Source: an uncultured virus (IMG/VR IMGVR_UViG_3300034280_000588)
Taxonomy: Duplodnaviria; Heunggongvirae; Uroviricota; Caudoviricetes
Virus record (IMG/VR): IMGVR_UViG_3300034280_000588
DNA length: 64,000 nt
Strand: one strand, 5' to 3'
In this document: positions 1 to 64,000 of the stretch, piece by piece
Numbering within the stretch: position 1 is the stretch's first letter
Layout: each line of letters begins with the position of its first letter
Program-made: the position numbers and the translations under genes
Notes under the pieces: generated by a model
Seen by the model: only the letters and a program-made list of their open reading frames with translations
Told to the model about the DNA's origin: nothing
Databases searched by the model: none

Positions 1-19
1 CCCTAAGACCTGTTTATAT

Positions 20-120
20 AGTCAGGTAGTGGATATGTAAACGGGCTCAAGCTCGATAAGGCAAAATGGTATGCTTCTCTTTACGAGACCACATTACGGG
101 TTCGAATCCTGTCCTGACTA
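20..120 (+). ncRNA. tRNA-like element 1 (acceptor stem and T-arm intact, non-canonical core)
   Basis: AGTCAGG (20-26) pairs with CCTGACT (113-119). T-arm is ACGGG-TTCGAAT-CCTGT (96-112). No recognisable D-arm or anticodon arm. Confidence 0.55.
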
Positions 121-135
121 CTAAAAATTAAATTA

Positions 136-276
136 ATGAAAATATACTATTTTATTTGTAGTTTATTAATGATTGGTATGATATCTTATTCATTCCAAGA
201 ATATCCTATGTTAGTAGGTTTTTTATGTTTTGGAATAGGTATAGGATATATGAGAGAAAAGAATAAAGTCAGCTAA
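136..276 (+). CDS. small hydrophobic membrane protein (46 aa), not in ORF track
   Basis: Translated by hand: MKIYYFICSLLMIGMISYSFQEYPMLVGFLCFGIGIGYMREKNKVS. Two hydrophobic stretches and an A-rich leader. Confidence 0.55.
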   Translation: MKIYYFICSLLMIGMISYSFQEYPMLVGFLCFGIGIGYMREKNKVS

Positions 277-333
277 CCAAGCACAATGAATGATAAATTC
301 GGAGTATGGTGACAGCAGGAAAGACTGCAACAT

Positions 334-420
334 AGTCAGGTGGCGGAATTGGTAGACGCTATACTTAAGCAGTTGAAGCTGGGCAATTCAACAATACAGG
401 TTCGAATCCTGTCCTGACTA
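334..420 (+). tRNA. tRNA-like element 2 / degenerate class II (Leu-like) tRNA
   Basis: Acceptor AGTCAGG/CCTGACT, Leu-type D-arm GCGGAATTGGTAGACGC, long hairpin GTTGAA..TTCAAC and T-arm ACAGG-TTCGAAT-CCTGT. The anticodon stem pairs only 2-3 bp. Confidence 0.6.
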
Positions 421-436
421 CTAAAATTTAAACAAC

Positions 437-676
437 ATGAAACAGACATCAATAGAATGGTTAAAAAAAGAACTTGAAGATTATGGTTCACCTTCACATT
501 TAAATTTAGATTGGGAAACATTTGATGAATTGATTGAACAAGCCAAAGAAATGCACAAACAAGAAATAATAGATGCTCACATAGAAGGACAAAGAGTTTT
601 TGACAAGCATGACCATACACAATGGACAACTGACCAGGCAGAACAATACTATCAAGAAACATTTAAAAAAGATTAA
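437..676 (+). CDS. hypothetical phage protein
   Basis: 79-aa ORF with A-rich leader, co-oriented with neighbours. Confidence 0.75.
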   Translation: MKQTSIEWLKKELEDYGSPSHLNLDWETFDELIEQAKEMHKQEIIDAHIEGQRVFDKHDHTQWTTDQAEQYYQETFKKD

Positions 677-678
677 TT

Positions 679-840
679 ATGAAAACATTTGGACTATTCA
701 TGATCGTATGGTTAGTATCTATTCTTATATCATTTAATATATGGAAACATGTTACAATAGAAGAAATGCTTAAAATGGTATTAGCTACACAAATAGCTTA
801 TATAATGTATAAATTAACTAAAGAAGAATCAAAAGATTAA
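679..840 (+). CDS. small membrane protein (53 aa), not in ORF track
   Basis: MKTFGLFMIVWLVSILISFNIWKHVTIEEMLKMVLATQIAYIMYKLTKEESKD fills the gap between adjacent genes with 2-bp spacing. Confidence 0.6.
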   Translation: MKTFGLFMIVWLVSILISFNIWKHVTIEEMLKMVLATQIAYIMYKLTKEESKD

Positions 841-842
841 TT

Positions 843-1181
843 ATGACATTAATGATTGACCCACCATCAGGATGGCAGTATGGGTTTCCTAAACCTATTC
901 CTGAAGATAGAAGAAAGGATGTTCTTGTATGGCTGGTAGAACAAGGTTATCCTCAAAAGCTTATAGATGCGTTTGGAGAGCATTTTTATTGTAGATATTG
1001 GGAAGAACCAAAAGCAATTGTAAAGTTTAATGGGGGTAAAGGAGCCTTGTTATGTTCTAAATGCAGTGCAATTGTAAAGGTAGGGAGTGAGTTTAATGAG
1101 GAAGAATCAAAATATATAAAAGGAGAAATAGATTATTTACCACCGCAGTATTGCAATAAATGTCGTCAAGTTATAAGCTGA
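843..1181 (+). CDS. hypothetical protein with C-terminal Zn-ribbon-like CxxC pairs
   Basis: CSKC and CNKC motifs; N-terminal DPPSGWQYGFPKP segment. Confidence 0.7.
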   Translation: MTLMIDPPSGWQYGFPKPIPEDRRKDVLVWLVEQGYPQKLIDAFGEHFYCRYWEEPKAIVKFNGGKGALLCSKCSAIVKVGSEFNEEESKYIKGEIDYLPPQYCNKCRQVIS

Positions 1182-1258
1182 CAAAAGACAATAAAAAGTA
1201 AAGCTATAAACTGACGATAATGTGTCATAAAAGACACAAATTGCACCCTTTTGGGTAT
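1165..1258. promoter_or_regulatory. array of 16-18-bp repeated or palindromic operator-like sites
   Basis: GTCAAGTTATAAGCTGAC (1165-1182) and GTAAAGCTATAAACTGAC (1198-1215) match at 15/18. Also TGTGTC-ATAAAA-GACACA (1221-1238) and ACCC-TTTT-GGGT (1245-1256). Confidence 0.45.
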
Positions 1259-1284
1259 TATATAACACATTAAAAACCAAAAAA

Positions 1285-1662
1285 ATGGAACAAATCCTTA
1301 GAGAAATTCAAAATTCAGAAAAAACTTATTACACAAAGGCTGAAATTGTTCATCTTATTAAGAGTTACATTCCTAAAGTGTCAGCAAAAGTAGAATCTAA
1401 AGGTGTAACTGTTGATCTTGACACTTATGTTGTAACTTACAATGGTAAACAAAAAAGACTACCCCGCAAGGTTGTACAGCTGGCTCATTATTTTATTGCA
1501 AATGAAGGTAAAACCCTTAAAAGAGATAAAATTTTAGATGCTATATGGGGGGATGATGTTATTGTAACAGACCGCACTGTTGACGTTCATGTCAGACTTA
1601 TTAGAAAAAATCTTTTTAATGACTGCATAGAAACTGTCAAAGGACTAGGTTATAAATGGTAA
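1285..1662 (+). CDS. stand-alone OmpR/PhoB-type winged-helix DNA-binding protein
   Basis: RDKILDAIWG...DRTVDVHVRLIRK...IETVKGLGYKW is the Trans_reg_C signature. There is no receiver domain. Confidence 0.85.
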   Translation: MEQILREIQNSEKTYYTKAEIVHLIKSYIPKVSAKVESKGVTVDLDTYVVTYNGKQKRLPRKVVQLAHYFIANEGKTLKRDKILDAIWGDDVIVTDRTVDVHVRLIRKNLFNDCIETVKGLGYKW

Positions 1663-1666
1663 ACAT

Positions 1667-2251
1667 ATGAAAAAGTATGAAAAATTAGTTGTTCCTAAAG
1701 ATTCTGCCTGGACTAGAAAAACCTGGAGAAAGTATGCTCCTATATGGGTGTTAGACATTGTAGATGGTATTACAAACATCTTTAAATGGTTGCCCACTAT
1801 TTACAAAGACAGAAATTGGGATGATTATTATGTTTTAGAAATTTTACAGAAAAAAATAGAATTTCAGCGTGCTTATTTGATACGTGCCAATAGACATGCT
1901 GGTATAGAAAATTGTAATTTTTGGATGACCACTGTTCTTAATCTTTTAGAAAGAGAAAACATGGAATACTATTACATAGAATATCTTAATTCTTTTGAAA
2001 GTGAATTAACTTTTAATAAAACTGAAGAAGACACCTATAAAGTAGATGTGCATATTCTTAATGAAAGATACAGTGAGTATATTAATAAATATTCCAGAGT
2101 CGCTAAAAAATTGCTAAAAGAAAATCCTAAATTGCAGGGTGAAGTTAAAAGAAACAAACTATGCTTTGAAATATCTCTTTATAACCAAAAAAGATGTCGC
2201 CATTTATTATTTAAAATATTAGAAGAAAAAGGCGAAGCATGGTGGGATTAA
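1667..2251 (+). CDS. hypothetical phage protein
   Basis: 194-aa ORF with KDRNWD and terminal WWD, in operon context. Confidence 0.75.
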   Translation: MKKYEKLVVPKDSAWTRKTWRKYAPIWVLDIVDGITNIFKWLPTIYKDRNWDDYYVLEILQKKIEFQRAYLIRANRHAGIENCNFWMTTVLNLLERENMEYYYIEYLNSFESELTFNKTEEDTYKVDVHILNERYSEYINKYSRVAKKLLKENPKLQGEVKRNKLCFEISLYNQKRCRHLLFKILEEKGEAWWD

Positions 2252-2270
2252 TCATTTAAAAACATAAAAC

Positions 2271-2390
2271 ATGAGTTTTTTAGCTGTTTGTGCAATTATT
2301 TCTGTAATTATTGGTGTAGTTACACTTTATTATTTAGCAGTGGTTAAACCTGTAGATGATGAAATAAATGAAAAAACCCGTCGAAATTGA
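2271..2390 (+). CDS. small single-pass membrane protein (39 aa), not in ORF track
   Basis: MSFLAVCAIISVIIGVVTLYYLAVVKPVDDEINEKTRRN; A-rich leader; ends in the terminator. Confidence 0.5.
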   Translation: MSFLAVCAIISVIIGVVTLYYLAVVKPVDDEINEKTRRN

Positions 2391-2399
2391 CGGGTTTTT
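2372..2399. terminator. bidirectional intrinsic terminator
   Basis: AAAAACCCGTC-GAAATT-GACGGGTTTTT between convergent genes. Confidence 0.85.
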
Positions 2400-2416
2400 A
2401 CTTTTGTGTGTGTAAT

Positions 2417-2650
2417 TTAAACTGTACCTGAGATATCAGACTTGATAGCCTCAAGACCATCAATTACTGCTTGAAGTTGCTCAGGAGTGGGAGCTGCATC
2501 TACCATAGCTTGAAGTTCAGTAATTTGTGCTTCAAGACCTTCAATGGTGGTCTTTTGACCTTCCAAAAGAGCTGCAATTTGCTCTTGTTCTGCATCCACT
2601 GTAGACTGAAGATCTACCAGTTTAGCCTCTAATTCTGCAATTGTTGCCAT
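2417..2650 (-). CDS. acidic coiled-coil protein (77 aa)
   Basis: MATIAELEAKLVDLQSTVDAEQEQIAALL... with heptad pattern; start reassigned to the ATG at 2650 after an A-rich leader. Confidence 0.75.
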   Translation of the reverse strand: MATIAELEAKLVDLQSTVDAEQEQIAALLEGQKTTIEGLEAQITELQAMVDAAPTPEQLQAVIDGLEAIKSDISGTV

Positions 2651-2772
2651 AATTTTGTTTAATTTAATGGTTAAAGAATGAAAAAACTTTTTAGGGAATT
2701 GGTATATTTTAAAGTGGAACATAATGGTGGGGTTTATATAAATAATATACGAAAACTAAACTAAATTACCAA

Positions 2773-3153
2773 ATGAGTCACCCCTATCATCACGCACTTT
2801 CTAGTCAAAAAAAACATAGCGGAAAGTGGGAAGATTATATAGACATTCACAACTGGTTTGATGAAACCAAGGCACATTATCCTGACATGAGACACAGAGC
2901 CCTCAGACATCATGCAGAAGGCATATTTTGGTGTGAAGAGAAATTTGGGGTGGTAATTACTAATTCTGATGGTAAACAAGTTCCTGTAAGAATCATTGCA
3001 GAACAGCATTTACTGGAGGATATAGGATGGATACCCACTATCAAAGACTATCTTGACAACATGTCTCAAGAAGGATGGATGTATAAACCTGGAGAAGGTA
3101 GAAAAATCTTAAAAGAAATTAAAGAACAAAAATTAGATTTTATTAAAAACTAA
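2773..3153 (+). CDS. His-rich conserved hypothetical protein (DUF6915-like)
   Basis: HPYHHA..IHNWFD..RHRALRHH..EQHLLED; family recalled from motif. Confidence 0.7.
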   Translation: MSHPYHHALSSQKKHSGKWEDYIDIHNWFDETKAHYPDMRHRALRHHAEGIFWCEEKFGVVITNSDGKQVPVRIIAEQHLLEDIGWIPTIKDYLDNMSQEGWMYKPGEGRKILKEIKEQKLDFIKN

Positions 3154-3157
3154 AACA

Positions 3158-3886
3158 ATGGAAAAACAAATGTCAACATTGGACTGGCTCATGGAGCAGT
3201 CTGAACAAGGTAGAACATTAGAAATTGTATGGGAAGGTGGTGGAGATTCAGGATGGGTGCATTTTGAAATAGATGGTGAAAATTATGAAAATGTATATAC
3301 AGAACATCTTGTAGACTACATGCATGACACGCTTAATTATGGTGGTTGGGCTGGTGAGTTTCAAGCATCTGGTAGAGCAGAGTTCAATCCCAAAACTAAA
3401 TGTTTTGAGGGTACAGATTATTATACAGAAGATGAAACTATTACTATTGACACTAAAATAGATGTTTTGATTCCCGATGATCTGTGGTTTGATTCTGTCT
3501 CACTTAATCTTGATGGAAATTATGATGAAGATGTTATTTGTGAGGCAAGGTTTACTATAAAGAATGGATTTATGACATCTAAACATGAAGATTGTCTATC
3601 ACAATTGGAAAAAGTTATTTCAGAAAAAGCAAATAAAGAAATCTTAAACTATTTAAACACAACTAGTAGTGATATTAGGGGATGTTGGGATAATTTTCGC
3701 ATTCCTTTTTCTGAATTTAACAAAGATGACAATCCTGGTTTTCTTACACACACTATTCTTGAACTTTCTGTAGGTGTTCTTAATGAAAACGACAAACCTG
3801 TTTGTTTAGATTTGAATGAAGAAGGTTGCTCATGGGTAAATAATCTTGTAAATGAAAAAGGAGAAATTGAAGATGAAACAGTATAA
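3158..3886 (+). CDS. acidic hypothetical protein (DUF6878-like N-terminus)
   Basis: WEGGGDSG motif; family recalled from motif. Confidence 0.6.
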   Translation: MEKQMSTLDWLMEQSEQGRTLEIVWEGGGDSGWVHFEIDGENYENVYTEHLVDYMHDTLNYGGWAGEFQASGRAEFNPKTKCFEGTDYYTEDETITIDTKIDVLIPDDLWFDSVSLNLDGNYDEDVICEARFTIKNGFMTSKHEDCLSQLEKVISEKANKEILNYLNTTSSDIRGCWDNFRIPFSEFNKDDNPGFLTHTILELSVGVLNENDKPVCLDLNEEGCSWVNNLVNEKGEIEDETV

Positions 3887-4616
3887 AAATTATAGATACA
3901 CAGTGAATAGTCAAGAAGACTTTTCACTTACAGAAGCTTTAAAGCTTTGGAAAACAAAGTTTTCTGATTATAAAGATTTTGAAAAAGAGGTTATCACCAA
4001 CCCCAGTCTTAATGATTTTAATGATTTTGTAAAATCTGTGTGGGATGAAATTATTCCTGTCACTGTTGAAGATGCATTAAAACAAGAGAACGTAGAAACC
4101 AGGCGTACATACTTTGATGCTATTGGTGTAGAGACATTGTTCAAATCTTTAGAACCAAAACTCTTGGATAAACAAGTTATTAGAAAAACAAGAGTGAGGT
4201 GGGATGATGAATATACAGAAAAAGATCATGTCTTTGAAGATGTTTATGAACTTTATGAAATAGAAGGAAGTAAACTGTTTGAAAAAGATAGTTGGGGTAA
4301 TAGTCCTGACTCTGCATATGCTGTAAGATGTTGGTGTACAACAACCAATCGTGAATATTGGTTATATGTACCCAAAGAAGCAGCATTAGGAAGTCAGTGG
4401 TGGCGTATATCTGAACAATCAAAACCAGATGCTATTAGAGCAATTGCTTGGACAGTTAGGGTGGATGTACCAGAAGAAGATATAGAAAGAATATATAGAC
4501 AAGGTGATATTATTGTAGTGAAGCTAAAAGATGAAGCTAAATCTACAACATCTACTTGGAGACCATATCATCTTTCTAAAGAAAATTATCTAACTTTGAT
4601 GTATTCAGAAACTTAA
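3873..4616 (+). CDS. hypothetical protein (DUF6745-like)
   Basis: NVETRR...VRCWCTTTNREYWLYVP...AIAWT; start moved to ATG 3873. Confidence 0.65.
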   Translation: MKQYKNYRYTVNSQEDFSLTEALKLWKTKFSDYKDFEKEVITNPSLNDFNDFVKSVWDEIIPVTVEDALKQENVETRRTYFDAIGVETLFKSLEPKLLDKQVIRKTRVRWDDEYTEKDHVFEDVYELYEIEGSKLFEKDSWGNSPDSAYAVRCWCTTTNREYWLYVPKEAALGSQWWRISEQSKPDAIRAIAWTVRVDVPEEDIERIYRQGDIIVVKLKDEAKSTTSTWRPYHLSKENYLTLMYSET

Positions 4617-4618
4617 TT

Positions 4619-5140
4619 ATGAGTAGTAAACTAATTGGTCATGTAGGAGTTGATTCAGGTCAGCTCCTACTTTGTGACCCATGTTATATAGACAGTGAAT
4701 GGACTGTAGAAGATTTTGATGATCTTAGAAAATACCAACATAAAGACACTAAACGTGTTTTACAATATCTTAAAGATTTTGTAAACTATCAAGAACCAAT
4801 GGAAGAATTTGGTGATAAAAATATGAATCAGTTGTTAGCTACAGGAGAATGGGAAGAGCTTCCATATGGTCCACCAAAACATCAATTCAGTTATAATGCT
4901 TGTGCTAAAGCAACATTATCAGAAGATGGACATGGACAGCTTAACTATAATCTTGGTCATCCAGGAGTAGGTGTAGCATTTAGCACAGCTTTTGGTGATG
5001 GATACTATCCTGTATATGCACACTATGATGCTGAAGGTATATTAAAAAGTGTAGAAGTGTTATTTCAAGAAGAAAAAAATGAAGAAGAAGATGATAATGA
5101 TTTTGTAACTTTTAATGAAGCCTCATATGGCCAAGATTGA
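4619..5140 (+). CDS. DUF4241-like hypothetical protein
   Basis: GVDSGQ..CDP and STAFGDGYYPVY motifs. Confidence 0.65.
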   Translation: MSSKLIGHVGVDSGQLLLCDPCYIDSEWTVEDFDDLRKYQHKDTKRVLQYLKDFVNYQEPMEEFGDKNMNQLLATGEWEELPYGPPKHQFSYNACAKATLSEDGHGQLNYNLGHPGVGVAFSTAFGDGYYPVYAHYDAEGILKSVEVLFQEEKNEEEDDNDFVTFNEASYGQD

Positions 5141-5303
5141 TGAACCTATTAGAGAAATTCTAATAGACAATATTATAGAAATGGCAGGAGATGAGTTTGA
5201 ATCACGAAACTCTTGGATAGCTTTAGCTAAAAAATCAGATGAGGAGTTGGTTCTAGAAATGATTAACATAGCACAATATTTTAGAAACCAAAACAATTGT
5301 TAA
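5115..5303 (+). CDS. hypothetical protein
   Basis: Short ORF packed in operon; true start may be a few codons downstream. Confidence 0.6.
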   Translation: MKPHMAKIDEPIREILIDNIIEMAGDEFESRNSWIALAKKSDEELVLEMINIAQYFRNQNNC

Positions 5304-5306
5304 AAT

Positions 5307-5591
5307 ATGGGAAAGAAAAAAAAAGAGACACTTAATATGATTGTAGAAACAATCACTAGAAAACAAAAAGAAAATCTTTATAAAGACTTAGCTGTTATTA
5401 GACACTTGATAGATAAATCCATTTCTCATATTGGAAATATTGATACTGCTGATAATTTAGCTGAAGCTTCTTTTAAAGCAGGTAGAGCATATGATCCATT
5501 AGATGAAGCTATGGATAAATTAGTTGACATATTAGACAAAATGAGAGAAGATAATGATTTTGATCATTTTGAAGATCTTATTGAAGAATAA
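5307..5591 (+). CDS. hypothetical protein
   Basis: 94-aa ORF in operon. Confidence 0.65.
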   Translation: MGKKKKETLNMIVETITRKQKENLYKDLAVIRHLIDKSISHIGNIDTADNLAEASFKAGRAYDPLDEAMDKLVDILDKMREDNDFDHFEDLIEE

Positions 5592-5611
5592 ACAATTTAA
5601 ATTTAAAAACA

Positions 5612-5857
5612 ATGAGTAAAGCTAAAAGAATTGTTCTGGGAGAAGGAGAAATCATAGGACACAAACACATTCTAGAGTCTAAGACAGACATAGAATATTC
5701 TCAAAATGCAGATAGCATTACATTTATGCTTAATTCTATGGGTATTCTCACCCATGATGAGCATGATAAAATGGTATTTAACAAGGGTAATTACAAATCG
5801 TACAATCAGGTGGAATACAACCCATTTGATAAAACAGTACAAAGAGTGTTTGACTAA
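5612..5857 (+). CDS. small His-containing conserved protein (GExxGHxH / HxEH)
   Basis: VLGEGEIIGHKH...LTHDEHD...QVEYNP. Confidence 0.7.
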   Translation: MSKAKRIVLGEGEIIGHKHILESKTDIEYSQNADSITFMLNSMGILTHDEHDKMVFNKGNYKSYNQVEYNPFDKTVQRVFD

Positions 5858-6954
5858 TGAACAAAAGAGACCAAATCCAACAAGAAGCTTTAGACATTGC
5901 TCTAAAGCATAAAAGATGTGGTTTGGGAATAAGTATGGGAGTGGGTAAAACTCTCATAGGATTGAAATACATCAACCATTTGCAAGAAAAAAATATGGGG
6001 AAGCTTAGGGTGCTCGTTGTAGCACCCAAGCTTTCTATATTTGATTCTTGGTCTTCTGACGCTGAAAAGTTTGGCATAAACCTAGGAGATGCTGAATTTA
6101 CTACCTACTTGTCACTTAACAAGAAAAACCCACATAATTACGATTTACTTGTATTAGATGAATGTCATTCTCTTTTAGAATCACATCAAACATTCTTATG
6201 CGTATTTAACGGTAGAGTGTTGGGCTTGACAGGCACTCCTCCTAGGTATGGTAATTCAGAGAAGGGTAAAATGGTGTACACTTATTGTCCCATCCTTTAT
6301 AAATACATTACAGATGATGCTGTAGATGATGACATTCTTAATGATTACAGGATAGTTGTTCATAAACTAGAACTTTCTGATGCAAATAACATCCCTGTTA
6401 ATTTTAAAGACAAGAGCTTTTATACATCAGAAACTAAAAACTACAGGTATTGGACACAAAGAATCATGGATGCCTCAAGTAAAAAGCAAGAACAAATAGC
6501 AGCCATAATGAGGATGAAAGCATTAATGGATTATAAAACTAAAGAAGTTTATGCGAAGACTCTTTTAGCTGACATACATGAAAAATGTATTGTTTTTGCA
6601 AATACACAAGATCAGGCTGATAGAATGTGTAGGCATTCTTATCATTCAAACAATTCTGATAGTGAGGACAACTTGGAAATGTTTAAGAAAGGTAAAATCT
6701 TTGAGCTAAGCTGTGTTTTACAACTAAATGAAGGTGTAAACATTCCTAATTTAGGTGCTGGTATTATTATGCATGCGTATGGTAATGAACGTAAGTCGTC
6801 CCAAAGAATTGGACGACTGCTTAGGCTCAATCCTACAGAAGTTGCTACAGTGCACATTTTATGCTATAAAGATACAGCAGATGAAAGATGGGTGGCAGAA
6901 GCCTTAAAAGATTTTGATCAAACCAAGGTTAAATATTTTGACGTAAACACATGA
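5857..6954 (+). CDS. superfamily 2 (DExH) helicase
   Basis: Motif I GVGKT, motif II DECH, motif III TGTP, EGVNIP and QRIGR. Confidence 0.9.
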   Translation: MNKRDQIQQEALDIALKHKRCGLGISMGVGKTLIGLKYINHLQEKNMGKLRVLVVAPKLSIFDSWSSDAEKFGINLGDAEFTTYLSLNKKNPHNYDLLVLDECHSLLESHQTFLCVFNGRVLGLTGTPPRYGNSEKGKMVYTYCPILYKYITDDAVDDDILNDYRIVVHKLELSDANNIPVNFKDKSFYTSETKNYRYWTQRIMDASSKKQEQIAAIMRMKALMDYKTKEVYAKTLLADIHEKCIVFANTQDQADRMCRHSYHSNNSDSEDNLEMFKKGKIFELSCVLQLNEGVNIPNLGAGIIMHAYGNERKSSQRIGRLLRLNPTEVATVHILCYKDTADERWVAEALKDFDQTKVKYFDVNT

Positions 6955-7343
6955 GTTATCTAGCAGGTAAATATAAAAAACAAGATGGGTTGCTCAAGCC
7001 CCTTACATTAGCAGGAGTGAAGCAATATGAGCTCTATGTTTCTCATATCCCTGATGGAGCTATTGTTGATTTTTTCTATGAGGTGACGCATGATGATGGT
7101 ACATTGCCACAGCTTGCCAAGCTTCATGTCATGATTAAACAATTGGCTACACACATAGGAGAAACTCCTGAGAACATGAAACTCCTTATAAAAGACAAAG
7201 CAGGATTGTGCATTGCCAGAGAGGTTTCTGGTAGAGAATACTTTTTAGCAAAAAGCTTTGGAGAATGTTCTAGAGAAGAATTATCTTTAGCTATACAGGC
7301 CGCTATACAAATAGGAGAAGATGTTAATTGTTTTCTAAATTAA
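6951..7343 (+). CDS. hypothetical protein (weak NinB-like resemblance)
   Basis: 130-aa ORF coupled to the helicase by an ATGA overlap. Confidence 0.65.
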   Translation: MSYLAGKYKKQDGLLKPLTLAGVKQYELYVSHIPDGAIVDFFYEVTHDDGTLPQLAKLHVMIKQLATHIGETPENMKLLIKDKAGLCIAREVSGREYFLAKSFGECSREELSLAIQAAIQIGEDVNCFLN

Positions 7344-7626
7344 CAATATCATCTCCAATTTCTTCTTCATAAGTGTGACCCTCTTTTATGAGAGCTGATT
7401 CTATCTCTTTTATAAGAACAGTGAGGGTGTGTATGCTTTCCATCCATTGTTCAGAAAACTCCACTTTATTTTTTTCAAAGTCTTCAATTGCAAGTTTAAG
7501 TTGGTCTAAATCTTCAACAGATTTATCAGATATAAGATCTATCATAACTTTTTGAAGATTTTGTAGAAAACCTGTTCCAATTTTTATACTTACAATAGCG
7601 TCTGCCTTAATTTTAGTTATTTTCAT
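7324..7626 (-). CDS. hypothetical protein (100 aa), lone minus-strand gene
   Basis: MKITKIKADAIVSIKIG...; upstream minus-strand TAAATTTG box. Confidence 0.7.
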   Translation of the reverse strand: MKITKIKADAIVSIKIGTGFLQNLQKVMIDLISDKSVEDLDQLKLAIEDFEKNKVEFSEQWMESIHTLTVLIKEIESALIKEGHTYEEEIGDDIVNLENN

Positions 7627-7641
7627 TTTTAATTTTTGTAA

Positions 7642-7649
7642 CAAATTTA
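7642..7649 (-). promoter_or_regulatory. Bacteroidota sigma-A -7 element (TAnnTTTG)
   Basis: Minus strand reads TAAATTTG about 15 nt upstream of the ATG at 7626. Confidence 0.45.
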
Positions 7650-7659
7650 ATCTAAAATT

Positions 7660-8361
7660 GTGACAAAACAAGTAGATCTAGAAGAAATAAAAAGCAAGAT
7701 TATAGAAAAACTAGAGCCATCTGGATGGGCAAGCAAATTGAGAGGCTTTATCAAGAGCTCTGACTTTGATAAAATATTAAATATTTTATACAATTTAAGA
7801 AAAGAAGGTAAAAGATTTACTCCTCCACTTAAACATGTTTTTACAGCATTTGAAAAATGTCCTGTAAAAGGACTAAGAGTGGTGGTAATAGGCCAAGACC
7901 CTTACCCATATATAAATGTGGCAGATGGTATGGCTTTTAGTTGCAGTATTACAAAGAAGGCTCAACCTAGTTTGAGATTTATCTTTGAAACTATAGATAA
8001 GACAAAAGATCATGATCCAGATCTCACCAGATGGGCTGATCAAGGAGTGCTTCTTTTAAATTCGGCACTCACATGTGAAATAGATAAAGTGGGCAGTCAT
8101 GCAGCTATATGGAAAGACTTTATAGCTTATGTCATAGACATGCTTAATTTCACAGATAGTGGACTAGTATTTATATTACTAGGTTCTAAAGCACAAGAAC
8201 TAGAACCTCTTATAGGGCCAAACCATTACATTCTAAAAGCTTCACATCCAGCATCTGCTGCACACAATGGCACTTATGTTTGGGACTGTAAAGACATATG
8301 GAATGAAACAAACAGGCTTCTAGAAGGAAACTATGGTAAACAACTTAGAATTGATTGGTAA
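7660..8361 (+). CDS. ung: uracil-DNA glycosylase, family 1
   Basis: VVIGQDPY, GMAFS, QGVLLLN and HPAS motifs. Confidence 0.95.
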   Translation: MTKQVDLEEIKSKIIEKLEPSGWASKLRGFIKSSDFDKILNILYNLRKEGKRFTPPLKHVFTAFEKCPVKGLRVVVIGQDPYPYINVADGMAFSCSITKKAQPSLRFIFETIDKTKDHDPDLTRWADQGVLLLNSALTCEIDKVGSHAAIWKDFIAYVIDMLNFTDSGLVFILLGSKAQELEPLIGPNHYILKASHPASAAHNGTYVWDCKDIWNETNRLLEGNYGKQLRIDW

Positions 8362-8378
8362 AATTAAAAGATTTTAAA

Positions 8379-8732
8379 ATGGCAGTTAACAAAGTAGATT
8401 TAACAATTAGTCAATTAATCAATGACCTTAATGAAGGATTTACATGGCTTAAGAAAGATGATCTTGGCTATGGAAGTATAGAAGTAAAATATGGTGCTAA
8501 TGAAAAGCAAATAGCTGCTATCAGAAAACATCCAGCACTTAAAGATGCAGAGACTAGTATTACAATCTTTAACATTATAGACGACACTAAAAATGACAAT
8601 ACCACCAGTATTACCAAAGGATCGTCATCTAACGGGTCAAGTAATGCAGTGGAACAACCAAAGTTGGGTGTGGTTACCCCACTTACAGAAGTGGTATCCA
8701 CTGACGCAGCAAACATCTTTGCAAATCTCTAA
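8379..8732 (+). CDS. hypothetical protein
   Basis: MAVNKVDLTISQLINDL...; ATG at 8379 after an A-rich leader. Confidence 0.7.
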   Translation: MAVNKVDLTISQLINDLNEGFTWLKKDDLGYGSIEVKYGANEKQIAAIRKHPALKDAETSITIFNIIDDTKNDNTTSITKGSSSNGSSNAVEQPKLGVVTPLTEVVSTDAANIFANL

Positions 8733-8736
8733 TAAT

Positions 8737-10059
8737 ATGAGACCAAGTCCAACAGAAAGTGCTACATGGTATATGCCACATACATATAAACAAGGTAATG
8801 ATGGAAACATGTATACTATACAAATAAATAGTAATGGTGTGCATAAATGGGTACGAGCAGCAAGTAACAACTATATATTAATAGAACATAAAAGTAGTAA
8901 ACATCCATCTTATCACACTGTACCACCAACACAACAACTAACAACAAAACCCCTTAAAATGGCAAAAGCCGTAAAGACCATTACAAAAAAGACCACTCAA
9001 GAAGTGCGTCAAATTGAGACATCTTTGATTAACAAAGAAGAAGTATTTAAAATGCTGGCATTGGCAGAAGCCACTGGATTGCCATTATTGCTAGTGGGTG
9101 AGCCAGGTGTGGCAAAAACCAAAACTATTATAGATTATGCCAAGGCTTGGCTTAACAGGGATGGTAAAATGGCAAATGAAGATTTCATGAATAAAATTTA
9201 TGTTCTAGAGACTGATGAGGGCACAAAGTCTTCTGAAGTGAAGGGTATGCCTGACCTTGAGAAACTGTTTACACAAAACAAGTATGATCTTAACACTCCT
9301 ATTGCTGACGCAGAGATTGTTGTCATCAATGAGGTGGATAAGGCCAGTTCTGGTATTCGTAATGCCATGCTGGGTGTTATGAATGAGAAATTCTTGTTTA
9401 ATGGTAAACACAAGATTCCTTGTAAATGGAAGCTCTTTGTTGCTACATGTAATGAGATTCCTAAGGATGAGGTTAATAACCCTTTCTGGGACAGGTTTAT
9501 GCTGAAAATGCATGTAAACAGGGTGAGCGCAGGTGAAATGTCCAAGTATTACAGCAAGGGTGCTAGAAACTACCGTGAAAGCTTTAAAATTGGAATTCCT
9601 AACAGAGATGAAATTGAGTCTGTAGAAGTTTCAAATCGTAAACTTGAGAAGTATTTGGAAGTGGGCTACACCTCTAGTTCAGACCGAACTCTCACATTTG
9701 TTCCCACATTAACAAAAGCAATTAGTTATATATGGGATATTTCTGTAGATAAGGCTTTGGTGAAAACTGCCCAAATTATGATTGGTTCAAACGCGGGTAG
9801 TGATCTTCAAAACAAGTTGATGTCTGCAGAAGTGAAGGCAGTTATGTCTAAAGTTGAAATGCTTAATTCTCATGACACAAATGAGTCTTTAGAGCTTGCA
9901 ATAGGTGAAATTGAAGGAATTATTAATACATATGCTACAAGAGGTCTTCTTGAGAAAGATCAAGTGGAAGAGATTGAAGCATCTATGCAATATATTCTTC
10001 AAAATCATCCTGCTCGTAAGGACTATGATTTGTCAGAGGATTTTGAGAATGCAATGTAA
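8737..10059 (+). CDS. MoxR/RavA-like AAA+ ATPase (start 8737, alternative 8959)
   Basis: Walker A GEPGVAKT, INEVDK, ATCN and WDRF; adjacent to a VWA gene. Confidence 0.85.
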   Translation: MRPSPTESATWYMPHTYKQGNDGNMYTIQINSNGVHKWVRAASNNYILIEHKSSKHPSYHTVPPTQQLTTKPLKMAKAVKTITKKTTQEVRQIETSLINKEEVFKMLALAEATGLPLLLVGEPGVAKTKTIIDYAKAWLNRDGKMANEDFMNKIYVLETDEGTKSSEVKGMPDLEKLFTQNKYDLNTPIADAEIVVINEVDKASSGIRNAMLGVMNEKFLFNGKHKIPCKWKLFVATCNEIPKDEVNNPFWDRFMLKMHVNRVSAGEMSKYYSKGARNYRESFKIGIPNRDEIESVEVSNRKLEKYLEVGYTSSSDRTLTFVPTLTKAISYIWDISVDKALVKTAQIMIGSNAGSDLQNKLMSAEVKAVMSKVEMLNSHDTNESLELAIGEIEGIINTYATRGLLEKDQVEEIEASMQYILQNHPARKDYDLSEDFENAM

Positions 10060-10078
10060 TTTTTTTGTTTTAATGTTT

Positions 10079-10110
10079 CCCCCAGTGTGTCAAAAGCACT
10101 GGGGGTTTTT
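10079..10110 (+). terminator. intrinsic terminator
   Basis: CCCCCAGTG...CACTGGGGG followed by TTTTT. Confidence 0.8.
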
Positions 10111-10122
10111 AAAAAATAACAG

Positions 10123-11622
10123 ATGTCTAGAAAATACACCAATGTATACACCATCTTAGAGAAGGTGAAGAAAGGAGACTTTCAGTCATATTATAAAGAA
10201 GATGATGGTTTATTTGGAAAAATAGAGTTTTATAAAAAACCAGATCTTGTAAAACCTTACATGCACTATCTTGATGAAAAGAGTCTTGAATCAATAATGG
10301 ATCATTTTGTTTCAGATAGAAAGTCACTTTTAAAACTGTTAAATCATTTTACAAATGATTCAGCATCCACTAAAATATTAAAAGATAAAAAAGTATCTGA
10401 AGAACAGTTTTTTGCAGATGTTAAGGAAAAGAGAAAAACATTTCCAAAGCATTTATTGAAGGATATATTCAAGATGTATTATCACAACATAAAAGATTTG
10501 GAATTTGAACAAAGAAAGAGTGAGAACAAAGGAAAATATAAGTTTTTAGAACATGCAAACAATCCTGTTTCTAAAATCATGACAGAGTCTTCAAGCTTGA
10601 AGTCTTCTATTTTTGCAAGAAATATTGTTGGTTATTACTTAGCCAAACTTGCAGTGCTACAATATGTAGATCCTCAACTTGAAAAAGATATATCAGATGA
10701 GCTACAAAGAACAGCATCAAATGATTTTGATAATGATGTTCTAAATGATCTTTTTAAAAAGGCTTTTGATAATGACAAAGACAAGAATATTTTAGAAAAA
10801 ATTGTTGAAGAATCTAAAGACTTATGCAGAGGAATTGATCAAATAATGGATAAGGATATGCAAGAAGACATGTTTGAAGCAGCTTCTTATGATGATTCAG
10901 CATCAAAAATTTCTTTAAACTATGTTGATGACATTAAACAAAAACTTCAAAAGATAAATATCTCTACAGGTGCTATGAAGGAGAAGATTAAAAAGCTTTT
11001 GGATAAGTCTATTAATTATTTTAGCGCAAAGAAGAAAACAATATATAATGACATCTTTAATTCTGATAATATTCAGGATATTGTAGATTATGAGTTTTTT
11101 CATCCAAAGCTAAAGAAGAGTCTTATAGAAGACATTATGGTGAGGGAAACCAAAAGCATTGGAAAGATAGATGTCTATGTAGATTGTTCTGGTAGTATGT
11201 CTTCAAGCTGTGGCTCAAAGAATAAAAATGGAGAATCTGTTAGCAAAATTGATTTTGTAAAAGCCTTTATTTGTAAGTTAAAAGACTTGGATTTGCTCAA
11301 TGATCTTTATCAATTTGATAGTAAAGTGAAAAAGAACAAATCTGATGTTATTAGCATTTCTTTAATAAATGCAGGAGGAGGTACTGATATTAACAAAGTG
11401 GTTAAAAACATAATTGCAAATAAAAGAAATGCAATAGTTCTTACAGATGCGGAAGACCATTGTGCAAATTATTCAGAGCTGGCCTATTTTATAGGTGTAA
11501 AGGGAGCACAATTTCACTATTTTGAGTCTACTGTTTTAGAACAATATGTCAACTCTAGTCAAATAATTGTTTTTGACGGGGAGAAAATTAATCAAGTTGA
11601 TAAAAAAGGACATATTCTCTAA
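10123..11622 (+). CDS. VWA-domain protein (ViaA-like MoxR partner)
   Basis: MIDAS DCSGS, GGGTDI and VLTDA in the C-terminal domain. Confidence 0.85.
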   Translation: MSRKYTNVYTILEKVKKGDFQSYYKEDDGLFGKIEFYKKPDLVKPYMHYLDEKSLESIMDHFVSDRKSLLKLLNHFTNDSASTKILKDKKVSEEQFFADVKEKRKTFPKHLLKDIFKMYYHNIKDLEFEQRKSENKGKYKFLEHANNPVSKIMTESSSLKSSIFARNIVGYYLAKLAVLQYVDPQLEKDISDELQRTASNDFDNDVLNDLFKKAFDNDKDKNILEKIVEESKDLCRGIDQIMDKDMQEDMFEAASYDDSASKISLNYVDDIKQKLQKINISTGAMKEKIKKLLDKSINYFSAKKKTIYNDIFNSDNIQDIVDYEFFHPKLKKSLIEDIMVRETKSIGKIDVYVDCSGSMSSSCGSKNKNGESVSKIDFVKAFICKLKDLDLLNDLYQFDSKVKKNKSDVISISLINAGGGTDINKVVKNIIANKRNAIVLTDAEDHCANYSELAYFIGVKGAQFHYFESTVLEQYVNSSQIIVFDGEKINQVDKKGHIL

Positions 11623-11645
11623 ATGTATTGTTCCAGGGGTTAGAA

Positions 11646-11689
11646 AAGGAAGAAGAGGGTGCACATAAGTGCACTCTCTCACCTTCCTT
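11646..11689. terminator. hairpin at convergent junction
   Basis: AAGGAAG..GAGGGTGCAC-ATAA-GTGCACTCTC..CTTCCTT. Confidence 0.6.
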
Positions 11690-11801
11690 GTCCTCTATAT
11701 TTAGATACTTTCTTACATTTAGGACCTCTAGATTTAGCAGCTTTACCACCTTTTCTAGATCCAAATGTAACTTTTCTAAGATCGTTTGTTGATTTTGGCA
11801 T
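11679..11801 (-). CDS. tiny basic protein ending KYRGQGR (40 aa), not in ORF track
   Basis: MPKSTNDLRKVTFGSRKGGKAAKSRGPKCKKVSKYRGQGR, translated by hand. Confidence 0.75.
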   Translation of the reverse strand: MPKSTNDLRKVTFGSRKGGKAAKSRGPKCKKVSKYRGQGR

Positions 11802-11813
11802 TTTATGTGGTTT

Positions 11814-12140
11814 TTAGAATTCTTCACCTTCCACTCCTGATTCAAATTCTTCAGGAACTTCAAGAACATCAATTTCAGTGGTTTCCTCTCCTTCAGTTTC
11901 AATGGTGGTTTTTGCTACAGCTGTAGCTACAAGACCAGCAACAAGAAGATTTTTAAACAATACACTCACCCAAGGAAGGAGTGTAAAAGAAAATTCAGGA
12001 AGGACAGTTTGTCCCAATTTTTCAGCTGTAAGTACAGCTGCAGAGCCTACAGTGATCATAAGGCTCCATTTAATCATCACTTTAAAAAATTCAGGTTCAG
12101 GAGAACTAAGTCTTGTAAGAATGTTCATTTCTCTTGCCAT
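11814..12140 (-). CDS. two-TM membrane protein, holin candidate
   Basis: Two hydrophobic segments and an acidic C-tail. Confidence 0.55.
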   Translation of the reverse strand: MAREMNILTRLSSPEPEFFKVMIKWSLMITVGSAAVLTAEKLGQTVLPEFSFTLLPWVSVLFKNLLVAGLVATAVAKTTIETEGEETTEIDVLEVPEEFESGVEGEEF

Positions 12141-12160
12141 TTTGATATAGTTTTTAAGGG

Positions 12161-15100
12161 TTAAAATTCGTTAGGTACAACAATAGGATCGTTTATAGTT
12201 ATATTAGCTATTTGCTGACAACCTCTGTTATCTGTCACAGTGTATGTGTAAAAACCAGAAGGTTGACTAAAAGAACCTGTTCCTGTGTATGGAGGTGTAC
12301 CACCAGATCCATTAATAGTAATGGTAGATGTTCCACCTACGCATGTAAGTGTAGTAGCAGAAGGAACTACAACTAATTGAGGAGGTTCTGCTAGGTTAAT
12401 AGATGTGTTAAATTTAGCACCATTAGCATCTGTTATAGTGAATACACTCAGTCCAGCACTTCTTGTAAATGTGCCAGTTCCAATATAAGGACTCTGTCCA
12501 CCTGATGCACTGACAGTAACTACAGTTGTACCTCCTTTACAAGGAATACCTGCAGTCACAGAACAACTAGCTGTTAAAGGTGTAGGTTGTGTAACTGTAA
12601 AGCTATTGCTTACAGTGCACGCTTTAGCATCTCTAGTAGTGATTGTATGTGCTCCAGCTGCCACTTTAGAAAATACATTACTAGACTGATATGTACCCCC
12701 ATCTAATGAATAAACATAAGGAGATGTACCACCAGTAGCAAAAGGCTGGGTTACAGATGTAGAATCTCCATTAATAAGTATATTATTAAATACAGGAGCA
12801 GATGCAGCTAATACTGCAGGTTGTGTAATTACAATCTCTATAGTGTCTTTTACATTGACATTATCAGTTACAATAAACTGATGTGTACCAGCAGCTCTTG
12901 TAAACACTCCAGTGCCTGAATAAGGACTAATTCCTCCTGTAGCACCTATATTCACTGTAGTTGTGCCTCCATTACAAGATATTGTACCTGCAGTGCCAGA
13001 TGCATTAAGAACACTAGGCTCACTAACTACAAAGTTTTTAGTGGTAATACAACCATTAACATCTTTTGTATTTACTAAATAAGTTCCTGCAGTGACACCT
13101 GTAAACACATTAGAAGCTTGATAAGGGGATGTGTTAAGTGAATACTGATAAGGACTAACACCACCAGACGCTCCAGGTTGAGTGACTGTAGTGGTTCCAC
13201 CATTGATTAAAATAGGAGGTGCTGTAGGAGTTCCTGATACAAGAAGTGTAGGCTGTGTAAGTGAAACAGTTCTTGTTGCAGAACATCCATTAGCATCTTT
13301 CACTGAATATACCACTGTACCAACAGCTTGTGTGAAGTTACCAATACCAGAATAAGGGGTGATTCCTCCTGATGCTGTGATTGCAACAACTGCTGTACCA
13401 CCATTACAAAGAATACTTGCAGGAGTTTCAACAGAATTAACAACAATAGCAGAAGGTTCTGTAATAGCAATGCTTCTTGTAATAGCACAAGCATTAGCAT
13501 CTGTAATTGTTACATTGTAAACACCTGCAGAAAGACCTGTTCTATTCTGTGTAGTTTGTCCTGTGTTCCAAAGATATGTGTATGCTCCTGTGCCTCCAGA
13601 AGGAGAAATAGTAATATTACCAGTGGATTGACCACCGCATAATACATTAGTTTGATTTGCAGTGGCAGTAAGAGCAACAGGTTGTGCTACTACAATACTA
13701 GTGGTAGCAGTTGCCCCTGCAGCATCTGTAACAGTGAATGTATAAGTGCCAGCATTACGGGTGAATGTACCAGTTCCTGTATAAGGAGGAAGACCACCAT
13801 TACCACTAACATTTACGCTAGTAGTTCCACCGTTACAAAGAATAGGGGCAGCACTTGCTGAAGCAGAAAGAGTACCTGGTTCTGTAAGACTAATAGATTT
13901 ACCAATAGTACACTGATTGGCATCTTTAATAGTGATGCTATACAATCCTGCACTTACATTGGGAAATACATTGCTAGATTGATAAGCACCTGTACCAAGT
14001 CTGTATTCATACCCAGATGTAGTTATAGAACTTCTAATAAACTCAATTTCAGATAGTTGTATGCAACATGAAATAGAGGGCGTAAGAACAGATGTAAGAT
14101 TAAGACGATAAGTTGTATATGCTGTAGTGTTTGAAATTGTATATGTCTTCTTTAAGAATCTACTAGCAAATGTTTCACCAGTTCTTGTATCTAATGTCAC
14201 CCATGTAACACCACCATTGTTAGAACCCATAAGATTCCAACTTGTAGGGTCTCTTTCAGGAAGATCACCACCAGATGTAAGTGTATATGATGTCACTATT
14301 TGTCCAGCACCTGAAAGAGTGTATTGAATCCATGAAGCTCTTGTTGTAGGGTTGGCATTAGCAAAGTCTACCCACTTTGTATTTGGATTATTATCAATCA
14401 GTAAAGCTTTAGGTTCAGCGGGAACTTCTCCTTGCACTGTTAATGTACCCGGTAATTCTGTAATATCTGTAGAATTAGAAACAGAAGTATTAGTTACACC
14501 CCCTGTAGCAATAGGTTGTGTAATTGTTGTTGTCCCTTTGTTCACTGTTATAGGCGGAGCTGTAGGATTACCTGCAGCGAGAGGAGTAGGTTGGGTGATG
14601 GTCTGAGTGGTAGTAGTGGTACAACCCCTAGAGTCAGTGATAGTGCAGGTGTAGGTTCCAACTGGAATTCCAGTTCTGTTTTGTGTAGTGACACCTCCAC
14701 CCCAATTGTACGTATAAGGTGAAGTTCCTCCTGTAGGAGTGACATTGATGCTTCCTGTTGACGCTCCATGACAAAGAACATCTGTTTTTGCAGATGTTGC
14801 TGCAAGCGTTGCTGGTTGAGATAGGACAATAGTGGTTGTTGTTGTATTAGGTGTGGGCGTTGTAGCATCTGTAACTGTAAAGGTATATGTACCAGCTGTC
14901 CTTGAAAACGTACCTGTCCCCGTGTAAGGAGGCGTACCCCCAGTAGCAGCTACAGTAACAGTGGTAGACCCCCCATTACAAGCAATAGAAGTTTGTATAG
15001 AAGAACTAGCTATTAATCCCCCTACAGTTGCAGTACCATTAGGAAAGAATATATTACCATAATAAGGAAGAATAACAGCACTATTATTATAAACCACTCC

Positions 15101-17122
15101 TTTATAATCTATTTTACTTAAACCAGGAAATGAGTAAGTAAAAGGAGTGGATGTAGCATTGTATCGAAAGTCAGGAGTGGTTGATGGAAAAGTTGTATCT
15201 TTTGCAGATTTACCTGACCATGTGCTCCAATTAGATGTTTTAAAAGGTGCTAACCCAGCAGCAACACCATTAGTTGCATAACTATTAACCATGTATGGAG
15301 ATGGAGCAAAATTTGAAACATAGTTACTATCAATGACACCCATGTTTTGCAATTGGGATTGAATTTGAGATATACTAGAATTATCATAAGTGTAATATGC
15401 AAATGAATAATTCCAATTACACAATCCATTTCCACCGCCATTGCTGTACAATGCATTTTTTTTAATATTCATTGAAACAGGAGTAAGTTGTACTGGCGGA
15501 TATCTCCAAACTCTCATTGCACTAGGCCAACCAATAGTAATATTTTCTCTTACGTTGAGATTTCTAGCACCATTAAAGTAATATCCAGCATCGTCATAAG
15601 TATTAGTAACACCTCCGCAAGATCCAGTAAGTGTACTTTGAGCACTATAAAGAGAAGGACCTACTACATTACTATCAATAATAGCATTGGATGCTCCTCC
15701 GTCCATATAAATACCATATCCCTGTGTGTTTAATCCAGGTGTTGATGTGCCGTACAAAAATTTACCAGAGTTAAGAATAATATTATTCTTAAGTCTTCTA
15801 TTTGTAAAATTGATATTACCATCTTGATCCCATGCATAAATACCTCCTCCATCTGATTTTGCAATACAAGGAAAAGAAATAACATTTTTTTCTAAGGTGA
15901 TATTGCTTCCATAGAATCTAATACCAGCATATCCAATAGAATCTATAATGTTTTGACTACAGGTTACAACAGAACTATTGCCTGTTTCTATTTCAATACC
16001 TGTATGCTGATTATCTTGATTACCTTGTGTTCCTGCTCCACCATTAGTTAAACCAGCAAGTCCTTCAATATTACCGCAGGTCTCAACTGTATTACCTCTA
16101 ATAGTTGCACTACTTGTCACCCAAATACCGTTAGAACCAATATCTCTAACTAAGTTGTTTTCTATAAGTGCATTAGAACCTCTTAAATCAATACCCCATC
16201 CTTGAGCAAATCTTACATAACAGTTTCTAATTGTAACATTTGAACCACTTCCAGTGATGGCTTTTTCAGTGCAACCTTGTACATCAAGACCATCGATAGT
16301 AATATTAGTATTGCCTCCTAATGTAATAAGCGTGGTAAGAGTGGGAAATCTAATAGTTCCAAGAGTGGAAGGATTGCTTGTAGAAAACATTGTAAGCAAC
16401 TTTGTAGAGTTGCTAAAGTGCCATTCATTTTGTTGGTCAAGTGTAGCTAAATTATTTTGTACAAAATAACCCCAATTACCATTAGAAAAACCATTAGCAG
16501 TAATTCCATACATTCCTGCTGGATTGTTACAATTAATTGTTGTACCTGAAATAGAATTAATAGGCATTACATCAAGATTCCAGTTGTTCTTAAAGAGAAC
16601 CAGCTCACCACCAACATAAGAAGGCGAAATTGCTGTAACTGATGTAACATTAATTGGTGTTACTGCAGTTAAATTACCACTATATCTAATCCATGCTGCA
16701 AACCCGTCTACATAGTTAGGAAATCTACCATTTCTAACTATTTGACCATTAAGCGTAAGAAGCCTAATATTGTTAAGAGTTGTAGAAATAGTAGTGGCCC
16801 ATCTGTTTGTACCAGTATTGCTCCAAGATGATGGTGTGACAAATCCTGTAATAACAGGTAAATTGCCTGTACCATAAGCACCAAGAGTGATTCCAGATTT
16901 ACCAACAGCAATTGTACCAAAAAATGTACCTCCTCTTTGGAAATAAATTCTGTCTCCAGAATTAATACTTCCCCAAGAAGAGTTTAGTTTGGCAATAGTT
17001 GCCCATGGTGCAGATGTACTCTGACCATTATTGGCATCACTACCGCTATTACTAATGTAATAGTCAATAGCATAAGATTTAAAAGAAAACAATACAAGAA
17101 AGATAGCTAATAGCTTTTTCAT
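12161..17122 (-). CDS. secreted adhesin-like protein: signal peptide, right-handed beta-helix, SprB-like repeats and an inserted discoidin/F5-8-like domain
   Basis: MKKLLAIFLVLFSFKSYA-IDYYISNSGSDANNG; beta-helix repeats (GIWV, GIEI, GIRF, DGGGIY, GIYMD); many C-x-G...GGxxPY...AGxYxxxVTD..GC repeats; ERDPTSWNLMGSNNG...QLSEIEF. Confidence 0.8.
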   Translation of the reverse strand: MKKLLAIFLVLFSFKSYAIDYYISNSGSDANNGQSTSAPWATIAKLNSSWGSINSGDRIYFQRGGTFFGTIAVGKSGITLGAYGTGNLPVITGFVTPSSWSNTGTNRWATTISTTLNNIRLLTLNGQIVRNGRFPNYVDGFAAWIRYSGNLTAVTPINVTSVTAISPSYVGGELVLFKNNWNLDVMPINSISGTTINCNNPAGMYGITANGFSNGNWGYFVQNNLATLDQQNEWHFSNSTKLLTMFSTSNPSTLGTIRFPTLTTLITLGGNTNITIDGLDVQGCTEKAITGSGSNVTIRNCYVRFAQGWGIDLRGSNALIENNLVRDIGSNGIWVTSSATIRGNTVETCGNIEGLAGLTNGGAGTQGNQDNQHTGIEIETGNSSVVTCSQNIIDSIGYAGIRFYGSNITLEKNVISFPCIAKSDGGGIYAWDQDGNINFTNRRLKNNIILNSGKFLYGTSTPGLNTQGYGIYMDGGASNAIIDSNVVGPSLYSAQSTLTGSCGGVTNTYDDAGYYFNGARNLNVRENITIGWPSAMRVWRYPPVQLTPVSMNIKKNALYSNGGGNGLCNWNYSFAYYTYDNSSISQIQSQLQNMGVIDSNYVSNFAPSPYMVNSYATNGVAAGLAPFKTSNWSTWSGKSAKDTTFPSTTPDFRYNATSTPFTYSFPGLSKIDYKGVVYNNSAVILPYYGNIFFPNGTATVGGLIASSSIQTSIACNGGSTTVTVAATGGTPPYTGTGTFSRTAGTYTFTVTDATTPTPNTTTTTIVLSQPATLAATSAKTDVLCHGASTGSINVTPTGGTSPYTYNWGGGVTTQNRTGIPVGTYTCTITDSRGCTTTTTQTITQPTPLAAGNPTAPPITVNKGTTTITQPIATGGVTNTSVSNSTDITELPGTLTVQGEVPAEPKALLIDNNPNTKWVDFANANPTTRASWIQYTLSGAGQIVTSYTLTSGGDLPERDPTSWNLMGSNNGGVTWVTLDTRTGETFASRFLKKTYTISNTTAYTTYRLNLTSVLTPSISCCIQLSEIEFIRSSITTSGYEYRLGTGAYQSSNVFPNVSAGLYSITIKDANQCTIGKSISLTEPGTLSASASAAPILCNGGTTSVNVSGNGGLPPYTGTGTFTRNAGTYTFTVTDAAGATATTSIVVAQPVALTATANQTNVLCGGQSTGNITISPSGGTGAYTYLWNTGQTTQNRTGLSAGVYNVTITDANACAITRSIAITEPSAIVVNSVETPASILCNGGTAVVAITASGGITPYSGIGNFTQAVGTVVYSVKDANGCSATRTVSLTQPTLLVSGTPTAPPILINGGTTTVTQPGASGGVSPYQYSLNTSPYQASNVFTGVTAGTYLVNTKDVNGCITTKNFVVSEPSVLNASGTAGTISCNGGTTTVNIGATGGISPYSGTGVFTRAAGTHQFIVTDNVNVKDTIEIVITQPAVLAASAPVFNNILINGDSTSVTQPFATGGTSPYVYSLDGGTYQSSNVFSKVAAGAHTITTRDAKACTVSNSFTVTQPTPLTASCSVTAGIPCKGGTTVVTVSASGGQSPYIGTGTFTRSAGLSVFTITDANGAKFNTSINLAEPPQLVVVPSATTLTCVGGTSTITINGSGGTPPYTGTGSFSQPSGFYTYTVTDNRGCQQIANITINDPIVVPNEF

Positions 17123-17157
17123 AAAATGGTTGTTTGTTTATAATTTTGACACAATAT

Positions 17158-17307
17158 TTAATTTTGAGTATTAGATTGAGCTTTTGCGGCTTGTACCAAA
17201 GCTCTAGCTTCTTCAACAGTCTTACCTTCTTTGATATAATCAGACACTCTTTTATCTTGAGCATCTCTAATTGCTTGTTCTTCTGGGGTTACTTTTCTTA
17301 TTGGCAT
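17158..17307 (-). CDS. small hypothetical protein (49 aa), not in ORF track as such
   Basis: MPIRKVTPEEQAIRDAQDKRVSDYIKEGKTVEEARALVQAAKAQSNTQN with A-rich leader. Confidence 0.6.
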   Translation of the reverse strand: MPIRKVTPEEQAIRDAQDKRVSDYIKEGKTVEEARALVQAAKAQSNTQN

Positions 17308-17319
17308 AATGTTTAAATT

Positions 17320-18090
17320 TTAAGGGTTATAAAATACAGCCCAACCTTTTATTACAAGACTAGCTTGAGCTGCTAAACCTAGACCAGATGGTGTAGAATT
17401 AGTGCCTCCACTAAGATCAACATAACCATTGCTAAGACCATTGTCATCAAGTGTAATTAGAACATGATTTACAGAAGCTTCTGTTAAATTATTACTATTC
17501 AGATCAACATAATCCAAGCCCACACAACCTGTAATGTTTATATGTTGCAATCCTGTATCATCATTATATAACTGTGTCATTGTGGTGATTCCTGTAAAAT
17601 CTAAAGATGTGAATCCCATATTATCACCATCCCATTCATTAATACCTTCTAATTTTTGAAGATTGCTTATTGCTACAGCTGTACCAGGACCAAACCCAAT
17701 TTCAAAATCGTCAATTTGAGAAGGATTGTTTATACATAAATAAACAGTGTGAGGGATTAAACCTTCCAAGTCATATTCAAAGTCATAATTACTTCCATCA
17801 GCAGGAAGAGAAAAACTTTCACTTTCTGTAGATGTCCAATGAACAGATCCTGTTAAATTAGGTCCTCCATTTACAGTTTGTAATGTAAAACCATAAAGTC
17901 CACTTACTTCATCTGCAATAGCTTGTATAGCTATGCAACATGAATACTCTTTAATAGTGTTACAACATAAGTCTGCTGGAACCTCTTTCCATGTAGATGG
18001 TCCACTAGGGAATGATCCACTAGTAAGAATCATACTACCAGGTACAATCTTGCCTTGCTTGCTGTACCTTACAAATGCTCTTTTTTTCAT
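17320..18090 (-). CDS. paralog A: conserved N-terminal module plus LRR-like C-terminus, putative structural protein
   Basis: MKKRAFVRYSKQGKIVPGS..WKEV...CC; C-terminal LxxLxL/LxxN pattern. Confidence 0.7.
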   Translation of the reverse strand: MKKRAFVRYSKQGKIVPGSMILTSGSFPSGPSTWKEVPADLCCNTIKEYSCCIAIQAIADEVSGLYGFTLQTVNGGPNLTGSVHWTSTESESFSLPADGSNYDFEYDLEGLIPHTVYLCINNPSQIDDFEIGFGPGTAVAISNLQKLEGINEWDGDNMGFTSLDFTGITTMTQLYNDDTGLQHINITGCVGLDYVDLNSNNLTEASVNHVLITLDDNGLSNGYVDLSGGTNSTPSGLGLAAQASLVIKGWAVFYNP

Positions 18091-18149
18091 TTTATTTATA
18101 TTTTAAAGGTCAAAATCTAAATGCTCTATTTTTTCCCATTATTTTTTAT

Positions 18150-18599
18150 TTACATATCTCCAACCGAAAAGATAAAATCATTTATATCTTCACAAAGAAG
18201 ATTTCTAATTTGAGGATTTAAATAAAGTGTTAAAATAGAACCAGAAACTTCAAAATAACCCCAAAAAGAAAAATTAGTATTGAAGTAATCGGCAACTTCT
18301 TGATAACTATTTAATGAAGGACCTGTAAAAAAACTCGTAAACTCTTTGCTACCATCTCCTACACATTGTATTTGAATAAACAAGTTAGTACTTGATGGTA
18401 AAACAGACATTGTAAGAGCTAAATTATAACTAAGAGGGAATTCTCTACTAGTGTTAGGATTTATTTCACAACAATAGTTTGTAGATACTTCTTTCCATAA
18501 TGCAGTTTTATCAGGATAGCCACCGTTAGTAGTTACTACTAAACTTCCAGGAACAAGTTGTCCTTTTTTAGTATATCTTACAAATCCTCTTTTTTTCAT
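18150..18599 (-). CDS. paralog B: same N-terminal module, different C-terminus
   Basis: MKKRGFVRYTKKGQLVPGS..WKEV...CC. Confidence 0.7.
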   Translation of the reverse strand: MKKRGFVRYTKKGQLVPGSLVVTTNGGYPDKTALWKEVSTNYCCEINPNTSREFPLSYNLALTMSVLPSSTNLFIQIQCVGDGSKEFTSFFTGPSLNSYQEVADYFNTNFSFWGYFEVSGSILTLYLNPQIRNLLCEDINDFIFSVGDM

Positions 18600-18665
18600 T
18601 TCTAATCTTTTATTAAATGTATTGAAAATCCAAAATGATTTACAAAAGCCTTTTGTTTTGACATC

Positions 18666-18737
18666 TCATTTTTTAGGTTTTGAAGGCTTGGATGGTTTAC
18701 CACATCCACAACCATAAACAGCTGTACTCTTTATCAT
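18666..18737 (-). CDS. candidate micro-peptide (23 aa) with CGCG motif
   Basis: MIKSTAVYGCGCGKPSKPSKPKK, directly downstream of 18751..19380. Confidence 0.4.
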   Translation of the reverse strand: MIKSTAVYGCGCGKPSKPSKPKK

Positions 18738-18750
18738 ATATTTAGATTTT

Positions 18751-19380
18751 TTAATTGTACACTCTTATTTCTAAAGATGCATTTAATAAAGAACTATCTA
18801 CTAAGTTGTCTTGTCTTGTTGCATATAACGGTTTACTAAACTGGTTATTATTATTAAAATAAGTCACTAATACATCTTCTCTACCACTTGTTCCACTTAC
18901 TATAACAATAAATGTTTTATCTGTAGTGAACAATTCAGAAGAATTAACTGAATACTGTCCAACATTATCATAAGTAAACCAAATATTTCCAATAGTATTT
19001 TCTAACACTGTTGCTACTGGGGCTCCTCCATTAAATTCTAGAATTCCAGTGTCCCAATTATTAGGAGTTGTTCCTGTAGCAACAAAATATGTTCCCACAT
19101 TATTATTTGGTGCTCCTACATTTGTAAAATCAGCTATAGCACTATTGTTATTATAAATAAAATAAGTAACTCCTATTGTTAAATCTCCACCAGAAATACT
19201 ACCTAGACTATTTCCACCATTCTGTGTTAATAAAGCTGTATATACTTTATATGTAGATGACGAATTATTATTAATCTGGTCTACCAGCTGATTTACATGT
19301 GCTATACGAGCTAATGCGTTATCTCCCACTGTTTTACTTAAGTAGGGATCAGGACTTTTGGGTTTAATTTTTTTTATCAT
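18751..19380 (-). CDS. putative virion or tail-associated protein
   Basis: Beta-rich G/N/T composition; YKVYTALLTQ, DFTNVGAP and VLENTIG segments. Confidence 0.55.
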   Translation of the reverse strand: MIKKIKPKSPDPYLSKTVGDNALARIAHVNQLVDQINNNSSSTYKVYTALLTQNGGNSLGSISGGDLTIGVTYFIYNNNSAIADFTNVGAPNNNVGTYFVATGTTPNNWDTGILEFNGGAPVATVLENTIGNIWFTYDNVGQYSVNSSELFTTDKTFIVIVSGTSGREDVLVTYFNNNNQFSKPLYATRQDNLVDSSLLNASLEIRVYN

Positions 19381-19799
19381 ATTTTTGCAAGTTGAAAGTG
19401 CATACCATCTCTACGTCTCCATGTACCACCCCATTCAAATCCTGCGTCTGTAAAACACTTTACAAACCCAGGGGAAAGTCTTGGTCTACAACCAAAGCAG
19501 TTCCATGCTGCATTTACATCAACAGCTATACCCCAGCTGTGGAGACTCATTGTAAGACCAAATCTCTTCCTGCGAATGTTAAAACAACCATCCCATGTCT
19601 TCAGCTCTTTTACAAAACCTCTTGTAATAAGATTTTGTAATGCTGCACTGAGAGGTTTAATTAAGTCTTTATTACAGAATATTCTTTTAGGAATGACTCC
19701 CACTTCTAAATTAGCAGGGACATCCCATGTAGTCATCCACCTATTCTTAAGTGAAGGAGCACCGTATTTCTTATATGCTTGCTTACTGGTTACCATCAT
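19377..19799 (-). CDS. endolysin, M15-family peptidase
   Basis: SLHSWGIAVD (SxHxxGxAxD) and WGGTW..DGMHFQ. Confidence 0.9.
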   Translation of the reverse strand: MMVTSKQAYKKYGAPSLKNRWMTTWDVPANLEVGVIPKRIFCNKDLIKPLSAALQNLITRGFVKELKTWDGCFNIRRKRFGLTMSLHSWGIAVDVNAAWNCFGCRPRLSPGFVKCFTDAGFEWGGTWRRRDGMHFQLAKI

Positions 19800-20218
19800 T
19801 TCGTTATTATAATCGTAACCAGTGCTATCAAACCCCCGGTTAAGAGAATATCTGTAAATTTTTTCTTTGTCTTATATTTCTTAAAGTCTTTAGAAAGGGT
19901 GGTGTAGTCTTTATTACATTCTGCTAAAAGAGAACTAAGAGCCTCTTTAGCAACCTTATCATTACCAATCTGTTCTAAATAATAAGATTCTTTTAACTGT
20001 TGTTTAGAAATGATGCTGTCTTTTACAGTGATCATCTTCATGTTTTCATTCACCTCAGATATTGCTAAACTGAGCATAGCATATGCAGAGTCTCCAGCAA
20101 TGAGGTCTTCTGTAATTTGTTTTGCCACCTCTCCAGGTATGCATACAGACGGAGAAGGCTTTTGAGAAAAGCCTACTAATGAAAAACAGGTGAATATGGT
20201 GATTAAAATAAGTTTCAT
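19796..20218 (-). CDS. spanin-like protein (signal peptide, coiled coil, C-terminal TM)
   Basis: N-terminal hydrophobic signal, C-terminal ILLTGGLIALVTIII; next to the endolysin. Confidence 0.5.
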   Translation of the reverse strand: MKLILITIFTCFSLVGFSQKPSPSVCIPGEVAKQITEDLIAGDSAYAMLSLAISEVNENMKMITVKDSIISKQQLKESYYLEQIGNDKVAKEALSSLLAECNKDYTTLSKDFKKYKTKKKFTDILLTGGLIALVTIIITK

Positions 20219-20220
20219 AA

Positions 20221-20601
20221 TTAGTAATTGTATCTATTTTTTAAGAAGCTATCTGCTTGATCTACAGAAAATCTTTTAGAAGCATCAATTTTATCATTGT
20301 AATATTCTCTTACAATAACCTTTGTCTTCTTTATATCTTTAATCTTCAGATCAATATCATTAATCCTGTTATTATACTCTTGTGTAACACTATCTAATGT
20401 ATTCTGTTTCTTTACAAGCTCTTGATTCACCAGATTAAGACTATCAATTCTTTGCTTAATCACTTCATTATCAACACGTTTCTCTCTTTTAGTGAAAATA
20501 AACAGAAGTAGATATATAACAAGCAACACCCCAGCAACCACGCCTAATATGGTGAGCAGATTGCTTTTAGGTTTAGGAAAGTAAATATTTGGTGTTTCCA
20601 T
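20221..20601 (-). CDS. i-spanin-like protein (N-terminal TM plus coiled coil)
   Basis: LLTILGVVAGVLLVIYLLLFIF followed by a long heptad helix. Confidence 0.55.
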   Translation of the reverse strand: METPNIYFPKPKSNLLTILGVVAGVLLVIYLLLFIFTKREKRVDNEVIKQRIDSLNLVNQELVKKQNTLDSVTQEYNNRINDIDLKIKDIKKTKVIVREYYNDKIDASKRFSVDQADSFLKNRYNY

Positions 20602-20604
20602 AAA

Positions 20605-20787
20605 TTATGAATGAACTGCTTTTACAACATCTCCTGTTCTATAGACATCTCCATTTTTTAAACCACCTGCTTTTGCTGCTGCATTATTTGCATATTCAGG
20701 AAGATTATTAAATTTTCCAAGAAGTCTTTTTACTTTATTTGTAAGCCAGTCAAGCCTACCAAATATATCTGAAGAAATAGGGTTCAT
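20605..20787 (-). CDS. hypothetical protein
   Basis: 60 aa with YANNAAAKAGGLKNGDVYRTG; tightly packed. Confidence 0.7.
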   Translation of the reverse strand: MNPISSDIFGRLDWLTNKVKRLLGKFNNLPEYANNAAAKAGGLKNGDVYRTGDVVKAVHS

Positions 20788-20788
20788 A

Positions 20789-21091
20789 TTAACTTATTTT
20801 AGGGACATATTTCTTTACATCATATATATCCTCATGTTTAAAGTATAGTTTATCCATATCTGGATTAACATAAGTGATTTTTCTAGGAGCAGAAGGCCCA
20901 TAAAGCATCCTTTCTAGGTTTTCTATCTTGGTTTTGTCTATACTAGACTGAGATAATAGTGCCTTTACATCTGACCTAAGCTCAGATACATCTCGCCATA
21001 TCATCATGGCAAGTATGGTTACAAGGGTTGGAAACAAATACGCCTTAATAGACGTAAGAATGGCAGAGTTTTTTTCGAATTCTCTTGTCAT
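20789..21091 (-). CDS. single-TM protein, holin/antiholin candidate
   Basis: YLFPTLVTILAMMIW followed by a coiled coil; first gene of the lysis block. Confidence 0.5.
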   Translation of the reverse strand: MTREFEKNSAILTSIKAYLFPTLVTILAMMIWRDVSELRSDVKALLSQSSIDKTKIENLERMLYGPSAPRKITYVNPDMDKLYFKHEDIYDVKKYVPKIS

Positions 21092-21138
21092 TTCAAAACC
21101 AATTTTATACCTTTACAAACATTTTTTTCAACAAAAGA

Positions 21139-21256
21139 CTGCTTAACCGAGCTAAAGTCCTGATTTACAATGAGTTATATTGCAGCATCAAGAATAAATG
21201 CAGGTTAATTAGAACTTCTTAACCCAGGACTTGTAAGAGTATAGCTCGGTTAGCAG
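21139..21256 (-). ncRNA. structured RNA with long basal stem and four-way junction
   Basis: 15-bp stem (21139-21154 / 21242-21256, one bulged base), 8-bp stem (21155-21162 / 21225-21232) and three inner hairpins. Confidence 0.65.
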
Positions 21257-21327
21257 GTTCTATTCTACAATATAATATACTAAATTTTTGACAAACCTCC
21301 ATCTATAATCCTTAAATTTTATCAATT

Positions 21328-21732
21328 ATGACCCTCAATCAAGAAGAAGTGTTGGCAGTTGAAGACTTTAAACGGGACTTCAGTGCAAAATTTGGGTATG
21401 TCCCACTAATAACTATAGAAAAAACACCAGAAAAAGTAATGCCTTTAAGTGAGCTTGAAGAATTTTTTAAGCCTTTTATTGCCAGAAAGTATGATAAAAA
21501 GATCACACTAAGCTCCAATCTTAGAGATAGAGAGCTTGTTGAGTATAAGATTATTTATTCCATGATGGCAAAAGAACTAGGATACACCCTCACAGCAATA
21601 GCAAAACATCTTAAAAAAGATCACACAACAATCGTTCATTATAATAAGACTTTTAGAAATCTTATGGCAACATCAGACTTATTTAATGAAAAGTATAACG
21701 AAGTGGTTGTTTATATAAAATCATCTAAATGA
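21328..21732 (+). CDS. DnaA domain IV-like HTH protein
   Basis: TLTAIAKHLKKDHTTIVHY resembles the DnaA C-terminal DHTTV signature. Confidence 0.8.
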   Translation: MTLNQEEVLAVEDFKRDFSAKFGYVPLITIEKTPEKVMPLSELEEFFKPFIARKYDKKITLSSNLRDRELVEYKIIYSMMAKELGYTLTAIAKHLKKDHTTIVHYNKTFRNLMATSDLFNEKYNEVVVYIKSSK

Positions 21733-22310
21733 TGGAAAGCTTAAAAGTATGGAACGTTGCAGTGAAATATAATATGAGTCCAAATCAGTTATATTTTCTT
21801 GATTGCTGCAGATATAAAATTAAACCCTCCAAATTAATTAATGAGGAGGCTGAAAAGATGATATGTATACAAAAAGGCTTTATTGACCTTGATTGCCATC
21901 TTTCTATTACAGCAACTCAAATGTTGGCTGAATATGACACCTTCCTTGATAAAACAAAGAAGAAGGTGGCTAAAGAAGTGCTTGGAGAAAACTTTATGGA
22001 AAAGGTAAACACCTATAGACAACTCTTTCCAAAAATAAGATTTCCTTCTGGTTCACTAGCCAGACAATCAACCAATGAACTAAAGGACAAGTTTATATGG
22101 TTCTTTAAAACATTCCCAGAATATGATTGGGAATTAGTGTTTGACGCAACAGACTATTATTTATATTTAAAAAAACAAGTTGATTACCAATATGCCGTAA
22201 CAAGTAGCTATTTTATAAAAAAGACAGAAACATTAACTAAAGAAACAAAATCCATTCTTGCTGATTATTGTCAGCAACTATTGGATGATCCCAATTTATT
22301 ATCTTCTTAA
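21729..22310 (+). CDS. hypothetical protein, possible replication initiator or helicase loader
   Basis: 193 aa, between the DnaA-IV-like gene and DnaB. Confidence 0.55.
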   Translation: MMESLKVWNVAVKYNMSPNQLYFLDCCRYKIKPSKLINEEAEKMICIQKGFIDLDCHLSITATQMLAEYDTFLDKTKKKVAKEVLGENFMEKVNTYRQLFPKIRFPSGSLARQSTNELKDKFIWFFKTFPEYDWELVFDATDYYLYLKKQVDYQYAVTSSYFIKKTETLTKETKSILADYCQQLLDDPNLLSS

Positions 22311-22317
22311 AAAGTTT

Positions 22318-22506
22318 ATGGAAAAAAAGATTCACATGTTACTGATTTCCATATTGTTATCAGTTACAGCTTGGCTATTCATTGATTCATTTATAGTGAG
22401 TGTTGGTTTTTTTAGATATTTAATTATTGAACTCTTCTTACTAGGAATGAACAAACTAAGTATTTACATTTTTAAAAAATATCAACTTTATGACAAAGAT
22501 GAATGA
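22318..22506 (+). CDS. small membrane protein
   Basis: MEKKIHMLLISILLSVTAWLFID...; start moved to 22318. Confidence 0.55.
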   Translation: MEKKIHMLLISILLSVTAWLFIDSFIVSVGFFRYLIIELFLLGMNKLSIYIFKKYQLYDKDE

Positions 22507-22696
22507 AGAACACATCAAAATACTATACGATGTGTTTACAGTGTCTAGCACTTCAACACAAGATTTCCGTTGTTTAAATTATGAAATGTTTGAACTGCTG
22601 GCTAACAAAATTTATGAAATTGGATATTTACAAGGAAATTTAGAAGGACTGGGTAGATCTAAAGAAATTCTTGAAGAGCTTATTGATAAAAAATAA
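22490..22696 (+). CDS. hypothetical protein
   Basis: 68-aa ORF in operon. Confidence 0.6.
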   Translation: MTKMNEEHIKILYDVFTVSSTSTQDFRCLNYEMFELLANKIYEIGYLQGNLEGLGRSKEILEELIDKK

Positions 22697-22699
22697 TAA

Positions 22700-23749
22700 A
22701 TGTCTATAGGAATTAAACATCTTTTTGGAGGTAAATTGTATTCTGAAATACTTTCAGAAGGCTTAGTGTATATAGAAGACAGGATGAGAGGTAGAGTTAA
22801 GTCTTTTAAAACTCCTTGGGTGGGGTTGAACAAGGCTGGCGTAGGAGGATTGGAATGGGGTTCAATGATAACCATAGGTGCAAGACCTGGGTCAGGTAAG
22901 ACATTGATTGTCAGCCAAATACTCAGGGAATGCAGAACACTCAATCCTTTACAACACTTTAACATCCTTGAATTTCAGTTTGAGATGGGTGCAAAGCAGG
23001 TTTCAGCTAGAGATTTTGTAGCTAAAACTGCACTTGATTATAACACTGTTTTAAGTACGGATGGACAGCTTGATGATTATCATTTTCAAATGATGAAGCA
23101 ATATCAAGAAGACTGTAAAAATCTTGAACAAAGAGGTGTTCTAAGAGTGCAAGTAAATAATGCTCTCACCCATCAAGAGATAAGAGAAACAATTATTCAT
23201 TATTACAAGGAGCTTGGTGGTAAGCCTCTGGTTGTCACTGTGGACCATAGCTGGCTCATCAAGAAGGGAAAAGATGAAAAAGAAAAAATAAGCACTCTAT
23301 ACAATGCTGTAGAAATGTTTATGCAGCTTAAAAATCAGCTCCCCATCATTGTGATTATGATTACACAGCTTAACAGAACTATTGAAGAACCTTCTAGAAG
23401 AGTGCAAGGCTCTATAGCAAACTATCCCACCAGCTCAGATATATTTGGTGGTGATGCTTTGATGCAAGGTTCTGACATGGTTGTGGTTTTAAGCAGACCT
23501 TCTATATTAAATATAGGAGTGTATGGTCCAAGTGGCTATCTTGTAAAGTCAGATGATATCTTTATGCACCTGATCAAGGTGAGAAATGGTGCAGACGATG
23601 TAAACATTCTTTACATGAAAGCTGAGTTTAAAAACCAAAGAATGATAGAAGTTTCTGAACCCACTGCCTCTAATCCTGGAGGTATGGGATTCACCAGAAG
23701 ATCACAACGAACCACTACATCTACAGACATAGATGTTAGTGATATTTAA
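22700..23749 (+). CDS. dnaB: DnaB-like (SF4) replicative helicase
   Basis: GARPGSGKT, FEM, VDH, TQLNR and KVRNG. Confidence 0.9.
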   Translation: MSIGIKHLFGGKLYSEILSEGLVYIEDRMRGRVKSFKTPWVGLNKAGVGGLEWGSMITIGARPGSGKTLIVSQILRECRTLNPLQHFNILEFQFEMGAKQVSARDFVAKTALDYNTVLSTDGQLDDYHFQMMKQYQEDCKNLEQRGVLRVQVNNALTHQEIRETIIHYYKELGGKPLVVTVDHSWLIKKGKDEKEKISTLYNAVEMFMQLKNQLPIIVIMITQLNRTIEEPSRRVQGSIANYPTSSDIFGGDALMQGSDMVVVLSRPSILNIGVYGPSGYLVKSDDIFMHLIKVRNGADDVNILYMKAEFKNQRMIEVSEPTASNPGGMGFTRRSQRTTTSTDIDVSDI

Positions 23750-23766
23750 AAACTAAAAATTGTGTT

Positions 23767-24357
23767 ATGAGTAGTCAAACCGCTGAACAAAAAAGAAAAG
23801 AAGAAAAACTAGAAGCTATTAGAAGCTACCATGCGCCTTTAATTAAAGATTTGGGAATTGATAAGAAAAACTTTCAAATGAAGTCTCCCAAAGTTGTTAA
23901 TGGTGTAAGGTGTGTACAGCTTTACGATAGTGAATTTCTTAAAAAAGATGGATTTTACTTTGAATTAATACACGGAGGTTTGGAGCCAATAGATCCAAAT
24001 AGAACTGTATACAGAATTCAATATAACCCCAACTTTAGAGAGGAATATGATGAGTTTAAGATTGTAAAATATGATGAGGTTAAAAAAGAGGAAAAGATTT
24101 TAATTGTATACAACGTACCTTTAGAAGAAGCAATTATTGTAGATCCTTATTCTGCAGCAATAAGCAAGGGGTCCTCTATTGTTATAGATGACAAAGAAAA
24201 AAGTTTGAAAGAGTATGGGAATTTTAAAAATAATCCTGTATCTTTGGAAGACCAGCCCTTCAGTGAAATGACCATCAGAGATTACATGGCTATCCACACA
24301 GGCAAGCCCGTGAGTTTAAAAGGTTGGCTCAACGCCTTAATAAAAAACACACTATAA
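23767..24357 (+). CDS. hypothetical protein
   Basis: 196 aa with C-terminal MTIRDYMAI. Confidence 0.7.
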   Translation: MSSQTAEQKRKEEKLEAIRSYHAPLIKDLGIDKKNFQMKSPKVVNGVRCVQLYDSEFLKKDGFYFELIHGGLEPIDPNRTVYRIQYNPNFREEYDEFKIVKYDEVKKEEKILIVYNVPLEEAIIVDPYSAAISKGSSIVIDDKEKSLKEYGNFKNNPVSLEDQPFSEMTIRDYMAIHTGKPVSLKGWLNALIKNTL

Positions 24358-25041
24358 ATGGCTCACAGCATTCTTGTAATTGCAGAATCAGGTTGTGGAA
24401 AATCAACCTCTATAGAAAATTTGGACCCAAAAGAAACATTCATCATCAATGTAGCCAACAAACCCTTGCCTTTCAAAGGATGGAAGAAGAAGTATTCCAT
24501 TTGGAGCAAGGATAATGTTGGAGGCAATATGTATGATAAGTCTAGCGTTTCCAACATTGAAGCTTGTATTAAGTATGTAAATGACAAGCGTCCTGAAATT
24601 AAAAATCTCATTGTTGATGACTTTCAATACATGAGTTCATTTGAGTTCTTTGACAGGTCAGATGAGAAAGGCTATGAAAAATTCACTCAGATTGGTGCAG
24701 GACTTGCAAGGATAGCAAGAATGCCCAAAGACATGAGAGAAGACCTCATGGTATTTTTTCTTACGCATGCTGAAGAAGGCTCAGATATGGAAGGAAAGAA
24801 GAGATATAAGGCCAAGACAATTGGTAGAATGGTAGATGAAAAACTTACATTGGAAGGTTTGTTTTCTATTGTGCTGTTTGGAAAAGTGAAGAAAGACAAA
24901 GATGGCAACATCCGTTATGTGTTTGAAACACAAAACAATGGTGAGAATACTTGTAAGTCTCCTAAAGGGATGTTTCCAACATTTGAAATTGTAAATGACC
25001 TTGCTTATGTAAGAGAGTCTATTTTGAATTACGAATCATAA
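24358..25041 (+). CDS. AAA_24/Sak4-like P-loop ATPase
   Basis: ESGCGKSTS, IVDDFQY, LTHAE and CKSPKGMF. Confidence 0.85.
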   Translation: MAHSILVIAESGCGKSTSIENLDPKETFIINVANKPLPFKGWKKKYSIWSKDNVGGNMYDKSSVSNIEACIKYVNDKRPEIKNLIVDDFQYMSSFEFFDRSDEKGYEKFTQIGAGLARIARMPKDMREDLMVFFLTHAEEGSDMEGKKRYKAKTIGRMVDEKLTLEGLFSIVLFGKVKKDKDGNIRYVFETQNNGENTCKSPKGMFPTFEIVNDLAYVRESILNYES

Positions 25042-25067
25042 TCTATTAAAATTTAAATCTTAACAAC

Positions 25068-25676
25068 ATGTTTAACACAAAAGGACAAGAAATTAAAACT
25101 GGTGGAGGAACACAAAAAAGTTTACAACCAGGTGTAGTGTATGCACACATTTATGATGCACAAGTTAGAACTGCTAAGAGTGGCAAAAAAGCTCTTGAGC
25201 TTACATTGGAAGGCCCTGCAATGGAAAACTTTGAAGGCTGGGCTGTAGATAGAAACAACATTGAGGGTGAGAAGTTTAAAGGTCAGTCTGCCAAAGTTAT
25301 GGCAACTATTTATACAGATGACTTTAACTCCCAAAGTCCTGCTAAAAATGACATTCTTTATAAACTTTTGTTTATTGCCTCTGAGCTTGGTCTTAGAGAT
25401 GATCTAGATGGTATCACAAGCAACACCATTGAAGAGTGGGTTAAAGAAGCAATTAACATTCTTAAGAATAAGAATCTTTATTTCTTCTTGAAAGGCACTG
25501 AGGAAGAATATAATGGCAAAACCATTATTAAACTGTCCCTGCCTAAGTTTAAGTTTGCCTCTTCTGAAAAGGATGGCTTGGATGCATTTGATAAGAACAA
25601 TCAATATCATTATAAAGCTCTTCAAAATAAACCCATCTCTGGTTTTGAACCAGCAGCAGATGACTTTGAAATGTAA
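25068..25676 (+). CDS. putative ssDNA-binding protein
   Basis: Follows the Sak4-like ATPase; acidic/aromatic tail AADDFEM. Confidence 0.55.
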   Translation: MFNTKGQEIKTGGGTQKSLQPGVVYAHIYDAQVRTAKSGKKALELTLEGPAMENFEGWAVDRNNIEGEKFKGQSAKVMATIYTDDFNSQSPAKNDILYKLLFIASELGLRDDLDGITSNTIEEWVKEAINILKNKNLYFFLKGTEEEYNGKTIIKLSLPKFKFASSEKDGLDAFDKNNQYHYKALQNKPISGFEPAADDFEM

Positions 25677-25701
25677 GGGTTAGTGTTTTATCATTTTTTA
25701 T

Positions 25702-25729
25702 GGGGAGTGTTTCTACACTCCCCTTTTTT
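25702..25729 (+). terminator. intrinsic terminator
   Basis: GGGGAGTGT-TTCT-ACACTCCCC followed by TTTTTT. Confidence 0.85.
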
Positions 25730-25733
25730 ATTC

Positions 25734-25741
25734 TAAATTTG
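25734..25741 (+). promoter_or_regulatory. Bacteroidota -7 element
   Basis: TAAATTTG between the terminator and the primase ATG. Confidence 0.4.
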
Positions 25742-25746
25742 TGTCC

Positions 25747-26721
25747 ATGTTTAAAACAAAGAACTTGGTACATAATGTAAAGGATGTACCAATAAAATGG
25801 ATATTTGAACATTTCTGCAAGTTGAATGAGAAACTCAGCGGGCAAGATGTAAAAATTAAGTCTTTATTTAATCCTGCAGAACGTACCCCTAGCATGTGCA
25901 TTTTCTTTAATGATACACATGGTGGGTATAGATATAAAGATTTCTCTACAGGGAAGGGTGGTTCTGCTATGGATTTGGTAAAAGAACTTTATTCTTTATC
26001 TTTTCATAAGGCTTGTGAGTTTATTGTAGAAAGTTATAATGACTTTGTACTGCATAACAATGGAGGCTATGATGTCCAAGAATTTGTAAAGCAAAGTAAA
26101 TATAAGGTTACTAGTTATAAGGTGAGAAGCTGGTCTACACAAGATCAGTATTTTTGGACTCAGTTTAACATTGGTTCTAAGATTCTTGAAAAGCATCATG
26201 TCAAGCCTCTGGAAAACTACTTTATGACCAAAGATGAAAAAGAACTTTGTATAAAAGGACTCTACATCTATGGTTATTTTAAGGAGGACGGTTCTCTCTA
26301 TAAGATATATCAGCCTAAAACCCTTGATAAAAAATTCATCAAGGTGGCTAGCTATGTCCAAGGATGGGAACAGCTAGAGAAACATGATCACCTGCTTATT
26401 ACATCCAGTCTTAAAGATGTAATGGCCATTAAATCTCTTAAGCTTAAGATAGATGTTATAGCTCCTGATAGTGAAAATACAATATTAAAGGAAGACATAA
26501 TACAATCTATTAAAAAGAGATTTAAGAAAGTGATTGTGATGTTTGACAATGATGAAGCAGGAATAAAAGCCATGCAGAGTTATAAAGAAAAACATCCATT
26601 TATAGAAATAACACTTCTTCCAATGAGTAAAGATGTTTCAGATAGCATTAAAGATTTTGGAGCTAAGGAGGTTTTAAACAAATTAGTGCCTATCTTAGAT
26701 AAAAAAATCAATAATGGCTAA
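25747..26721 (+). CDS. DNA primase (N-terminal ZBD-like domain plus TOPRIM)
   Basis: ERTPSM..YKDFSTGKGG; SSLKD; FDNDEAG; KDVSD. Confidence 0.85.
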   Translation: MFKTKNLVHNVKDVPIKWIFEHFCKLNEKLSGQDVKIKSLFNPAERTPSMCIFFNDTHGGYRYKDFSTGKGGSAMDLVKELYSLSFHKACEFIVESYNDFVLHNNGGYDVQEFVKQSKYKVTSYKVRSWSTQDQYFWTQFNIGSKILEKHHVKPLENYFMTKDEKELCIKGLYIYGYFKEDGSLYKIYQPKTLDKKFIKVASYVQGWEQLEKHDHLLITSSLKDVMAIKSLKLKIDVIAPDSENTILKEDIIQSIKKRFKKVIVMFDNDEAGIKAMQSYKEKHPFIEITLLPMSKDVSDSIKDFGAKEVLNKLVPILDKKINNG

Positions 26722-27100
26722 GAAAAAACGCATTGTGACCCCCAAACCCAGAAATGCTGGCACCATGACGGAGTCAGCTTTCTGGTCTTTTATTAGGAGT
26801 GCTCTTAGGCAGAAGAGTAGATGGTGGAAGCCTATTACACAATGCAAGATGAAGTCACGCAGACCTTATAAAGGACCAAATAAAAGACAAAAGTTTGAAT
26901 ACCAATGCAAACAATGCTCTAACTGGTTTCCTGATAAGAAGGTAAATGTGGACCACATCATACCTGCTGGTACATTAAGATGTGCTCAAGACCTTCCAGG
27001 GTTTGTAGAGAGGTTATTTTGTGAAGTGGGCAATCTACAGGTGCTCTGCACTACATGCCACGATAAAAAAACAAAAGATGAAAAGTCCAAAAACGTATGA
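26714..27100 (+). CDS. HNH endonuclease
   Basis: CKQC..VDHIIP..NLQVLCTTCHDKKT. Confidence 0.85.
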   Translation: MAKKKRIVTPKPRNAGTMTESAFWSFIRSALRQKSRWWKPITQCKMKSRRPYKGPNKRQKFEYQCKQCSNWFPDKKVNVDHIIPAGTLRCAQDLPGFVERLFCEVGNLQVLCTTCHDKKTKDEKSKNV

Positions 27101-27266
27101 GGATCTTATAGAAACTGTATTAAAACAAATTGAATTAGATGTACACTGTGGAGATGTGGAAGCTATAGAAGAACTGCTTGAGTTCTGCCCTATACAAAAC
27201 CTTATAGCCTATTTACCAGAAGAAGATTGGAAAAAATTTAAACATTTAGACAATGAAACTAACTAA
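27078..27266 (+). CDS. hypothetical protein
   Basis: MKSPKTYEDLIETV...; start moved to 27078. Confidence 0.6.
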   Translation: MKSPKTYEDLIETVLKQIELDVHCGDVEAIEELLEFCPIQNLIAYLPEEDWKKFKHLDNETN

Positions 27267-27411
27267 AGAAGAAGTGAAAGCTTTAAGGCTTTACTTGGAT
27301 GAAACAACTATTAACATCACAAGTCTTATAAAGAAAATAGGGCTTGTTAATGTTAGACAATTTGAAAAAGTGATTGATAAAATTTACAAGGAAGATGGCA
27401 CAATTGCATGA
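27253..27411 (+). CDS. small hypothetical protein (52 aa), not in ORF track
   Basis: MKLTKEEVKALRLYLDETT... overlaps both neighbours by a few bases. Confidence 0.5.
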   Translation: MKLTKEEVKALRLYLDETTINITSLIKKIGLVNVRQFEKVIDKIYKEDGTIA

Positions 27412-27598
27412 GACCCTAATGGGTAGAAAACTTATAGAAAGTACACTGCCTAGAATTGCTGATGCTTTAGAAGAAATCGCACGTCAGCTTAAACTAGCAA
27501 ATAGAGAAAAAGAAGAACAATGGAAACAAGAAGCCTACTGGGAAGAAATGGAAAGAAAACTCAGTGAGCAAAGAGATGATTTAGTTATTCCCTTTTAA
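27395..27598 (+). CDS. hypothetical protein
   Basis: MAQLHETLMGRKLIESTLPRIADALEEIA. Confidence 0.65.
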   Translation: MAQLHETLMGRKLIESTLPRIADALEEIARQLKLANREKEEQWKQEAYWEEMERKLSEQRDDLVIPF

Positions 27599-27608
27599 AT
27601 TATACACT

Positions 27609-27761
27609 ATGCCAGAAGAATTAGTTTTGTTAGACCCCATCAATGTTCAATCACTTATAGAGTTTTTAGAGTATGAAGAAGGCTATACAAAAGACCCTGA
27701 GACAGCAAAAAGAATTAGAGAACTATTAATTAAATTAAACATATGGAACTTGAACAGTTAA
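27609..27761 (+). CDS. small hypothetical protein (50 aa), not in ORF track
   Basis: MPEELVLLDPINVQSLIEFLEYEEGYTKDPETAKRIRELLIKLNIWNLNS. Confidence 0.5.
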   Translation: MPEELVLLDPINVQSLIEFLEYEEGYTKDPETAKRIRELLIKLNIWNLNS

Positions 27762-28771
27762 TGGAAGACTCTGTGAAACTCATAGAGGAAGACTTTTATA
27801 AAAAGAAGTTTTATTTTTCTTACAGCAGCTTGAATAAACTGATGTGGAACCCCACTGTGTTTTACCAGATGTATGTTCTGGGCCTCAAAGAAGAGAAGAC
27901 AGACCAACATTTGGTGCATGGAAAGGTTATACATGCACTTCTTTTAGAAAAGGAGAAGTTTAATGAGAAATTTACCATTTCTCTCACTTCCCTTCCTACA
28001 GGAAACACAAAGACTGTTTTAGATATTGTCTATAAACATTCTCTGGAGCTTATAAAGAATGGAGACCAAAGAACAGAACTCAATGAGTACCAAAATGCAA
28101 TTATAGATGTCCTTAGAGATATGAATTTGCATCAGAGTTTAAAGACAGACCAACAAAGAGTTGATAAGATAATCACACCTGAAGCTCTCACCTATTGGTC
28201 CTATCTTCAAACAAAGGGGGAAAAAACAGTTATAGACAAAGAAACATATGATTATTGTGAAAATGCTGTGGAAATGATTAAATTCAATAAAGACATCTGT
28301 GGTCTTATTGGATGTAATGTTTCTGAGTTTGACAATAAACAGGTGTTTAATGAGATTCCCTTACAGGTGGATATCCCCAACAATGTTTTTGGTCTTAAGG
28401 GAATTATAGACAATTTAGTATTTGACCATGATAAAAAAATTGTTTATATTAATGATATAAAGACAACCTCAAAAGATCTTAAGGATTTTTCTGAGACTGT
28501 TGAGTTTTATTCATATTGGATGCAAGCTGCAATCTACTGCACTCTAATAAGTTTAAAACATCCAAACTTACTGGCATCAGGTTATCAGCTGAAGTTTCAC
28601 TTTGTTGTAATAGATAAGATGTTGCAAGCTTATGCCTTCCCTGTAAGAGAAGCCACTCTTGTGGATTGGTTGGATAGATTTAAAGCAGTGCTAGACAAGG
28701 CAATGTGGCATTATGAAAAGAGAAGATATGATCTGCCTTATGATTTTGCAGTGAATTCTGTCACTCTATAA
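27743..28771 (+). CDS. PD-(D/E)XK exonuclease (RecE/RecB-like)
   Basis: SYSSL, GKVIH, KGIIDNL..NDIKTT and YWMQAAIY. Confidence 0.85.
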   Translation: MELEQLMEDSVKLIEEDFYKKKFYFSYSSLNKLMWNPTVFYQMYVLGLKEEKTDQHLVHGKVIHALLLEKEKFNEKFTISLTSLPTGNTKTVLDIVYKHSLELIKNGDQRTELNEYQNAIIDVLRDMNLHQSLKTDQQRVDKIITPEALTYWSYLQTKGEKTVIDKETYDYCENAVEMIKFNKDICGLIGCNVSEFDNKQVFNEIPLQVDIPNNVFGLKGIIDNLVFDHDKKIVYINDIKTTSKDLKDFSETVEFYSYWMQAAIYCTLISLKHPNLLASGYQLKFHFVVIDKMLQAYAFPVREATLVDWLDRFKAVLDKAMWHYEKRRYDLPYDFAVNSVTL

Positions 28772-28781
28772 AAAATGTATA

Positions 28782-29345
28782 ATGATCAAGAGTTTGTATG
28801 GAAAATATTTTCAAAAATCCAGGTCTTTTCTTTACCCAGCTCTTGGTATAAGGAAGAATAGCAAGTTTTCACCTTTAGGAACATACCTTTCTATAAAGAA
28901 TGTTATAGGTCCTGAAGATGCAAAACTTATATGCACGTTTAAGAAAGAAGATGATAACAAAGAATTTGAACTTTTTGAAATGAATATGTTGTTAGAAAAT
29001 CCCTTATTCTTGAAAAAGATAAGTTTAGATGAGTATAATATTTACATATTTGATTTTGAAGCATATCAAGCTGATTGGTTCAACTTCATATTGGGAAAAT
29101 ACTCCAGGCTCTCCAATGTGTTAAAGAGAGCAATAAAGAACTATTATGGTCAAAATAGCATGGAATATGAATACATGGACAGCTACTTACATCCAGTTGA
29201 ATACTTTAATTTATATTCTAATCTGTTAGATATTGACACTGATAGTTTAAAAAAAATAGGAGAACTTTGTGATGCGTGTGATATTAATAAAGAAACTTTA
29301 GAACTTTCAGAAAAAGATTTGGAAAGTTTAAAAGATCTCTTTTAA
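28782..29345 (+). CDS. hypothetical protein
   Basis: 187-aa ORF in the replication module. Confidence 0.7.
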   Translation: MIKSLYGKYFQKSRSFLYPALGIRKNSKFSPLGTYLSIKNVIGPEDAKLICTFKKEDDNKEFELFEMNMLLENPLFLKKISLDEYNIYIFDFEAYQADWFNFILGKYSRLSNVLKRAIKNYYGQNSMEYEYMDSYLHPVEYFNLYSNLLDIDTDSLKKIGELCDACDINKETLELSEKDLESLKDLF

Positions 29346-29366
29346 TTTGTGTAAAAATCAACTATT

Positions 29367-29783
29367 ATGAACAATTCAATGTTATTAGTTACATCTGCTT
29401 GGGGTAACTTCAAAACCTTCAAGCTGATTCCAATTTCAAAAGACTGCCCTTACAATGAGTGCATTTTTGATGTCAAGGCAAAAGTGCTGGCTGTAATTTC
29501 TAAAGAAAGCAAACAGTCTTTGCACATGCTCCCTAAGTTGAACGATCAAGGTGACGTTCAATACCTTAAGATAGGTAAGAAGAGCAATGGTAAAGACTAT
29601 GCAGAAGAAAGAAAGCTTCTTGACACCTTTTATGAGTATTATATTGAAGAGACCCCTGAGGTGGAAAACTTTATAAAGATGTTTGCCATCAATGCTGAGT
29701 CCTTTGATTATACCAAGTATATAGATTTTGAAATGCCAAAAGAAGAAATCAAAGAAAATGCTATTGTAACTTCTTTGGTATAA
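29367..29783 (+). CDS. hypothetical protein
   Basis: 138-aa ORF. Confidence 0.7.
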   Translation: MNNSMLLVTSAWGNFKTFKLIPISKDCPYNECIFDVKAKVLAVISKESKQSLHMLPKLNDQGDVQYLKIGKKSNGKDYAEERKLLDTFYEYYIEETPEVENFIKMFAINAESFDYTKYIDFEMPKEEIKENAIVTSLV

Positions 29784-29799
29784 TGGTTAGTTGAAATGG

Positions 29800-29834
29800 A
29801 AAAAAGGAAGTGTGTAATTGCACTTCCTTTTTTT
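29800..29834. terminator. intrinsic terminator (A/U flanked)
   Basis: AAAAAAGGAAGTG-TGTAATTG-CACTTCCTTTTTTT. Confidence 0.85.
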
Positions 29835-29867
29835 ATCACCATCTTAAAGGGGAAACAGCTTAACTGA

Positions 29868-31811
29868 ATGCACACCACCATGAAGAAAACACACTGGGTG
29901 ATGGATTATGAGACACTTGTAAACTGTTTCATAGGTGTATTTATAGATTATAAAGACAGTAATGTAAAACATCTTTTTGTATTACATGAAACTAGAAACG
30001 ACTTTCAAAAACTTGTAGAGTTCTTACAAAGGAATGTAGTTCAAAAAGAAAGACACATTTCTTTTAACGGACTTGCATTTGATGCTCAGATTTCCCATTA
30101 CATTCTTGAACACCATAAGAAGCTCGCTCTTCTTCCTGTAAATGACATCATCTCTTCAATTTATAAGTTTGCACAAGAAACTATAAAGAAGAGTGATGAA
30201 AACAAGTTTCACACCTATTCTCCTAATCAAATGAAGATTAAGCAGATAGATGTGTTTAAGCTTAATCATTGGGATAATAAGGCAAAGATGAGTGGCTTGA
30301 AATGGATACAGTATTCCATGGACTGGGATAATGTAGAGGAAATGCCACACCCCCACTATCAACCCGTGACAGATGATCACACTTTGAATTCTGTCATTAA
30401 CTATTGCGTTAATGATGTTCTCTCAACCAAGGAAGTATTTAAGCATTCCAAGGAACAGATACAGCTAAGGAAAGATCTTACAGAAGAATATAGAATAGAT
30501 CTCTTCTCTGCATCTGAGCCAAGGATATCTAAAGAATTGTTCCTGCACTTCTTGCATGAAAAACTTGGCTGGCAGAAATCAGAAATCAAACTCCTGCGTA
30601 CACCTAGAACCCACATTGTTTTAGGTGATTGCATACTTCCTTATATTACATTTAAGACCCCTGAGTTCAACAAGATGTTGGACTACTTTCGTACAAAGGT
30701 AATCACCTCCACTAAAGATGGTTTTAAATATAGTATGCATTACAAAGGTGTAAAAACAGATTATGGCTTGGGTGGCATCCATGGTGCAGCAAATAGTGGT
30801 GTTTATAAAGCAAAAGCAGGGTGGACAATTATGACAAGTGATGTTGTAAGCTACTACCCCAACCTTGCTATTAAAAACAAATGGGCACCAGAGCATCTTC
30901 CTAAAGAAGAATTCTGCAGTCTTTATGAGTGGATATTTGAAGAAAGAAAGAAAATCCCCAAATCCAACCCTAAGAACTATGTTTACAAGATCATTTTAAA
31001 TTCCACTTATGGTCTCACTGGCGATGAAAATAGCTTCCTGTATGACCCTAAGATGACTATGCAAATCACTGTAAACGGTCAGCTCCTATTGTCAAAACTT
31101 TATGAAATGGTGAGTTTGGCTATTCCAGAGAGTGTTCCTCTTATGCAAAATACAGATGGTCTTGAGATGATCATTCCTGAAGATAAGAAAGATGTCTATA
31201 TGCAGGTTTGTCAAGAATGGGAATATCTAACCAAGCTATCTCTTGAGCATGATGAGTATTCTAAAATGATTATTGGAGACGTAAATAACTACATTGCGGT
31301 TTACAAAAATGGTAAAACAAAATGTAAGGGCAGGTTTGAATGGGAAGACCTTGAGAAAAAGAAAGTGGCCATGTTTCACAAGAACAAGTCTTTCCTTATT
31401 ATTCCCAAGGCTATCTATGCATATTTTGTAGAGAACAAAAATCCTGAAAAGTTTTTAGAAGAAAACCAAAATATATTTGATTATTGTGGTGCTGTAAAAG
31501 CTAAATCAGGATGGCACTTTGAAGAAAGAAGCATAGAAGATGGCTGTTTAGAAGTCAAAAAATTACAGAAAATTGTAAGGTATTATGTATCCAACAATGG
31601 TGTCAAGCTTGTAAAATGCCACAATGATGGTAGAGAAATACAGGCGGAAGCAGGTCAATGGTTACAAACACCTATTAACAAAATTGAAAAAGTGTCTGAA
31701 TTTGACACGTATGACATTAACAAAAAGTTTTATTTGGAGAATATTTACAAAGAAATAAACCAAATAGAACGTGTAAAAAGTAGGAAATCTGTTCAACTTT
31801 CATTATTTTAA
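29868..31811 (+). CDS. polB: DNA polymerase family B with 3'-5' exonuclease (alternative start 29880)
   Basis: Exo DYET, FNGLAFD and YCVND; pol DVVSYYP, KIILNSTYG and NTDG. Confidence 0.92.
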   Translation: MHTTMKKTHWVMDYETLVNCFIGVFIDYKDSNVKHLFVLHETRNDFQKLVEFLQRNVVQKERHISFNGLAFDAQISHYILEHHKKLALLPVNDIISSIYKFAQETIKKSDENKFHTYSPNQMKIKQIDVFKLNHWDNKAKMSGLKWIQYSMDWDNVEEMPHPHYQPVTDDHTLNSVINYCVNDVLSTKEVFKHSKEQIQLRKDLTEEYRIDLFSASEPRISKELFLHFLHEKLGWQKSEIKLLRTPRTHIVLGDCILPYITFKTPEFNKMLDYFRTKVITSTKDGFKYSMHYKGVKTDYGLGGIHGAANSGVYKAKAGWTIMTSDVVSYYPNLAIKNKWAPEHLPKEEFCSLYEWIFEERKKIPKSNPKNYVYKIILNSTYGLTGDENSFLYDPKMTMQITVNGQLLLSKLYEMVSLAIPESVPLMQNTDGLEMIIPEDKKDVYMQVCQEWEYLTKLSLEHDEYSKMIIGDVNNYIAVYKNGKTKCKGRFEWEDLEKKKVAMFHKNKSFLIIPKAIYAYFVENKNPEKFLEENQNIFDYCGAVKAKSGWHFEERSIEDGCLEVKKLQKIVRYYVSNNGVKLVKCHNDGREIQAEAGQWLQTPINKIEKVSEFDTYDINKKFYLENIYKEINQIERVKSRKSVQLSLF

Positions 31812-31831
31812 CATTTCAAAAACCAACAAAA

Positions 31832-32659
31832 ATGCCAACTAAAGTTCCCTTCTGCACAGAAGTAAAACTAAAGAGTGTTCCCCTCCCTAATCATGGAGGA
31901 CGTTATGCCGTTGTACCTCACGGCTACATTATAGATGAGGTGAAAAAAGAATTTGCAAGCTGTGGATTCAGTGTTCTCAAAGAAGAATATAGAAGCACAG
32001 AATCAGGAGATGTTGCACAAGGTGTATATCATTTGGATTATGGCTCTGACCAAGACATGGGTCTTATGTTTGCATGGAGCAACTCTTACAACAAGACAAT
32101 GCGTTTCAAATGCGCAGCTGGTGGTAGAGTGTTCATCTGCATGAATGGTGTGGTTTCTGGAGACATGAACAACTATTCCAGAAAGCATAGCGGCACAGCT
32201 CTTCAAGATGTAACAGCAAAGATTAAACTTCACATTGCAGAAGCTAAGAACCACTATAACAACCTTGTTGCAGACAAGCAAATGTTAAAAGGTGTAATGC
32301 TCACTACTAAAGATAAGGGTAGAATTCTTGGAGAATTGTTTGCCAAGGATGAAATCCTCACTCTTACACAGGTGGGTATTGTAAAGCGTGAGATGGATAA
32401 ACCCACTTATAATTACAACTGTGATGTTAATTCTGCTTGGGCGATGTACAACCACATCACTCTTTCTCTGAAAGAATCACACCCACGTTCCTATCTGCAT
32501 GATCATGAGAGAGTGCACCAGTATTTCATAAATGAGTTTGGTCAACTTATCACTCCTCAGAACACTCCTGTAAATACAGGATCTGATTATGATGTTGACA
32601 CAAATACAACTGTTTATGAGCCAGTGGAAGAGTCCTTTTCTCATGTAAATTTTCTATAA
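31832..32659 (+). CDS. DUF932-like protein
   Basis: NSYNKT..G.RVFICMNG..RKH...WAMYNHIT pattern. Confidence 0.7.
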   Translation: MPTKVPFCTEVKLKSVPLPNHGGRYAVVPHGYIIDEVKKEFASCGFSVLKEEYRSTESGDVAQGVYHLDYGSDQDMGLMFAWSNSYNKTMRFKCAAGGRVFICMNGVVSGDMNNYSRKHSGTALQDVTAKIKLHIAEAKNHYNNLVADKQMLKGVMLTTKDKGRILGELFAKDEILTLTQVGIVKREMDKPTYNYNCDVNSAWAMYNHITLSLKESHPRSYLHDHERVHQYFINEFGQLITPQNTPVNTGSDYDVDTNTTVYEPVEESFSHVNFL

Positions 32660-32672
32660 TACTGCTTGCTGT

Positions 32673-32707
32673 AAAAAAAGGGGGGATGCTTAATGTGTCC
32701 CCCTTTT
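32673..32707. terminator. intrinsic terminator
   Basis: A-run, GGGGGA..TCCCCC stem, T-run. Confidence 0.75.
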
Positions 32708-32718
32708 AATTTTTTTCT

Positions 32719-32862
32719 ATGAGCAAATTTATAAGAAGTTATTACGAACAAACCTATAAAAATTATGTTCGTAAAAACACCTTGATGGGTTGGATTAAGC
32801 ACATATGGCTTGTGATTTTATCTTTAACAATCAAACCAAATAAAAATGATAATCGGCGTTAA
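32719..32862 (+). CDS. small hypothetical protein (47 aa), not in ORF track
   Basis: MSKFIRSYYEQTYKNYVRKNTLMGWIKHIWLVILSLTIKPNKNDNRR. Confidence 0.4.
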   Translation: MSKFIRSYYEQTYKNYVRKNTLMGWIKHIWLVILSLTIKPNKNDNRR

Positions 32863-33490
32863 TGGTTATGCGGGCTCAGGTAAGGACACCATAGGTTACA
32901 TTATACAATACATCTTTGCTATTGATAAACAAGGTGTCAGTATAGAAGAACTATGTGCAAACTATAAAGACAATGAGTGGTGGATAGAGGAACAATCAGG
33001 TTGGCAGGTGAGAAAGTTTGCAGGTAAGCTTAAAGATATAGCAGGGCATTTGTTAAATGTGGACGTGGAAAAACTTGAGGATCAGGAGTTTAAGAAAACA
33101 GACCTTGGTCCTGAATGGGGAATGACGGTAAGAGATTTTCTACAAAAGCTTGGTACAGATGCTATGAGAAATGGTTTACATTCTGATGTATGGGTGAATG
33201 CTCTTATGGCTGACTATGAATGTACACCTGCTGATAGAGCTCCTAATGGATGGGATTGTGATGACTGGATAATCACTGACACTAGGTTTCCTAATGAAGC
33301 CAAAGCCATCAAAGATAAAGGAGGCATCATTATACGTGTAGACAGACCTGGTATAAAACCTGTAAACCCACATCCTTCAGAGGTGGCCCTAGATGATTGG
33401 AACTTTGACTATAAAATAGTGAATATATCAGACATCTACTCTCTTAAGCAAACTGTAGAGCAAGTGTTAAAACATGCTAAAATACTATGA
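32846..33490 (+). CDS. deoxynucleoside monophosphate kinase (T4 gp1-like)
   Basis: GYAGSGKDT, FAGKLK, RDFLQKLGTD, TDTRFPNE and HPSE. Confidence 0.9.
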   Translation: MIIGVNGYAGSGKDTIGYIIQYIFAIDKQGVSIEELCANYKDNEWWIEEQSGWQVRKFAGKLKDIAGHLLNVDVEKLEDQEFKKTDLGPEWGMTVRDFLQKLGTDAMRNGLHSDVWVNALMADYECTPADRAPNGWDCDDWIITDTRFPNEAKAIKDKGGIIIRVDRPGIKPVNPHPSEVALDDWNFDYKIVNISDIYSLKQTVEQVLKHAKIL

Positions 33491-34338
33491 AAATAATAAA
33501 ACAGAAAACCAAGACACTGGTTACAAGAGATAATGGGAGAAGTGCTGATGCAATTTCTCCCAATTTTATCTATGGATGTCTTGGTGGTTGTATGAAGTCC
33601 TATTGTTATGTAGGAAGATACAACCATGATAAGGTATATATAAATGAGAATATAGATGAGATAACTAATTCTATTAATGACTGGGTATTTAAACAAAAAT
33701 GGCCTAAAACTCCTAATCAGTGTGATGCTACTTATTACACTATAGATATAGGATGCAGCACAGATGTAGCTTTAATGTCCAAACATTATGATTGGAATCA
33801 AGTTTTTCAGTTTTTTAATACTTGGCCTAAGATAAAAAGCACATTTGCCACTAAATATCCTACTATGTTTAATCCAGGTGACTACAATTTGTTGCCAACT
33901 AAACATAGAATAAGAGTGAGCTTAATGCCTCAAAAGTATTCAGACATACTAGAACCAGGTACAGATAAAATATCAGATAGAATAGACTGCATCCCCAAAC
34001 TTCAAGAGAAGATGGAAGTGCACATTAATTTCTCTCCTATTATATATACAGACGGTTGGTTGGATGAATATAAAAAGTTGTTTGAAGAGTTAAAATCTAA
34101 GGGAATAGATGTAAAGTGTGAGTGTATTTTCCTAACTTACAACACTATTCAGCATGAGCGTAATGATCCTGCAGTAGACAGTTTGTTATGGAGACCTGAG
34201 ATACAAGAAGCCAAGGACTCCCAGTATGCTCCAGATAACATAAGGTATCAGTGGAAACTAAAAAGTAAGATGGTTACACAATTCACCGACCTTTACAGAG
34301 AGTATTTTAATCCTTTAAACATTAGATATATTTTTTAA
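33487..34338 (+). CDS. spore photoproduct lyase-family radical SAM protein
   Basis: NGRSAD..P..YGCLGGCMKSYCYV, PNQCD, DIGCSTD, FATKY, RIRVSLMP and HINFSPII. Confidence 0.8.
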   Translation: MKIIKQKTKTLVTRDNGRSADAISPNFIYGCLGGCMKSYCYVGRYNHDKVYINENIDEITNSINDWVFKQKWPKTPNQCDATYYTIDIGCSTDVALMSKHYDWNQVFQFFNTWPKIKSTFATKYPTMFNPGDYNLLPTKHRIRVSLMPQKYSDILEPGTDKISDRIDCIPKLQEKMEVHINFSPIIYTDGWLDEYKKLFEELKSKGIDVKCECIFLTYNTIQHERNDPAVDSLLWRPEIQEAKDSQYAPDNIRYQWKLKSKMVTQFTDLYREYFNPLNIRYIF

Positions 34339-34340
34339 TC

Positions 34341-34742
34341 ATGAAACCATTAAGCAAAGAGTTCTTATTGAAGAGAGGATTTTGTTGCCACAATGGTTGT
34401 AAAAACTGTCCTTATATGACATTTAGAGACTATCAAGAAAAAGCTGTAGAGACAGCTGTTTATGGAAATGGAGACAAGATTATTTACCCAGCACTGGGAC
34501 TGGCCAATGAGGCAGGAGAAGTGTTAGGGAAAATTAAAAAGGTTCTCAGAGACAATGAAGGAAGATTCACCACAGACAGGTGTGTTGCTATTGGTGATGA
34601 GATAGGAGATGTGCTTTGGTATATTGCAGCATTGGCTAAAGATTTAGACCTATCTTTAGAAGACATTGCAAAAAACAATATTGAAAAACTATTAGACAGA
34701 AGAGCTAGGAATGTTATTCAAGGCTCAGGAGATAACCGTTAA
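34341..34742 (+). CDS. MazG-like NTP pyrophosphohydrolase with N-terminal Cys-rich module
   Basis: LLKRGFCCHNGCKNCPY, then GLANEAGEV..DEIGDVLWY..N..KL..R. Confidence 0.85.
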   Translation: MKPLSKEFLLKRGFCCHNGCKNCPYMTFRDYQEKAVETAVYGNGDKIIYPALGLANEAGEVLGKIKKVLRDNEGRFTTDRCVAIGDEIGDVLWYIAALAKDLDLSLEDIAKNNIEKLLDRRARNVIQGSGDNR

Positions 34743-34752
34743 AAACAATTAT

Positions 34753-34950
34753 ATGATATGCATGCATTTTAAAAACTACATGTTAGGTATACAGTTTGAA
34801 TTTTTAAGCCAATGGAGGTGTTTATTAGGAATTTTTTTTCAAAAAGGTTCAGAATTTATAAATAATGAAGAAAAACAATTTGCAGAAGTTTCAATAGGTA
34901 TTATATTCTTTTATCTTCGAATTGCTAAATATGAAAAAGGGGGAAACTAA
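34753..34950 (+). CDS. small hypothetical protein
   Basis: Last + strand ORF before the terminator; start uncertain. Confidence 0.45.
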   Translation: MICMHFKNYMLGIQFEFLSQWRCLLGIFFQKGSEFINNEEKQFAEVSIGIIFFYLRIAKYEKGGN

Positions 34951-34963
34951 TCCCCCTTTTTTT
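34934..34963. terminator. bidirectional intrinsic terminator
   Basis: AAAAA-GGGGGA-AACTAA-TCCCCC-TTTTTTT at the convergent junction. Confidence 0.85.
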
Positions 34964-37900
34964 ATTTAATATAGAATGATTTTACTTGATCATAACTATC
35001 CCATTTATTTAAAACATTTAAAGCTGGGATCACATCTTTCCATTCTTTCCAAACTTTAAGATCACCTTTGTGTGTTCCTCTTTCATAATAATTTTTTTCA
35101 TAAGGAGGTATTGGTAAACTTAAACTTTTTTCTACGGCTTGGCCAAAATCTTTTAAAGTTGTTAAAATAGCAAATGGAGATTTTGCAATCTGATATTGTT
35201 CTTCAATACCCACAAGCGGCATCATTGTAGAAATTTCTTTAACTTGTCTACTTTGTTGATAAGCTAAGAAATTAAGCCATCTTTTTATAAATTTATCTTC
35301 TGGTGGAATACCATCTGCAATTCCACGAACAATCCCATACAATGCAAAGCTTGCTGCAAGAAATGCAAGTTCAGCTAAGTTTTTATACATATTTTTTATT
35401 TGAACAGAATCCATGTCTTTCCATCCTGTTCTTAATTTTTCTATAAATGTGCCTTCTGCTTCTTTAACATACTTTAAAAAACTTAATACGGTTACGTACC
35501 TACCTTCAACTGTTCCTAAATTTTCATCTATATATCTTTCTTTAAATCTTGATTTGTAAGCAGGATAAATCCATTTATGAAATTGTGCAGCAAGTTGCCC
35601 TATCCAATGATCTTGTATAACCATTCGATCTTGAAAAGCATAGTTACCGTGGATTTGTTTATTTACTTCTAAAATATAATTAATTAAATCATATCTTTCT
35701 TTATCTGACATTTCAAAACCATCTTTTAATTTTAACTCACCGGTATTTGGATTAAAATCAAAAGCATCATAGACACTTAAAGTTTCACCAGTTTTGGAAT
35801 TTTTAAGTGTTCTTGTCATTGTTATAGCTACACCAGTCTTACTTTGAACATTAAATTCACCACCTTCCTGTAAAAGATAAGCCCAACTCATAAAATCTAC
35901 CTTACCCTGATCTTTTTGATAATGCCTCACCATTCTAAAATATTCAACTATAGCTTCATATTTACTTTTTGCTTTTTTTCCAATTTGATACCCATCACTG
36001 TGCTCACCCAATCCTCTAAATATATTTGGCAAATAATCTTTATTATATTCCCCAACAGCTCTATTTGCAGCAGGTCTATCATAATATAAAGAACCCGCTG
36101 TTTCAATAGAATTGTTTATTCTACCCATTACATAGTTGTTTATATTACCAAATATATTAAAACCTACACCTTTTAAAGATGTTAGATTTTGAATACGTTT
36201 AGAAATAAGAGCCATTGTTGTTCTGTTAAATTCCTCATTATTATAATAAACCATTTTAAACCATTTATTAAGCCTTTTGATCGCAAATACATTTTCTTTT
36301 CTTTTTACAACAGCCTTTCCTTCACTTTCTTTATTTAATTTAGAACCTTTGCGTATAAGTTTATTACCTAATGAATCAATTTCATAATAGTCCCTGTCTT
36401 CCATTATTTTAGCAATAGCTTGTAAATCTGATTCTATATTGCTCATTATTTCAAAATTTTCAGCCATTGCTGCAAATTGAATAAGATTTTCTACCAAATC
36501 ACCTTCAATTTCTTCCACCTTAATTTTACTTTCCTCTATCTTAATATACTCTTTAAGTTTATTTCTTTTTTCTAAAAATTCTTTTTGGGATATTTTACCT
36601 TCAAGTTTTTTTTGTTTAAAAGCTTCTAGCTCTTTTTTGAGATATTCTACTCTTTTTTCATTTTGCAATTTACCAACATAAAGTATGGGAAGACCATTTT
36701 CAACTTGACCAAGTTCATCAACTATTCTTTGATTCGTGTATATTTCTGTACTAAAAAAATCTTTTAAAGATTTGGCTACAGCTTTAGTAAAACTACCTCC
36801 ATTTTTTTTAAGTGTTTCCATAAACTTTCCTCTCACTCTTCCCACCTTTCCTCTTTGAGCAGAAGCTACATCCTGAGGAAGCTTTTCTAACTGATTCTGA
36901 TACTCTTCCACCCAACCCTTATAAAAATTAGATTGAGCTTTTTCCTGTTCTGTAACAGGATTCATAAGTTTAACATATTTTGGATCTCTAAGATCAGTGC
37001 CATCTTCAGCAATATCTCTAATTTCAACAAATTCACTTTTTACAAACCAATTTGTTTTAAGAGTAACTCTTCCTTGAAATGTTCCGTCAGATTCAAATTG
37101 AGGAGACCAATACGTTGCTTCATTAAAATACTTAAGTCTGAATTGCTCATATTGTTCATCAGTTACGTCTTCTTTCTTTTCCCATTTATAAAACAGCTCA
37201 CCATCTGGTTTACTATATGCAACTAAGTCTTGATACCTATCTCTTATTGTTTTAAAAAAGTCTGTATATTTATGATATTTTCCATCTTTAGCTCCTTGTG
37301 GACCTATTGTTTCAGCATTCATAAATTCTCTATATGCTGTTTTATCTCTAAAAAGAAGGATGTTAAATTGTAAATCTTCATCACTGGCTTTGGTGATATC
37401 TGTTATAGGAATGTATTGTTTTTTATCACCGTTTTTTTCTCGTAATGTATTTTTAATTTCATAATATTTATCATAATATTGACTACCCACTCTACTAACA
37501 TACCTTCCCGTAAACTTGCCATTTTTAAAAACTTTCATAAAATCATAAAAATCTTTAGTAGTTTTTTTAATACCAAAAGCCTTTAATAAATTATTACCAA
37601 GTTGAGCTATTTTAGAAGCCGTACTTTCTGAGTTATCTTTAGCTTTATTAACAGCTGCTTTATATATTTTATCTGCTATTGCAAGAAGAGTGTCTTTGCT
37701 TGTTGCAAGATCTCCAAGATAATAATCTTCAGCAGGAATATCATAAACTTCCTTCATTATTTTATTAAGCTCGTCTTGTGTAAGATCTCTAGATGTATTG
37801 CTTTTTATAACATTTTTAACATAACTTTCTAAATTGTTATCAATGCTTTCTTTAACATCATCTAAAGTATCAATAAGTTTAACGAGCATAAGTTGTTGTT

Positions 37901-39530
37901 CTTTACTACCAACACCTTTAGCATTAATTATACCTCTATATGATTCTATATACTTATCCACTTCAATAAGTAATGAGGCATAATTTGGTTTTTCCATATT
38001 TTTTGGATCAGATATTTCTTTATGATAATCAGTGATTTCTTGCATTGCATAATTTAAAAAAGCACCATAGGCAAGTGATGGTCTATCATTTCTAAGATCT
38101 GAACCCATCATTGCCATGAGTTCATTTATCTTATCAATCATAACATCTTTTTCTATAAATGTTTTTCCTTTACGTATTTTTTCTAAATACTTTTTACGAG
38201 CTTCAAATGTGTTAATTACCTTTTTACTCTCATCATACATTTGAGTAAACTTATCATCCCCATATATTTCAATTTCTGGTTTACTATCTTCTTCACTTAA
38301 GAAATCAGGATCATTTACAGGATTATCGATTCCTAATTCTTTTTTGAGCTCATCAAGTCTATTTCTAGGTTCTAAATCTGTTGGTATAAGTTTATTTACA
38401 TAAGTTTGATTCATACTAATAGAATGCTGTTCCTCACCCTCCCACTCAATATCTTTTATTTTTTTATCAACATCCAAATCTAACTTTAGATGTAAAGTGT
38501 GAAGTTCAACAACATCAAAACCTTTAAGCTCAATAAGTTTTTTATATGCCGCTAATTGAATACCATGTTGCTGTCTTGTAGATAAACTTTGCCCTTTAAA
38601 AACAGAACCTTCTGCATCATCTTTTATTAAATATTTTTTATCATAATTTTCTGATTTAACACTATTTTTAGAAGCTTTTAAATCTACAATTTTTATTTTA
38701 CCATCAGGTGTTATTACCAAAAGATCAAGTGAGCCAGCTATTTTAGAATATTTATCACCAATTGCGGCCTGTGTTACTATAATAGAACCATCTTTAGTAA
38801 GCATATTTATATACACTTGAAATAGCCCATAAGCTGTTTTTAATTTATCATGAGGAATATTGTCAATGTCTTTTACAGCATCTTCAAATTTTTGACCAAG
38901 AATAACACCCTGTAAAAGTTTATCAAATGAAGTTCCATATTCTCTATTAATAGCAAACTCATCATTCATAAGCTTACCTTTGATACCGGTAGTAACAGAA
39001 GTGTAGGTTTCACCATCTTCATCTACATAAACATGTTCACTAGGTTCAAGAACTACAGGATTATCAGAATTTTCTATAAGATCGTTTACAATACGTTTTT
39101 GTAATGCGTTTCCTTTTTTACCAGCTTTATTAAGAAATTCTTTTCTTTCAGGGTCCAGTACAAATGCCACACTGGTACTAACAAACTTTTTTGTAGGATC
39201 ATCTAACAAATCATTATTAAATATATTAGATTTGGGTTCACCATTAGCATCAGCAAAACTGCCAAACATGCTATTTTTTTTAGTAAAGTATTCTTGATAC
39301 TCTGAGCTATATGCAATACTCCATAAACCAACCGCTATTTCTTCTGGAGATTCATTAAGCAGTGTCCCATCATCAAGACGATTTTTTAAATAAGGAATTT
39401 GATCAAGGTATTTTTTTACACCTTTTTCTTTTACTTTATTAAGAAGTTCTTTATAAAGTATTGAATCTTCACCATTAGGGGCTAAAACCCTATCCACCTT
39501 ACCATCTTTTCTATATAATTGACAGGCCAT
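34962..39530 (-). CDS. giant putative virion cargo/ejection protein with a PD-(D/E)XK nuclease-like domain
   Basis: 1522 aa, adjacent to the RNAP; AGSLDLL..IVDLKAS..QLAAY near the N-terminus. Confidence 0.7.
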   Translation of the reverse strand: MACQLYRKDGKVDRVLAPNGEDSILYKELLNKVKEKGVKKYLDQIPYLKNRLDDGTLLNESPEEIAVGLWSIAYSSEYQEYFTKKNSMFGSFADANGEPKSNIFNNDLLDDPTKKFVSTSVAFVLDPERKEFLNKAGKKGNALQKRIVNDLIENSDNPVVLEPSEHVYVDEDGETYTSVTTGIKGKLMNDEFAINREYGTSFDKLLQGVILGQKFEDAVKDIDNIPHDKLKTAYGLFQVYINMLTKDGSIIVTQAAIGDKYSKIAGSLDLLVITPDGKIKIVDLKASKNSVKSENYDKKYLIKDDAEGSVFKGQSLSTRQQHGIQLAAYKKLIELKGFDVVELHTLHLKLDLDVDKKIKDIEWEGEEQHSISMNQTYVNKLIPTDLEPRNRLDELKKELGIDNPVNDPDFLSEEDSKPEIEIYGDDKFTQMYDESKKVINTFEARKKYLEKIRKGKTFIEKDVMIDKINELMAMMGSDLRNDRPSLAYGAFLNYAMQEITDYHKEISDPKNMEKPNYASLLIEVDKYIESYRGIINAKGVGSKEQQLMLVKLIDTLDDVKESIDNNLESYVKNVIKSNTSRDLTQDELNKIMKEVYDIPAEDYYLGDLATSKDTLLAIADKIYKAAVNKAKDNSESTASKIAQLGNNLLKAFGIKKTTKDFYDFMKVFKNGKFTGRYVSRVGSQYYDKYYEIKNTLREKNGDKKQYIPITDITKASDEDLQFNILLFRDKTAYREFMNAETIGPQGAKDGKYHKYTDFFKTIRDRYQDLVAYSKPDGELFYKWEKKEDVTDEQYEQFRLKYFNEATYWSPQFESDGTFQGRVTLKTNWFVKSEFVEIRDIAEDGTDLRDPKYVKLMNPVTEQEKAQSNFYKGWVEEYQNQLEKLPQDVASAQRGKVGRVRGKFMETLKKNGGSFTKAVAKSLKDFFSTEIYTNQRIVDELGQVENGLPILYVGKLQNEKRVEYLKKELEAFKQKKLEGKISQKEFLEKRNKLKEYIKIEESKIKVEEIEGDLVENLIQFAAMAENFEIMSNIESDLQAIAKIMEDRDYYEIDSLGNKLIRKGSKLNKESEGKAVVKRKENVFAIKRLNKWFKMVYYNNEEFNRTTMALISKRIQNLTSLKGVGFNIFGNINNYVMGRINNSIETAGSLYYDRPAANRAVGEYNKDYLPNIFRGLGEHSDGYQIGKKAKSKYEAIVEYFRMVRHYQKDQGKVDFMSWAYLLQEGGEFNVQSKTGVAITMTRTLKNSKTGETLSVYDAFDFNPNTGELKLKDGFEMSDKERYDLINYILEVNKQIHGNYAFQDRMVIQDHWIGQLAAQFHKWIYPAYKSRFKERYIDENLGTVEGRYVTVLSFLKYVKEAEGTFIEKLRTGWKDMDSVQIKNMYKNLAELAFLAASFALYGIVRGIADGIPPEDKFIKRWLNFLAYQQSRQVKEISTMMPLVGIEEQYQIAKSPFAILTTLKDFGQAVEKSLSLPIPPYEKNYYERGTHKGDLKVWKEWKDVIPALNVLNKWDSYDQVKSFYIK

Positions 39531-39552
39531 TATTTATATTGATTTAAAATTT

Positions 39553-42500
39553 TTAGGGTTGTGCGCATCTATCATTTAAAGGATTATCATCATCTAATTT
39601 TGTATCATCTGATTTGATACTACCAAATCCCATCAATCTTTCAAACTCTTTTCTTTTTTCCATATCCGTTATGCCAAGTTTTTCTTCTTTTGACCCAACT
39701 GCTGGTACATTTTTACTAGCTTGAGATGGTTTTTCATTATCACCCATTCCTAATGCTGCAAGAAATCTATTTCTTAAAGCGGTATCCGTAACACCTAATT
39801 CTTTAGCTTTTTCTTCAGTAAGGTTTTCATCAACAATAGGCGTTTCTCCTAATGTTTCATTTCCTTTTATTTGAGGAGCTGATGATGTAATGTCATATCC
39901 TAACATATAAACTAATTGTCCTGGGGTTTTTACAGTTTTTTTCGCATCATCTGGTATAGCATCCCAGACATCACCTACAAATTTAAAGGATTTACTAGCG
40001 GTATCAAAAGTAAAAGTAATGCCTTCTCTAGCGAGTATTTCTTTTGGCGTACCAGTCACATTTTTAGTAGCAGCGGTTGCTATTTCTTTTTTTTGTGTAA
40101 CAGATGTTTCTCCTGGTTTAACAAATCCTCTGTTAATCATCCACATCTCCTCTTTTTCAGGATCGCTAAAAGCTCTTTCATAATAAGGATTATAAGAAGA
40201 AGGATTGGTTGTAAGCTTTCTATATCTAGGAAGTTTAGCAGTATCAGGAATTGGGTCAAAAACCTCTCCTGCCTTAAAAGTTTTTGAAGAACCCTTTCTT
40301 TCTATTTTTTGGTATACAGCTTTTACACCAGAAGCAACAGTTTCCCCAGGTTGAATCATTCTTTTAGGGGAACCTTTAGGTTGTTTTTGTGCTTTAGTAA
40401 CCGATTTAAGAACAAAGAAAGTGTTTTCAAAATATTTTTTTCCTTCTGGTTTTATACTTTGTTTTATAATATATGGAAAAACAACCTCACCTTTTTTATT
40501 AGTATAAAAACCTTTAGCCCTTAAAGAATCCATATTTTTAGCAAATCTTTTCTTTTCATCAGGTGAATACTTAAAACTATCTGCCTTGGCTTTAGCTGCC
40601 TCTTCTTCTTTTTTAATCCATTCTTTTTTTCCTTCTTCATCTAATTGAGAAAACTTTTCAGTTTCTTCAGCCAACATGGTATAATAATCAGCATCATCCA
40701 TCCATGTTATTTCAGATTCTTCTTCTTCAGTGAAAGCCTTTTGTTTTTCTTTTATACGAGCACCATTGAAAATATCAATTTTTATTTTATCACCGTCTAT
40801 TACAACAGATTTGGGTTCAAAGCCATCTACATTTTTATTTCCTACATCTTTGAACTTAGGTTCAGCAAATAGAGTCATACTTCTAACATAATATCCATTT
40901 CCAACATGCCTTGTATATATATGCATAAATTCATTAAACAAATCATTAGCTGTTAACCCAAATACTTTTTTATACTCTTCATCTATATTTTTTGTTGTGA
41001 CCATGTTTAATTTCAAAACATCATTAGCTATTCCTGTACTTTGCATCAAATCTGTAAACATAAAGTTAGGAATAAACTTAATAAAACTATTACTTCTAAA
41101 CTGACCACCATCTTTTACCAACAGATAATTAAAAAGAGCATTAGCCATGTCTCTACCGTTTCTACCATTGCCATCAAAATCAATATCAGATTGATAGATT
41201 TCTATAAAACTATCTCTTAATTTTTCTATTTGATATTCATTAAGTTTAGCCCAAGTGTTAGATTCTAGTTTATTAAATCCATCTTTATTTTTAGGATTGA
41301 GTCCAGCCTCTCCTTTAGCATTAACTATGGTGGTAGATATTACATTTAAAAATCTTTTGGCAATATAGTTATTTGGAAGTTTTTGTCTAATCGTTCTAAT
41401 AACATCCACTATATCAGAAAACTTGTCTCCTTTTGCTATAGCACCTTCATCATATATAAGGGCATTGGTCATTGTAGATAAAGTTCCTGCTCGCCCTCTA
41501 TCAGCAAGAAATTTTCTATATGCTTTTATAGAAAGATAAGAAATCAAATCTCTTTTCAAATCTACATTAAATTTATCTTTAAGAGATGCTCTTACACTCA
41601 AGTTATCTTTTACAATATTTTCAATACGCTTAAACACACTTGTTCTTTCCAAGAACATGCTTTTGCTGAGATCATTAATTTGATCAGCTATTTTAATCCA
41701 TTTAGAAATATAGTGAGATTGTTTAGATTCATCATAACCCATGAATACTTGACGTAAATCAAATGGTGGAGGAGTTTTTCTACCTTCAGGTATAAATTTC
41801 TCAAAAGCATCATCATTTTGATTTCTTAAACCCAGTTTTTCTATTTTGTTATTAATACCATCATAGTCTTCCCAAGATGTACCAAGTCCTTTAACAAGCT
41901 TAAGTACTTGAGCAACATCAGAAAAGTATTTAGTTTGATTTGATATCCCTATAAAATCTTCTAATACAGAAGCCTGATATATAGCACTACTCCCATTATT
42001 TTTAATATTGGATACCATTATATCATCTGTAAGATCTTCTTTTACATAGTCATCTCCAGCTAATTTCTTATATTTTTCAAAAAGTTTTTTAGCCACTTGA
42101 GACTTGTATATTTTACTTTCCTCATTTGTTTTAATATTATTTGAAGCTATTTTGGTTAGTTCAAAATACTCTCTTACAGCAGGTTGTAACATTAAAAGAA
42201 TAGAAGATTTTAAAGGAACACCTTGAGCTACCATATTAGAAACATAACCAAGAGCCTCCATGTTAAGACCAAGTCTAGCAGCCAAACGTTCTTTAGCATT
42301 ATCTGTCATAGCTGATACTAAAGTAGATATAATGTTTGTTATACGATCTTCACCATCATATTTACCAGTGGCTGCATTATAACTATTAGAATGTGAATAA
42401 CTATCAAATGTGTGACCATTTATTTTAATCTTATACATTTTAACCTTCTTGCCCTTAGCATCTTTAAAAGTGTCTCTAAGGTTAATCTTAAAGTTATTCA

Positions 42501-45500
42501 GTATGGCATAAGTAAGCATTGAGTTAACAGCCGCACCAATGTTTCTAGAACCTTCTTTATTATTTTTAAAAGCTTTGTATTTACCTATAATAGAATCAAC
42601 ATCAACTCCTCCTTCTGTAAGAATATTTTCTATTTCTGTTGGTAATACTTTTTGTCCATTTTCATTTTCTGTAGATAATAAATCAATAAGATTACCAGCT
42701 ACATTTGGATCTAATAAATTGGTAAGAGCAGTTAAGGACGCAACTTCAAATGCTATAGATCTGCTTCCACCTGAAATAACATGTTCATTAGTAAGCATCA
42801 ATAACTTCTGCTCTAAAATTCTATTATTAAGAACACCATTATTAAGTTCTTTTTTACTTTTGGCATAATCTAAAACATTAGATGGAAGTTTTAAAGACCC
42901 AAGGGCCTGAGCTATAAGTTTTTGTTCTACACCGTCTAACTTTTTTACTAAATCTTTAAATTCATTTACCCATTTTTTACCCATATCAATAATAGCTTGA
43001 CGTTCGTCCGCTGTTATTTTTCCACCAAGTTCTTCACTAAAATAAACACTTTCAAATATTCTAAACTCATCTAAATCTTTTGTAAGTTTTTTATACTCTT
43101 TATATTTTTTAGATAGTTCTTGATATATAGGATTTGTTTCTTTTAATTCTTGAAGAACATCTCTAAATGCCTTGTTATTATTTGCATTCCAGCGTACATA
43201 TTCTTCAAATTTTCCTTCTTTAGAAGTTTCTGTTCCATAAGGAAAACGTTGACCATCTTTTACATATGTATCATATATGTGCATATACAGTTTATCAATA
43301 TCAAAGTCAGCACCAGATATTTCTATGAGTTCATGGGGAAAGATAGCAGTGGAACCATAATATGCTGGCATAAATCCAACAAGTCTAAGGGCTACAAAGC
43401 TATGTTTTGCCTGTGATGGGATACGTACACCAAACATTTTAGCTATGTGATCAGGAATAGGTTCACCTGGCTTTAAGTTAAAGTACTCAGCATAGTGAGC
43501 TGGCATAATAAACTCTGTATATCTACCTATAATTTTACCATTCTTATCATATTCTGGTACGTTATGTCTAAGATCATCTACATAGATGTCTCCTTTTTTC
43601 ATTTGCTCAAACTTGCGATCAATACTATTATTCCATCTTTTAGCATTCTTTATATATCTATTTGGATTTTGTTTAATAACTCTTTCATCTACCACTGTTC
43701 CAATAGGATTACCCTCTTCATCATAACGTCCAGTAAATATTTTAACTACTTGTTTACCGTAATTGGACATCAAGGCAACAGAGTGACCTGGAGTTTTTTC
43801 ACTCATAACTCCTTTAGAAAAATAAGCTAAAAATAATTGAGTGTATTTGTCAAGAGTGATATTGTTGTTAAGATTATATTTAGGTTTTCCATCTTCTCCT
43901 AAAGAAAAGAAATCAATAAGTTGACTATCTGCTCCTGTAGAACGTAATGTTTCTACAGCTCTTTTTTGAAACTTTTGAAGCTGTGGACTTATTTTACCTT
44001 GGTCCATAGACTTTCCTAGCTCTGAATAAGCACTGTCTATATTAAAGATTTCATCTCTACTTCTTGTATAGTTATTTGTAACACGTTGGTCAACATCACT
44101 AAGATACATTTTTTTAATATCTCCAATTGTTAACTGACTACCATCTTCTTTAGTGCTTCTACCCATAAAAGTAACAGGAGTAGAATCTTCTTGTTCAGAA
44201 AGTATAATCTGTTTGGCCTGACTGGGATCTGTAATTTGTATTTTATTAGAAGGGTTAACCAACTGAAGTCTCCAATAATTTGTATCTTGCTTTACAAAAT
44301 TTTCATCTTTAGCATTTTGAAATCCTAAACTATGATCAAATATATTTCTCTTAATACCCTTACTAGATTCTCTATCTCCAGCAAATACTACAGTATTATT
44401 ATCTTTTTCAAACTTTTCCATTCTTTCCCTAAGTTCATGTAACTCTTCAGAACCAGGAATAGCTACCCACTTACCATTTACTTTCATAGAAGTAAACTCT
44501 TTAGTAAGCATTACAGTGGATGTTTTAATATATTGAAGACCATCAAAATAAACAAGCTTTTTAGAGTTAAACATTGCTTCCATATCTTTTAACCCACCTG
44601 AACCAAAAATTTCTTTTTCAGTGAGTTCTTGACCAGCTTCTAACTTATCAAGAATTTTAGCAATTGCCGGTGTAAGTTGACCTAAACCATGAAGAGTATA
44701 TCTCATACTCTTTACAGTTTGATAAGATTGGGCATCTGCTTTATTTTTTAAACCACCAGCATAGTTAGCTTTAAATTTAGGACTTGTAAAAGTAAGCATG
44801 TAACTTTTAGTAAATGCTTCTGTAATACCAAGTTCAGGAGATGTTACAACAGAATATAAACTGGGCCCACTACCATTAGCACCTCTAGCACGTTTAATAA
44901 TATCAATTTCATCTTTAAATGCTTTAGCCTCATCACCATACAGTATTTGATTAATAGATAATGTATTAATATAATCATTTATTAATATCTGACCAAGATT
45001 ATGTCTGAGATTTCCTGGTTTAATGTTTAACAAATCATTTCTTCTTTCATCTATAACATCCTTACCATTTTCTTTTTTAGTAAAGCCTATCCTTAAAAAA
45101 TCATCAACAAGATTATTTTGAATTTCTTCTTCATTACCTTCTTCAGATTTACTTACTGTAACAACACCAAGGTCATTGGCAAGTTTAACAAAATCTTCAA
45201 TTTGTTTTTCCCAATATTCTTTAATTCTACTATTTATCTTAGTATTTTTAGAAGCAATATCAAAAGCATCATCTAAACTATCTTGTTCTAATTCATCAGC
45301 TAATTCTGTTCCTAGCATATTAGCCATCTTATAGAACTTTAAACCTCTTGGTTTTTTCTTATCTGTTCTTCTACCATCACCATCTACAGCATAATGATAA
45401 CCTTGTATTTCACCATCTGGATATATGCCTGATTTTATTTCAGCTCTTACTTTCTTAATACGATTAAACTCTCTAACTACTTCTTTATTAATAATATTAA

Positions 45501-48500
45501 TAGCCTCTTGACTTAAACTAACCTTCCCACTTGTTGTAGAAGTAACCACCTTATTGACCGGTAAAGCAATTGTATCACCTGTATTAGAAGCTTCTATCAC
45601 TCTAATAAGATGATTGCTAGTCATAAATCTATTTCCATTTTCACCCCTATGTTCCTTATTATATTGATACAATTCTAATAAAGATATTAAAAACTCACGA
45701 TCAGAAAAACTACCATAGGTGATACCTTCATTTTGATTAGCTTGAATTGTTTTATCTTCTATTAGTTCACCAGTCTCATTTTCTTTAAGAATTGAACTCT
45801 TCATTCCTTCAATTCTTTGCACTCTAAGATTTCCAAGAAGAGATTTAAAATCTTCTGAACTTAATAAATGATTTTGCTCAAGAAAATCATCAAGCTTAAT
45901 TTTATTTAATTCATCTATATCATTAAGAGAATTAATCTTGACTAAATGGAATGTAGGAAGCTGATGCGCATACACTAATTCACCTTCAGCATTTCTATAG
46001 GATGTACCACTAACCGTTTCATCAAAAACAGCATTACCTTTAGCTAACTCATTAAGACGAGATATATTACCACCCTCTCCTAAACTGTCTGCTTCTTCTT
46101 CACCATCTTCTTCTCCCGTAATGGGCATGTTTTCATCATTAAGGCTGTCTATATTTTTAGCAAAAGGATTTTCCAAAGCTTGTATAGACTTAACAATAGC
46201 TTTTAAACCATTTAAATCCATTGGTCCAACTTCACTATATGATTCAGCAAGTCTTCTTTGATTTTCAGTTCTGAGATCAGGTTGCTTAGATGCAGCTATA
46301 GAGAATTTAATATAAAGTGGAGATAAGGAAATACCCAAGTCTTCTTTAAGCCTATTGCTTAAATCTTGAGAAAGATCATCTAATCTTTCATCAGAAAAAT
46401 ATACACCAGGATCATGTGCGCTCAATAGTTCTTGAAATGATAAACTTTTTTCCTTAGCAAACTCTCTTCTTTCTTCTTCAGATTTAAGTGCTAAAACAGG
46501 AGTTTCAAACTGATGTATATAAGCATTCTGCCATTGTGTAAACTGAGTTTTAGCAGCACCCATTCTATTAGCCAACATTAATCTTGTAACCCTACCTTTA
46601 TTACGAATATCTTTATTCATAAAAATATAATCCACGGTGTATTGTTGAAATCCTTTAACCACCATTTGAAAAAGAGTAGCTTGTTTAGGATTTGTAATAT
46701 CAAAATCACCGGTATTTGGATCTATGACAAGACCAACTTCATCAAAGAATTTATTTAAAAACTTACCAGTTTCTGTATTATTGTCTCTTAAATAAAGCAG
46801 CCTATTTATAAATTTCTTTTGATCTGTAATATTAGCAACAGCCTTGAGAATACCACCATAAACCAAATTAGCATTTACAGATTGTATTAGTGGTTCCCCA
46901 TTTACCATTTCTGTATTTCCAAACTCATCCCTATCTATTACATAAGATGTAGATGCTATGTACTGACGTAAGAATTTAGAAAGACTACCAAATCCTCCAA
47001 TAGAATGAGTTTCTTTCCAATTATCTGTAGTAACTCTAGTACCAAATTCTTCTTCTGTAGTAGTAAACTCATCATCTTCAAGCTCCTGTTGATATCCCAT
47101 TATATTTAAATGAACATCTACAGCCTCCATCAAAGTTTCCCTATTCTCTTTACGATAGAATATATTAAACTTTTGATCTAATTTATTCATATAGGCTTTA
47201 GCTTGGGCAGGATCTATATCCATCAGCTTTGTCTGTTCATCATAATAAAACTCTTTTCTAGAACCTCTAGGGTTATATAATTCTAAAAAGTCATCTATAA
47301 TACCATTAAGAATTTCTTTTTTATTATACTTTCCAGTTTCAGTATTAAGTGCTCTAACATGAAACATTGAAGCTATCGTACTAGCTATCTGATCTCCTTC
47401 TTGCTGAGGAAGGTATTTGTCTATTGGTATAATATCTCCATTTTCATCATCTACATAATCTTCACCTATTTTAATAGCTTTTAATGCAGGTTCATTAATA
47501 CTAAGAGCATCTGGCTTGGTAAACCTATTATCTTTGATATTAGAATTTTTATACTTACCTCTGTCTATCTCACGGAATAAACCAGTAAGTTCATTACTTG
47601 TAAATTTTCCAAACAGTCCCTTTATGAAATCCCAAATCTTTTGAAATAAACCACGAATACCTGGAAGAATTTTTTTAGAGTCTTGATTCATTTTCCATTC
47701 ATCAAACTTATCAGCCATATATTCCTCATAGTATCTATTTTCTAGCTCAGCATCTGTCATGTCCGCATAAATAGTATGAAGCTCTCGCATTGCTTTAATT
47801 TCTGAAGCAAGTGTTTTACCTTCTTTGGCAAGTTCTTTTTTCACTTCAAGTTTTGCATATGCCAAAAACTTATTTATTTCTTTATCAGTGAGCATTAAAC
47901 GAAAAACAGCATGAAAAGCCTCATGGTATTTAAATGGACTATTCTCACCAACTTCAATACGTCCTCTCACTTGAGTTTTACCATTCTGAAGTTTTTGTAA
48001 GTAAGTTAAGAATCTACCTACAGTGATATTACCATTTTTAAGATTAGTAGCAAGTAAGTCCATATCTTCTACAGATACAATATCACCAAGGATACGACCT
48101 ACATACTTTTTAAACTGATCAATATTAACCACACTAGTGGCATCAAAGGTTGGCTTATTTACCACCTTGGGAGCCATGTTTCTATTTGAATTTCTAAGTT
48201 CATTTAGTTTAGCTTTTTCAGCGTTAATTCTATCTTTAAATAAATCAACAGCTTCATCATTAGATAATCTTAAAGCTTCACCGGATCTCATTCCAGCCTT
48301 TACTTTTTCTTCCAGTATTTTTTGAGCCTCTATTTCTCTTTCAGCCTCAAGCTTTTTTATATTATCTCTTATTTGTTGAGCAGGGGATAATCCTGTTTCT
48401 TCAAGTTTAGTTTTTTCAACAGGAGTTTCTTCTTTTTCTTGTACAGAGGGGCTTGCCCCAATTCCCATTTCTTTTAAAAACCTAGCTCTTAAATTTTCAT

Positions 48501-51500
48501 CTATTGGTACCCCAGCATTATTTTGCATAGACTGAGCAGGTGCTGGCGCCACACCTTTCGTTTGTACACCTGTTTTAATATCAGGTGCAGGAAGACTAAA
48601 ACTTGCTTTAACAGAAAGAGGTATATTCTTAACCATCTTTTCTGATAAATTAGTTTTTAATTTTTTAATATCATCATATCCACTAACATCTGGAGTACCT
48701 TGTCTAAAGTTTTCTCTAGTTAATTTAAACCCTATAGCGTCTCTTTGATCAATAACAGCTTTATCATGCTCTTCTATACGTGAATTTATTTTAGATATCA
48801 AATCATCAATATCTTTTATGTTTACAGGATCAGTGAGTTTACTGCCATATAAACGTATTTTTCTACGTTTAATTTCTTTACCCTCAAACATATTGTAAAA
48901 AGTCAATTCCAAATTGCCAGTATCACTTACACTAAAATCAATATACATACCTTTCTTTTCGATTGGTACAGATATAAATAAATTAGCAGCTAATTCAGAG
49001 TTAAGCTTTTCATTAAAATCTACCTTTTTACGCTGATAAACTATTTCTTTTTTATCAGTGAGAGTTTCTTGTAAGTTCTTTTCTTTTGTCTCTTTGGCAC
49101 GCTCATTAATTTGTTTAATAAAATCATTAAATTTTTCTTCTTCTAAAACATCTGTATTAAGTTCTACAAATCTAATTCTACCATTATCCATTTTAATAAC
49201 GGCTACATATCTACCAAGTTGCTGAGTGGCATCTCTTTCATTTTTAACTTGTTTTACTTCTTCTTCTATTTTTCTTCTATCAGCACCAAAGGCGTTTGTT
49301 ATAACATTTTCAGTGTTACTAAATGTATATCCAGACCCATAGCGTTTAGCGCGATCTAAAATATAATAAAAACCATTAATTGTTTTATTGGGAAGATCTT
49401 CAAAAGAAACACCTGTTCCTTTAGGTACAAAATCAAATTCACCTGCACCAATTTCAAATGAAAGTATTTTATCCAGTTGTTCTTTAGAAATTTCAATCTC
49501 TTGGCCTGGTTTTGCTAAAGAACTTAAAGCAACATATACTTTTTTAGAATTTTCAAATGAATTTTTAAAATCAAGCATTTGTTTTTCAATACCTCTACCT
49601 TTCAAATCAAATATACTTCTAAATTGATTTTTTGTAAGATCACTCATTGGTACGTTTACACCACCATTAGTGATATATCTAAGAGTATCATAATTTCTTA
49701 AATATCCAATAGGTTCTCCTTTGTATACTATTTGAATTTGATATTTTTCAGAGTACTGTATAAGATTTGGATTGGTTTTTTTATCTTTTCCTCCTGCTTC
49801 CTTTGAAGAAGCTATAGTTGTATTTTGTTTTATTCTAATAGTAGTGTTTGCTTTAATATCATTAGCATTAGTTTTCTTTAAGAAGTCGTCCATTCTTGCT
49901 TGAGCTTCTGCTTCTGTTTCCCCTTGTTTTCTATGAGGATAAATTCCACTGAGTTCATTGGTTCTATAAAGTCTAAACACATCTTTATCCACTGGTTCAC
50001 CAGTGTCATATTTTTCTACTTTTTCTTTTATGGTGTAATTACTAAAATCTTTTTGACTTACAATTACAGCATCACCATACTGTCTTACTCTATTTCTAAG
50101 AAGAAGTAATTTAATAAGAGGATTATTTTTTTCTTCATCAGCTTTGGCATAAAAAGGTCCACCTTTTGTATCAACTACAAATTGTTTTCCTGTTCTATTA
50201 TCTACTAATATAAGACCGGCTCTTATTTCTGTACCTGCAAAAGGATAGTAAGAGCGATCTTTTTTAAAGTCAGCAGTATCTTTAGCAATAATGGCATCTC
50301 TAGCAGCCAAGGCTTGTTCTTTAGTAGAGTAGGTTAAAGCAACTGTTTCTTCATTTCTTTCAGACTTTGCTACTTCATATTCTCCATTACTACTAATAAT
50401 AAATAATCCATCTTTACCACTGTCTACTAACACTTCTCCTTTTTTCAATGTAGGAGGGGTAAGTTTTCTTTTTTTAGAAGGCAATTCTAATATGTCATGA
50501 TTATCTTTTCCCGTAGGAGTTTTTTCTTTTTTTAAAGCAGCTAGTTCTGTTTCAATTTCTCTTGCAATTTTATCCTGAGCATCTAATACTTCACCTGCAG
50601 GTAATTTAGAAGCATCTGTCCATTTATTTATTAAACTTAATAAATTTTTAGGAACATATTTATCAACTAAGTCCTGAACATCTTTTTCACTTGGATATTC
50701 TAATGTGGGTTTATATGTACCATCTGGTTGTTTTTCTCCCCATAATGTAGGTTTGTTTGAGTTTCTACTCCAAGTTAAAAGAAAGTCTTTTTTCTCTCCC
50801 CTCACCTCAATGTAAAATTGAGTTTCTTGTTCTGCAAACTTTGCCTCAATTATTCTATCAGTTTTAGCAGCATCTGTAGGCTTAGCTCCTTCTAAAGCTG
50901 TTAGTTCTGCGTCAACATTTTTAGAATCAATTTCTCTTTGAATTTTATCAGAAAGTATTTGACTATAAGATTTGCTCTTACCATCTATAATTTCATCTTT
51001 ACCATAAGATGATTCTAATATTTTATCACCATAAAAAAATTTAGCCACCTGTAAAGCAAGTTTAGCATCAGCTTCTGAATATCCATGCATTACAACTTGA
51101 TCACTTAATGCAGGACCTTGAACTTCAAGATCTTGAAAAATTTTAACTCCTCCGTTATATCCTCTTTTTTGAAGCTCAATCATAAAATCTTTAAACATTT
51201 CTGGAGAAAAGTCATTAAGATTTTTTAAAGAGAAATAACTTTTATGTGTTACAGATTCTTTATCATTTGTTCCATTATTAATAGAAAAAAATAACCAAGA
51301 ATTAGAATCTTTAGTTCCTGATAAAAGTCTAACATTCTTTGCAAGATATCTTTCTATTTGCGGCTTATTTACAAGAGATAACATTGCATTATAAAAACTT
51401 TCAAATGCATCTTTTGCAGTTTGTGATAAAGACGCTCTATCAGCTTTAACCATATCTAGTACTTCTTGTACAGATGTTGCATTTCTATGTTTAGGATTTG

Positions 51501-54500
51501 CTCTTAATTGAGAATCATCTATTTTTAAATAGTTTTTAATAGCATAGTCAGCATACTCTTCTCTAGACATTTTAGATAAATCTACACCTTCTGCTTTGGC
51601 AATTTTAGCTAACTCATAAGATGCACTCCAACCGAATAGTTTTTTTCTTCTTTCTATATCAGCTTTAGCATCTGTAACAACAGGAGCTACATCAGGTTTT
51701 AATCTACCTTCTTTTATGTATTCATTAAACTGTTCTTTACTCCATACTCCTTTAGACTTATTTTTTGTATTTTCAAACTGGATATCTCCTTTCTCACTAA
51801 ATCCTCTAATTACATAGTTTTGTCCAGAGTCAGAGGTAAATGTATCACCAACTTTTGGAGTTGTAGAAACAGGAGCTCCTTCTGTTGGGGTTACTGTAGG
51901 TTTTTCTGCAGTCTCATCTAATTTATCAGCAACAACTTTGGCCTCTTCTTCTGTAGCATACCCTTTGGCTACAGTGGCCCCCGTAGGACTAACCACCGTA
52001 AATGTTTCATCTTCTTTTACTACAACATGCTTTTTTTCTTCCTTATCTACATCAGCAGCTTTATAAACTTCATCAATATGATCTTTTTTAAATAATTCAC
52101 TAACTTCTTTATGAGCAGAAATCATTGAATTAATTACCAAGTTCATATTATAAGGATCAGCAAGTAAATTTACAGCATCTACATATGCTTTATTATCTTT
52201 ATTAAGACGAATGTAATCTATGATGTTTATAAAGTTTGCATCTACATCTTCTTTAGATACAACAGCCTTATTCTTAGACCTTTCATTATAAAGATTTATA
52301 AGATCAGCATAGCTCTCATAAGCTCTTTTTTCAGCAGCAGGAGAATAAGACTCATCAGAATTATCAACTATATCCTGGTAAGAGCTTTCCCATTTTTTTG
52401 CTAAGGCAAGTTCTTTTTTCTTTTGTTTTAATATTTCTTTTAAATCAGGAGTGAGCGTGTCCGTAGATTCATAGTTTTTAATCTCTGCTTCAAGATTCTT
52501 TACATGATCATTAAGTGCTTCTTCACTGCCCATTTTAGTGAGCACTTCTAAACTTGAAGCACCAATATTTTTATTTTTAGAAATCTCTGTTTGTAAAGAA
52601 GCAGCCCTTATAACAGCTTGTTTTGCTTTATGAACATTAGTAGCAAGTATCTCTATAGCATCTTCTAGTGCTTTCTTTGATATCTTTGCTTGCGCATATT
52701 CTTCAGGGGTATTATATTTATATAACTCAGGAAGCACCTTATCACCATACTTATCTTTTAAATTTTCATAAGTGGTGTAATATTCATCCATTTGATTTGC
52801 AATGTTTTCCATAAAGGATTTTACATTGCCTCTATTTTTTTCTGTAGCATCAATTCCATATGCATCTTTAAATTCCTCATCTGTCATGTTAGAACCAGCT
52901 CTTTTAATAGTGTCTCTAACAGTTTCAAACATGTTTAATTTAATAGCACTACTTACAGTTTTTGCAAAAGCAGAATCCTTTGCATTATAAAAAACATATT
53001 TATTATGATTTTTAGCTGCCTCATCCATTGTCTCAGCAGCTTTATTATTTATCTTAACATTTGCAATCCACTCTTTTTTAAATTGTGTGGGATCTGCATA
53101 TAGAGAATTAACAAGAGCAATGCTTTCCTTTGCTCTTTCTTTTCTTGTTAAATAATCAGGATCTTCTTTTTTCTTTCTACTCTCTTCTATAGACTGATTA
53201 ACCTTACTAATAATTTTAGTGCCAGGAGATATTAATGCACCAGTTAACGCGCCCATTAAGAATGTTCGCATACCTTCAGAGCTGGTAATAGGATTTTCTA
53301 TACTGTCTATAATGCGTTGCATCTTTCCACTATGCCCCTGTTTACCATGATAAAGATCATAGTAATAGCCGCTTAAACCTTTATTTGAAGCATCCTGTAT
53401 AAGTTCTTGAACACCTTCCAATCCTTCTATTCTGGTGAGCCCCTTTCCTAACATTTTAGTAGCTTCCCAACCTGCTTTTGTTTTTCCAAAATCTTGAGCA
53501 ATACTTCTTACAGCACCTAATTCTCCAAAGAACCAGCTTTTTGAATATGCTTTAGTCAAATCTTTTCCTGCTACCTTACCTGTCACTTGGAATGCTTCCT
53601 CTGCAAGGGGTGCCGCTGCTTCATTAAAAATGTTTCTAGTGCGACTAAAACTTTTGAACATGTTATTAAACTGTAATCTATTCATTACAGAAATAACACC
53701 TACGTTTGTCCAAAAATTGTCATGAGAGGCATCTTCTGCCTTTTTATTTATTTTTTCAAGGTCGTCTCCATCTGGATTTTTTCCATTGGCTTCTATATAT
53801 TCATTTACAAGTTTATCTCTTAATTCTTTAAATGTACTAGCCGCTTCAAATATTGATTCAGAACGTGCCATGTTAAATTCACTAAGTGCACGTTTTACCC
53901 CACCTAGAGTAGTCATTGCTAATTGTCCATACCCTGCGCCAGCTTTACCAAGCTTATAAAGATCTTGAAATCCACTATATAAAGGAACAATAGTTCTAGC
54001 AGCATTATTGAATGCATTAGTGACTCTTGCAGAACTAGTTACAATTTCTGTAGCTTTGTTAACATCATTAACAATTTCACCTAATGTTGTAGCAGTTTTT
54101 ACACCTCTTGCAATATTTAATCCTTTTAAACCTGCACCAACTATATTTCCAAGACCTGCTGTAAGATATGTTTCTAAAGCAAATTGTGCCATGGCACCTA
54201 CAGTAAATCCAGCTTGCTGAAACATATTACCAAAGAACTGACGATTAAAATATCCATCTTTAGACTCCGCTGTATCAAATATTGCATATTTATTAAAGAT
54301 GTCTTCCTGTTCTTTAGCTATATCATATCTCTCTTCAGGGGTTCCCATTAGTTTGGTAGAATCCCATGTAGACAAAGCTTGAGCCATTCTTGCCCATCCT
54401 TTCCATCCTTCAGCAAACGTGTTTACAGCAATTTCACCAAATCCACCAAGTGCTTTTCCAATAGTATCTCCCCAAGTCATAGCTCTGCCATATCTATATT

Positions 54501-54942
54501 CTTGTTCAGCACCTAAACTAGGAATATATCCAAATGTTTTAAAATCATCTGATTGAACATATCTTTCAAAATCCTCTCCTTTACCAACACTTAATGGTTG
54601 GCTTATTGCAGAATAAGTTGGAGCACCATTGATTGCTTCAGAAAGCTTTTGTGTATTTTTCTGAGGATCAAAATAAAAAGGAGAAACATTCCCCCCACTT
54701 CCTTCCAGTCCAGAAGGGTAGTTATTTAAAAGATTTTTTGTAGCATCTAAGTAAGCATTTGTTTCATTGATCAAATCAGTGATGCTTTTTCCACCTACTG
54801 TTTTATAGGGAAAACGTGACTCTATAGATGCTTCATCCATTAAGTCTTTATTTACAGTATCTGCCTTTCTCTCGTAGTAAGAAAAACCTAAAGGAATGTC
54901 AGGCAAACCTATCCCTAACTTTGCTGGTTCTGGAGGATTCAT
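39553..54942 (-). CDS. crAss-like virion RNA polymerase multidomain protein with zincin-like motif
   Basis: 5129 aa; GVRIPSQ..HS and ISGADFDIDKLY (DFDID at 43294-43308); HEAFH..EEYMAD at about 47911. Confidence 0.9.
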   Translation of the reverse strand: MNPPEPAKLGIGLPDIPLGFSYYERKADTVNKDLMDEASIESRFPYKTVGGKSITDLINETNAYLDATKNLLNNYPSGLEGSGGNVSPFYFDPQKNTQKLSEAINGAPTYSAISQPLSVGKGEDFERYVQSDDFKTFGYIPSLGAEQEYRYGRAMTWGDTIGKALGGFGEIAVNTFAEGWKGWARMAQALSTWDSTKLMGTPEERYDIAKEQEDIFNKYAIFDTAESKDGYFNRQFFGNMFQQAGFTVGAMAQFALETYLTAGLGNIVGAGLKGLNIARGVKTATTLGEIVNDVNKATEIVTSSARVTNAFNNAARTIVPLYSGFQDLYKLGKAGAGYGQLAMTTLGGVKRALSEFNMARSESIFEAASTFKELRDKLVNEYIEANGKNPDGDDLEKINKKAEDASHDNFWTNVGVISVMNRLQFNNMFKSFSRTRNIFNEAAAPLAEEAFQVTGKVAGKDLTKAYSKSWFFGELGAVRSIAQDFGKTKAGWEATKMLGKGLTRIEGLEGVQELIQDASNKGLSGYYYDLYHGKQGHSGKMQRIIDSIENPITSSEGMRTFLMGALTGALISPGTKIISKVNQSIEESRKKKEDPDYLTRKERAKESIALVNSLYADPTQFKKEWIANVKINNKAAETMDEAAKNHNKYVFYNAKDSAFAKTVSSAIKLNMFETVRDTIKRAGSNMTDEEFKDAYGIDATEKNRGNVKSFMENIANQMDEYYTTYENLKDKYGDKVLPELYKYNTPEEYAQAKISKKALEDAIEILATNVHKAKQAVIRAASLQTEISKNKNIGASSLEVLTKMGSEEALNDHVKNLEAEIKNYESTDTLTPDLKEILKQKKKELALAKKWESSYQDIVDNSDESYSPAAEKRAYESYADLINLYNERSKNKAVVSKEDVDANFINIIDYIRLNKDNKAYVDAVNLLADPYNMNLVINSMISAHKEVSELFKKDHIDEVYKAADVDKEEKKHVVVKEDETFTVVSPTGATVAKGYATEEEAKVVADKLDETAEKPTVTPTEGAPVSTTPKVGDTFTSDSGQNYVIRGFSEKGDIQFENTKNKSKGVWSKEQFNEYIKEGRLKPDVAPVVTDAKADIERRKKLFGWSASYELAKIAKAEGVDLSKMSREEYADYAIKNYLKIDDSQLRANPKHRNATSVQEVLDMVKADRASLSQTAKDAFESFYNAMLSLVNKPQIERYLAKNVRLLSGTKDSNSWLFFSINNGTNDKESVTHKSYFSLKNLNDFSPEMFKDFMIELQKRGYNGGVKIFQDLEVQGPALSDQVVMHGYSEADAKLALQVAKFFYGDKILESSYGKDEIIDGKSKSYSQILSDKIQREIDSKNVDAELTALEGAKPTDAAKTDRIIEAKFAEQETQFYIEVRGEKKDFLLTWSRNSNKPTLWGEKQPDGTYKPTLEYPSEKDVQDLVDKYVPKNLLSLINKWTDASKLPAGEVLDAQDKIAREIETELAALKKEKTPTGKDNHDILELPSKKRKLTPPTLKKGEVLVDSGKDGLFIISSNGEYEVAKSERNEETVALTYSTKEQALAARDAIIAKDTADFKKDRSYYPFAGTEIRAGLILVDNRTGKQFVVDTKGGPFYAKADEEKNNPLIKLLLLRNRVRQYGDAVIVSQKDFSNYTIKEKVEKYDTGEPVDKDVFRLYRTNELSGIYPHRKQGETEAEAQARMDDFLKKTNANDIKANTTIRIKQNTTIASSKEAGGKDKKTNPNLIQYSEKYQIQIVYKGEPIGYLRNYDTLRYITNGGVNVPMSDLTKNQFRSIFDLKGRGIEKQMLDFKNSFENSKKVYVALSSLAKPGQEIEISKEQLDKILSFEIGAGEFDFVPKGTGVSFEDLPNKTINGFYYILDRAKRYGSGYTFSNTENVITNAFGADRRKIEEEVKQVKNERDATQQLGRYVAVIKMDNGRIRFVELNTDVLEEEKFNDFIKQINERAKETKEKNLQETLTDKKEIVYQRKKVDFNEKLNSELAANLFISVPIEKKGMYIDFSVSDTGNLELTFYNMFEGKEIKRRKIRLYGSKLTDPVNIKDIDDLISKINSRIEEHDKAVIDQRDAIGFKLTRENFRQGTPDVSGYDDIKKLKTNLSEKMVKNIPLSVKASFSLPAPDIKTGVQTKGVAPAPAQSMQNNAGVPIDENLRARFLKEMGIGASPSVQEKEETPVEKTKLEETGLSPAQQIRDNIKKLEAEREIEAQKILEEKVKAGMRSGEALRLSNDEAVDLFKDRINAEKAKLNELRNSNRNMAPKVVNKPTFDATSVVNIDQFKKYVGRILGDIVSVEDMDLLATNLKNGNITVGRFLTYLQKLQNGKTQVRGRIEVGENSPFKYHEAFHAVFRLMLTDKEINKFLAYAKLEVKKELAKEGKTLASEIKAMRELHTIYADMTDAELENRYYEEYMADKFDEWKMNQDSKKILPGIRGLFQKIWDFIKGLFGKFTSNELTGLFREIDRGKYKNSNIKDNRFTKPDALSINEPALKAIKIGEDYVDDENGDIIPIDKYLPQQEGDQIASTIASMFHVRALNTETGKYNKKEILNGIIDDFLELYNPRGSRKEFYYDEQTKLMDIDPAQAKAYMNKLDQKFNIFYRKENRETLMEAVDVHLNIMGYQQELEDDEFTTTEEEFGTRVTTDNWKETHSIGGFGSLSKFLRQYIASTSYVIDRDEFGNTEMVNGEPLIQSVNANLVYGGILKAVANITDQKKFINRLLYLRDNNTETGKFLNKFFDEVGLVIDPNTGDFDITNPKQATLFQMVVKGFQQYTVDYIFMNKDIRNKGRVTRLMLANRMGAAKTQFTQWQNAYIHQFETPVLALKSEEERREFAKEKSLSFQELLSAHDPGVYFSDERLDDLSQDLSNRLKEDLGISLSPLYIKFSIAASKQPDLRTENQRRLAESYSEVGPMDLNGLKAIVKSIQALENPFAKNIDSLNDENMPITGEEDGEEEADSLGEGGNISRLNELAKGNAVFDETVSGTSYRNAEGELVYAHQLPTFHLVKINSLNDIDELNKIKLDDFLEQNHLLSSEDFKSLLGNLRVQRIEGMKSSILKENETGELIEDKTIQANQNEGITYGSFSDREFLISLLELYQYNKEHRGENGNRFMTSNHLIRVIEASNTGDTIALPVNKVVTSTTSGKVSLSQEAINIINKEVVREFNRIKKVRAEIKSGIYPDGEIQGYHYAVDGDGRRTDKKKPRGLKFYKMANMLGTELADELEQDSLDDAFDIASKNTKINSRIKEYWEKQIEDFVKLANDLGVVTVSKSEEGNEEEIQNNLVDDFLRIGFTKKENGKDVIDERRNDLLNIKPGNLRHNLGQILINDYINTLSINQILYGDEAKAFKDEIDIIKRARGANGSGPSLYSVVTSPELGITEAFTKSYMLTFTSPKFKANYAGGLKNKADAQSYQTVKSMRYTLHGLGQLTPAIAKILDKLEAGQELTEKEIFGSGGLKDMEAMFNSKKLVYFDGLQYIKTSTVMLTKEFTSMKVNGKWVAIPGSEELHELRERMEKFEKDNNTVVFAGDRESSKGIKRNIFDHSLGFQNAKDENFVKQDTNYWRLQLVNPSNKIQITDPSQAKQIILSEQEDSTPVTFMGRSTKEDGSQLTIGDIKKMYLSDVDQRVTNNYTRSRDEIFNIDSAYSELGKSMDQGKISPQLQKFQKRAVETLRSTGADSQLIDFFSLGEDGKPKYNLNNNITLDKYTQLFLAYFSKGVMSEKTPGHSVALMSNYGKQVVKIFTGRYDEEGNPIGTVVDERVIKQNPNRYIKNAKRWNNSIDRKFEQMKKGDIYVDDLRHNVPEYDKNGKIIGRYTEFIMPAHYAEYFNLKPGEPIPDHIAKMFGVRIPSQAKHSFVALRLVGFMPAYYGSTAIFPHELIEISGADFDIDKLYMHIYDTYVKDGQRFPYGTETSKEGKFEEYVRWNANNNKAFRDVLQELKETNPIYQELSKKYKEYKKLTKDLDEFRIFESVYFSEELGGKITADERQAIIDMGKKWVNEFKDLVKKLDGVEQKLIAQALGSLKLPSNVLDYAKSKKELNNGVLNNRILEQKLLMLTNEHVISGGSRSIAFEVASLTALTNLLDPNVAGNLIDLLSTENENGQKVLPTEIENILTEGGVDVDSIIGKYKAFKNNKEGSRNIGAAVNSMLTYAILNNFKINLRDTFKDAKGKKVKMYKIKINGHTFDSYSHSNSYNAATGKYDGEDRITNIISTLVSAMTDNAKERLAARLGLNMEALGYVSNMVAQGVPLKSSILLMLQPAVREYFELTKIASNNIKTNEESKIYKSQVAKKLFEKYKKLAGDDYVKEDLTDDIMVSNIKNNGSSAIYQASVLEDFIGISNQTKYFSDVAQVLKLVKGLGTSWEDYDGINNKIEKLGLRNQNDDAFEKFIPEGRKTPPPFDLRQVFMGYDESKQSHYISKWIKIADQINDLSKSMFLERTSVFKRIENIVKDNLSVRASLKDKFNVDLKRDLISYLSIKAYRKFLADRGRAGTLSTMTNALIYDEGAIAKGDKFSDIVDVIRTIRQKLPNNYIAKRFLNVISTTIVNAKGEAGLNPKNKDGFNKLESNTWAKLNEYQIEKLRDSFIEIYQSDIDFDGNGRNGRDMANALFNYLLVKDGGQFRSNSFIKFIPNFMFTDLMQSTGIANDVLKLNMVTTKNIDEEYKKVFGLTANDLFNEFMHIYTRHVGNGYYVRSMTLFAEPKFKDVGNKNVDGFEPKSVVIDGDKIKIDIFNGARIKEKQKAFTEEEESEITWMDDADYYTMLAEETEKFSQLDEEGKKEWIKKEEEAAKAKADSFKYSPDEKKRFAKNMDSLRAKGFYTNKKGEVVFPYIIKQSIKPEGKKYFENTFFVLKSVTKAQKQPKGSPKRMIQPGETVASGVKAVYQKIERKGSSKTFKAGEVFDPIPDTAKLPRYRKLTTNPSSYNPYYERAFSDPEKEEMWMINRGFVKPGETSVTQKKEIATAATKNVTGTPKEILAREGITFTFDTASKSFKFVGDVWDAIPDDAKKTVKTPGQLVYMLGYDITSSAPQIKGNETLGETPIVDENLTEEKAKELGVTDTALRNRFLAALGMGDNEKPSQASKNVPAVGSKEEKLGITDMEKRKEFERLMGFGSIKSDDTKLDDDNPLNDRCAQP

Positions 54943-54947
54943 TATAG

Positions 54948-57900
54948 TTATTGTATTTTAATTGAACTCAAAATATTATTAAGTTGACCCATATCAGTTG
55001 TAGATAGCCCAGCTGGACTTCTTTGTTTTTGCTGGTTATAATTCATTCTTGAGCTAAGATACGGAACTAAGTAGTTCATACGTATAACATTTTTTAATTC
55101 TGGATAAGTCATTGTGGACATATTGTAAGGCAACTCAGTAGTAATATTGTCATTTAAATAGGCTCCTGTAGTAGGATCTTGTTTCTGTGCTGTAATATAA
55201 ATCTTTCCGTCATCACTTTGAGTGCTGTTTGGCAGTATTTCCACTTTGATTCCAAGATTTGTAAAATCATACATTGTATGAACAGCCCCCGCATTTCTTA
55301 TTTTAAGATATTCATTTTGATCATTGATCACTGCAAAGTTTTGAAGTATCTCTGGAATACCCCTTCCTGCTCCCAAATTAATTGGAAAAGTGTATGTTCC
55401 TCCCCAATGAGTTTCTTCTGCTTTAGTTTCATCCTTCTTAGCATCTCGTAAAGTTACTTCAAGAGCAAGTCCCTGATTATTAAGAGAAGAACTTGAATGC
55501 ACCTTTAATGATGTGACATTTTTAGGATCTTTTAAAGCAGTTCTAATCCTGTCTATTTCTTCAGGTTTATCTAACACTGTTGCTGTCGTTCCTGATCCAG
55601 AAAATACAATTCCCGTATGTTGATAGGGACCATCAATTGTTTTTACCAAGTTATCTTTTACATCACCTGTAACATCCCAAATAGGATTTGCTTTAAAATC
55701 ACTATCTGCAGATACGTTTTGATCAATGGGTATTTGTGTGTAAAGTTTTGTCAATTTTGCTTGAAAATCAGAACTGTTCATTGGGAAAGCAGCTTTTTCA
55801 TAATCTGTATTAAGCGTATAATAGTAGCTATTATTTCCCATTTTCATTGTAACCTTTCCAGGAAGCCATGTTCCTGTTTTACCCTGATATGTACCAGGCT
55901 GAATTGTAACAACAGTTTTTCCATTTAAATAACCTTCAGCAATTAAATTTTTTAATTCAGGAGTAAGGGCTACAACATCATCACTAAAAAATCTAGAACC
56001 TGTAACTTTAACCTGAGGAATCCTATCTAAACTTTTTAAAATATTTTCTTTTGTTATAACCTGCCCATTTTCTATCAATCCCCTATATTCAGGATTATTA
56101 GCAGCTATTTTCATCACCACATCTTTGGCTTTTTTTAACATACCAGCTTGTTGCTGCATACTTTGCAAGTCATTTTTATGATCTTGCCATTGCATCAGTT
56201 GTTGTAAATTTTCTGGCTTTTGTAAAGCATTCCAACCAACTCCTGAAAGTGATAAGTCTAAAAGTTCATGAAAATCTATTTTACCAGGATCAACACCATG
56301 TAGCTGACGAAGCTTATTTAGTGCAGCTTCATTTCCAGTTTGTTTAGAGAATGCAAATAGTGAAGAATAAACATCTCTTAAAGCAGCTTTTTCTTTTTCT
56401 GTAGGAGTGTATTTTTGCTCGTTAGCAGTGGCTTGCTCATAATTTCTAAAATAATCTCTAATAACAGGCATATAATTTCTGTCAACGCCCATATTTTCTA
56501 ATATGCCAACAGCTCCTCCATTGGTACCAATAAGATTGTTTAAAGCATCTGCTCTTTTTAAAGCAAGTTTAGATTGAAGCGTGCTAATATAATTTAAAGG
56601 ACGAGATATGTCGCTAGCACTCATACCACTAAATGTTAGTGGACTCTTTTTTGCCCGTGTTGTAGTAGTACCATCAGCATTAGTTACTGTTTCTGTTCCT
56701 TCTAATTTACCTGTAATAGGTTGGTCTGCTTTTTTCCAATCAAATATATCTTCTTTAAGATCCTGCCCTCTTTCTGATATATCTGTTTTTCTCATTGCAT
56801 TTAATATTGATGCAAATGTTTTTTGTATTTCAATATCAGAATTTAGTGCTGAGAAATAAGCATCATTTTTCTTAATGGTTATTTTTTCAGAAGCAGACTT
56901 TATATTAGAAAAACTAGTTATATCCTGTTCTCTATACTGAGAAGAAAAGATTTCTTTTGGATTTTCTGTAAAAGATTTTATATATTTTAATCTTTTTTCC
57001 TCACTGCTCTTTTTATCTCCACCAAACTCATTATCATAATCTTGTTTAAGAGAGTTATACTGACCAAGATTTTGTTTTAAAGCCATTGCTCTACTAGTAA
57101 GTTCTGCATTTTTTTGTTGACCATCTGGTGTAGAAAGATCAATCACACTTTTTTCAGCTTGTATTTCTTTAAGTTCTTTTTCTAAATCACCTTGTATTTG
57201 TGAAATATATTCTTTCCTTCTATTTTTATATTTATCATAGCTGGTTGTAGCATATTCTAAAATTGTTTGTTTTTCATCTTTTTCCTGGGCTTTACCCTGA
57301 TCTAAAAGTTGTTCATAAGTGGCTTCACCTAATATATTAGATTGTTGTGTATATAATGGATCACTAAGCAATACTTCTTGTGCAAATTGCCTATAGTTTT
57401 TCTTGAATTTAACACCGTCTTTTACACCTGTAATATATGTACCACCATCAATATCTTGGAATGTTTCAAACCCATAATCTTTTACAGCCTTAGTTAGTAT
57501 TTCTTGAGGATTAATATACGCCCAAGATTTTCTACCCATCACTTTATAATTTGAAACATTTCCATTTCCTGTTTTTAAACTATCCAAATCTCTTTTAAGC
57601 CAGTCATATATTTGAGGATTAAATTTACGTCTTGTTTCTAAATCGTCAGAGTTTCTCCAAGATTCCATTTTTTCAAGCTCTTTTTTATTTTGAGCAGTAT
57701 AATAAGCATCGTATATAAATGCTTTATCTGTAATCATTGGCTCAAACAAACTATTTGCAGCGTTAACGTTTTCTTGTAAAGAAAAATCAGAACCAGCTAA
57801 TTTTTGTAGCTGCACATCTGCATTTTTAAAATACTGATTTCTGCGTTCTATATTAGTTGGATCTGTAAGTTGTTTCCTAAGAGCACTATAAGAACTTGAA

Positions 57901-58028
57901 ACTGAGCTTAAACCTTTTTCGTATCTCTCAGTTTTTTTATCTATGACATATTTTAAAAAAGTAAAGTCTGGTGTAAATAACACCGGACTAAAACTTTGAT
58001 CTATGGATGTTTGAAATTGAAGAGGCAT
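54948..58028 (-). CDS. large putative virion cargo/ejection protein
   Basis: 1026 aa, helical, directly upstream of the RNAP as in crAss-like gene order. Confidence 0.6.
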   Translation of the reverse strand: MPLQFQTSIDQSFSPVLFTPDFTFLKYVIDKKTERYEKGLSSVSSSYSALRKQLTDPTNIERRNQYFKNADVQLQKLAGSDFSLQENVNAANSLFEPMITDKAFIYDAYYTAQNKKELEKMESWRNSDDLETRRKFNPQIYDWLKRDLDSLKTGNGNVSNYKVMGRKSWAYINPQEILTKAVKDYGFETFQDIDGGTYITGVKDGVKFKKNYRQFAQEVLLSDPLYTQQSNILGEATYEQLLDQGKAQEKDEKQTILEYATTSYDKYKNRRKEYISQIQGDLEKELKEIQAEKSVIDLSTPDGQQKNAELTSRAMALKQNLGQYNSLKQDYDNEFGGDKKSSEEKRLKYIKSFTENPKEIFSSQYREQDITSFSNIKSASEKITIKKNDAYFSALNSDIEIQKTFASILNAMRKTDISERGQDLKEDIFDWKKADQPITGKLEGTETVTNADGTTTTRAKKSPLTFSGMSASDISRPLNYISTLQSKLALKRADALNNLIGTNGGAVGILENMGVDRNYMPVIRDYFRNYEQATANEQKYTPTEKEKAALRDVYSSLFAFSKQTGNEAALNKLRQLHGVDPGKIDFHELLDLSLSGVGWNALQKPENLQQLMQWQDHKNDLQSMQQQAGMLKKAKDVVMKIAANNPEYRGLIENGQVITKENILKSLDRIPQVKVTGSRFFSDDVVALTPELKNLIAEGYLNGKTVVTIQPGTYQGKTGTWLPGKVTMKMGNNSYYYTLNTDYEKAAFPMNSSDFQAKLTKLYTQIPIDQNVSADSDFKANPIWDVTGDVKDNLVKTIDGPYQHTGIVFSGSGTTATVLDKPEEIDRIRTALKDPKNVTSLKVHSSSSLNNQGLALEVTLRDAKKDETKAEETHWGGTYTFPINLGAGRGIPEILQNFAVINDQNEYLKIRNAGAVHTMYDFTNLGIKVEILPNSTQSDDGKIYITAQKQDPTTGAYLNDNITTELPYNMSTMTYPELKNVIRMNYLVPYLSSRMNYNQQKQRSPAGLSTTDMGQLNNILSSIKIQ

Positions 58029-58080
58029 ATAATAGAATTTAAGAAAAAATCTAGAAAGTTTAAAATTAAACTTTAGAAGT

Positions 58081-61000
58081 TTATCTTAGAAAAGGATTGT
58101 GATAAGCATAGCCCCCATATGCATATGATAGTTGTTGATCTGCATCTGCAACAGGGATTCTTGTGTTATTTTTTGAAGGATTGTAAGGATAAGTAGTGGC
58201 ATAACCAGATCTTCTTCCTATCATATTATTCAGTATTGTTTGAGCGGCTCTATGCTTTTCTTCAGGAGTTCCTTCTATATTCTGAAGAATTTGATTATAG
58301 TTGTCTATATAAGCTTTTGCATTTTCAGGAGTGCTGCCACTAAGTTCTTGTCTTTTCATGGCTTCAAAAGCTGCTCTTCCACCATACGGATTAAACGTTA
58401 AAAGACCTGTTTTAGGATTAATAAAATAATAAGGACTTTCAGTGATGTTCATATTGTACAGTTTTGCAGCATTTGTCATACCTGTACCAAGGGCTTGTGT
58501 AAGAGCAGTATCTGCCAATCTTTTTTCTCTTCTGTACTTGTCATTAATATTCCACCTATTTTCCCTATTTGTATTAACTACATTTGCATTATAAGCTGCC
58601 GCATTATTCATAATGTTAGCTAAGTTTTCTTGATACCTGTTATATACACCAAGATTTCTTGTGTTAACTCCATTAATAATATTAGCTACATTTTCTCCAG
58701 TTTGTCCTTGTAAATAAGAAAGATTTGCAGCTAAACTTTGACCAGGAAGAGATTCTTGCAATGCTCTTGCTGCAGTATTAACACCCTGATAGACATTTTG
58801 AACTGCTCCTTTCCAATCTTCCAAAGTAACATCTGGAACATATGGAGTGGCTTTTACATAGTCAAATGGTTCTTTTTTAATACCACTTCTATTAAGTAGT
58901 GCGTTTAAAGCTGATAGCTTATCTTCAGGAAGCCACCCATAGGGAGGATTCATAAAAGGAACATTTGTTTGTACAGGAGATACTTTAGGGGCTTCTTCTT
59001 TTTTATCAGAAGGTTTTTCTTCGATTTTACCAGTTCCACCACCTGTAGGTGTAGTGCTAGGCTCATCTCCTGTATATACATATTCAGGTTCTGTTCCAGG
59101 GGTTGTTACAACTTTTCCTTTAGGATCATATAAATCCGTTGTATATGTTTTTCCATTCCAAACAAAAGTACCAAGACCTTGATTTCTAGCATTAGCAAAA
59201 GCTCTATTAAAACTTGAGCTCCCTCTGCTAGGCGCAGCACCTGCAGCAATTGTTTGAGATGTGCCAGCTACCCCTGGTTTTTCATAAAGATCTTTTATAG
59301 GAGTGGGATTGTAACCACCAGGGACACCAGATGCTCTAGGAAAAAACTTAGCTCTAATTTTTCTTTTATTGTAATCAAATTCTTTTTCAGGAGGAAACTG
59401 ACTATTCTGAGTGCCTTGATATTTAGGAAGACCACCATATCTCATTTCTTCTTGTGGCATTTCTTCTTGAGACTGTTGTTGAGGTTGAGGAGATTCTTGA
59501 CTCATGCCTCCTCCCATAATATTTTCAGCAACTTTGGGAATACCCTGAGGAAATCCTTTCATAGATTCTTGTACAACAGAAAGATAGGCAAGCTTTTCCT
59601 CATAGTTGTCTATCATTTTTTTAGCCGTGTTCTTACTTATATTGTCAGAATAAGGATCTTGAAGAACAGCTTTATATTTATTTACATCATACTTTTTAGC
59701 TATTTCAGCTGGAGTGTAACCTTTCTTAGAAGGAGACATTCCAAACATCTTGAGAACATTAGGATCTTTAATTATCATCTTCTTTGTATCAGAATAAATA
59801 AAGGTTCCTTCTGGTACATTAAGTGGTGTGCCACCTTGAGTGTGACGTTTGCCTCCAATCTTCATGTGCTCATTCATACCATCTCCATCCATATCTCCAT
59901 AAGCAGTTTCTCCTTTCTCAGCTTCTATGTTAGCTTCTTCTCTAGGAACTTCTTGTATTGTATTTGAAGCATTTTCATAAGTGTTGTCTGTCATCTTAGA
60001 GTAGGTGTTTCTTTGACCAAGGTCAAAACCATATCCAGATTGACCACCATATGCCATTTCTTGATTTGGAGTGCCAACAATTCTCACTCTACTCATAGAC
60101 GGTGTTTCTTCAGAATCAGGTGTTTCAAGGATGCGTATTTTCATATCTTCATCTGTTTCTCCCCCCTCTTCAGAAGCAGGAAGGTTGTTTTTTATTCTAA
60201 AATATTTATCTTGAGCTTTCTTAAGATATCCTCCCCAAGTTATTTCATTTCCATAATCCTCTCTTGGAATCTTATTTAGAACTCCAGTTTTACCCTTTAA
60301 GAAGTTATTTGTAAAAGTGGGATCATACCAAGCTCCAAATATTAAAGAACCATATTTAGGAAGCAAGTCATTAACTAATGATTTAGCAACCTGTCTTTCA
60401 AAATTTGGGTCAGTATTATAAGCATTTTCAAACTCATTCCAACTCATGGATTGTTTAAAGTGCTTATTAAATAAACCTTTACGAGTACCTTCTACAATAC
60501 CCCATCTTCCCATAGCAGTGGCTCTTTGACCTTCAGGACCAACAAGTTGGGTTCTTCCACCAGTTTTTGATTTTTCTGTAGCAGCTAATGTATCTAATAC
60601 AGCATCTGCATCCATTTGATTGGCATCTAATACAGTGATTTCAGAAGGATCAATTATAGTATTTCTATTATACTTTCTTCCTTTAGGGGCAAACTTGTGA
60701 GAACTTGCTTCAGAAGATACTGGACCAGAAGAATAAGACTGAGGAACAGGTGCTTTTTGTTGAACAACAGGCACATTAAAAAAATCAGCAGGAAGAGAAA
60801 TAGGTGTACTTGGTAAATAAAGATCCCCTGTTTGACGAGGAACCTGAAGACCATCTTCTGCATAACTTATTCTAGGATGGAATTGGTTAGTCATCTGACC
60901 TTGATTCACTGTATACTGAAGATCAGGATTTTGCCAACCCTCATTTACAGTCCACATCCCCTTGTTTCTTTTTTCAACAAGTTGATTATCGGGAAGCATG

Positions 61001-62082
61001 TCTCTTCTATACTTTAAATCAAATTGCCTATCAACGTCTTTATTATTAAAGAAATTAGAAGCAGTTTCTGCTAAATTAAGTCCTGCATTTAAAGCATAAT
61101 TATATGCTCCTAACTTTTGAACAAATGTTTTATTTTTAAAAGGAGAAGTTGTGTCAAAATTTATATTTGAAATCGGTTCAGGCATTCCATAAGTCCCTGT
61201 TATAGGATTTCTAATAAAACCTTCTCCTAAATCAGTTTTTACTTGAGGAGACGCAGGAATATTTGCTGAAGAAATCGGTTCACATTTTCCTGTAAAAGGA
61301 TTTTTTTGTTGACCATCTGGACAAGTTTTTCCTAAAGATTGTGAAACACCTTGCTGAAAAGCAGAATTCATACCTTTAAAAGTAGGAGACATTTCAGTAT
61401 TAAATGTGGGTTTTCCTGCTATACCAACAATACTATTTTGATATTGTGCTTTTGGCAACCCCTTTCCTGTTATGCGCACTCTAACAGCTTCAGGTTCACC
61501 ACCATATGCTTTTTGTTCAGATTTTCCTGGAGACACCCAATCAAGAAAAGGAACAACATTATTGTATCCTGCTTCATATAATCTTTGACCTCTATTATAT
61601 TGACCAAAAGGATTTAAAAAAAGTCCTGGGGTATGCAAACCAACTTTTTCTATACCTTTATTTAAAACTTTAGAAGGATAACGACCTGTTTTATCAACTG
61701 CCTGAAATACTTTTTTTCCAGCCAAATAAGGTACATCAATTAACTTAGCCCCCAAACCTTTAACACCTCCAATAACTTTTGGAGATTTTCCAATTTTTGT
61801 AATTTTTCCATAAATAGGAATTGAACCAAGAACATTCCAAGCAAGACCTAAAGTGTTTAATGCCTTATTTTTCCAACCAGGTTCATTTATTAATTTTCTA
61901 GCAGAAGAAGTTACATAAGGAAGATTTGATAAACCGGTGGGATCAAAAAAAGAAATTAAATCATCTACATCATCTGGTTCATGCATAGCAAATTTTGTTA
62001 TAGGCAAACCTAGGATAGGACCTGTGCCATAAAGTCCTTTTTGAGCTTTGGGAAGATCTTTACCTGTAATGCGTATCTTCAT
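58081..62082 (-). CDS. large putative virion cargo protein with lysozyme-like segment and YGG repeats
   Basis: 1333 aa; EAEKGET..GKRHTQGG module; LAATEKS..ATAMGRWGI; repeated xAYGG. Confidence 0.65.
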   Translation of the reverse strand: MKIRITGKDLPKAQKGLYGTGPILGLPITKFAMHEPDDVDDLISFFDPTGLSNLPYVTSSARKLINEPGWKNKALNTLGLAWNVLGSIPIYGKITKIGKSPKVIGGVKGLGAKLIDVPYLAGKKVFQAVDKTGRYPSKVLNKGIEKVGLHTPGLFLNPFGQYNRGQRLYEAGYNNVVPFLDWVSPGKSEQKAYGGEPEAVRVRITGKGLPKAQYQNSIVGIAGKPTFNTEMSPTFKGMNSAFQQGVSQSLGKTCPDGQQKNPFTGKCEPISSANIPASPQVKTDLGEGFIRNPITGTYGMPEPISNINFDTTSPFKNKTFVQKLGAYNYALNAGLNLAETASNFFNNKDVDRQFDLKYRRDMLPDNQLVEKRNKGMWTVNEGWQNPDLQYTVNQGQMTNQFHPRISYAEDGLQVPRQTGDLYLPSTPISLPADFFNVPVVQQKAPVPQSYSSGPVSSEASSHKFAPKGRKYNRNTIIDPSEITVLDANQMDADAVLDTLAATEKSKTGGRTQLVGPEGQRATAMGRWGIVEGTRKGLFNKHFKQSMSWNEFENAYNTDPNFERQVAKSLVNDLLPKYGSLIFGAWYDPTFTNNFLKGKTGVLNKIPREDYGNEITWGGYLKKAQDKYFRIKNNLPASEEGGETDEDMKIRILETPDSEETPSMSRVRIVGTPNQEMAYGGQSGYGFDLGQRNTYSKMTDNTYENASNTIQEVPREEANIEAEKGETAYGDMDGDGMNEHMKIGGKRHTQGGTPLNVPEGTFIYSDTKKMIIKDPNVLKMFGMSPSKKGYTPAEIAKKYDVNKYKAVLQDPYSDNISKNTAKKMIDNYEEKLAYLSVVQESMKGFPQGIPKVAENIMGGGMSQESPQPQQQSQEEMPQEEMRYGGLPKYQGTQNSQFPPEKEFDYNKRKIRAKFFPRASGVPGGYNPTPIKDLYEKPGVAGTSQTIAAGAAPSRGSSSFNRAFANARNQGLGTFVWNGKTYTTDLYDPKGKVVTTPGTEPEYVYTGDEPSTTPTGGGTGKIEEKPSDKKEEAPKVSPVQTNVPFMNPPYGWLPEDKLSALNALLNRSGIKKEPFDYVKATPYVPDVTLEDWKGAVQNVYQGVNTAARALQESLPGQSLAANLSYLQGQTGENVANIINGVNTRNLGVYNRYQENLANIMNNAAAYNANVVNTNRENRWNINDKYRREKRLADTALTQALGTGMTNAAKLYNMNITESPYYFINPKTGLLTFNPYGGRAAFEAMKRQELSGSTPENAKAYIDNYNQILQNIEGTPEEKHRAAQTILNNMIGRRSGYATTYPYNPSKNNTRIPVADADQQLSYAYGGYAYHNPFLR

Positions 62083-62089
62083 AAGTTTA

Positions 62090-63835
62090 TTAGATTACTT
62101 CAATTTTATAACCCATTTGCTTAAGTCTTTCCACTTCAGCTCTAGAAAGATCTCCTTCCCATCCCACTTCATAATCTTCAACTCCACCTCCTTCAGCATA
62201 TCCATACTGTGACATCATGTCTTCATTACCAGCAGCCTTAAACCTGCGCTCAGCTAACCACTGAGGCATTTGACCACCTTGCGCCATACCCATACCATAC
62301 ATTGCTTTATTGGGTCTATCTACAGGTTGATTAAACAGTCTTGGTATTTCAGAATGATAACCACCATATGCAAATTGACCATATTCAGGAATATATGTTC
62401 CTCCCCATTGACCACCATCATCAAACCTTAGTTTACTAAAAAGTTTTGCTGCTTTTCCTAATCCTTTAAGTTTTCCCAATTGTTGAAGAAGCTCACTTCC
62501 TTTAAAAGCTTCTTTTATTCTAGAGCCAAGGCCCAAAGCCTCTGCAGCTTCTGCAGCTTGAACAGGAATAGTAGAAGGAGCAATGGGCAGTGGTTTTCCC
62601 CAACGGGCAGCTGCCGCTCTTTGAGCATTAATAGATCTCATAGCTGCTTTTTCTTCTTCTACAGCTTGCAAAGCTGCCCTCGCATCTCTATCAGCAGATA
62701 AAGATTGTGCAAGACGTTCTTCTCCTGCAGCTTCTTGGAGCATTCTATTTGTTCTTACAACATTTTCAGCAGTGCCTGGTTTTGTAAAAGCCAATGCATT
62801 TGGAATCTCAGCTTGATCTAAAGCTTTTAATATATCTTTCTGACGTTTTGGTAATTTTTTATACCACTCTGAAGTAGTTTTAAGATCTTCAAGACTTTTA
62901 CCCTGCACTTCTTTCAGTAACTCTTTAAAACCTTTACTGTCTAAACCCATTTTTGTTGCCATTTCCAACATCCTATTATAGTTTAAACGAGAGCTGCCAG
63001 GCATCATCATACTTTTTAATCTTGCTAATTCTTGAGGACTTGTATTTTTTAAATATCTTTTTCCTAAAGCATAAGCTGCCCCTAAACCCCCTATTCCTGT
63101 ACCTGTTAACACTAAAGCAGAAGGATTTATTCCTCCTGAAGGACCTGTTTTTTTAGGGGTGGGTTTATTAGGAGAAGGTTTGGGAGTAGAAACAACATTA
63201 CCACTACTGTCTATAGAAACTGTAGGAATTGAATCAGGAGAAGAAACAATAGGTGAAGGTGTCACAACAGGAGGAACAGAAACAGGGGCAACAGAAGATG
63301 AGTCTGAAGAAACAACTGTTGGGGGAATTATAGCTCCAGATGTAGTTGAAACACTACTTTTATATTCTGATAAAAGATTTGGATTATTAGCAATACTGTT
63401 TATTAATTTTTTATTTTGTTGTGCAGTGCCTCTATAGTTACTAATACCTGCCGCTTGTGCAAGTTTTTTTCTAAAACTATATCCTGATTGTTTTCCTTGA
63501 GCACCTAAAAAATCAACAACACTAACTCCTTCATATGGATTTATACTAAAATTAGGAGGAGGAGGTGGTGGCGCAACAGTATATGATGCTTGTGTGTAAG
63601 GAGCAGCTGCCATTTGTTGTGCGGCTGCTTGTTGATAAGGATTAGATTGAGTGACTGGTAACTGACTTAACCAATAATCCATTGCTTCTTGCCAACTTTC
63701 ATAGTCGGGGTAGTCTTGTTCTTGGGGAGCACCATAACCACCACCATTTTGATACCAAAGTGGGCCTGAGTTTGTAGAACCTTGATAGTTGCCGCCATGT
63801 GCCATATAAGGCATGTAATCATAAAAACTGTACAT
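62090..63835 (-). CDS. low-complexity putative virion protein with DUF3597-like domain and one TM-like segment
   Basis: SVVDFL..RKKLA..GISNYRGTAQQN; P/S/T-rich linker; repeated xxxGG motifs. Confidence 0.6.
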   Translation of the reverse strand: MYSFYDYMPYMAHGGNYQGSTNSGPLWYQNGGGYGAPQEQDYPDYESWQEAMDYWLSQLPVTQSNPYQQAAAQQMAAAPYTQASYTVAPPPPPPNFSINPYEGVSVVDFLGAQGKQSGYSFRKKLAQAAGISNYRGTAQQNKKLINSIANNPNLLSEYKSSVSTTSGAIIPPTVVSSDSSSVAPVSVPPVVTPSPIVSSPDSIPTVSIDSSGNVVSTPKPSPNKPTPKKTGPSGGINPSALVLTGTGIGGLGAAYALGKRYLKNTSPQELARLKSMMMPGSSRLNYNRMLEMATKMGLDSKGFKELLKEVQGKSLEDLKTTSEWYKKLPKRQKDILKALDQAEIPNALAFTKPGTAENVVRTNRMLQEAAGEERLAQSLSADRDARAALQAVEEEKAAMRSINAQRAAAARWGKPLPIAPSTIPVQAAEAAEALGLGSRIKEAFKGSELLQQLGKLKGLGKAAKLFSKLRFDDGGQWGGTYIPEYGQFAYGGYHSEIPRLFNQPVDRPNKAMYGMGMAQGGQMPQWLAERRFKAAGNEDMMSQYGYAEGGGVEDYEVGWEGDLSRAEVERLKQMGYKIEVI

Positions 63836-63930
63836 AAGAATTAGTTTTATGTGCTTTTAGAGAAGCACTATTTGTAATATAATTTAAGCTTTTTTGTTAA
63901 CATTTTAAAATTTATTATTCATTTAAACTT

Positions 63931-63999
63931 TTAACGTTTAACTCCTCCTTTCTTATAATAATATTGTAAGAGTGGTCCTCCTTTTTCAGGAAGTTGTGG
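63931..63999 (-). CDS. 3' end of a gene that starts beyond the window (partial)
   Basis: Minus-strand frame ...PQLPEKGGPLLQYYYKKGGVKR-stop. Confidence 0.5.
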   Translation of the reverse strand, partial: PQLPEKGGPLLQYYYKKGGVKR

Positions 64000-64000
64000 T

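What the first reader, a model, noticed from the sequence alone, without database searches (positions are those of the whole stretch)
21139..21256. Highly structured ~118-nt RNA at the head of the lysis operon
Seen on the minus strand: CTGCTAACCGAGCTA / 9-nt bulge TACTCTTAC / AAGTCCTG / hairpin GGTTAA..TTAACC / hairpin GCATT..GATGC / hairpin TGCAAT..ATTGTA / CAGGACTT / TAGCTCGGTTAAGCAG, then TCTTTT. That is 23 bp of basal helix capped by a cloverleaf-like four-way junction. Two pairs are G-U on the minus strand but A-C on plus, which favours minus-strand function. It begins about 15 nt after the GTATATTAT motif and ends 47 nt before the first holin-like gene. I recognise no known family. Inference: a new phage ncRNA, or a leader attenuator or riboswitch that times lysis; a 6S-like or tRNA-like decoy is also possible.
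Basis: partly seen in the sequence, partly recalled or inferred. Interest (0 to 1): 0.8.

Follow-up and report, generated by a model that had tools for sequence, protein, structure and literature searches.

The report
Structured leader RNA before phage lysis genes
A 118-base stretch just upstream of a phage's cell-bursting genes folds into a stalk topped by three hairpins, and related uncultured phages keep that fold through matching base changes, so it is probably a new regulatory RNA whose exact job is still unknown.

Summary
Window 21139-21256 (- strand) folds as described (-43.1 kcal/mol, z -7.0). No Rfam family or tRNA matches. It is not chance: 11 further distinct phage or metagenome loci carry a homologous element in the same slot. 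That slot lies between an almost invariant motif (GTATATTATATTGTAG) and the first gene of the lysis cassette. Basal stems differ in sequence but stay paired: 89.6% of cells paired against 70.3% in shuffles, and 31 of 38 pairs changed on both sides. G-U counts and fold energies mildly favour the gene-sense strand. The motif recurs upstream of other genes and in several copies per genome, so it behaves like a phage promoter. About 40 of 66 relatives have a small hairpin with a conserved loop in the slot instead. The element is single-copy per genome and patchy on the tree. A terminator U-tract is good only in this window. Best reading: a new cis-acting leader RNA, most likely acting on transcription elongation. 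This is inferred; no transcript data exist.

The parts
21265..21280 (-). Conserved motif GTATATTATATTGTAG, read as the core of a phage promoter pointing at the element and the lysis genes
   Evidence: Positions TATATTATA and the following-but-one T are invariant in 63 of 63 unique relatives; G-1 in 61 of 63, G11 in 58 of 63; an A-run at -9..-6. One exact copy in the window. A second near copy in the same record lies upstream of another gene. Three copies in one 128-kb contig and copies upstream of other gene types. The sigma-70-type scan lists TTGTCA-16-TATTGT here, not above shuffles. That it is a promoter is inferred.
21292..21295 (-). TTTG, a possible -33-like element 17 nt upstream of TATATTGT
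   Evidence: Read from the sequence. In the profile T is 59 of 63 at -15, with C or G at -13. The Bacteroidetes -33/-7 consensus TTTG/TAnnTTTG is taken from a passage of PMC2483708. Weak and inferred.
21139..21256 (-). The structured element: basal helices P1 and P3 with a four-way junction bearing H1, H2 and H3
   Evidence: MFE -43.1 kcal/mol, z -7.0. Covariance model R1 scores it 101 bits. Covariation across 10 aligned members.
21242..21256 (-). P1 5' strand; pairs with 21139-21154
   Evidence: In the relatives the basal stems differ in sequence but stay complementary. In the fitted alignment, model helices 1 and 2 have 6 of 6 and 7 of 8 pairs changed on both sides, though the window's own P1 is aligned there with a shift.
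21225..21232 (-). P3 5' strand; pairs with 21155-21162 and closes the junction
   Evidence: Helix 3: 7 of 8 pairs changed on both sides, 94% of cells paired.
21203..21224 (-). H1 (6-bp stem, 10-nt loop); present in type A only
   Evidence: Stem and part of the loop are nearly invariant in the five type-A sequences. Absent from type B.
21185..21201 (-). H2 (5-bp stem, pyrimidine-rich loop); shared by types A and B
   Evidence: helix 5: 3 of 5 pairs changed on both sides. Loops read UCCUC, UCUCA, UCCCC, UCUCC in relatives and UAUUCUU here.
21166..21184 (-). H3 (6-bp stem, 7-nt loop), followed by a junction stretch conserved in type A
   Evidence: TGTAAATCAGG is invariant in the five sequences of A2/A4. 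Helix 6: 5 of 5 pairs changed on both sides.
21129..21138 (-). U-rich tail TCTTTTGTTG after P1
   Evidence: 6 T in the first 8 nt here. The other 11 elements have 3-5, mean of all 12 is 4.25, against 2.9 expected. Not a conserved feature.
21103..21107 (-). TAAAA, 11 nt before the ATG; fits the Flavobacterium ribosome-binding consensus
   Evidence: Sequence. Consensus TAAAA 2-12 nt from the start codon, from a passage of PMC2483708. It suggests this stretch is mRNA leader rather than promoter. Inferred.
20789..21091 (-). First downstream gene: 100-aa small membrane protein, holin-like, no family hit
   Evidence: ORF. No Pfam or PHROG hit. Conserved in all relatives (alignment A1). All 12 elements lie directly upstream of a homologue.
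19377..20601 (-). Rest of the lysis cassette: 126-aa Rz-like spanin candidate, a 140-aa protein, and an M15 peptidase endolysin (19377-19799)
   Evidence: PHROG Rz-like spanin E 5.8e-4 (weak); endolysin PHROGs E 2e-7; Pfam Peptidase_M15_4 E 3e-13.
21328..21732 (+). Divergent neighbour: 134-aa protein with a DnaA C-terminal-like helix-turn-helix, heading the replication module
   Evidence: Pfam Bac_DnaA_C E 2.3e-6, below the curated cut-off. Homologues sit divergently beside the motif in 16 of 16 loci fetched with 2.5-kb flanks. DnaB-like helicase, Sak4 and an SSB-like protein follow.

Best explanation
The element is a conserved structured RNA made as the 5' leader of the lysis-cassette transcript in a lineage of uncultured phages. 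These phages have genomes of about 120 kb and probably infect Bacteroidota. Transcription is inferred to start a few bases after the invariant motif GTATATTATATTGTAG. The first 120-130 nt then fold into a long stalk (P1, P3) carrying a branched head (H2 and H3, plus H1 in type A). The mechanism I think most likely is co-transcriptional action in cis on the RNA polymerase that made it, setting how efficiently transcription continues into the lysis and downstream genes. That would resemble the put RNA of phage HK022 or the large leader RNAs of other processive-antitermination systems. I give the general reading (sense-strand leader RNA with a cis-regulatory role) about 0.55. Within it, elongation control is about 0.3, processing or stability about 0.2, and a simple terminator-attenuator about 0.15. 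Shown: the fold, its conservation with compensatory changes, its fixed place between motif and gene, one copy per genome, and no known family. Inferred: that the motif is a promoter, that the element is transcribed at all, and everything about mechanism.
For: Fold: z -7.0. Family: 12 distinct elements, 10 plus L290 and L338, all between the motif and a homologue of the same gene and all in the same orientation. Covariation without structure-guided fitting: 17 of 38 pairs in type A and 5 of 24 in type B changed on both sides. On the model-fitted alignment of 10: 89.6% of cells paired against 70.3 +/- 1.6 in shuffles (0 of 500 as high); 31 of 38 pairs changed on both sides against 16.7; partners slid by 1-3 columns give 30-43% paired. 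The model, trained on 5 sequences, found L290 (E 8e-12) and L338 (E 5e-7). Strand: sense-strand MFE is lower in 9 of 10 elements, with 35 G-U pairs against 20 on the reverse complement; 29 G-U cells against 14 A-C cells. Promoter reading of the motif: invariant core in 63 of 63 unique loci; further copies upstream of other genes, three in one contig, and a second near copy in this record. TAAAA lies 11 nt before the ATG, as expected of a leader. Conserved unpaired bases in type A suggest a specific partner. Position just after a promoter matches putL (passages of PMC9378689).
Against: No transcript evidence exists: no RNA run was listed and no cultured relative is known, so the start site, and transcription of the element itself, are unproven. 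A second promoter-like match (TTGAAA-18-TAAAAT, 21131-21102) lies between the element and the gene; if that is the real lysis promoter, the element is not in the mRNA. The strand bias is modest and the sequences are related. The alignment was fitted to the model, which favours pairing. The family is small, and types A and B share only part of the architecture; L097 and L093 did not reach E <= 1 with the type-A model. The operon shows no excess of internal terminator-like sites (8 against 5.0 +/- 2.4), so a need for antitermination is not shown. About 40 of 66 relatives manage with a small hairpin.
Confidence: 0.55

Rival explanations
1. Promoter-proximal terminator or attenuator, as in lambda PR'-6S-tR'. 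The stalk plus U-run stops most transcripts after about 130 nt, and a phage factor acting at the conserved motif lets polymerase read through to time lysis.
For: In this window the stalk is followed by TCTTTTGT, 6 T of 8. The motif is far more conserved than a plain promoter needs to be, as a factor-loading site would be. Lysis genes come first after it, as in lambda (recalled). The small hairpins in relatives have a GGG/CCC core and a U-rich 3' strand.
Against: The U-tract is not conserved: 11 of 12 elements have only 3-5 T of 8, against 2.9 expected. A branched 120-nt structure is an odd terminator hairpin. No antiterminator protein was recognised among the 35 ORFs scanned, but most had no hit and the rest of the genome was not scanned.
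Confidence: 0.15
2. Processing or stability element. The long stalk is cut by a double-strand-specific RNase (RNase III type) or shields the mRNA, setting the half-life of the lysis message.
For: There are 23 bp of stacked helix here, and 7-9 bp segments stacked to a similar length in relatives. The outermost helix AGAACC/GGTTCT recurs in most members. T7 has RNase III sites between its early promoters and first gene (recalled).
Against: Conserved loops and junction bases in type A are not needed for such a role. The stalk is interrupted by bulges of 7-14 nt. The elements start 0-47 nt after the motif, too far for a 5'-terminal protective hairpin.
Confidence: 0.15
3. Stand-alone small RNA of about 125 nt, made from the motif promoter, ending at the stalk, and acting in trans as a decoy or sponge. 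The lysis genes would have their own promoter just downstream.
For: A promoter-like match lies between element and gene (21131-21102). The compact fold has closed ends. Conserved loops could bind a protein.
Against: That promoter-like match is not above shuffles (5 found against 4.3 +/- 2.7). The same stretch holds TAAAA at ribosome-binding distance. There is no conserved terminator tail. No tRNA, 6S or Y-RNA-type model matches.
Confidence: 0.12
4. DNA-level element. A single-strand or cruciform structure serves replication (origin or priming signal) or a recombinase, beside the replication module.
For: It lies in the divergent region next to a DnaA-domain-IV-like HTH gene and the helicase, primase and polymerase module. 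It also folds with DNA parameters, -24.3 against -23.7 kcal/mol for the two strands.
Against: Most close relatives lack it and carry a 30-nt hairpin instead, which is odd for an essential origin. All 12 copies have the same orientation, so there is no sign of inversion. G-U outnumbers A-C, which favours one strand folding. Six nested helices covary, which protein-binding palindromes do not explain.
Confidence: 0.08
5. Remnant of a small mobile insertion (MITE-like) that landed in the leader and has no function of its own.
For: Presence is patchy on the flanking-gene tree: type A needs 5 changes for 5 rows, as in shuffles. A short conserved outer inverted repeat AGAACC/GGTTCT is present. The inner core is about 80% identical between phages whose flanking protein is about 50% identical.
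Against: There is one copy per genome in 5 of 5 records searched, including a 98%-complete 118-kb genome. It is always in the same slot and orientation. The stems vary while loops are conserved, the reverse of what a transposase-bound element shows. No copies were confirmed in bacterial genomes among 80 screened pattern hits. The tree rests on 101 columns and is poorly resolved.
Confidence: 0.05

Closest known systems
HK022 put RNA (putL, putR), factor-independent antitermination RNA
   Same: A structured RNA encoded just downstream of a phage promoter at the head of a long transcription unit. It acts, in this reading, in cis on the polymerase that made it. putL lies just downstream of PL (passages of PMC9378689).
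   Different: put is about 70 nt with two stem-loops. This element is 100-130 nt with a long stalk and a three- or four-way junction. No sequence likeness was seen. put works in a lambdoid phage of E. coli through the beta-prime zinc-binding domain; nothing of that kind is tested here.
Lambda late leader: PR' promoter, 6S transcript, terminator tR', read through under Q (recalled, no call)
   Same: A single strongly conserved promoter region, a short structured leader, then lysis genes first in the unit.
   Different: A terminator U-tract is not conserved in this family, and no Q-like protein was recognised among the ORFs scanned.
conAn2 of pLS20-type conjugative plasmids and other large leader antitermination RNAs
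   Same: A large RNA element at the start of a long operon that exerts antitermination (abstract of PMC8191782).
   Different: conAn works with a protein partner encoded beside it, in Gram-positive plasmids. No such partner is identified here and no homology is shown.
tRNA and tRNA-like structures
   Same: Four-way junction with three hairpins of 5-6 bp and loops of 7-10 nt.
   Different: ARAGORN finds no tRNA here and the Rfam tRNA model gives no match at E <= 10. The closing helix is extended by a 15-bp stalk. Type B lacks one arm.

Membership tests
Any Rfam 15 family | Match to a curated covariance model | tested here: not met
   Gathering scan of the whole window: only the tRNA at 334-420. 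E <= 10 scan of 20900-21500: four chance-level hits, none on the element. Nine relatives at E <= 1: 0 hits.
tRNA or tmRNA | Cloverleaf recognised by ARAGORN or the Rfam tRNA model | tested here: not met
   ARAGORN finds one tRNA-Leu at 334-421 and nothing at the element. No RF00005 hit at E <= 10.
Intrinsic terminator or attenuator | Stable stem directly followed by a U-tract, conserved in the family | tested here: not met
   The stem is present. The U-tract is 6 of 8 in the window but 3-5 of 8 in the other 11, against 2.9 expected. The consensus scan does not call it (loop limit 3-8).
HK022 put-type antiterminator RNA | Lies just downstream of a promoter at the head of the unit | tested here: inconclusive
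   It lies 8 nt after a conserved promoter-like motif, but no start site is mapped.
HK022 put-type antiterminator RNA | About 70 nt, two stem-loops (PMC9378689 passages) | tested here: not met
   118 nt, stalk plus four-way junction.
HK022 put-type antiterminator RNA | Suppresses pausing and termination by binding RNA polymerase | not testable with these tools
   Needs in vitro transcription or a reporter.
Riboswitch | Conserved aptamer coupled to an alternative-pairing expression platform | tested here: inconclusive
   Type A has conserved junction and loop bases. No alternative pairing or conserved terminator was seen. The slot is filled by a 30-nt hairpin in most relatives. No Rfam riboswitch matches.
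6S RNA | Long rod with a central open-promoter-like bubble; match to 6S models | tested here: not met
   The architecture differs and no Rfam hit was found.
Mobile miniature element (MITE-like) | Several copies at unrelated sites; conserved terminal repeats with a variable interior | tested here: not met
   One copy in each of 5 records. Always the same slot. The interior is conserved and the stems vary.
Invertible promoter segment (inverton) | Segment between inverted repeats found in both orientations | tested here: not met
   All 12 copies have the same orientation relative to the gene. Twelve assemblies are few, so this is weak.

The most novel reading that the evidence does not exclude
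The element, and perhaps also the small conserved-loop hairpin that replaces it in sister phages, is a new class of RNA that binds the RNA polymerase of Bacteroidota. It would make the polymerase resistant to pausing and termination, or otherwise reprogram it. Related phages would then use either a small hairpin or a large self-sufficient RNA in the same slot, as lambda (nut) and HK022 (put) do. Very little is known about such control in this phylum, whose transcription machinery differs from that of E. coli.
Probability: 0.2. Interest if true: 0.8.

Novelty: new variant of a known kind. Interest (0 to 1): 0.55.

Why it matters
Structured leader RNAs that control phage late or lysis genes are known from a handful of model phages of E. 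coli and Gram-positive hosts. This would be a covariation-supported example from uncultured freshwater phages that probably infect Bacteroidota, a phylum with its own promoter and translation-start rules. It comes with a sharply defined 16-nt promoter-like motif and a natural experiment: sister phages carry a small hairpin, a three-way version or a four-way version in the same slot. That gives a small, testable system for asking how these phages time lysis. It also supplies a candidate new RNA family for databases.

Tried and rejected
(1) A scan of viral contigs with the 15-nt P1 arm gave 31 hits, all chance, with only the 15-mer matching.

(2) A scan with a 19-nt H3 core pattern gave 20 hits. 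Eighteen are an unrelated short palindromic hairpin common in other contigs, and only the two known contigs are relatives.

(3) A looser type-A core pattern gave 70 viral hits, with only the three known members confirmed. Eighty were screened with model R1; the best, L392 (21.6 bits), folds weakly and is not a member.

(4) A type-B core pattern found only the 3 known viral members.

(5) The phage DNA collection has no match to 20600-21800. There is no protein match to the holin-like gene, and DNA polymerase is at most 37% identical, so there is no cultured relative.

(6) Sequencing runs: no RNA holder was listed.

(7) The single-protein search with the 134-aa neighbour found no loci, but tblastn on fetched flanks found homologues in 16 of 16.

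(8) The terminator scan of the downstream operon gave 8 against 5.0 +/- 2.4, which is uninformative.

(9) A kissing interaction between the H1 and H3 loops was considered by eye. The loops are conserved rather than covarying and L290 lacks the H3 loop bases, so it was dropped.

(10) Pairing between the H2 loop and the start-codon region was considered by eye and found not to be conserved.

(11) A full-text search for the motif found 6 papers, none relevant.

(12) Earlier notes of this scan by place: none.

Full report
OBSERVATION.
- P1 is a 15-bp basal helix with one bulged A, followed by a 9-nt bulge.
- P3 is an 8-bp helix that closes a four-way junction.
- Three hairpins sit on the junction: H1 (6 bp, 10-nt loop), H2 (5 bp, 7-nt loop) and H3 (6 bp, 7-nt loop).
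- The MFE is -43.1 kcal/mol, against -20.8 +/- 3.2 for 200 dinucleotide-preserving shuffles (z -7.0, none as good).
- The + strand folds less well: -38.0, z -4.8.
- The stated distances hold: about 15 nt from GTATATTAT, and 47 nt to the ATG at 21091.

KNOWN FAMILIES. ARAGORN finds only a tRNA-Leu at 334-421. Rfam at gathering thresholds finds only that tRNA in the window. A permissive scan (E <= 10) of 20900-21500 gives four chance-level hits, none on the element. Nine relatives give nothing at E <= 1.

CONTEXT. The window lies on an 88-kb IMG/VR viral record estimated 72% complete.
- The element sits in a 236-bp divergent intergenic region.
- Leftward (- strand) lie a 100-aa small membrane protein, a 60-aa ORF, a weak Rz-like spanin candidate, a 140-aa protein and an M15 peptidase endolysin. 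Tail-fibre-like genes follow, including a 1653-aa protein with SprB repeats.
- Rightward (+ strand) lie a 134-aa protein with a DnaA C-terminal-like helix-turn-helix (below Pfam's cut-off), a 193-aa protein, a DnaB-like helicase, Sak4, an SSB-like protein, primase, exonuclease and DNA polymerase.
- SprB repeats and the lack of Shine-Dalgarno-like sequences point to a Bacteroidota host. That is an inference.
- No cultured phage is close: the holin-like protein has no match and DNA polymerase is at most 37% identical.

RELATIVES AND THE MOTIF. A profile of the 100-aa protein (A1) fetched 67 viral and 53 metagenome loci.
- Together with the window, 67 spacers were unique. In these, the 15-mer TATATTATATTGTAG with at most 3 mismatches lies upstream of the gene. 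Twenty-one loci had no motif or too little upstream sequence.
- In 63 unique 100-mers, TATATTATA and the T two positions further on are invariant. The preceding G is found in 61 of 63, and an A-run lies at -9..-6.
- The window has one exact copy.
- The same record has a second near copy (1 mismatch in the 14-nt search pattern), upstream of a Cys-rich ORF.
It shows the motif upstream of several other gene types, and three times in one 128-kb contig.
- A single asymmetric A/T-rich site that is invariant across phages with about 50% identical neighbouring proteins, and that is repeated before different genes, behaves like a phage-specific promoter. TTG lies 17 nt upstream of TATATTGT, which loosely fits the Bacteroidetes -33/-7 pattern TTTG/TAnnTTTG (passage of PMC2483708). 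The start site is not mapped.
- The divergent HTH gene and its 193-aa neighbour are conserved beside the motif in 16 of 16 loci with long flanks.

THE FAMILY. Between motif and gene the spacer varies from about 47 to 336 nt. The longest spacers hold an extra small ORF.
- Ten distinct loci carry a large branched element. Type A (window, L125, L085, L106, L170) has P1/P2, P3, H1, H2 and H3. Type B (L109, L188, L097, L093, L157) has P1, P2, an inner helix, H2 and H3, but no H1.
- The motif scan added L290, close to the window, and L338.
- All 12 lie upstream of a homologue of the same gene and in the same orientation.
- In about 40 of 66 relatives the slot instead holds a hairpin of about 30 nt that starts 0-2 nt after the motif. 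Its 5' strand is A-rich, its core is GGG/CCC, its loop is conserved (CAAAnTTA) and its 3' strand is U-rich. Its stem varies in a compensating way.

COVARIATION.
- On plain MAFFT alignments, RNAalifold predicts 38 pairs for type A, 17 of them with both sides changed and the pair kept. For type B it predicts 24 pairs, 5 of them so.
- A covariance model from the five type-A sequences (R1) was run over 94 sources (203 kb). It found the five, plus L290 (E 8e-12), L338 (5e-7), L188 (0.043), L109 (0.1) and L157 (0.38), and nothing else. L097 and L093 did not reach E <= 1.
- On the resulting 10-sequence alignment, 89.6% of 338 cells form standard pairs against 70.3 +/- 1.6 in 500 shuffles (0 as high). 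Thirty-one of 38 pairs have a change on both sides, against 16.7. Sliding the partner by 1-3 columns gives 30-43% paired.
- This alignment was fitted to the model and the sequences are related, so these figures lean towards the structure. The unfitted alignments point the same way.

STRAND.
- The gene-sense strand has the lower MFE in 9 of 10 elements, with 35 G-U pairs against 20 on the reverse complement.
- In the aligned pairs there are 29 G-U cells against 14 A-C cells.
- This is modest support for the - strand of the window. It cannot tell RNA from single-stranded DNA.

TESTS BETWEEN MECHANISMS.
- Terminator: the first 8 nt after the stalk hold 6 T here but 3-5 in the other 11. The mean of all 12 is 4.25 against 2.9 expected, so a canonical U-tract is not a family feature.
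- Need for antitermination: terminator-like sites in the downstream operon are not in excess, 8 against 5.0 +/- 2.4.
- Second promoter: a sigma-70-type match lies between element and gene (21131-21102), but such matches are not above shuffles. The same stretch holds TAAAA 11 nt before the ATG, the reported Flavobacterium ribosome-binding consensus.
- Mobility: there is one copy per genome in 5 of 5 records, including a 98%-complete 118-kb genome, and none was confirmed in bacterial genomes among 80 screened hits. Against that, presence is scattered on the poorly resolved tree of the flanking protein: type A needs 5 changes for 5 rows, type B needs 4. This fits loss or recombination at a module junction.
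- Origin: an essential origin would not be missing from most sister phages.
- Inversion: all copies share one orientation.

READING. The element is most likely a cis-acting structured leader RNA of the lysis transcript. Three things make me favour action on the transcribing polymerase, as with put RNA or conAn2, over a plain terminator or a processing site:
- its position immediately after a promoter-like motif;
- the conserved unpaired bases of type A;
- the fact that sister phages fill the same slot with a small conserved-loop hairpin.

This preference is an inference and I hold it at about 0.3.

It reached a similar conclusion with five relatives. I reached mine before reading it.

Noticed in passing
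window 21265-21280 (-); L069-L188, L259-L338; G000:C1:86306-86319: The 16-nt motif GTATATTATATTGTAG is nearly invariant across more than 60 distinct uncultured phages. It recurs upstream of at least three other gene types, with up to three copies in one 128-kb contig. It is a candidate phage-specific promoter, or a site for the adjacent HTH protein.
   Followed up: partly
L070, L074, L082, L094, L098 and about 35 others, 0-35 nt after the motif: Sister phages carry a small hairpin in place of the large element: an AGAAAAGGG 5' strand, a conserved CAAAnTTA loop and a U-rich 3' strand. Its stem changes are compensating. It may be the functional counterpart of the large element, perhaps a nut-like site, a terminator or a 5' stabiliser.
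   Followed up: partly
window 39553-54942 (-), also 34962-39530, 54948-58028, 58081-62082 (-): A 5129-aa ORF and three other ORFs of 1000-1500 aa sit in a row. They have no PHROG hit apart from an exonuclease-like stretch in the 1522-aa one. Giant virion or injected proteins, possibly a virion RNA polymerase, come to mind, but nothing was tested.
   Followed up: no
window 91-132 and 391-432: A 42-nt direct repeat (93% identical) matches the 3' part of the tRNA-Leu at 334-421, so a second tRNA-like 3' end lies 300 nt upstream. Window positions 1-972 lie off the viral contig that holds the rest.
   Followed up: no
L050, L053, L054, L057, L063, L066-L068: A short palindromic hairpin (AACTnATTG ... 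CAATnAGTT), sometimes in tandem, occurs in unrelated viral contigs. It shares a 19-nt stretch with H3 of the element. This is probably coincidence or a common protein-binding site.
   Followed up: no
L080, L084, L091, L141, L153 and others (spacers of 259-296 nt): Some relatives have an extra small ORF between the small hairpin and the holin-like gene. It encodes a hydrophobic protein of about 60 aa starting MKNWKTT, possibly a second holin or an antiholin.
   Followed up: no
window 21328-21732 (+): The 134-aa protein with a DnaA domain-IV-like HTH is conserved divergently beside the motif in 16 of 16 relatives checked. It could be a replication initiator or the transcription factor that reads the motif.
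   Followed up: partly
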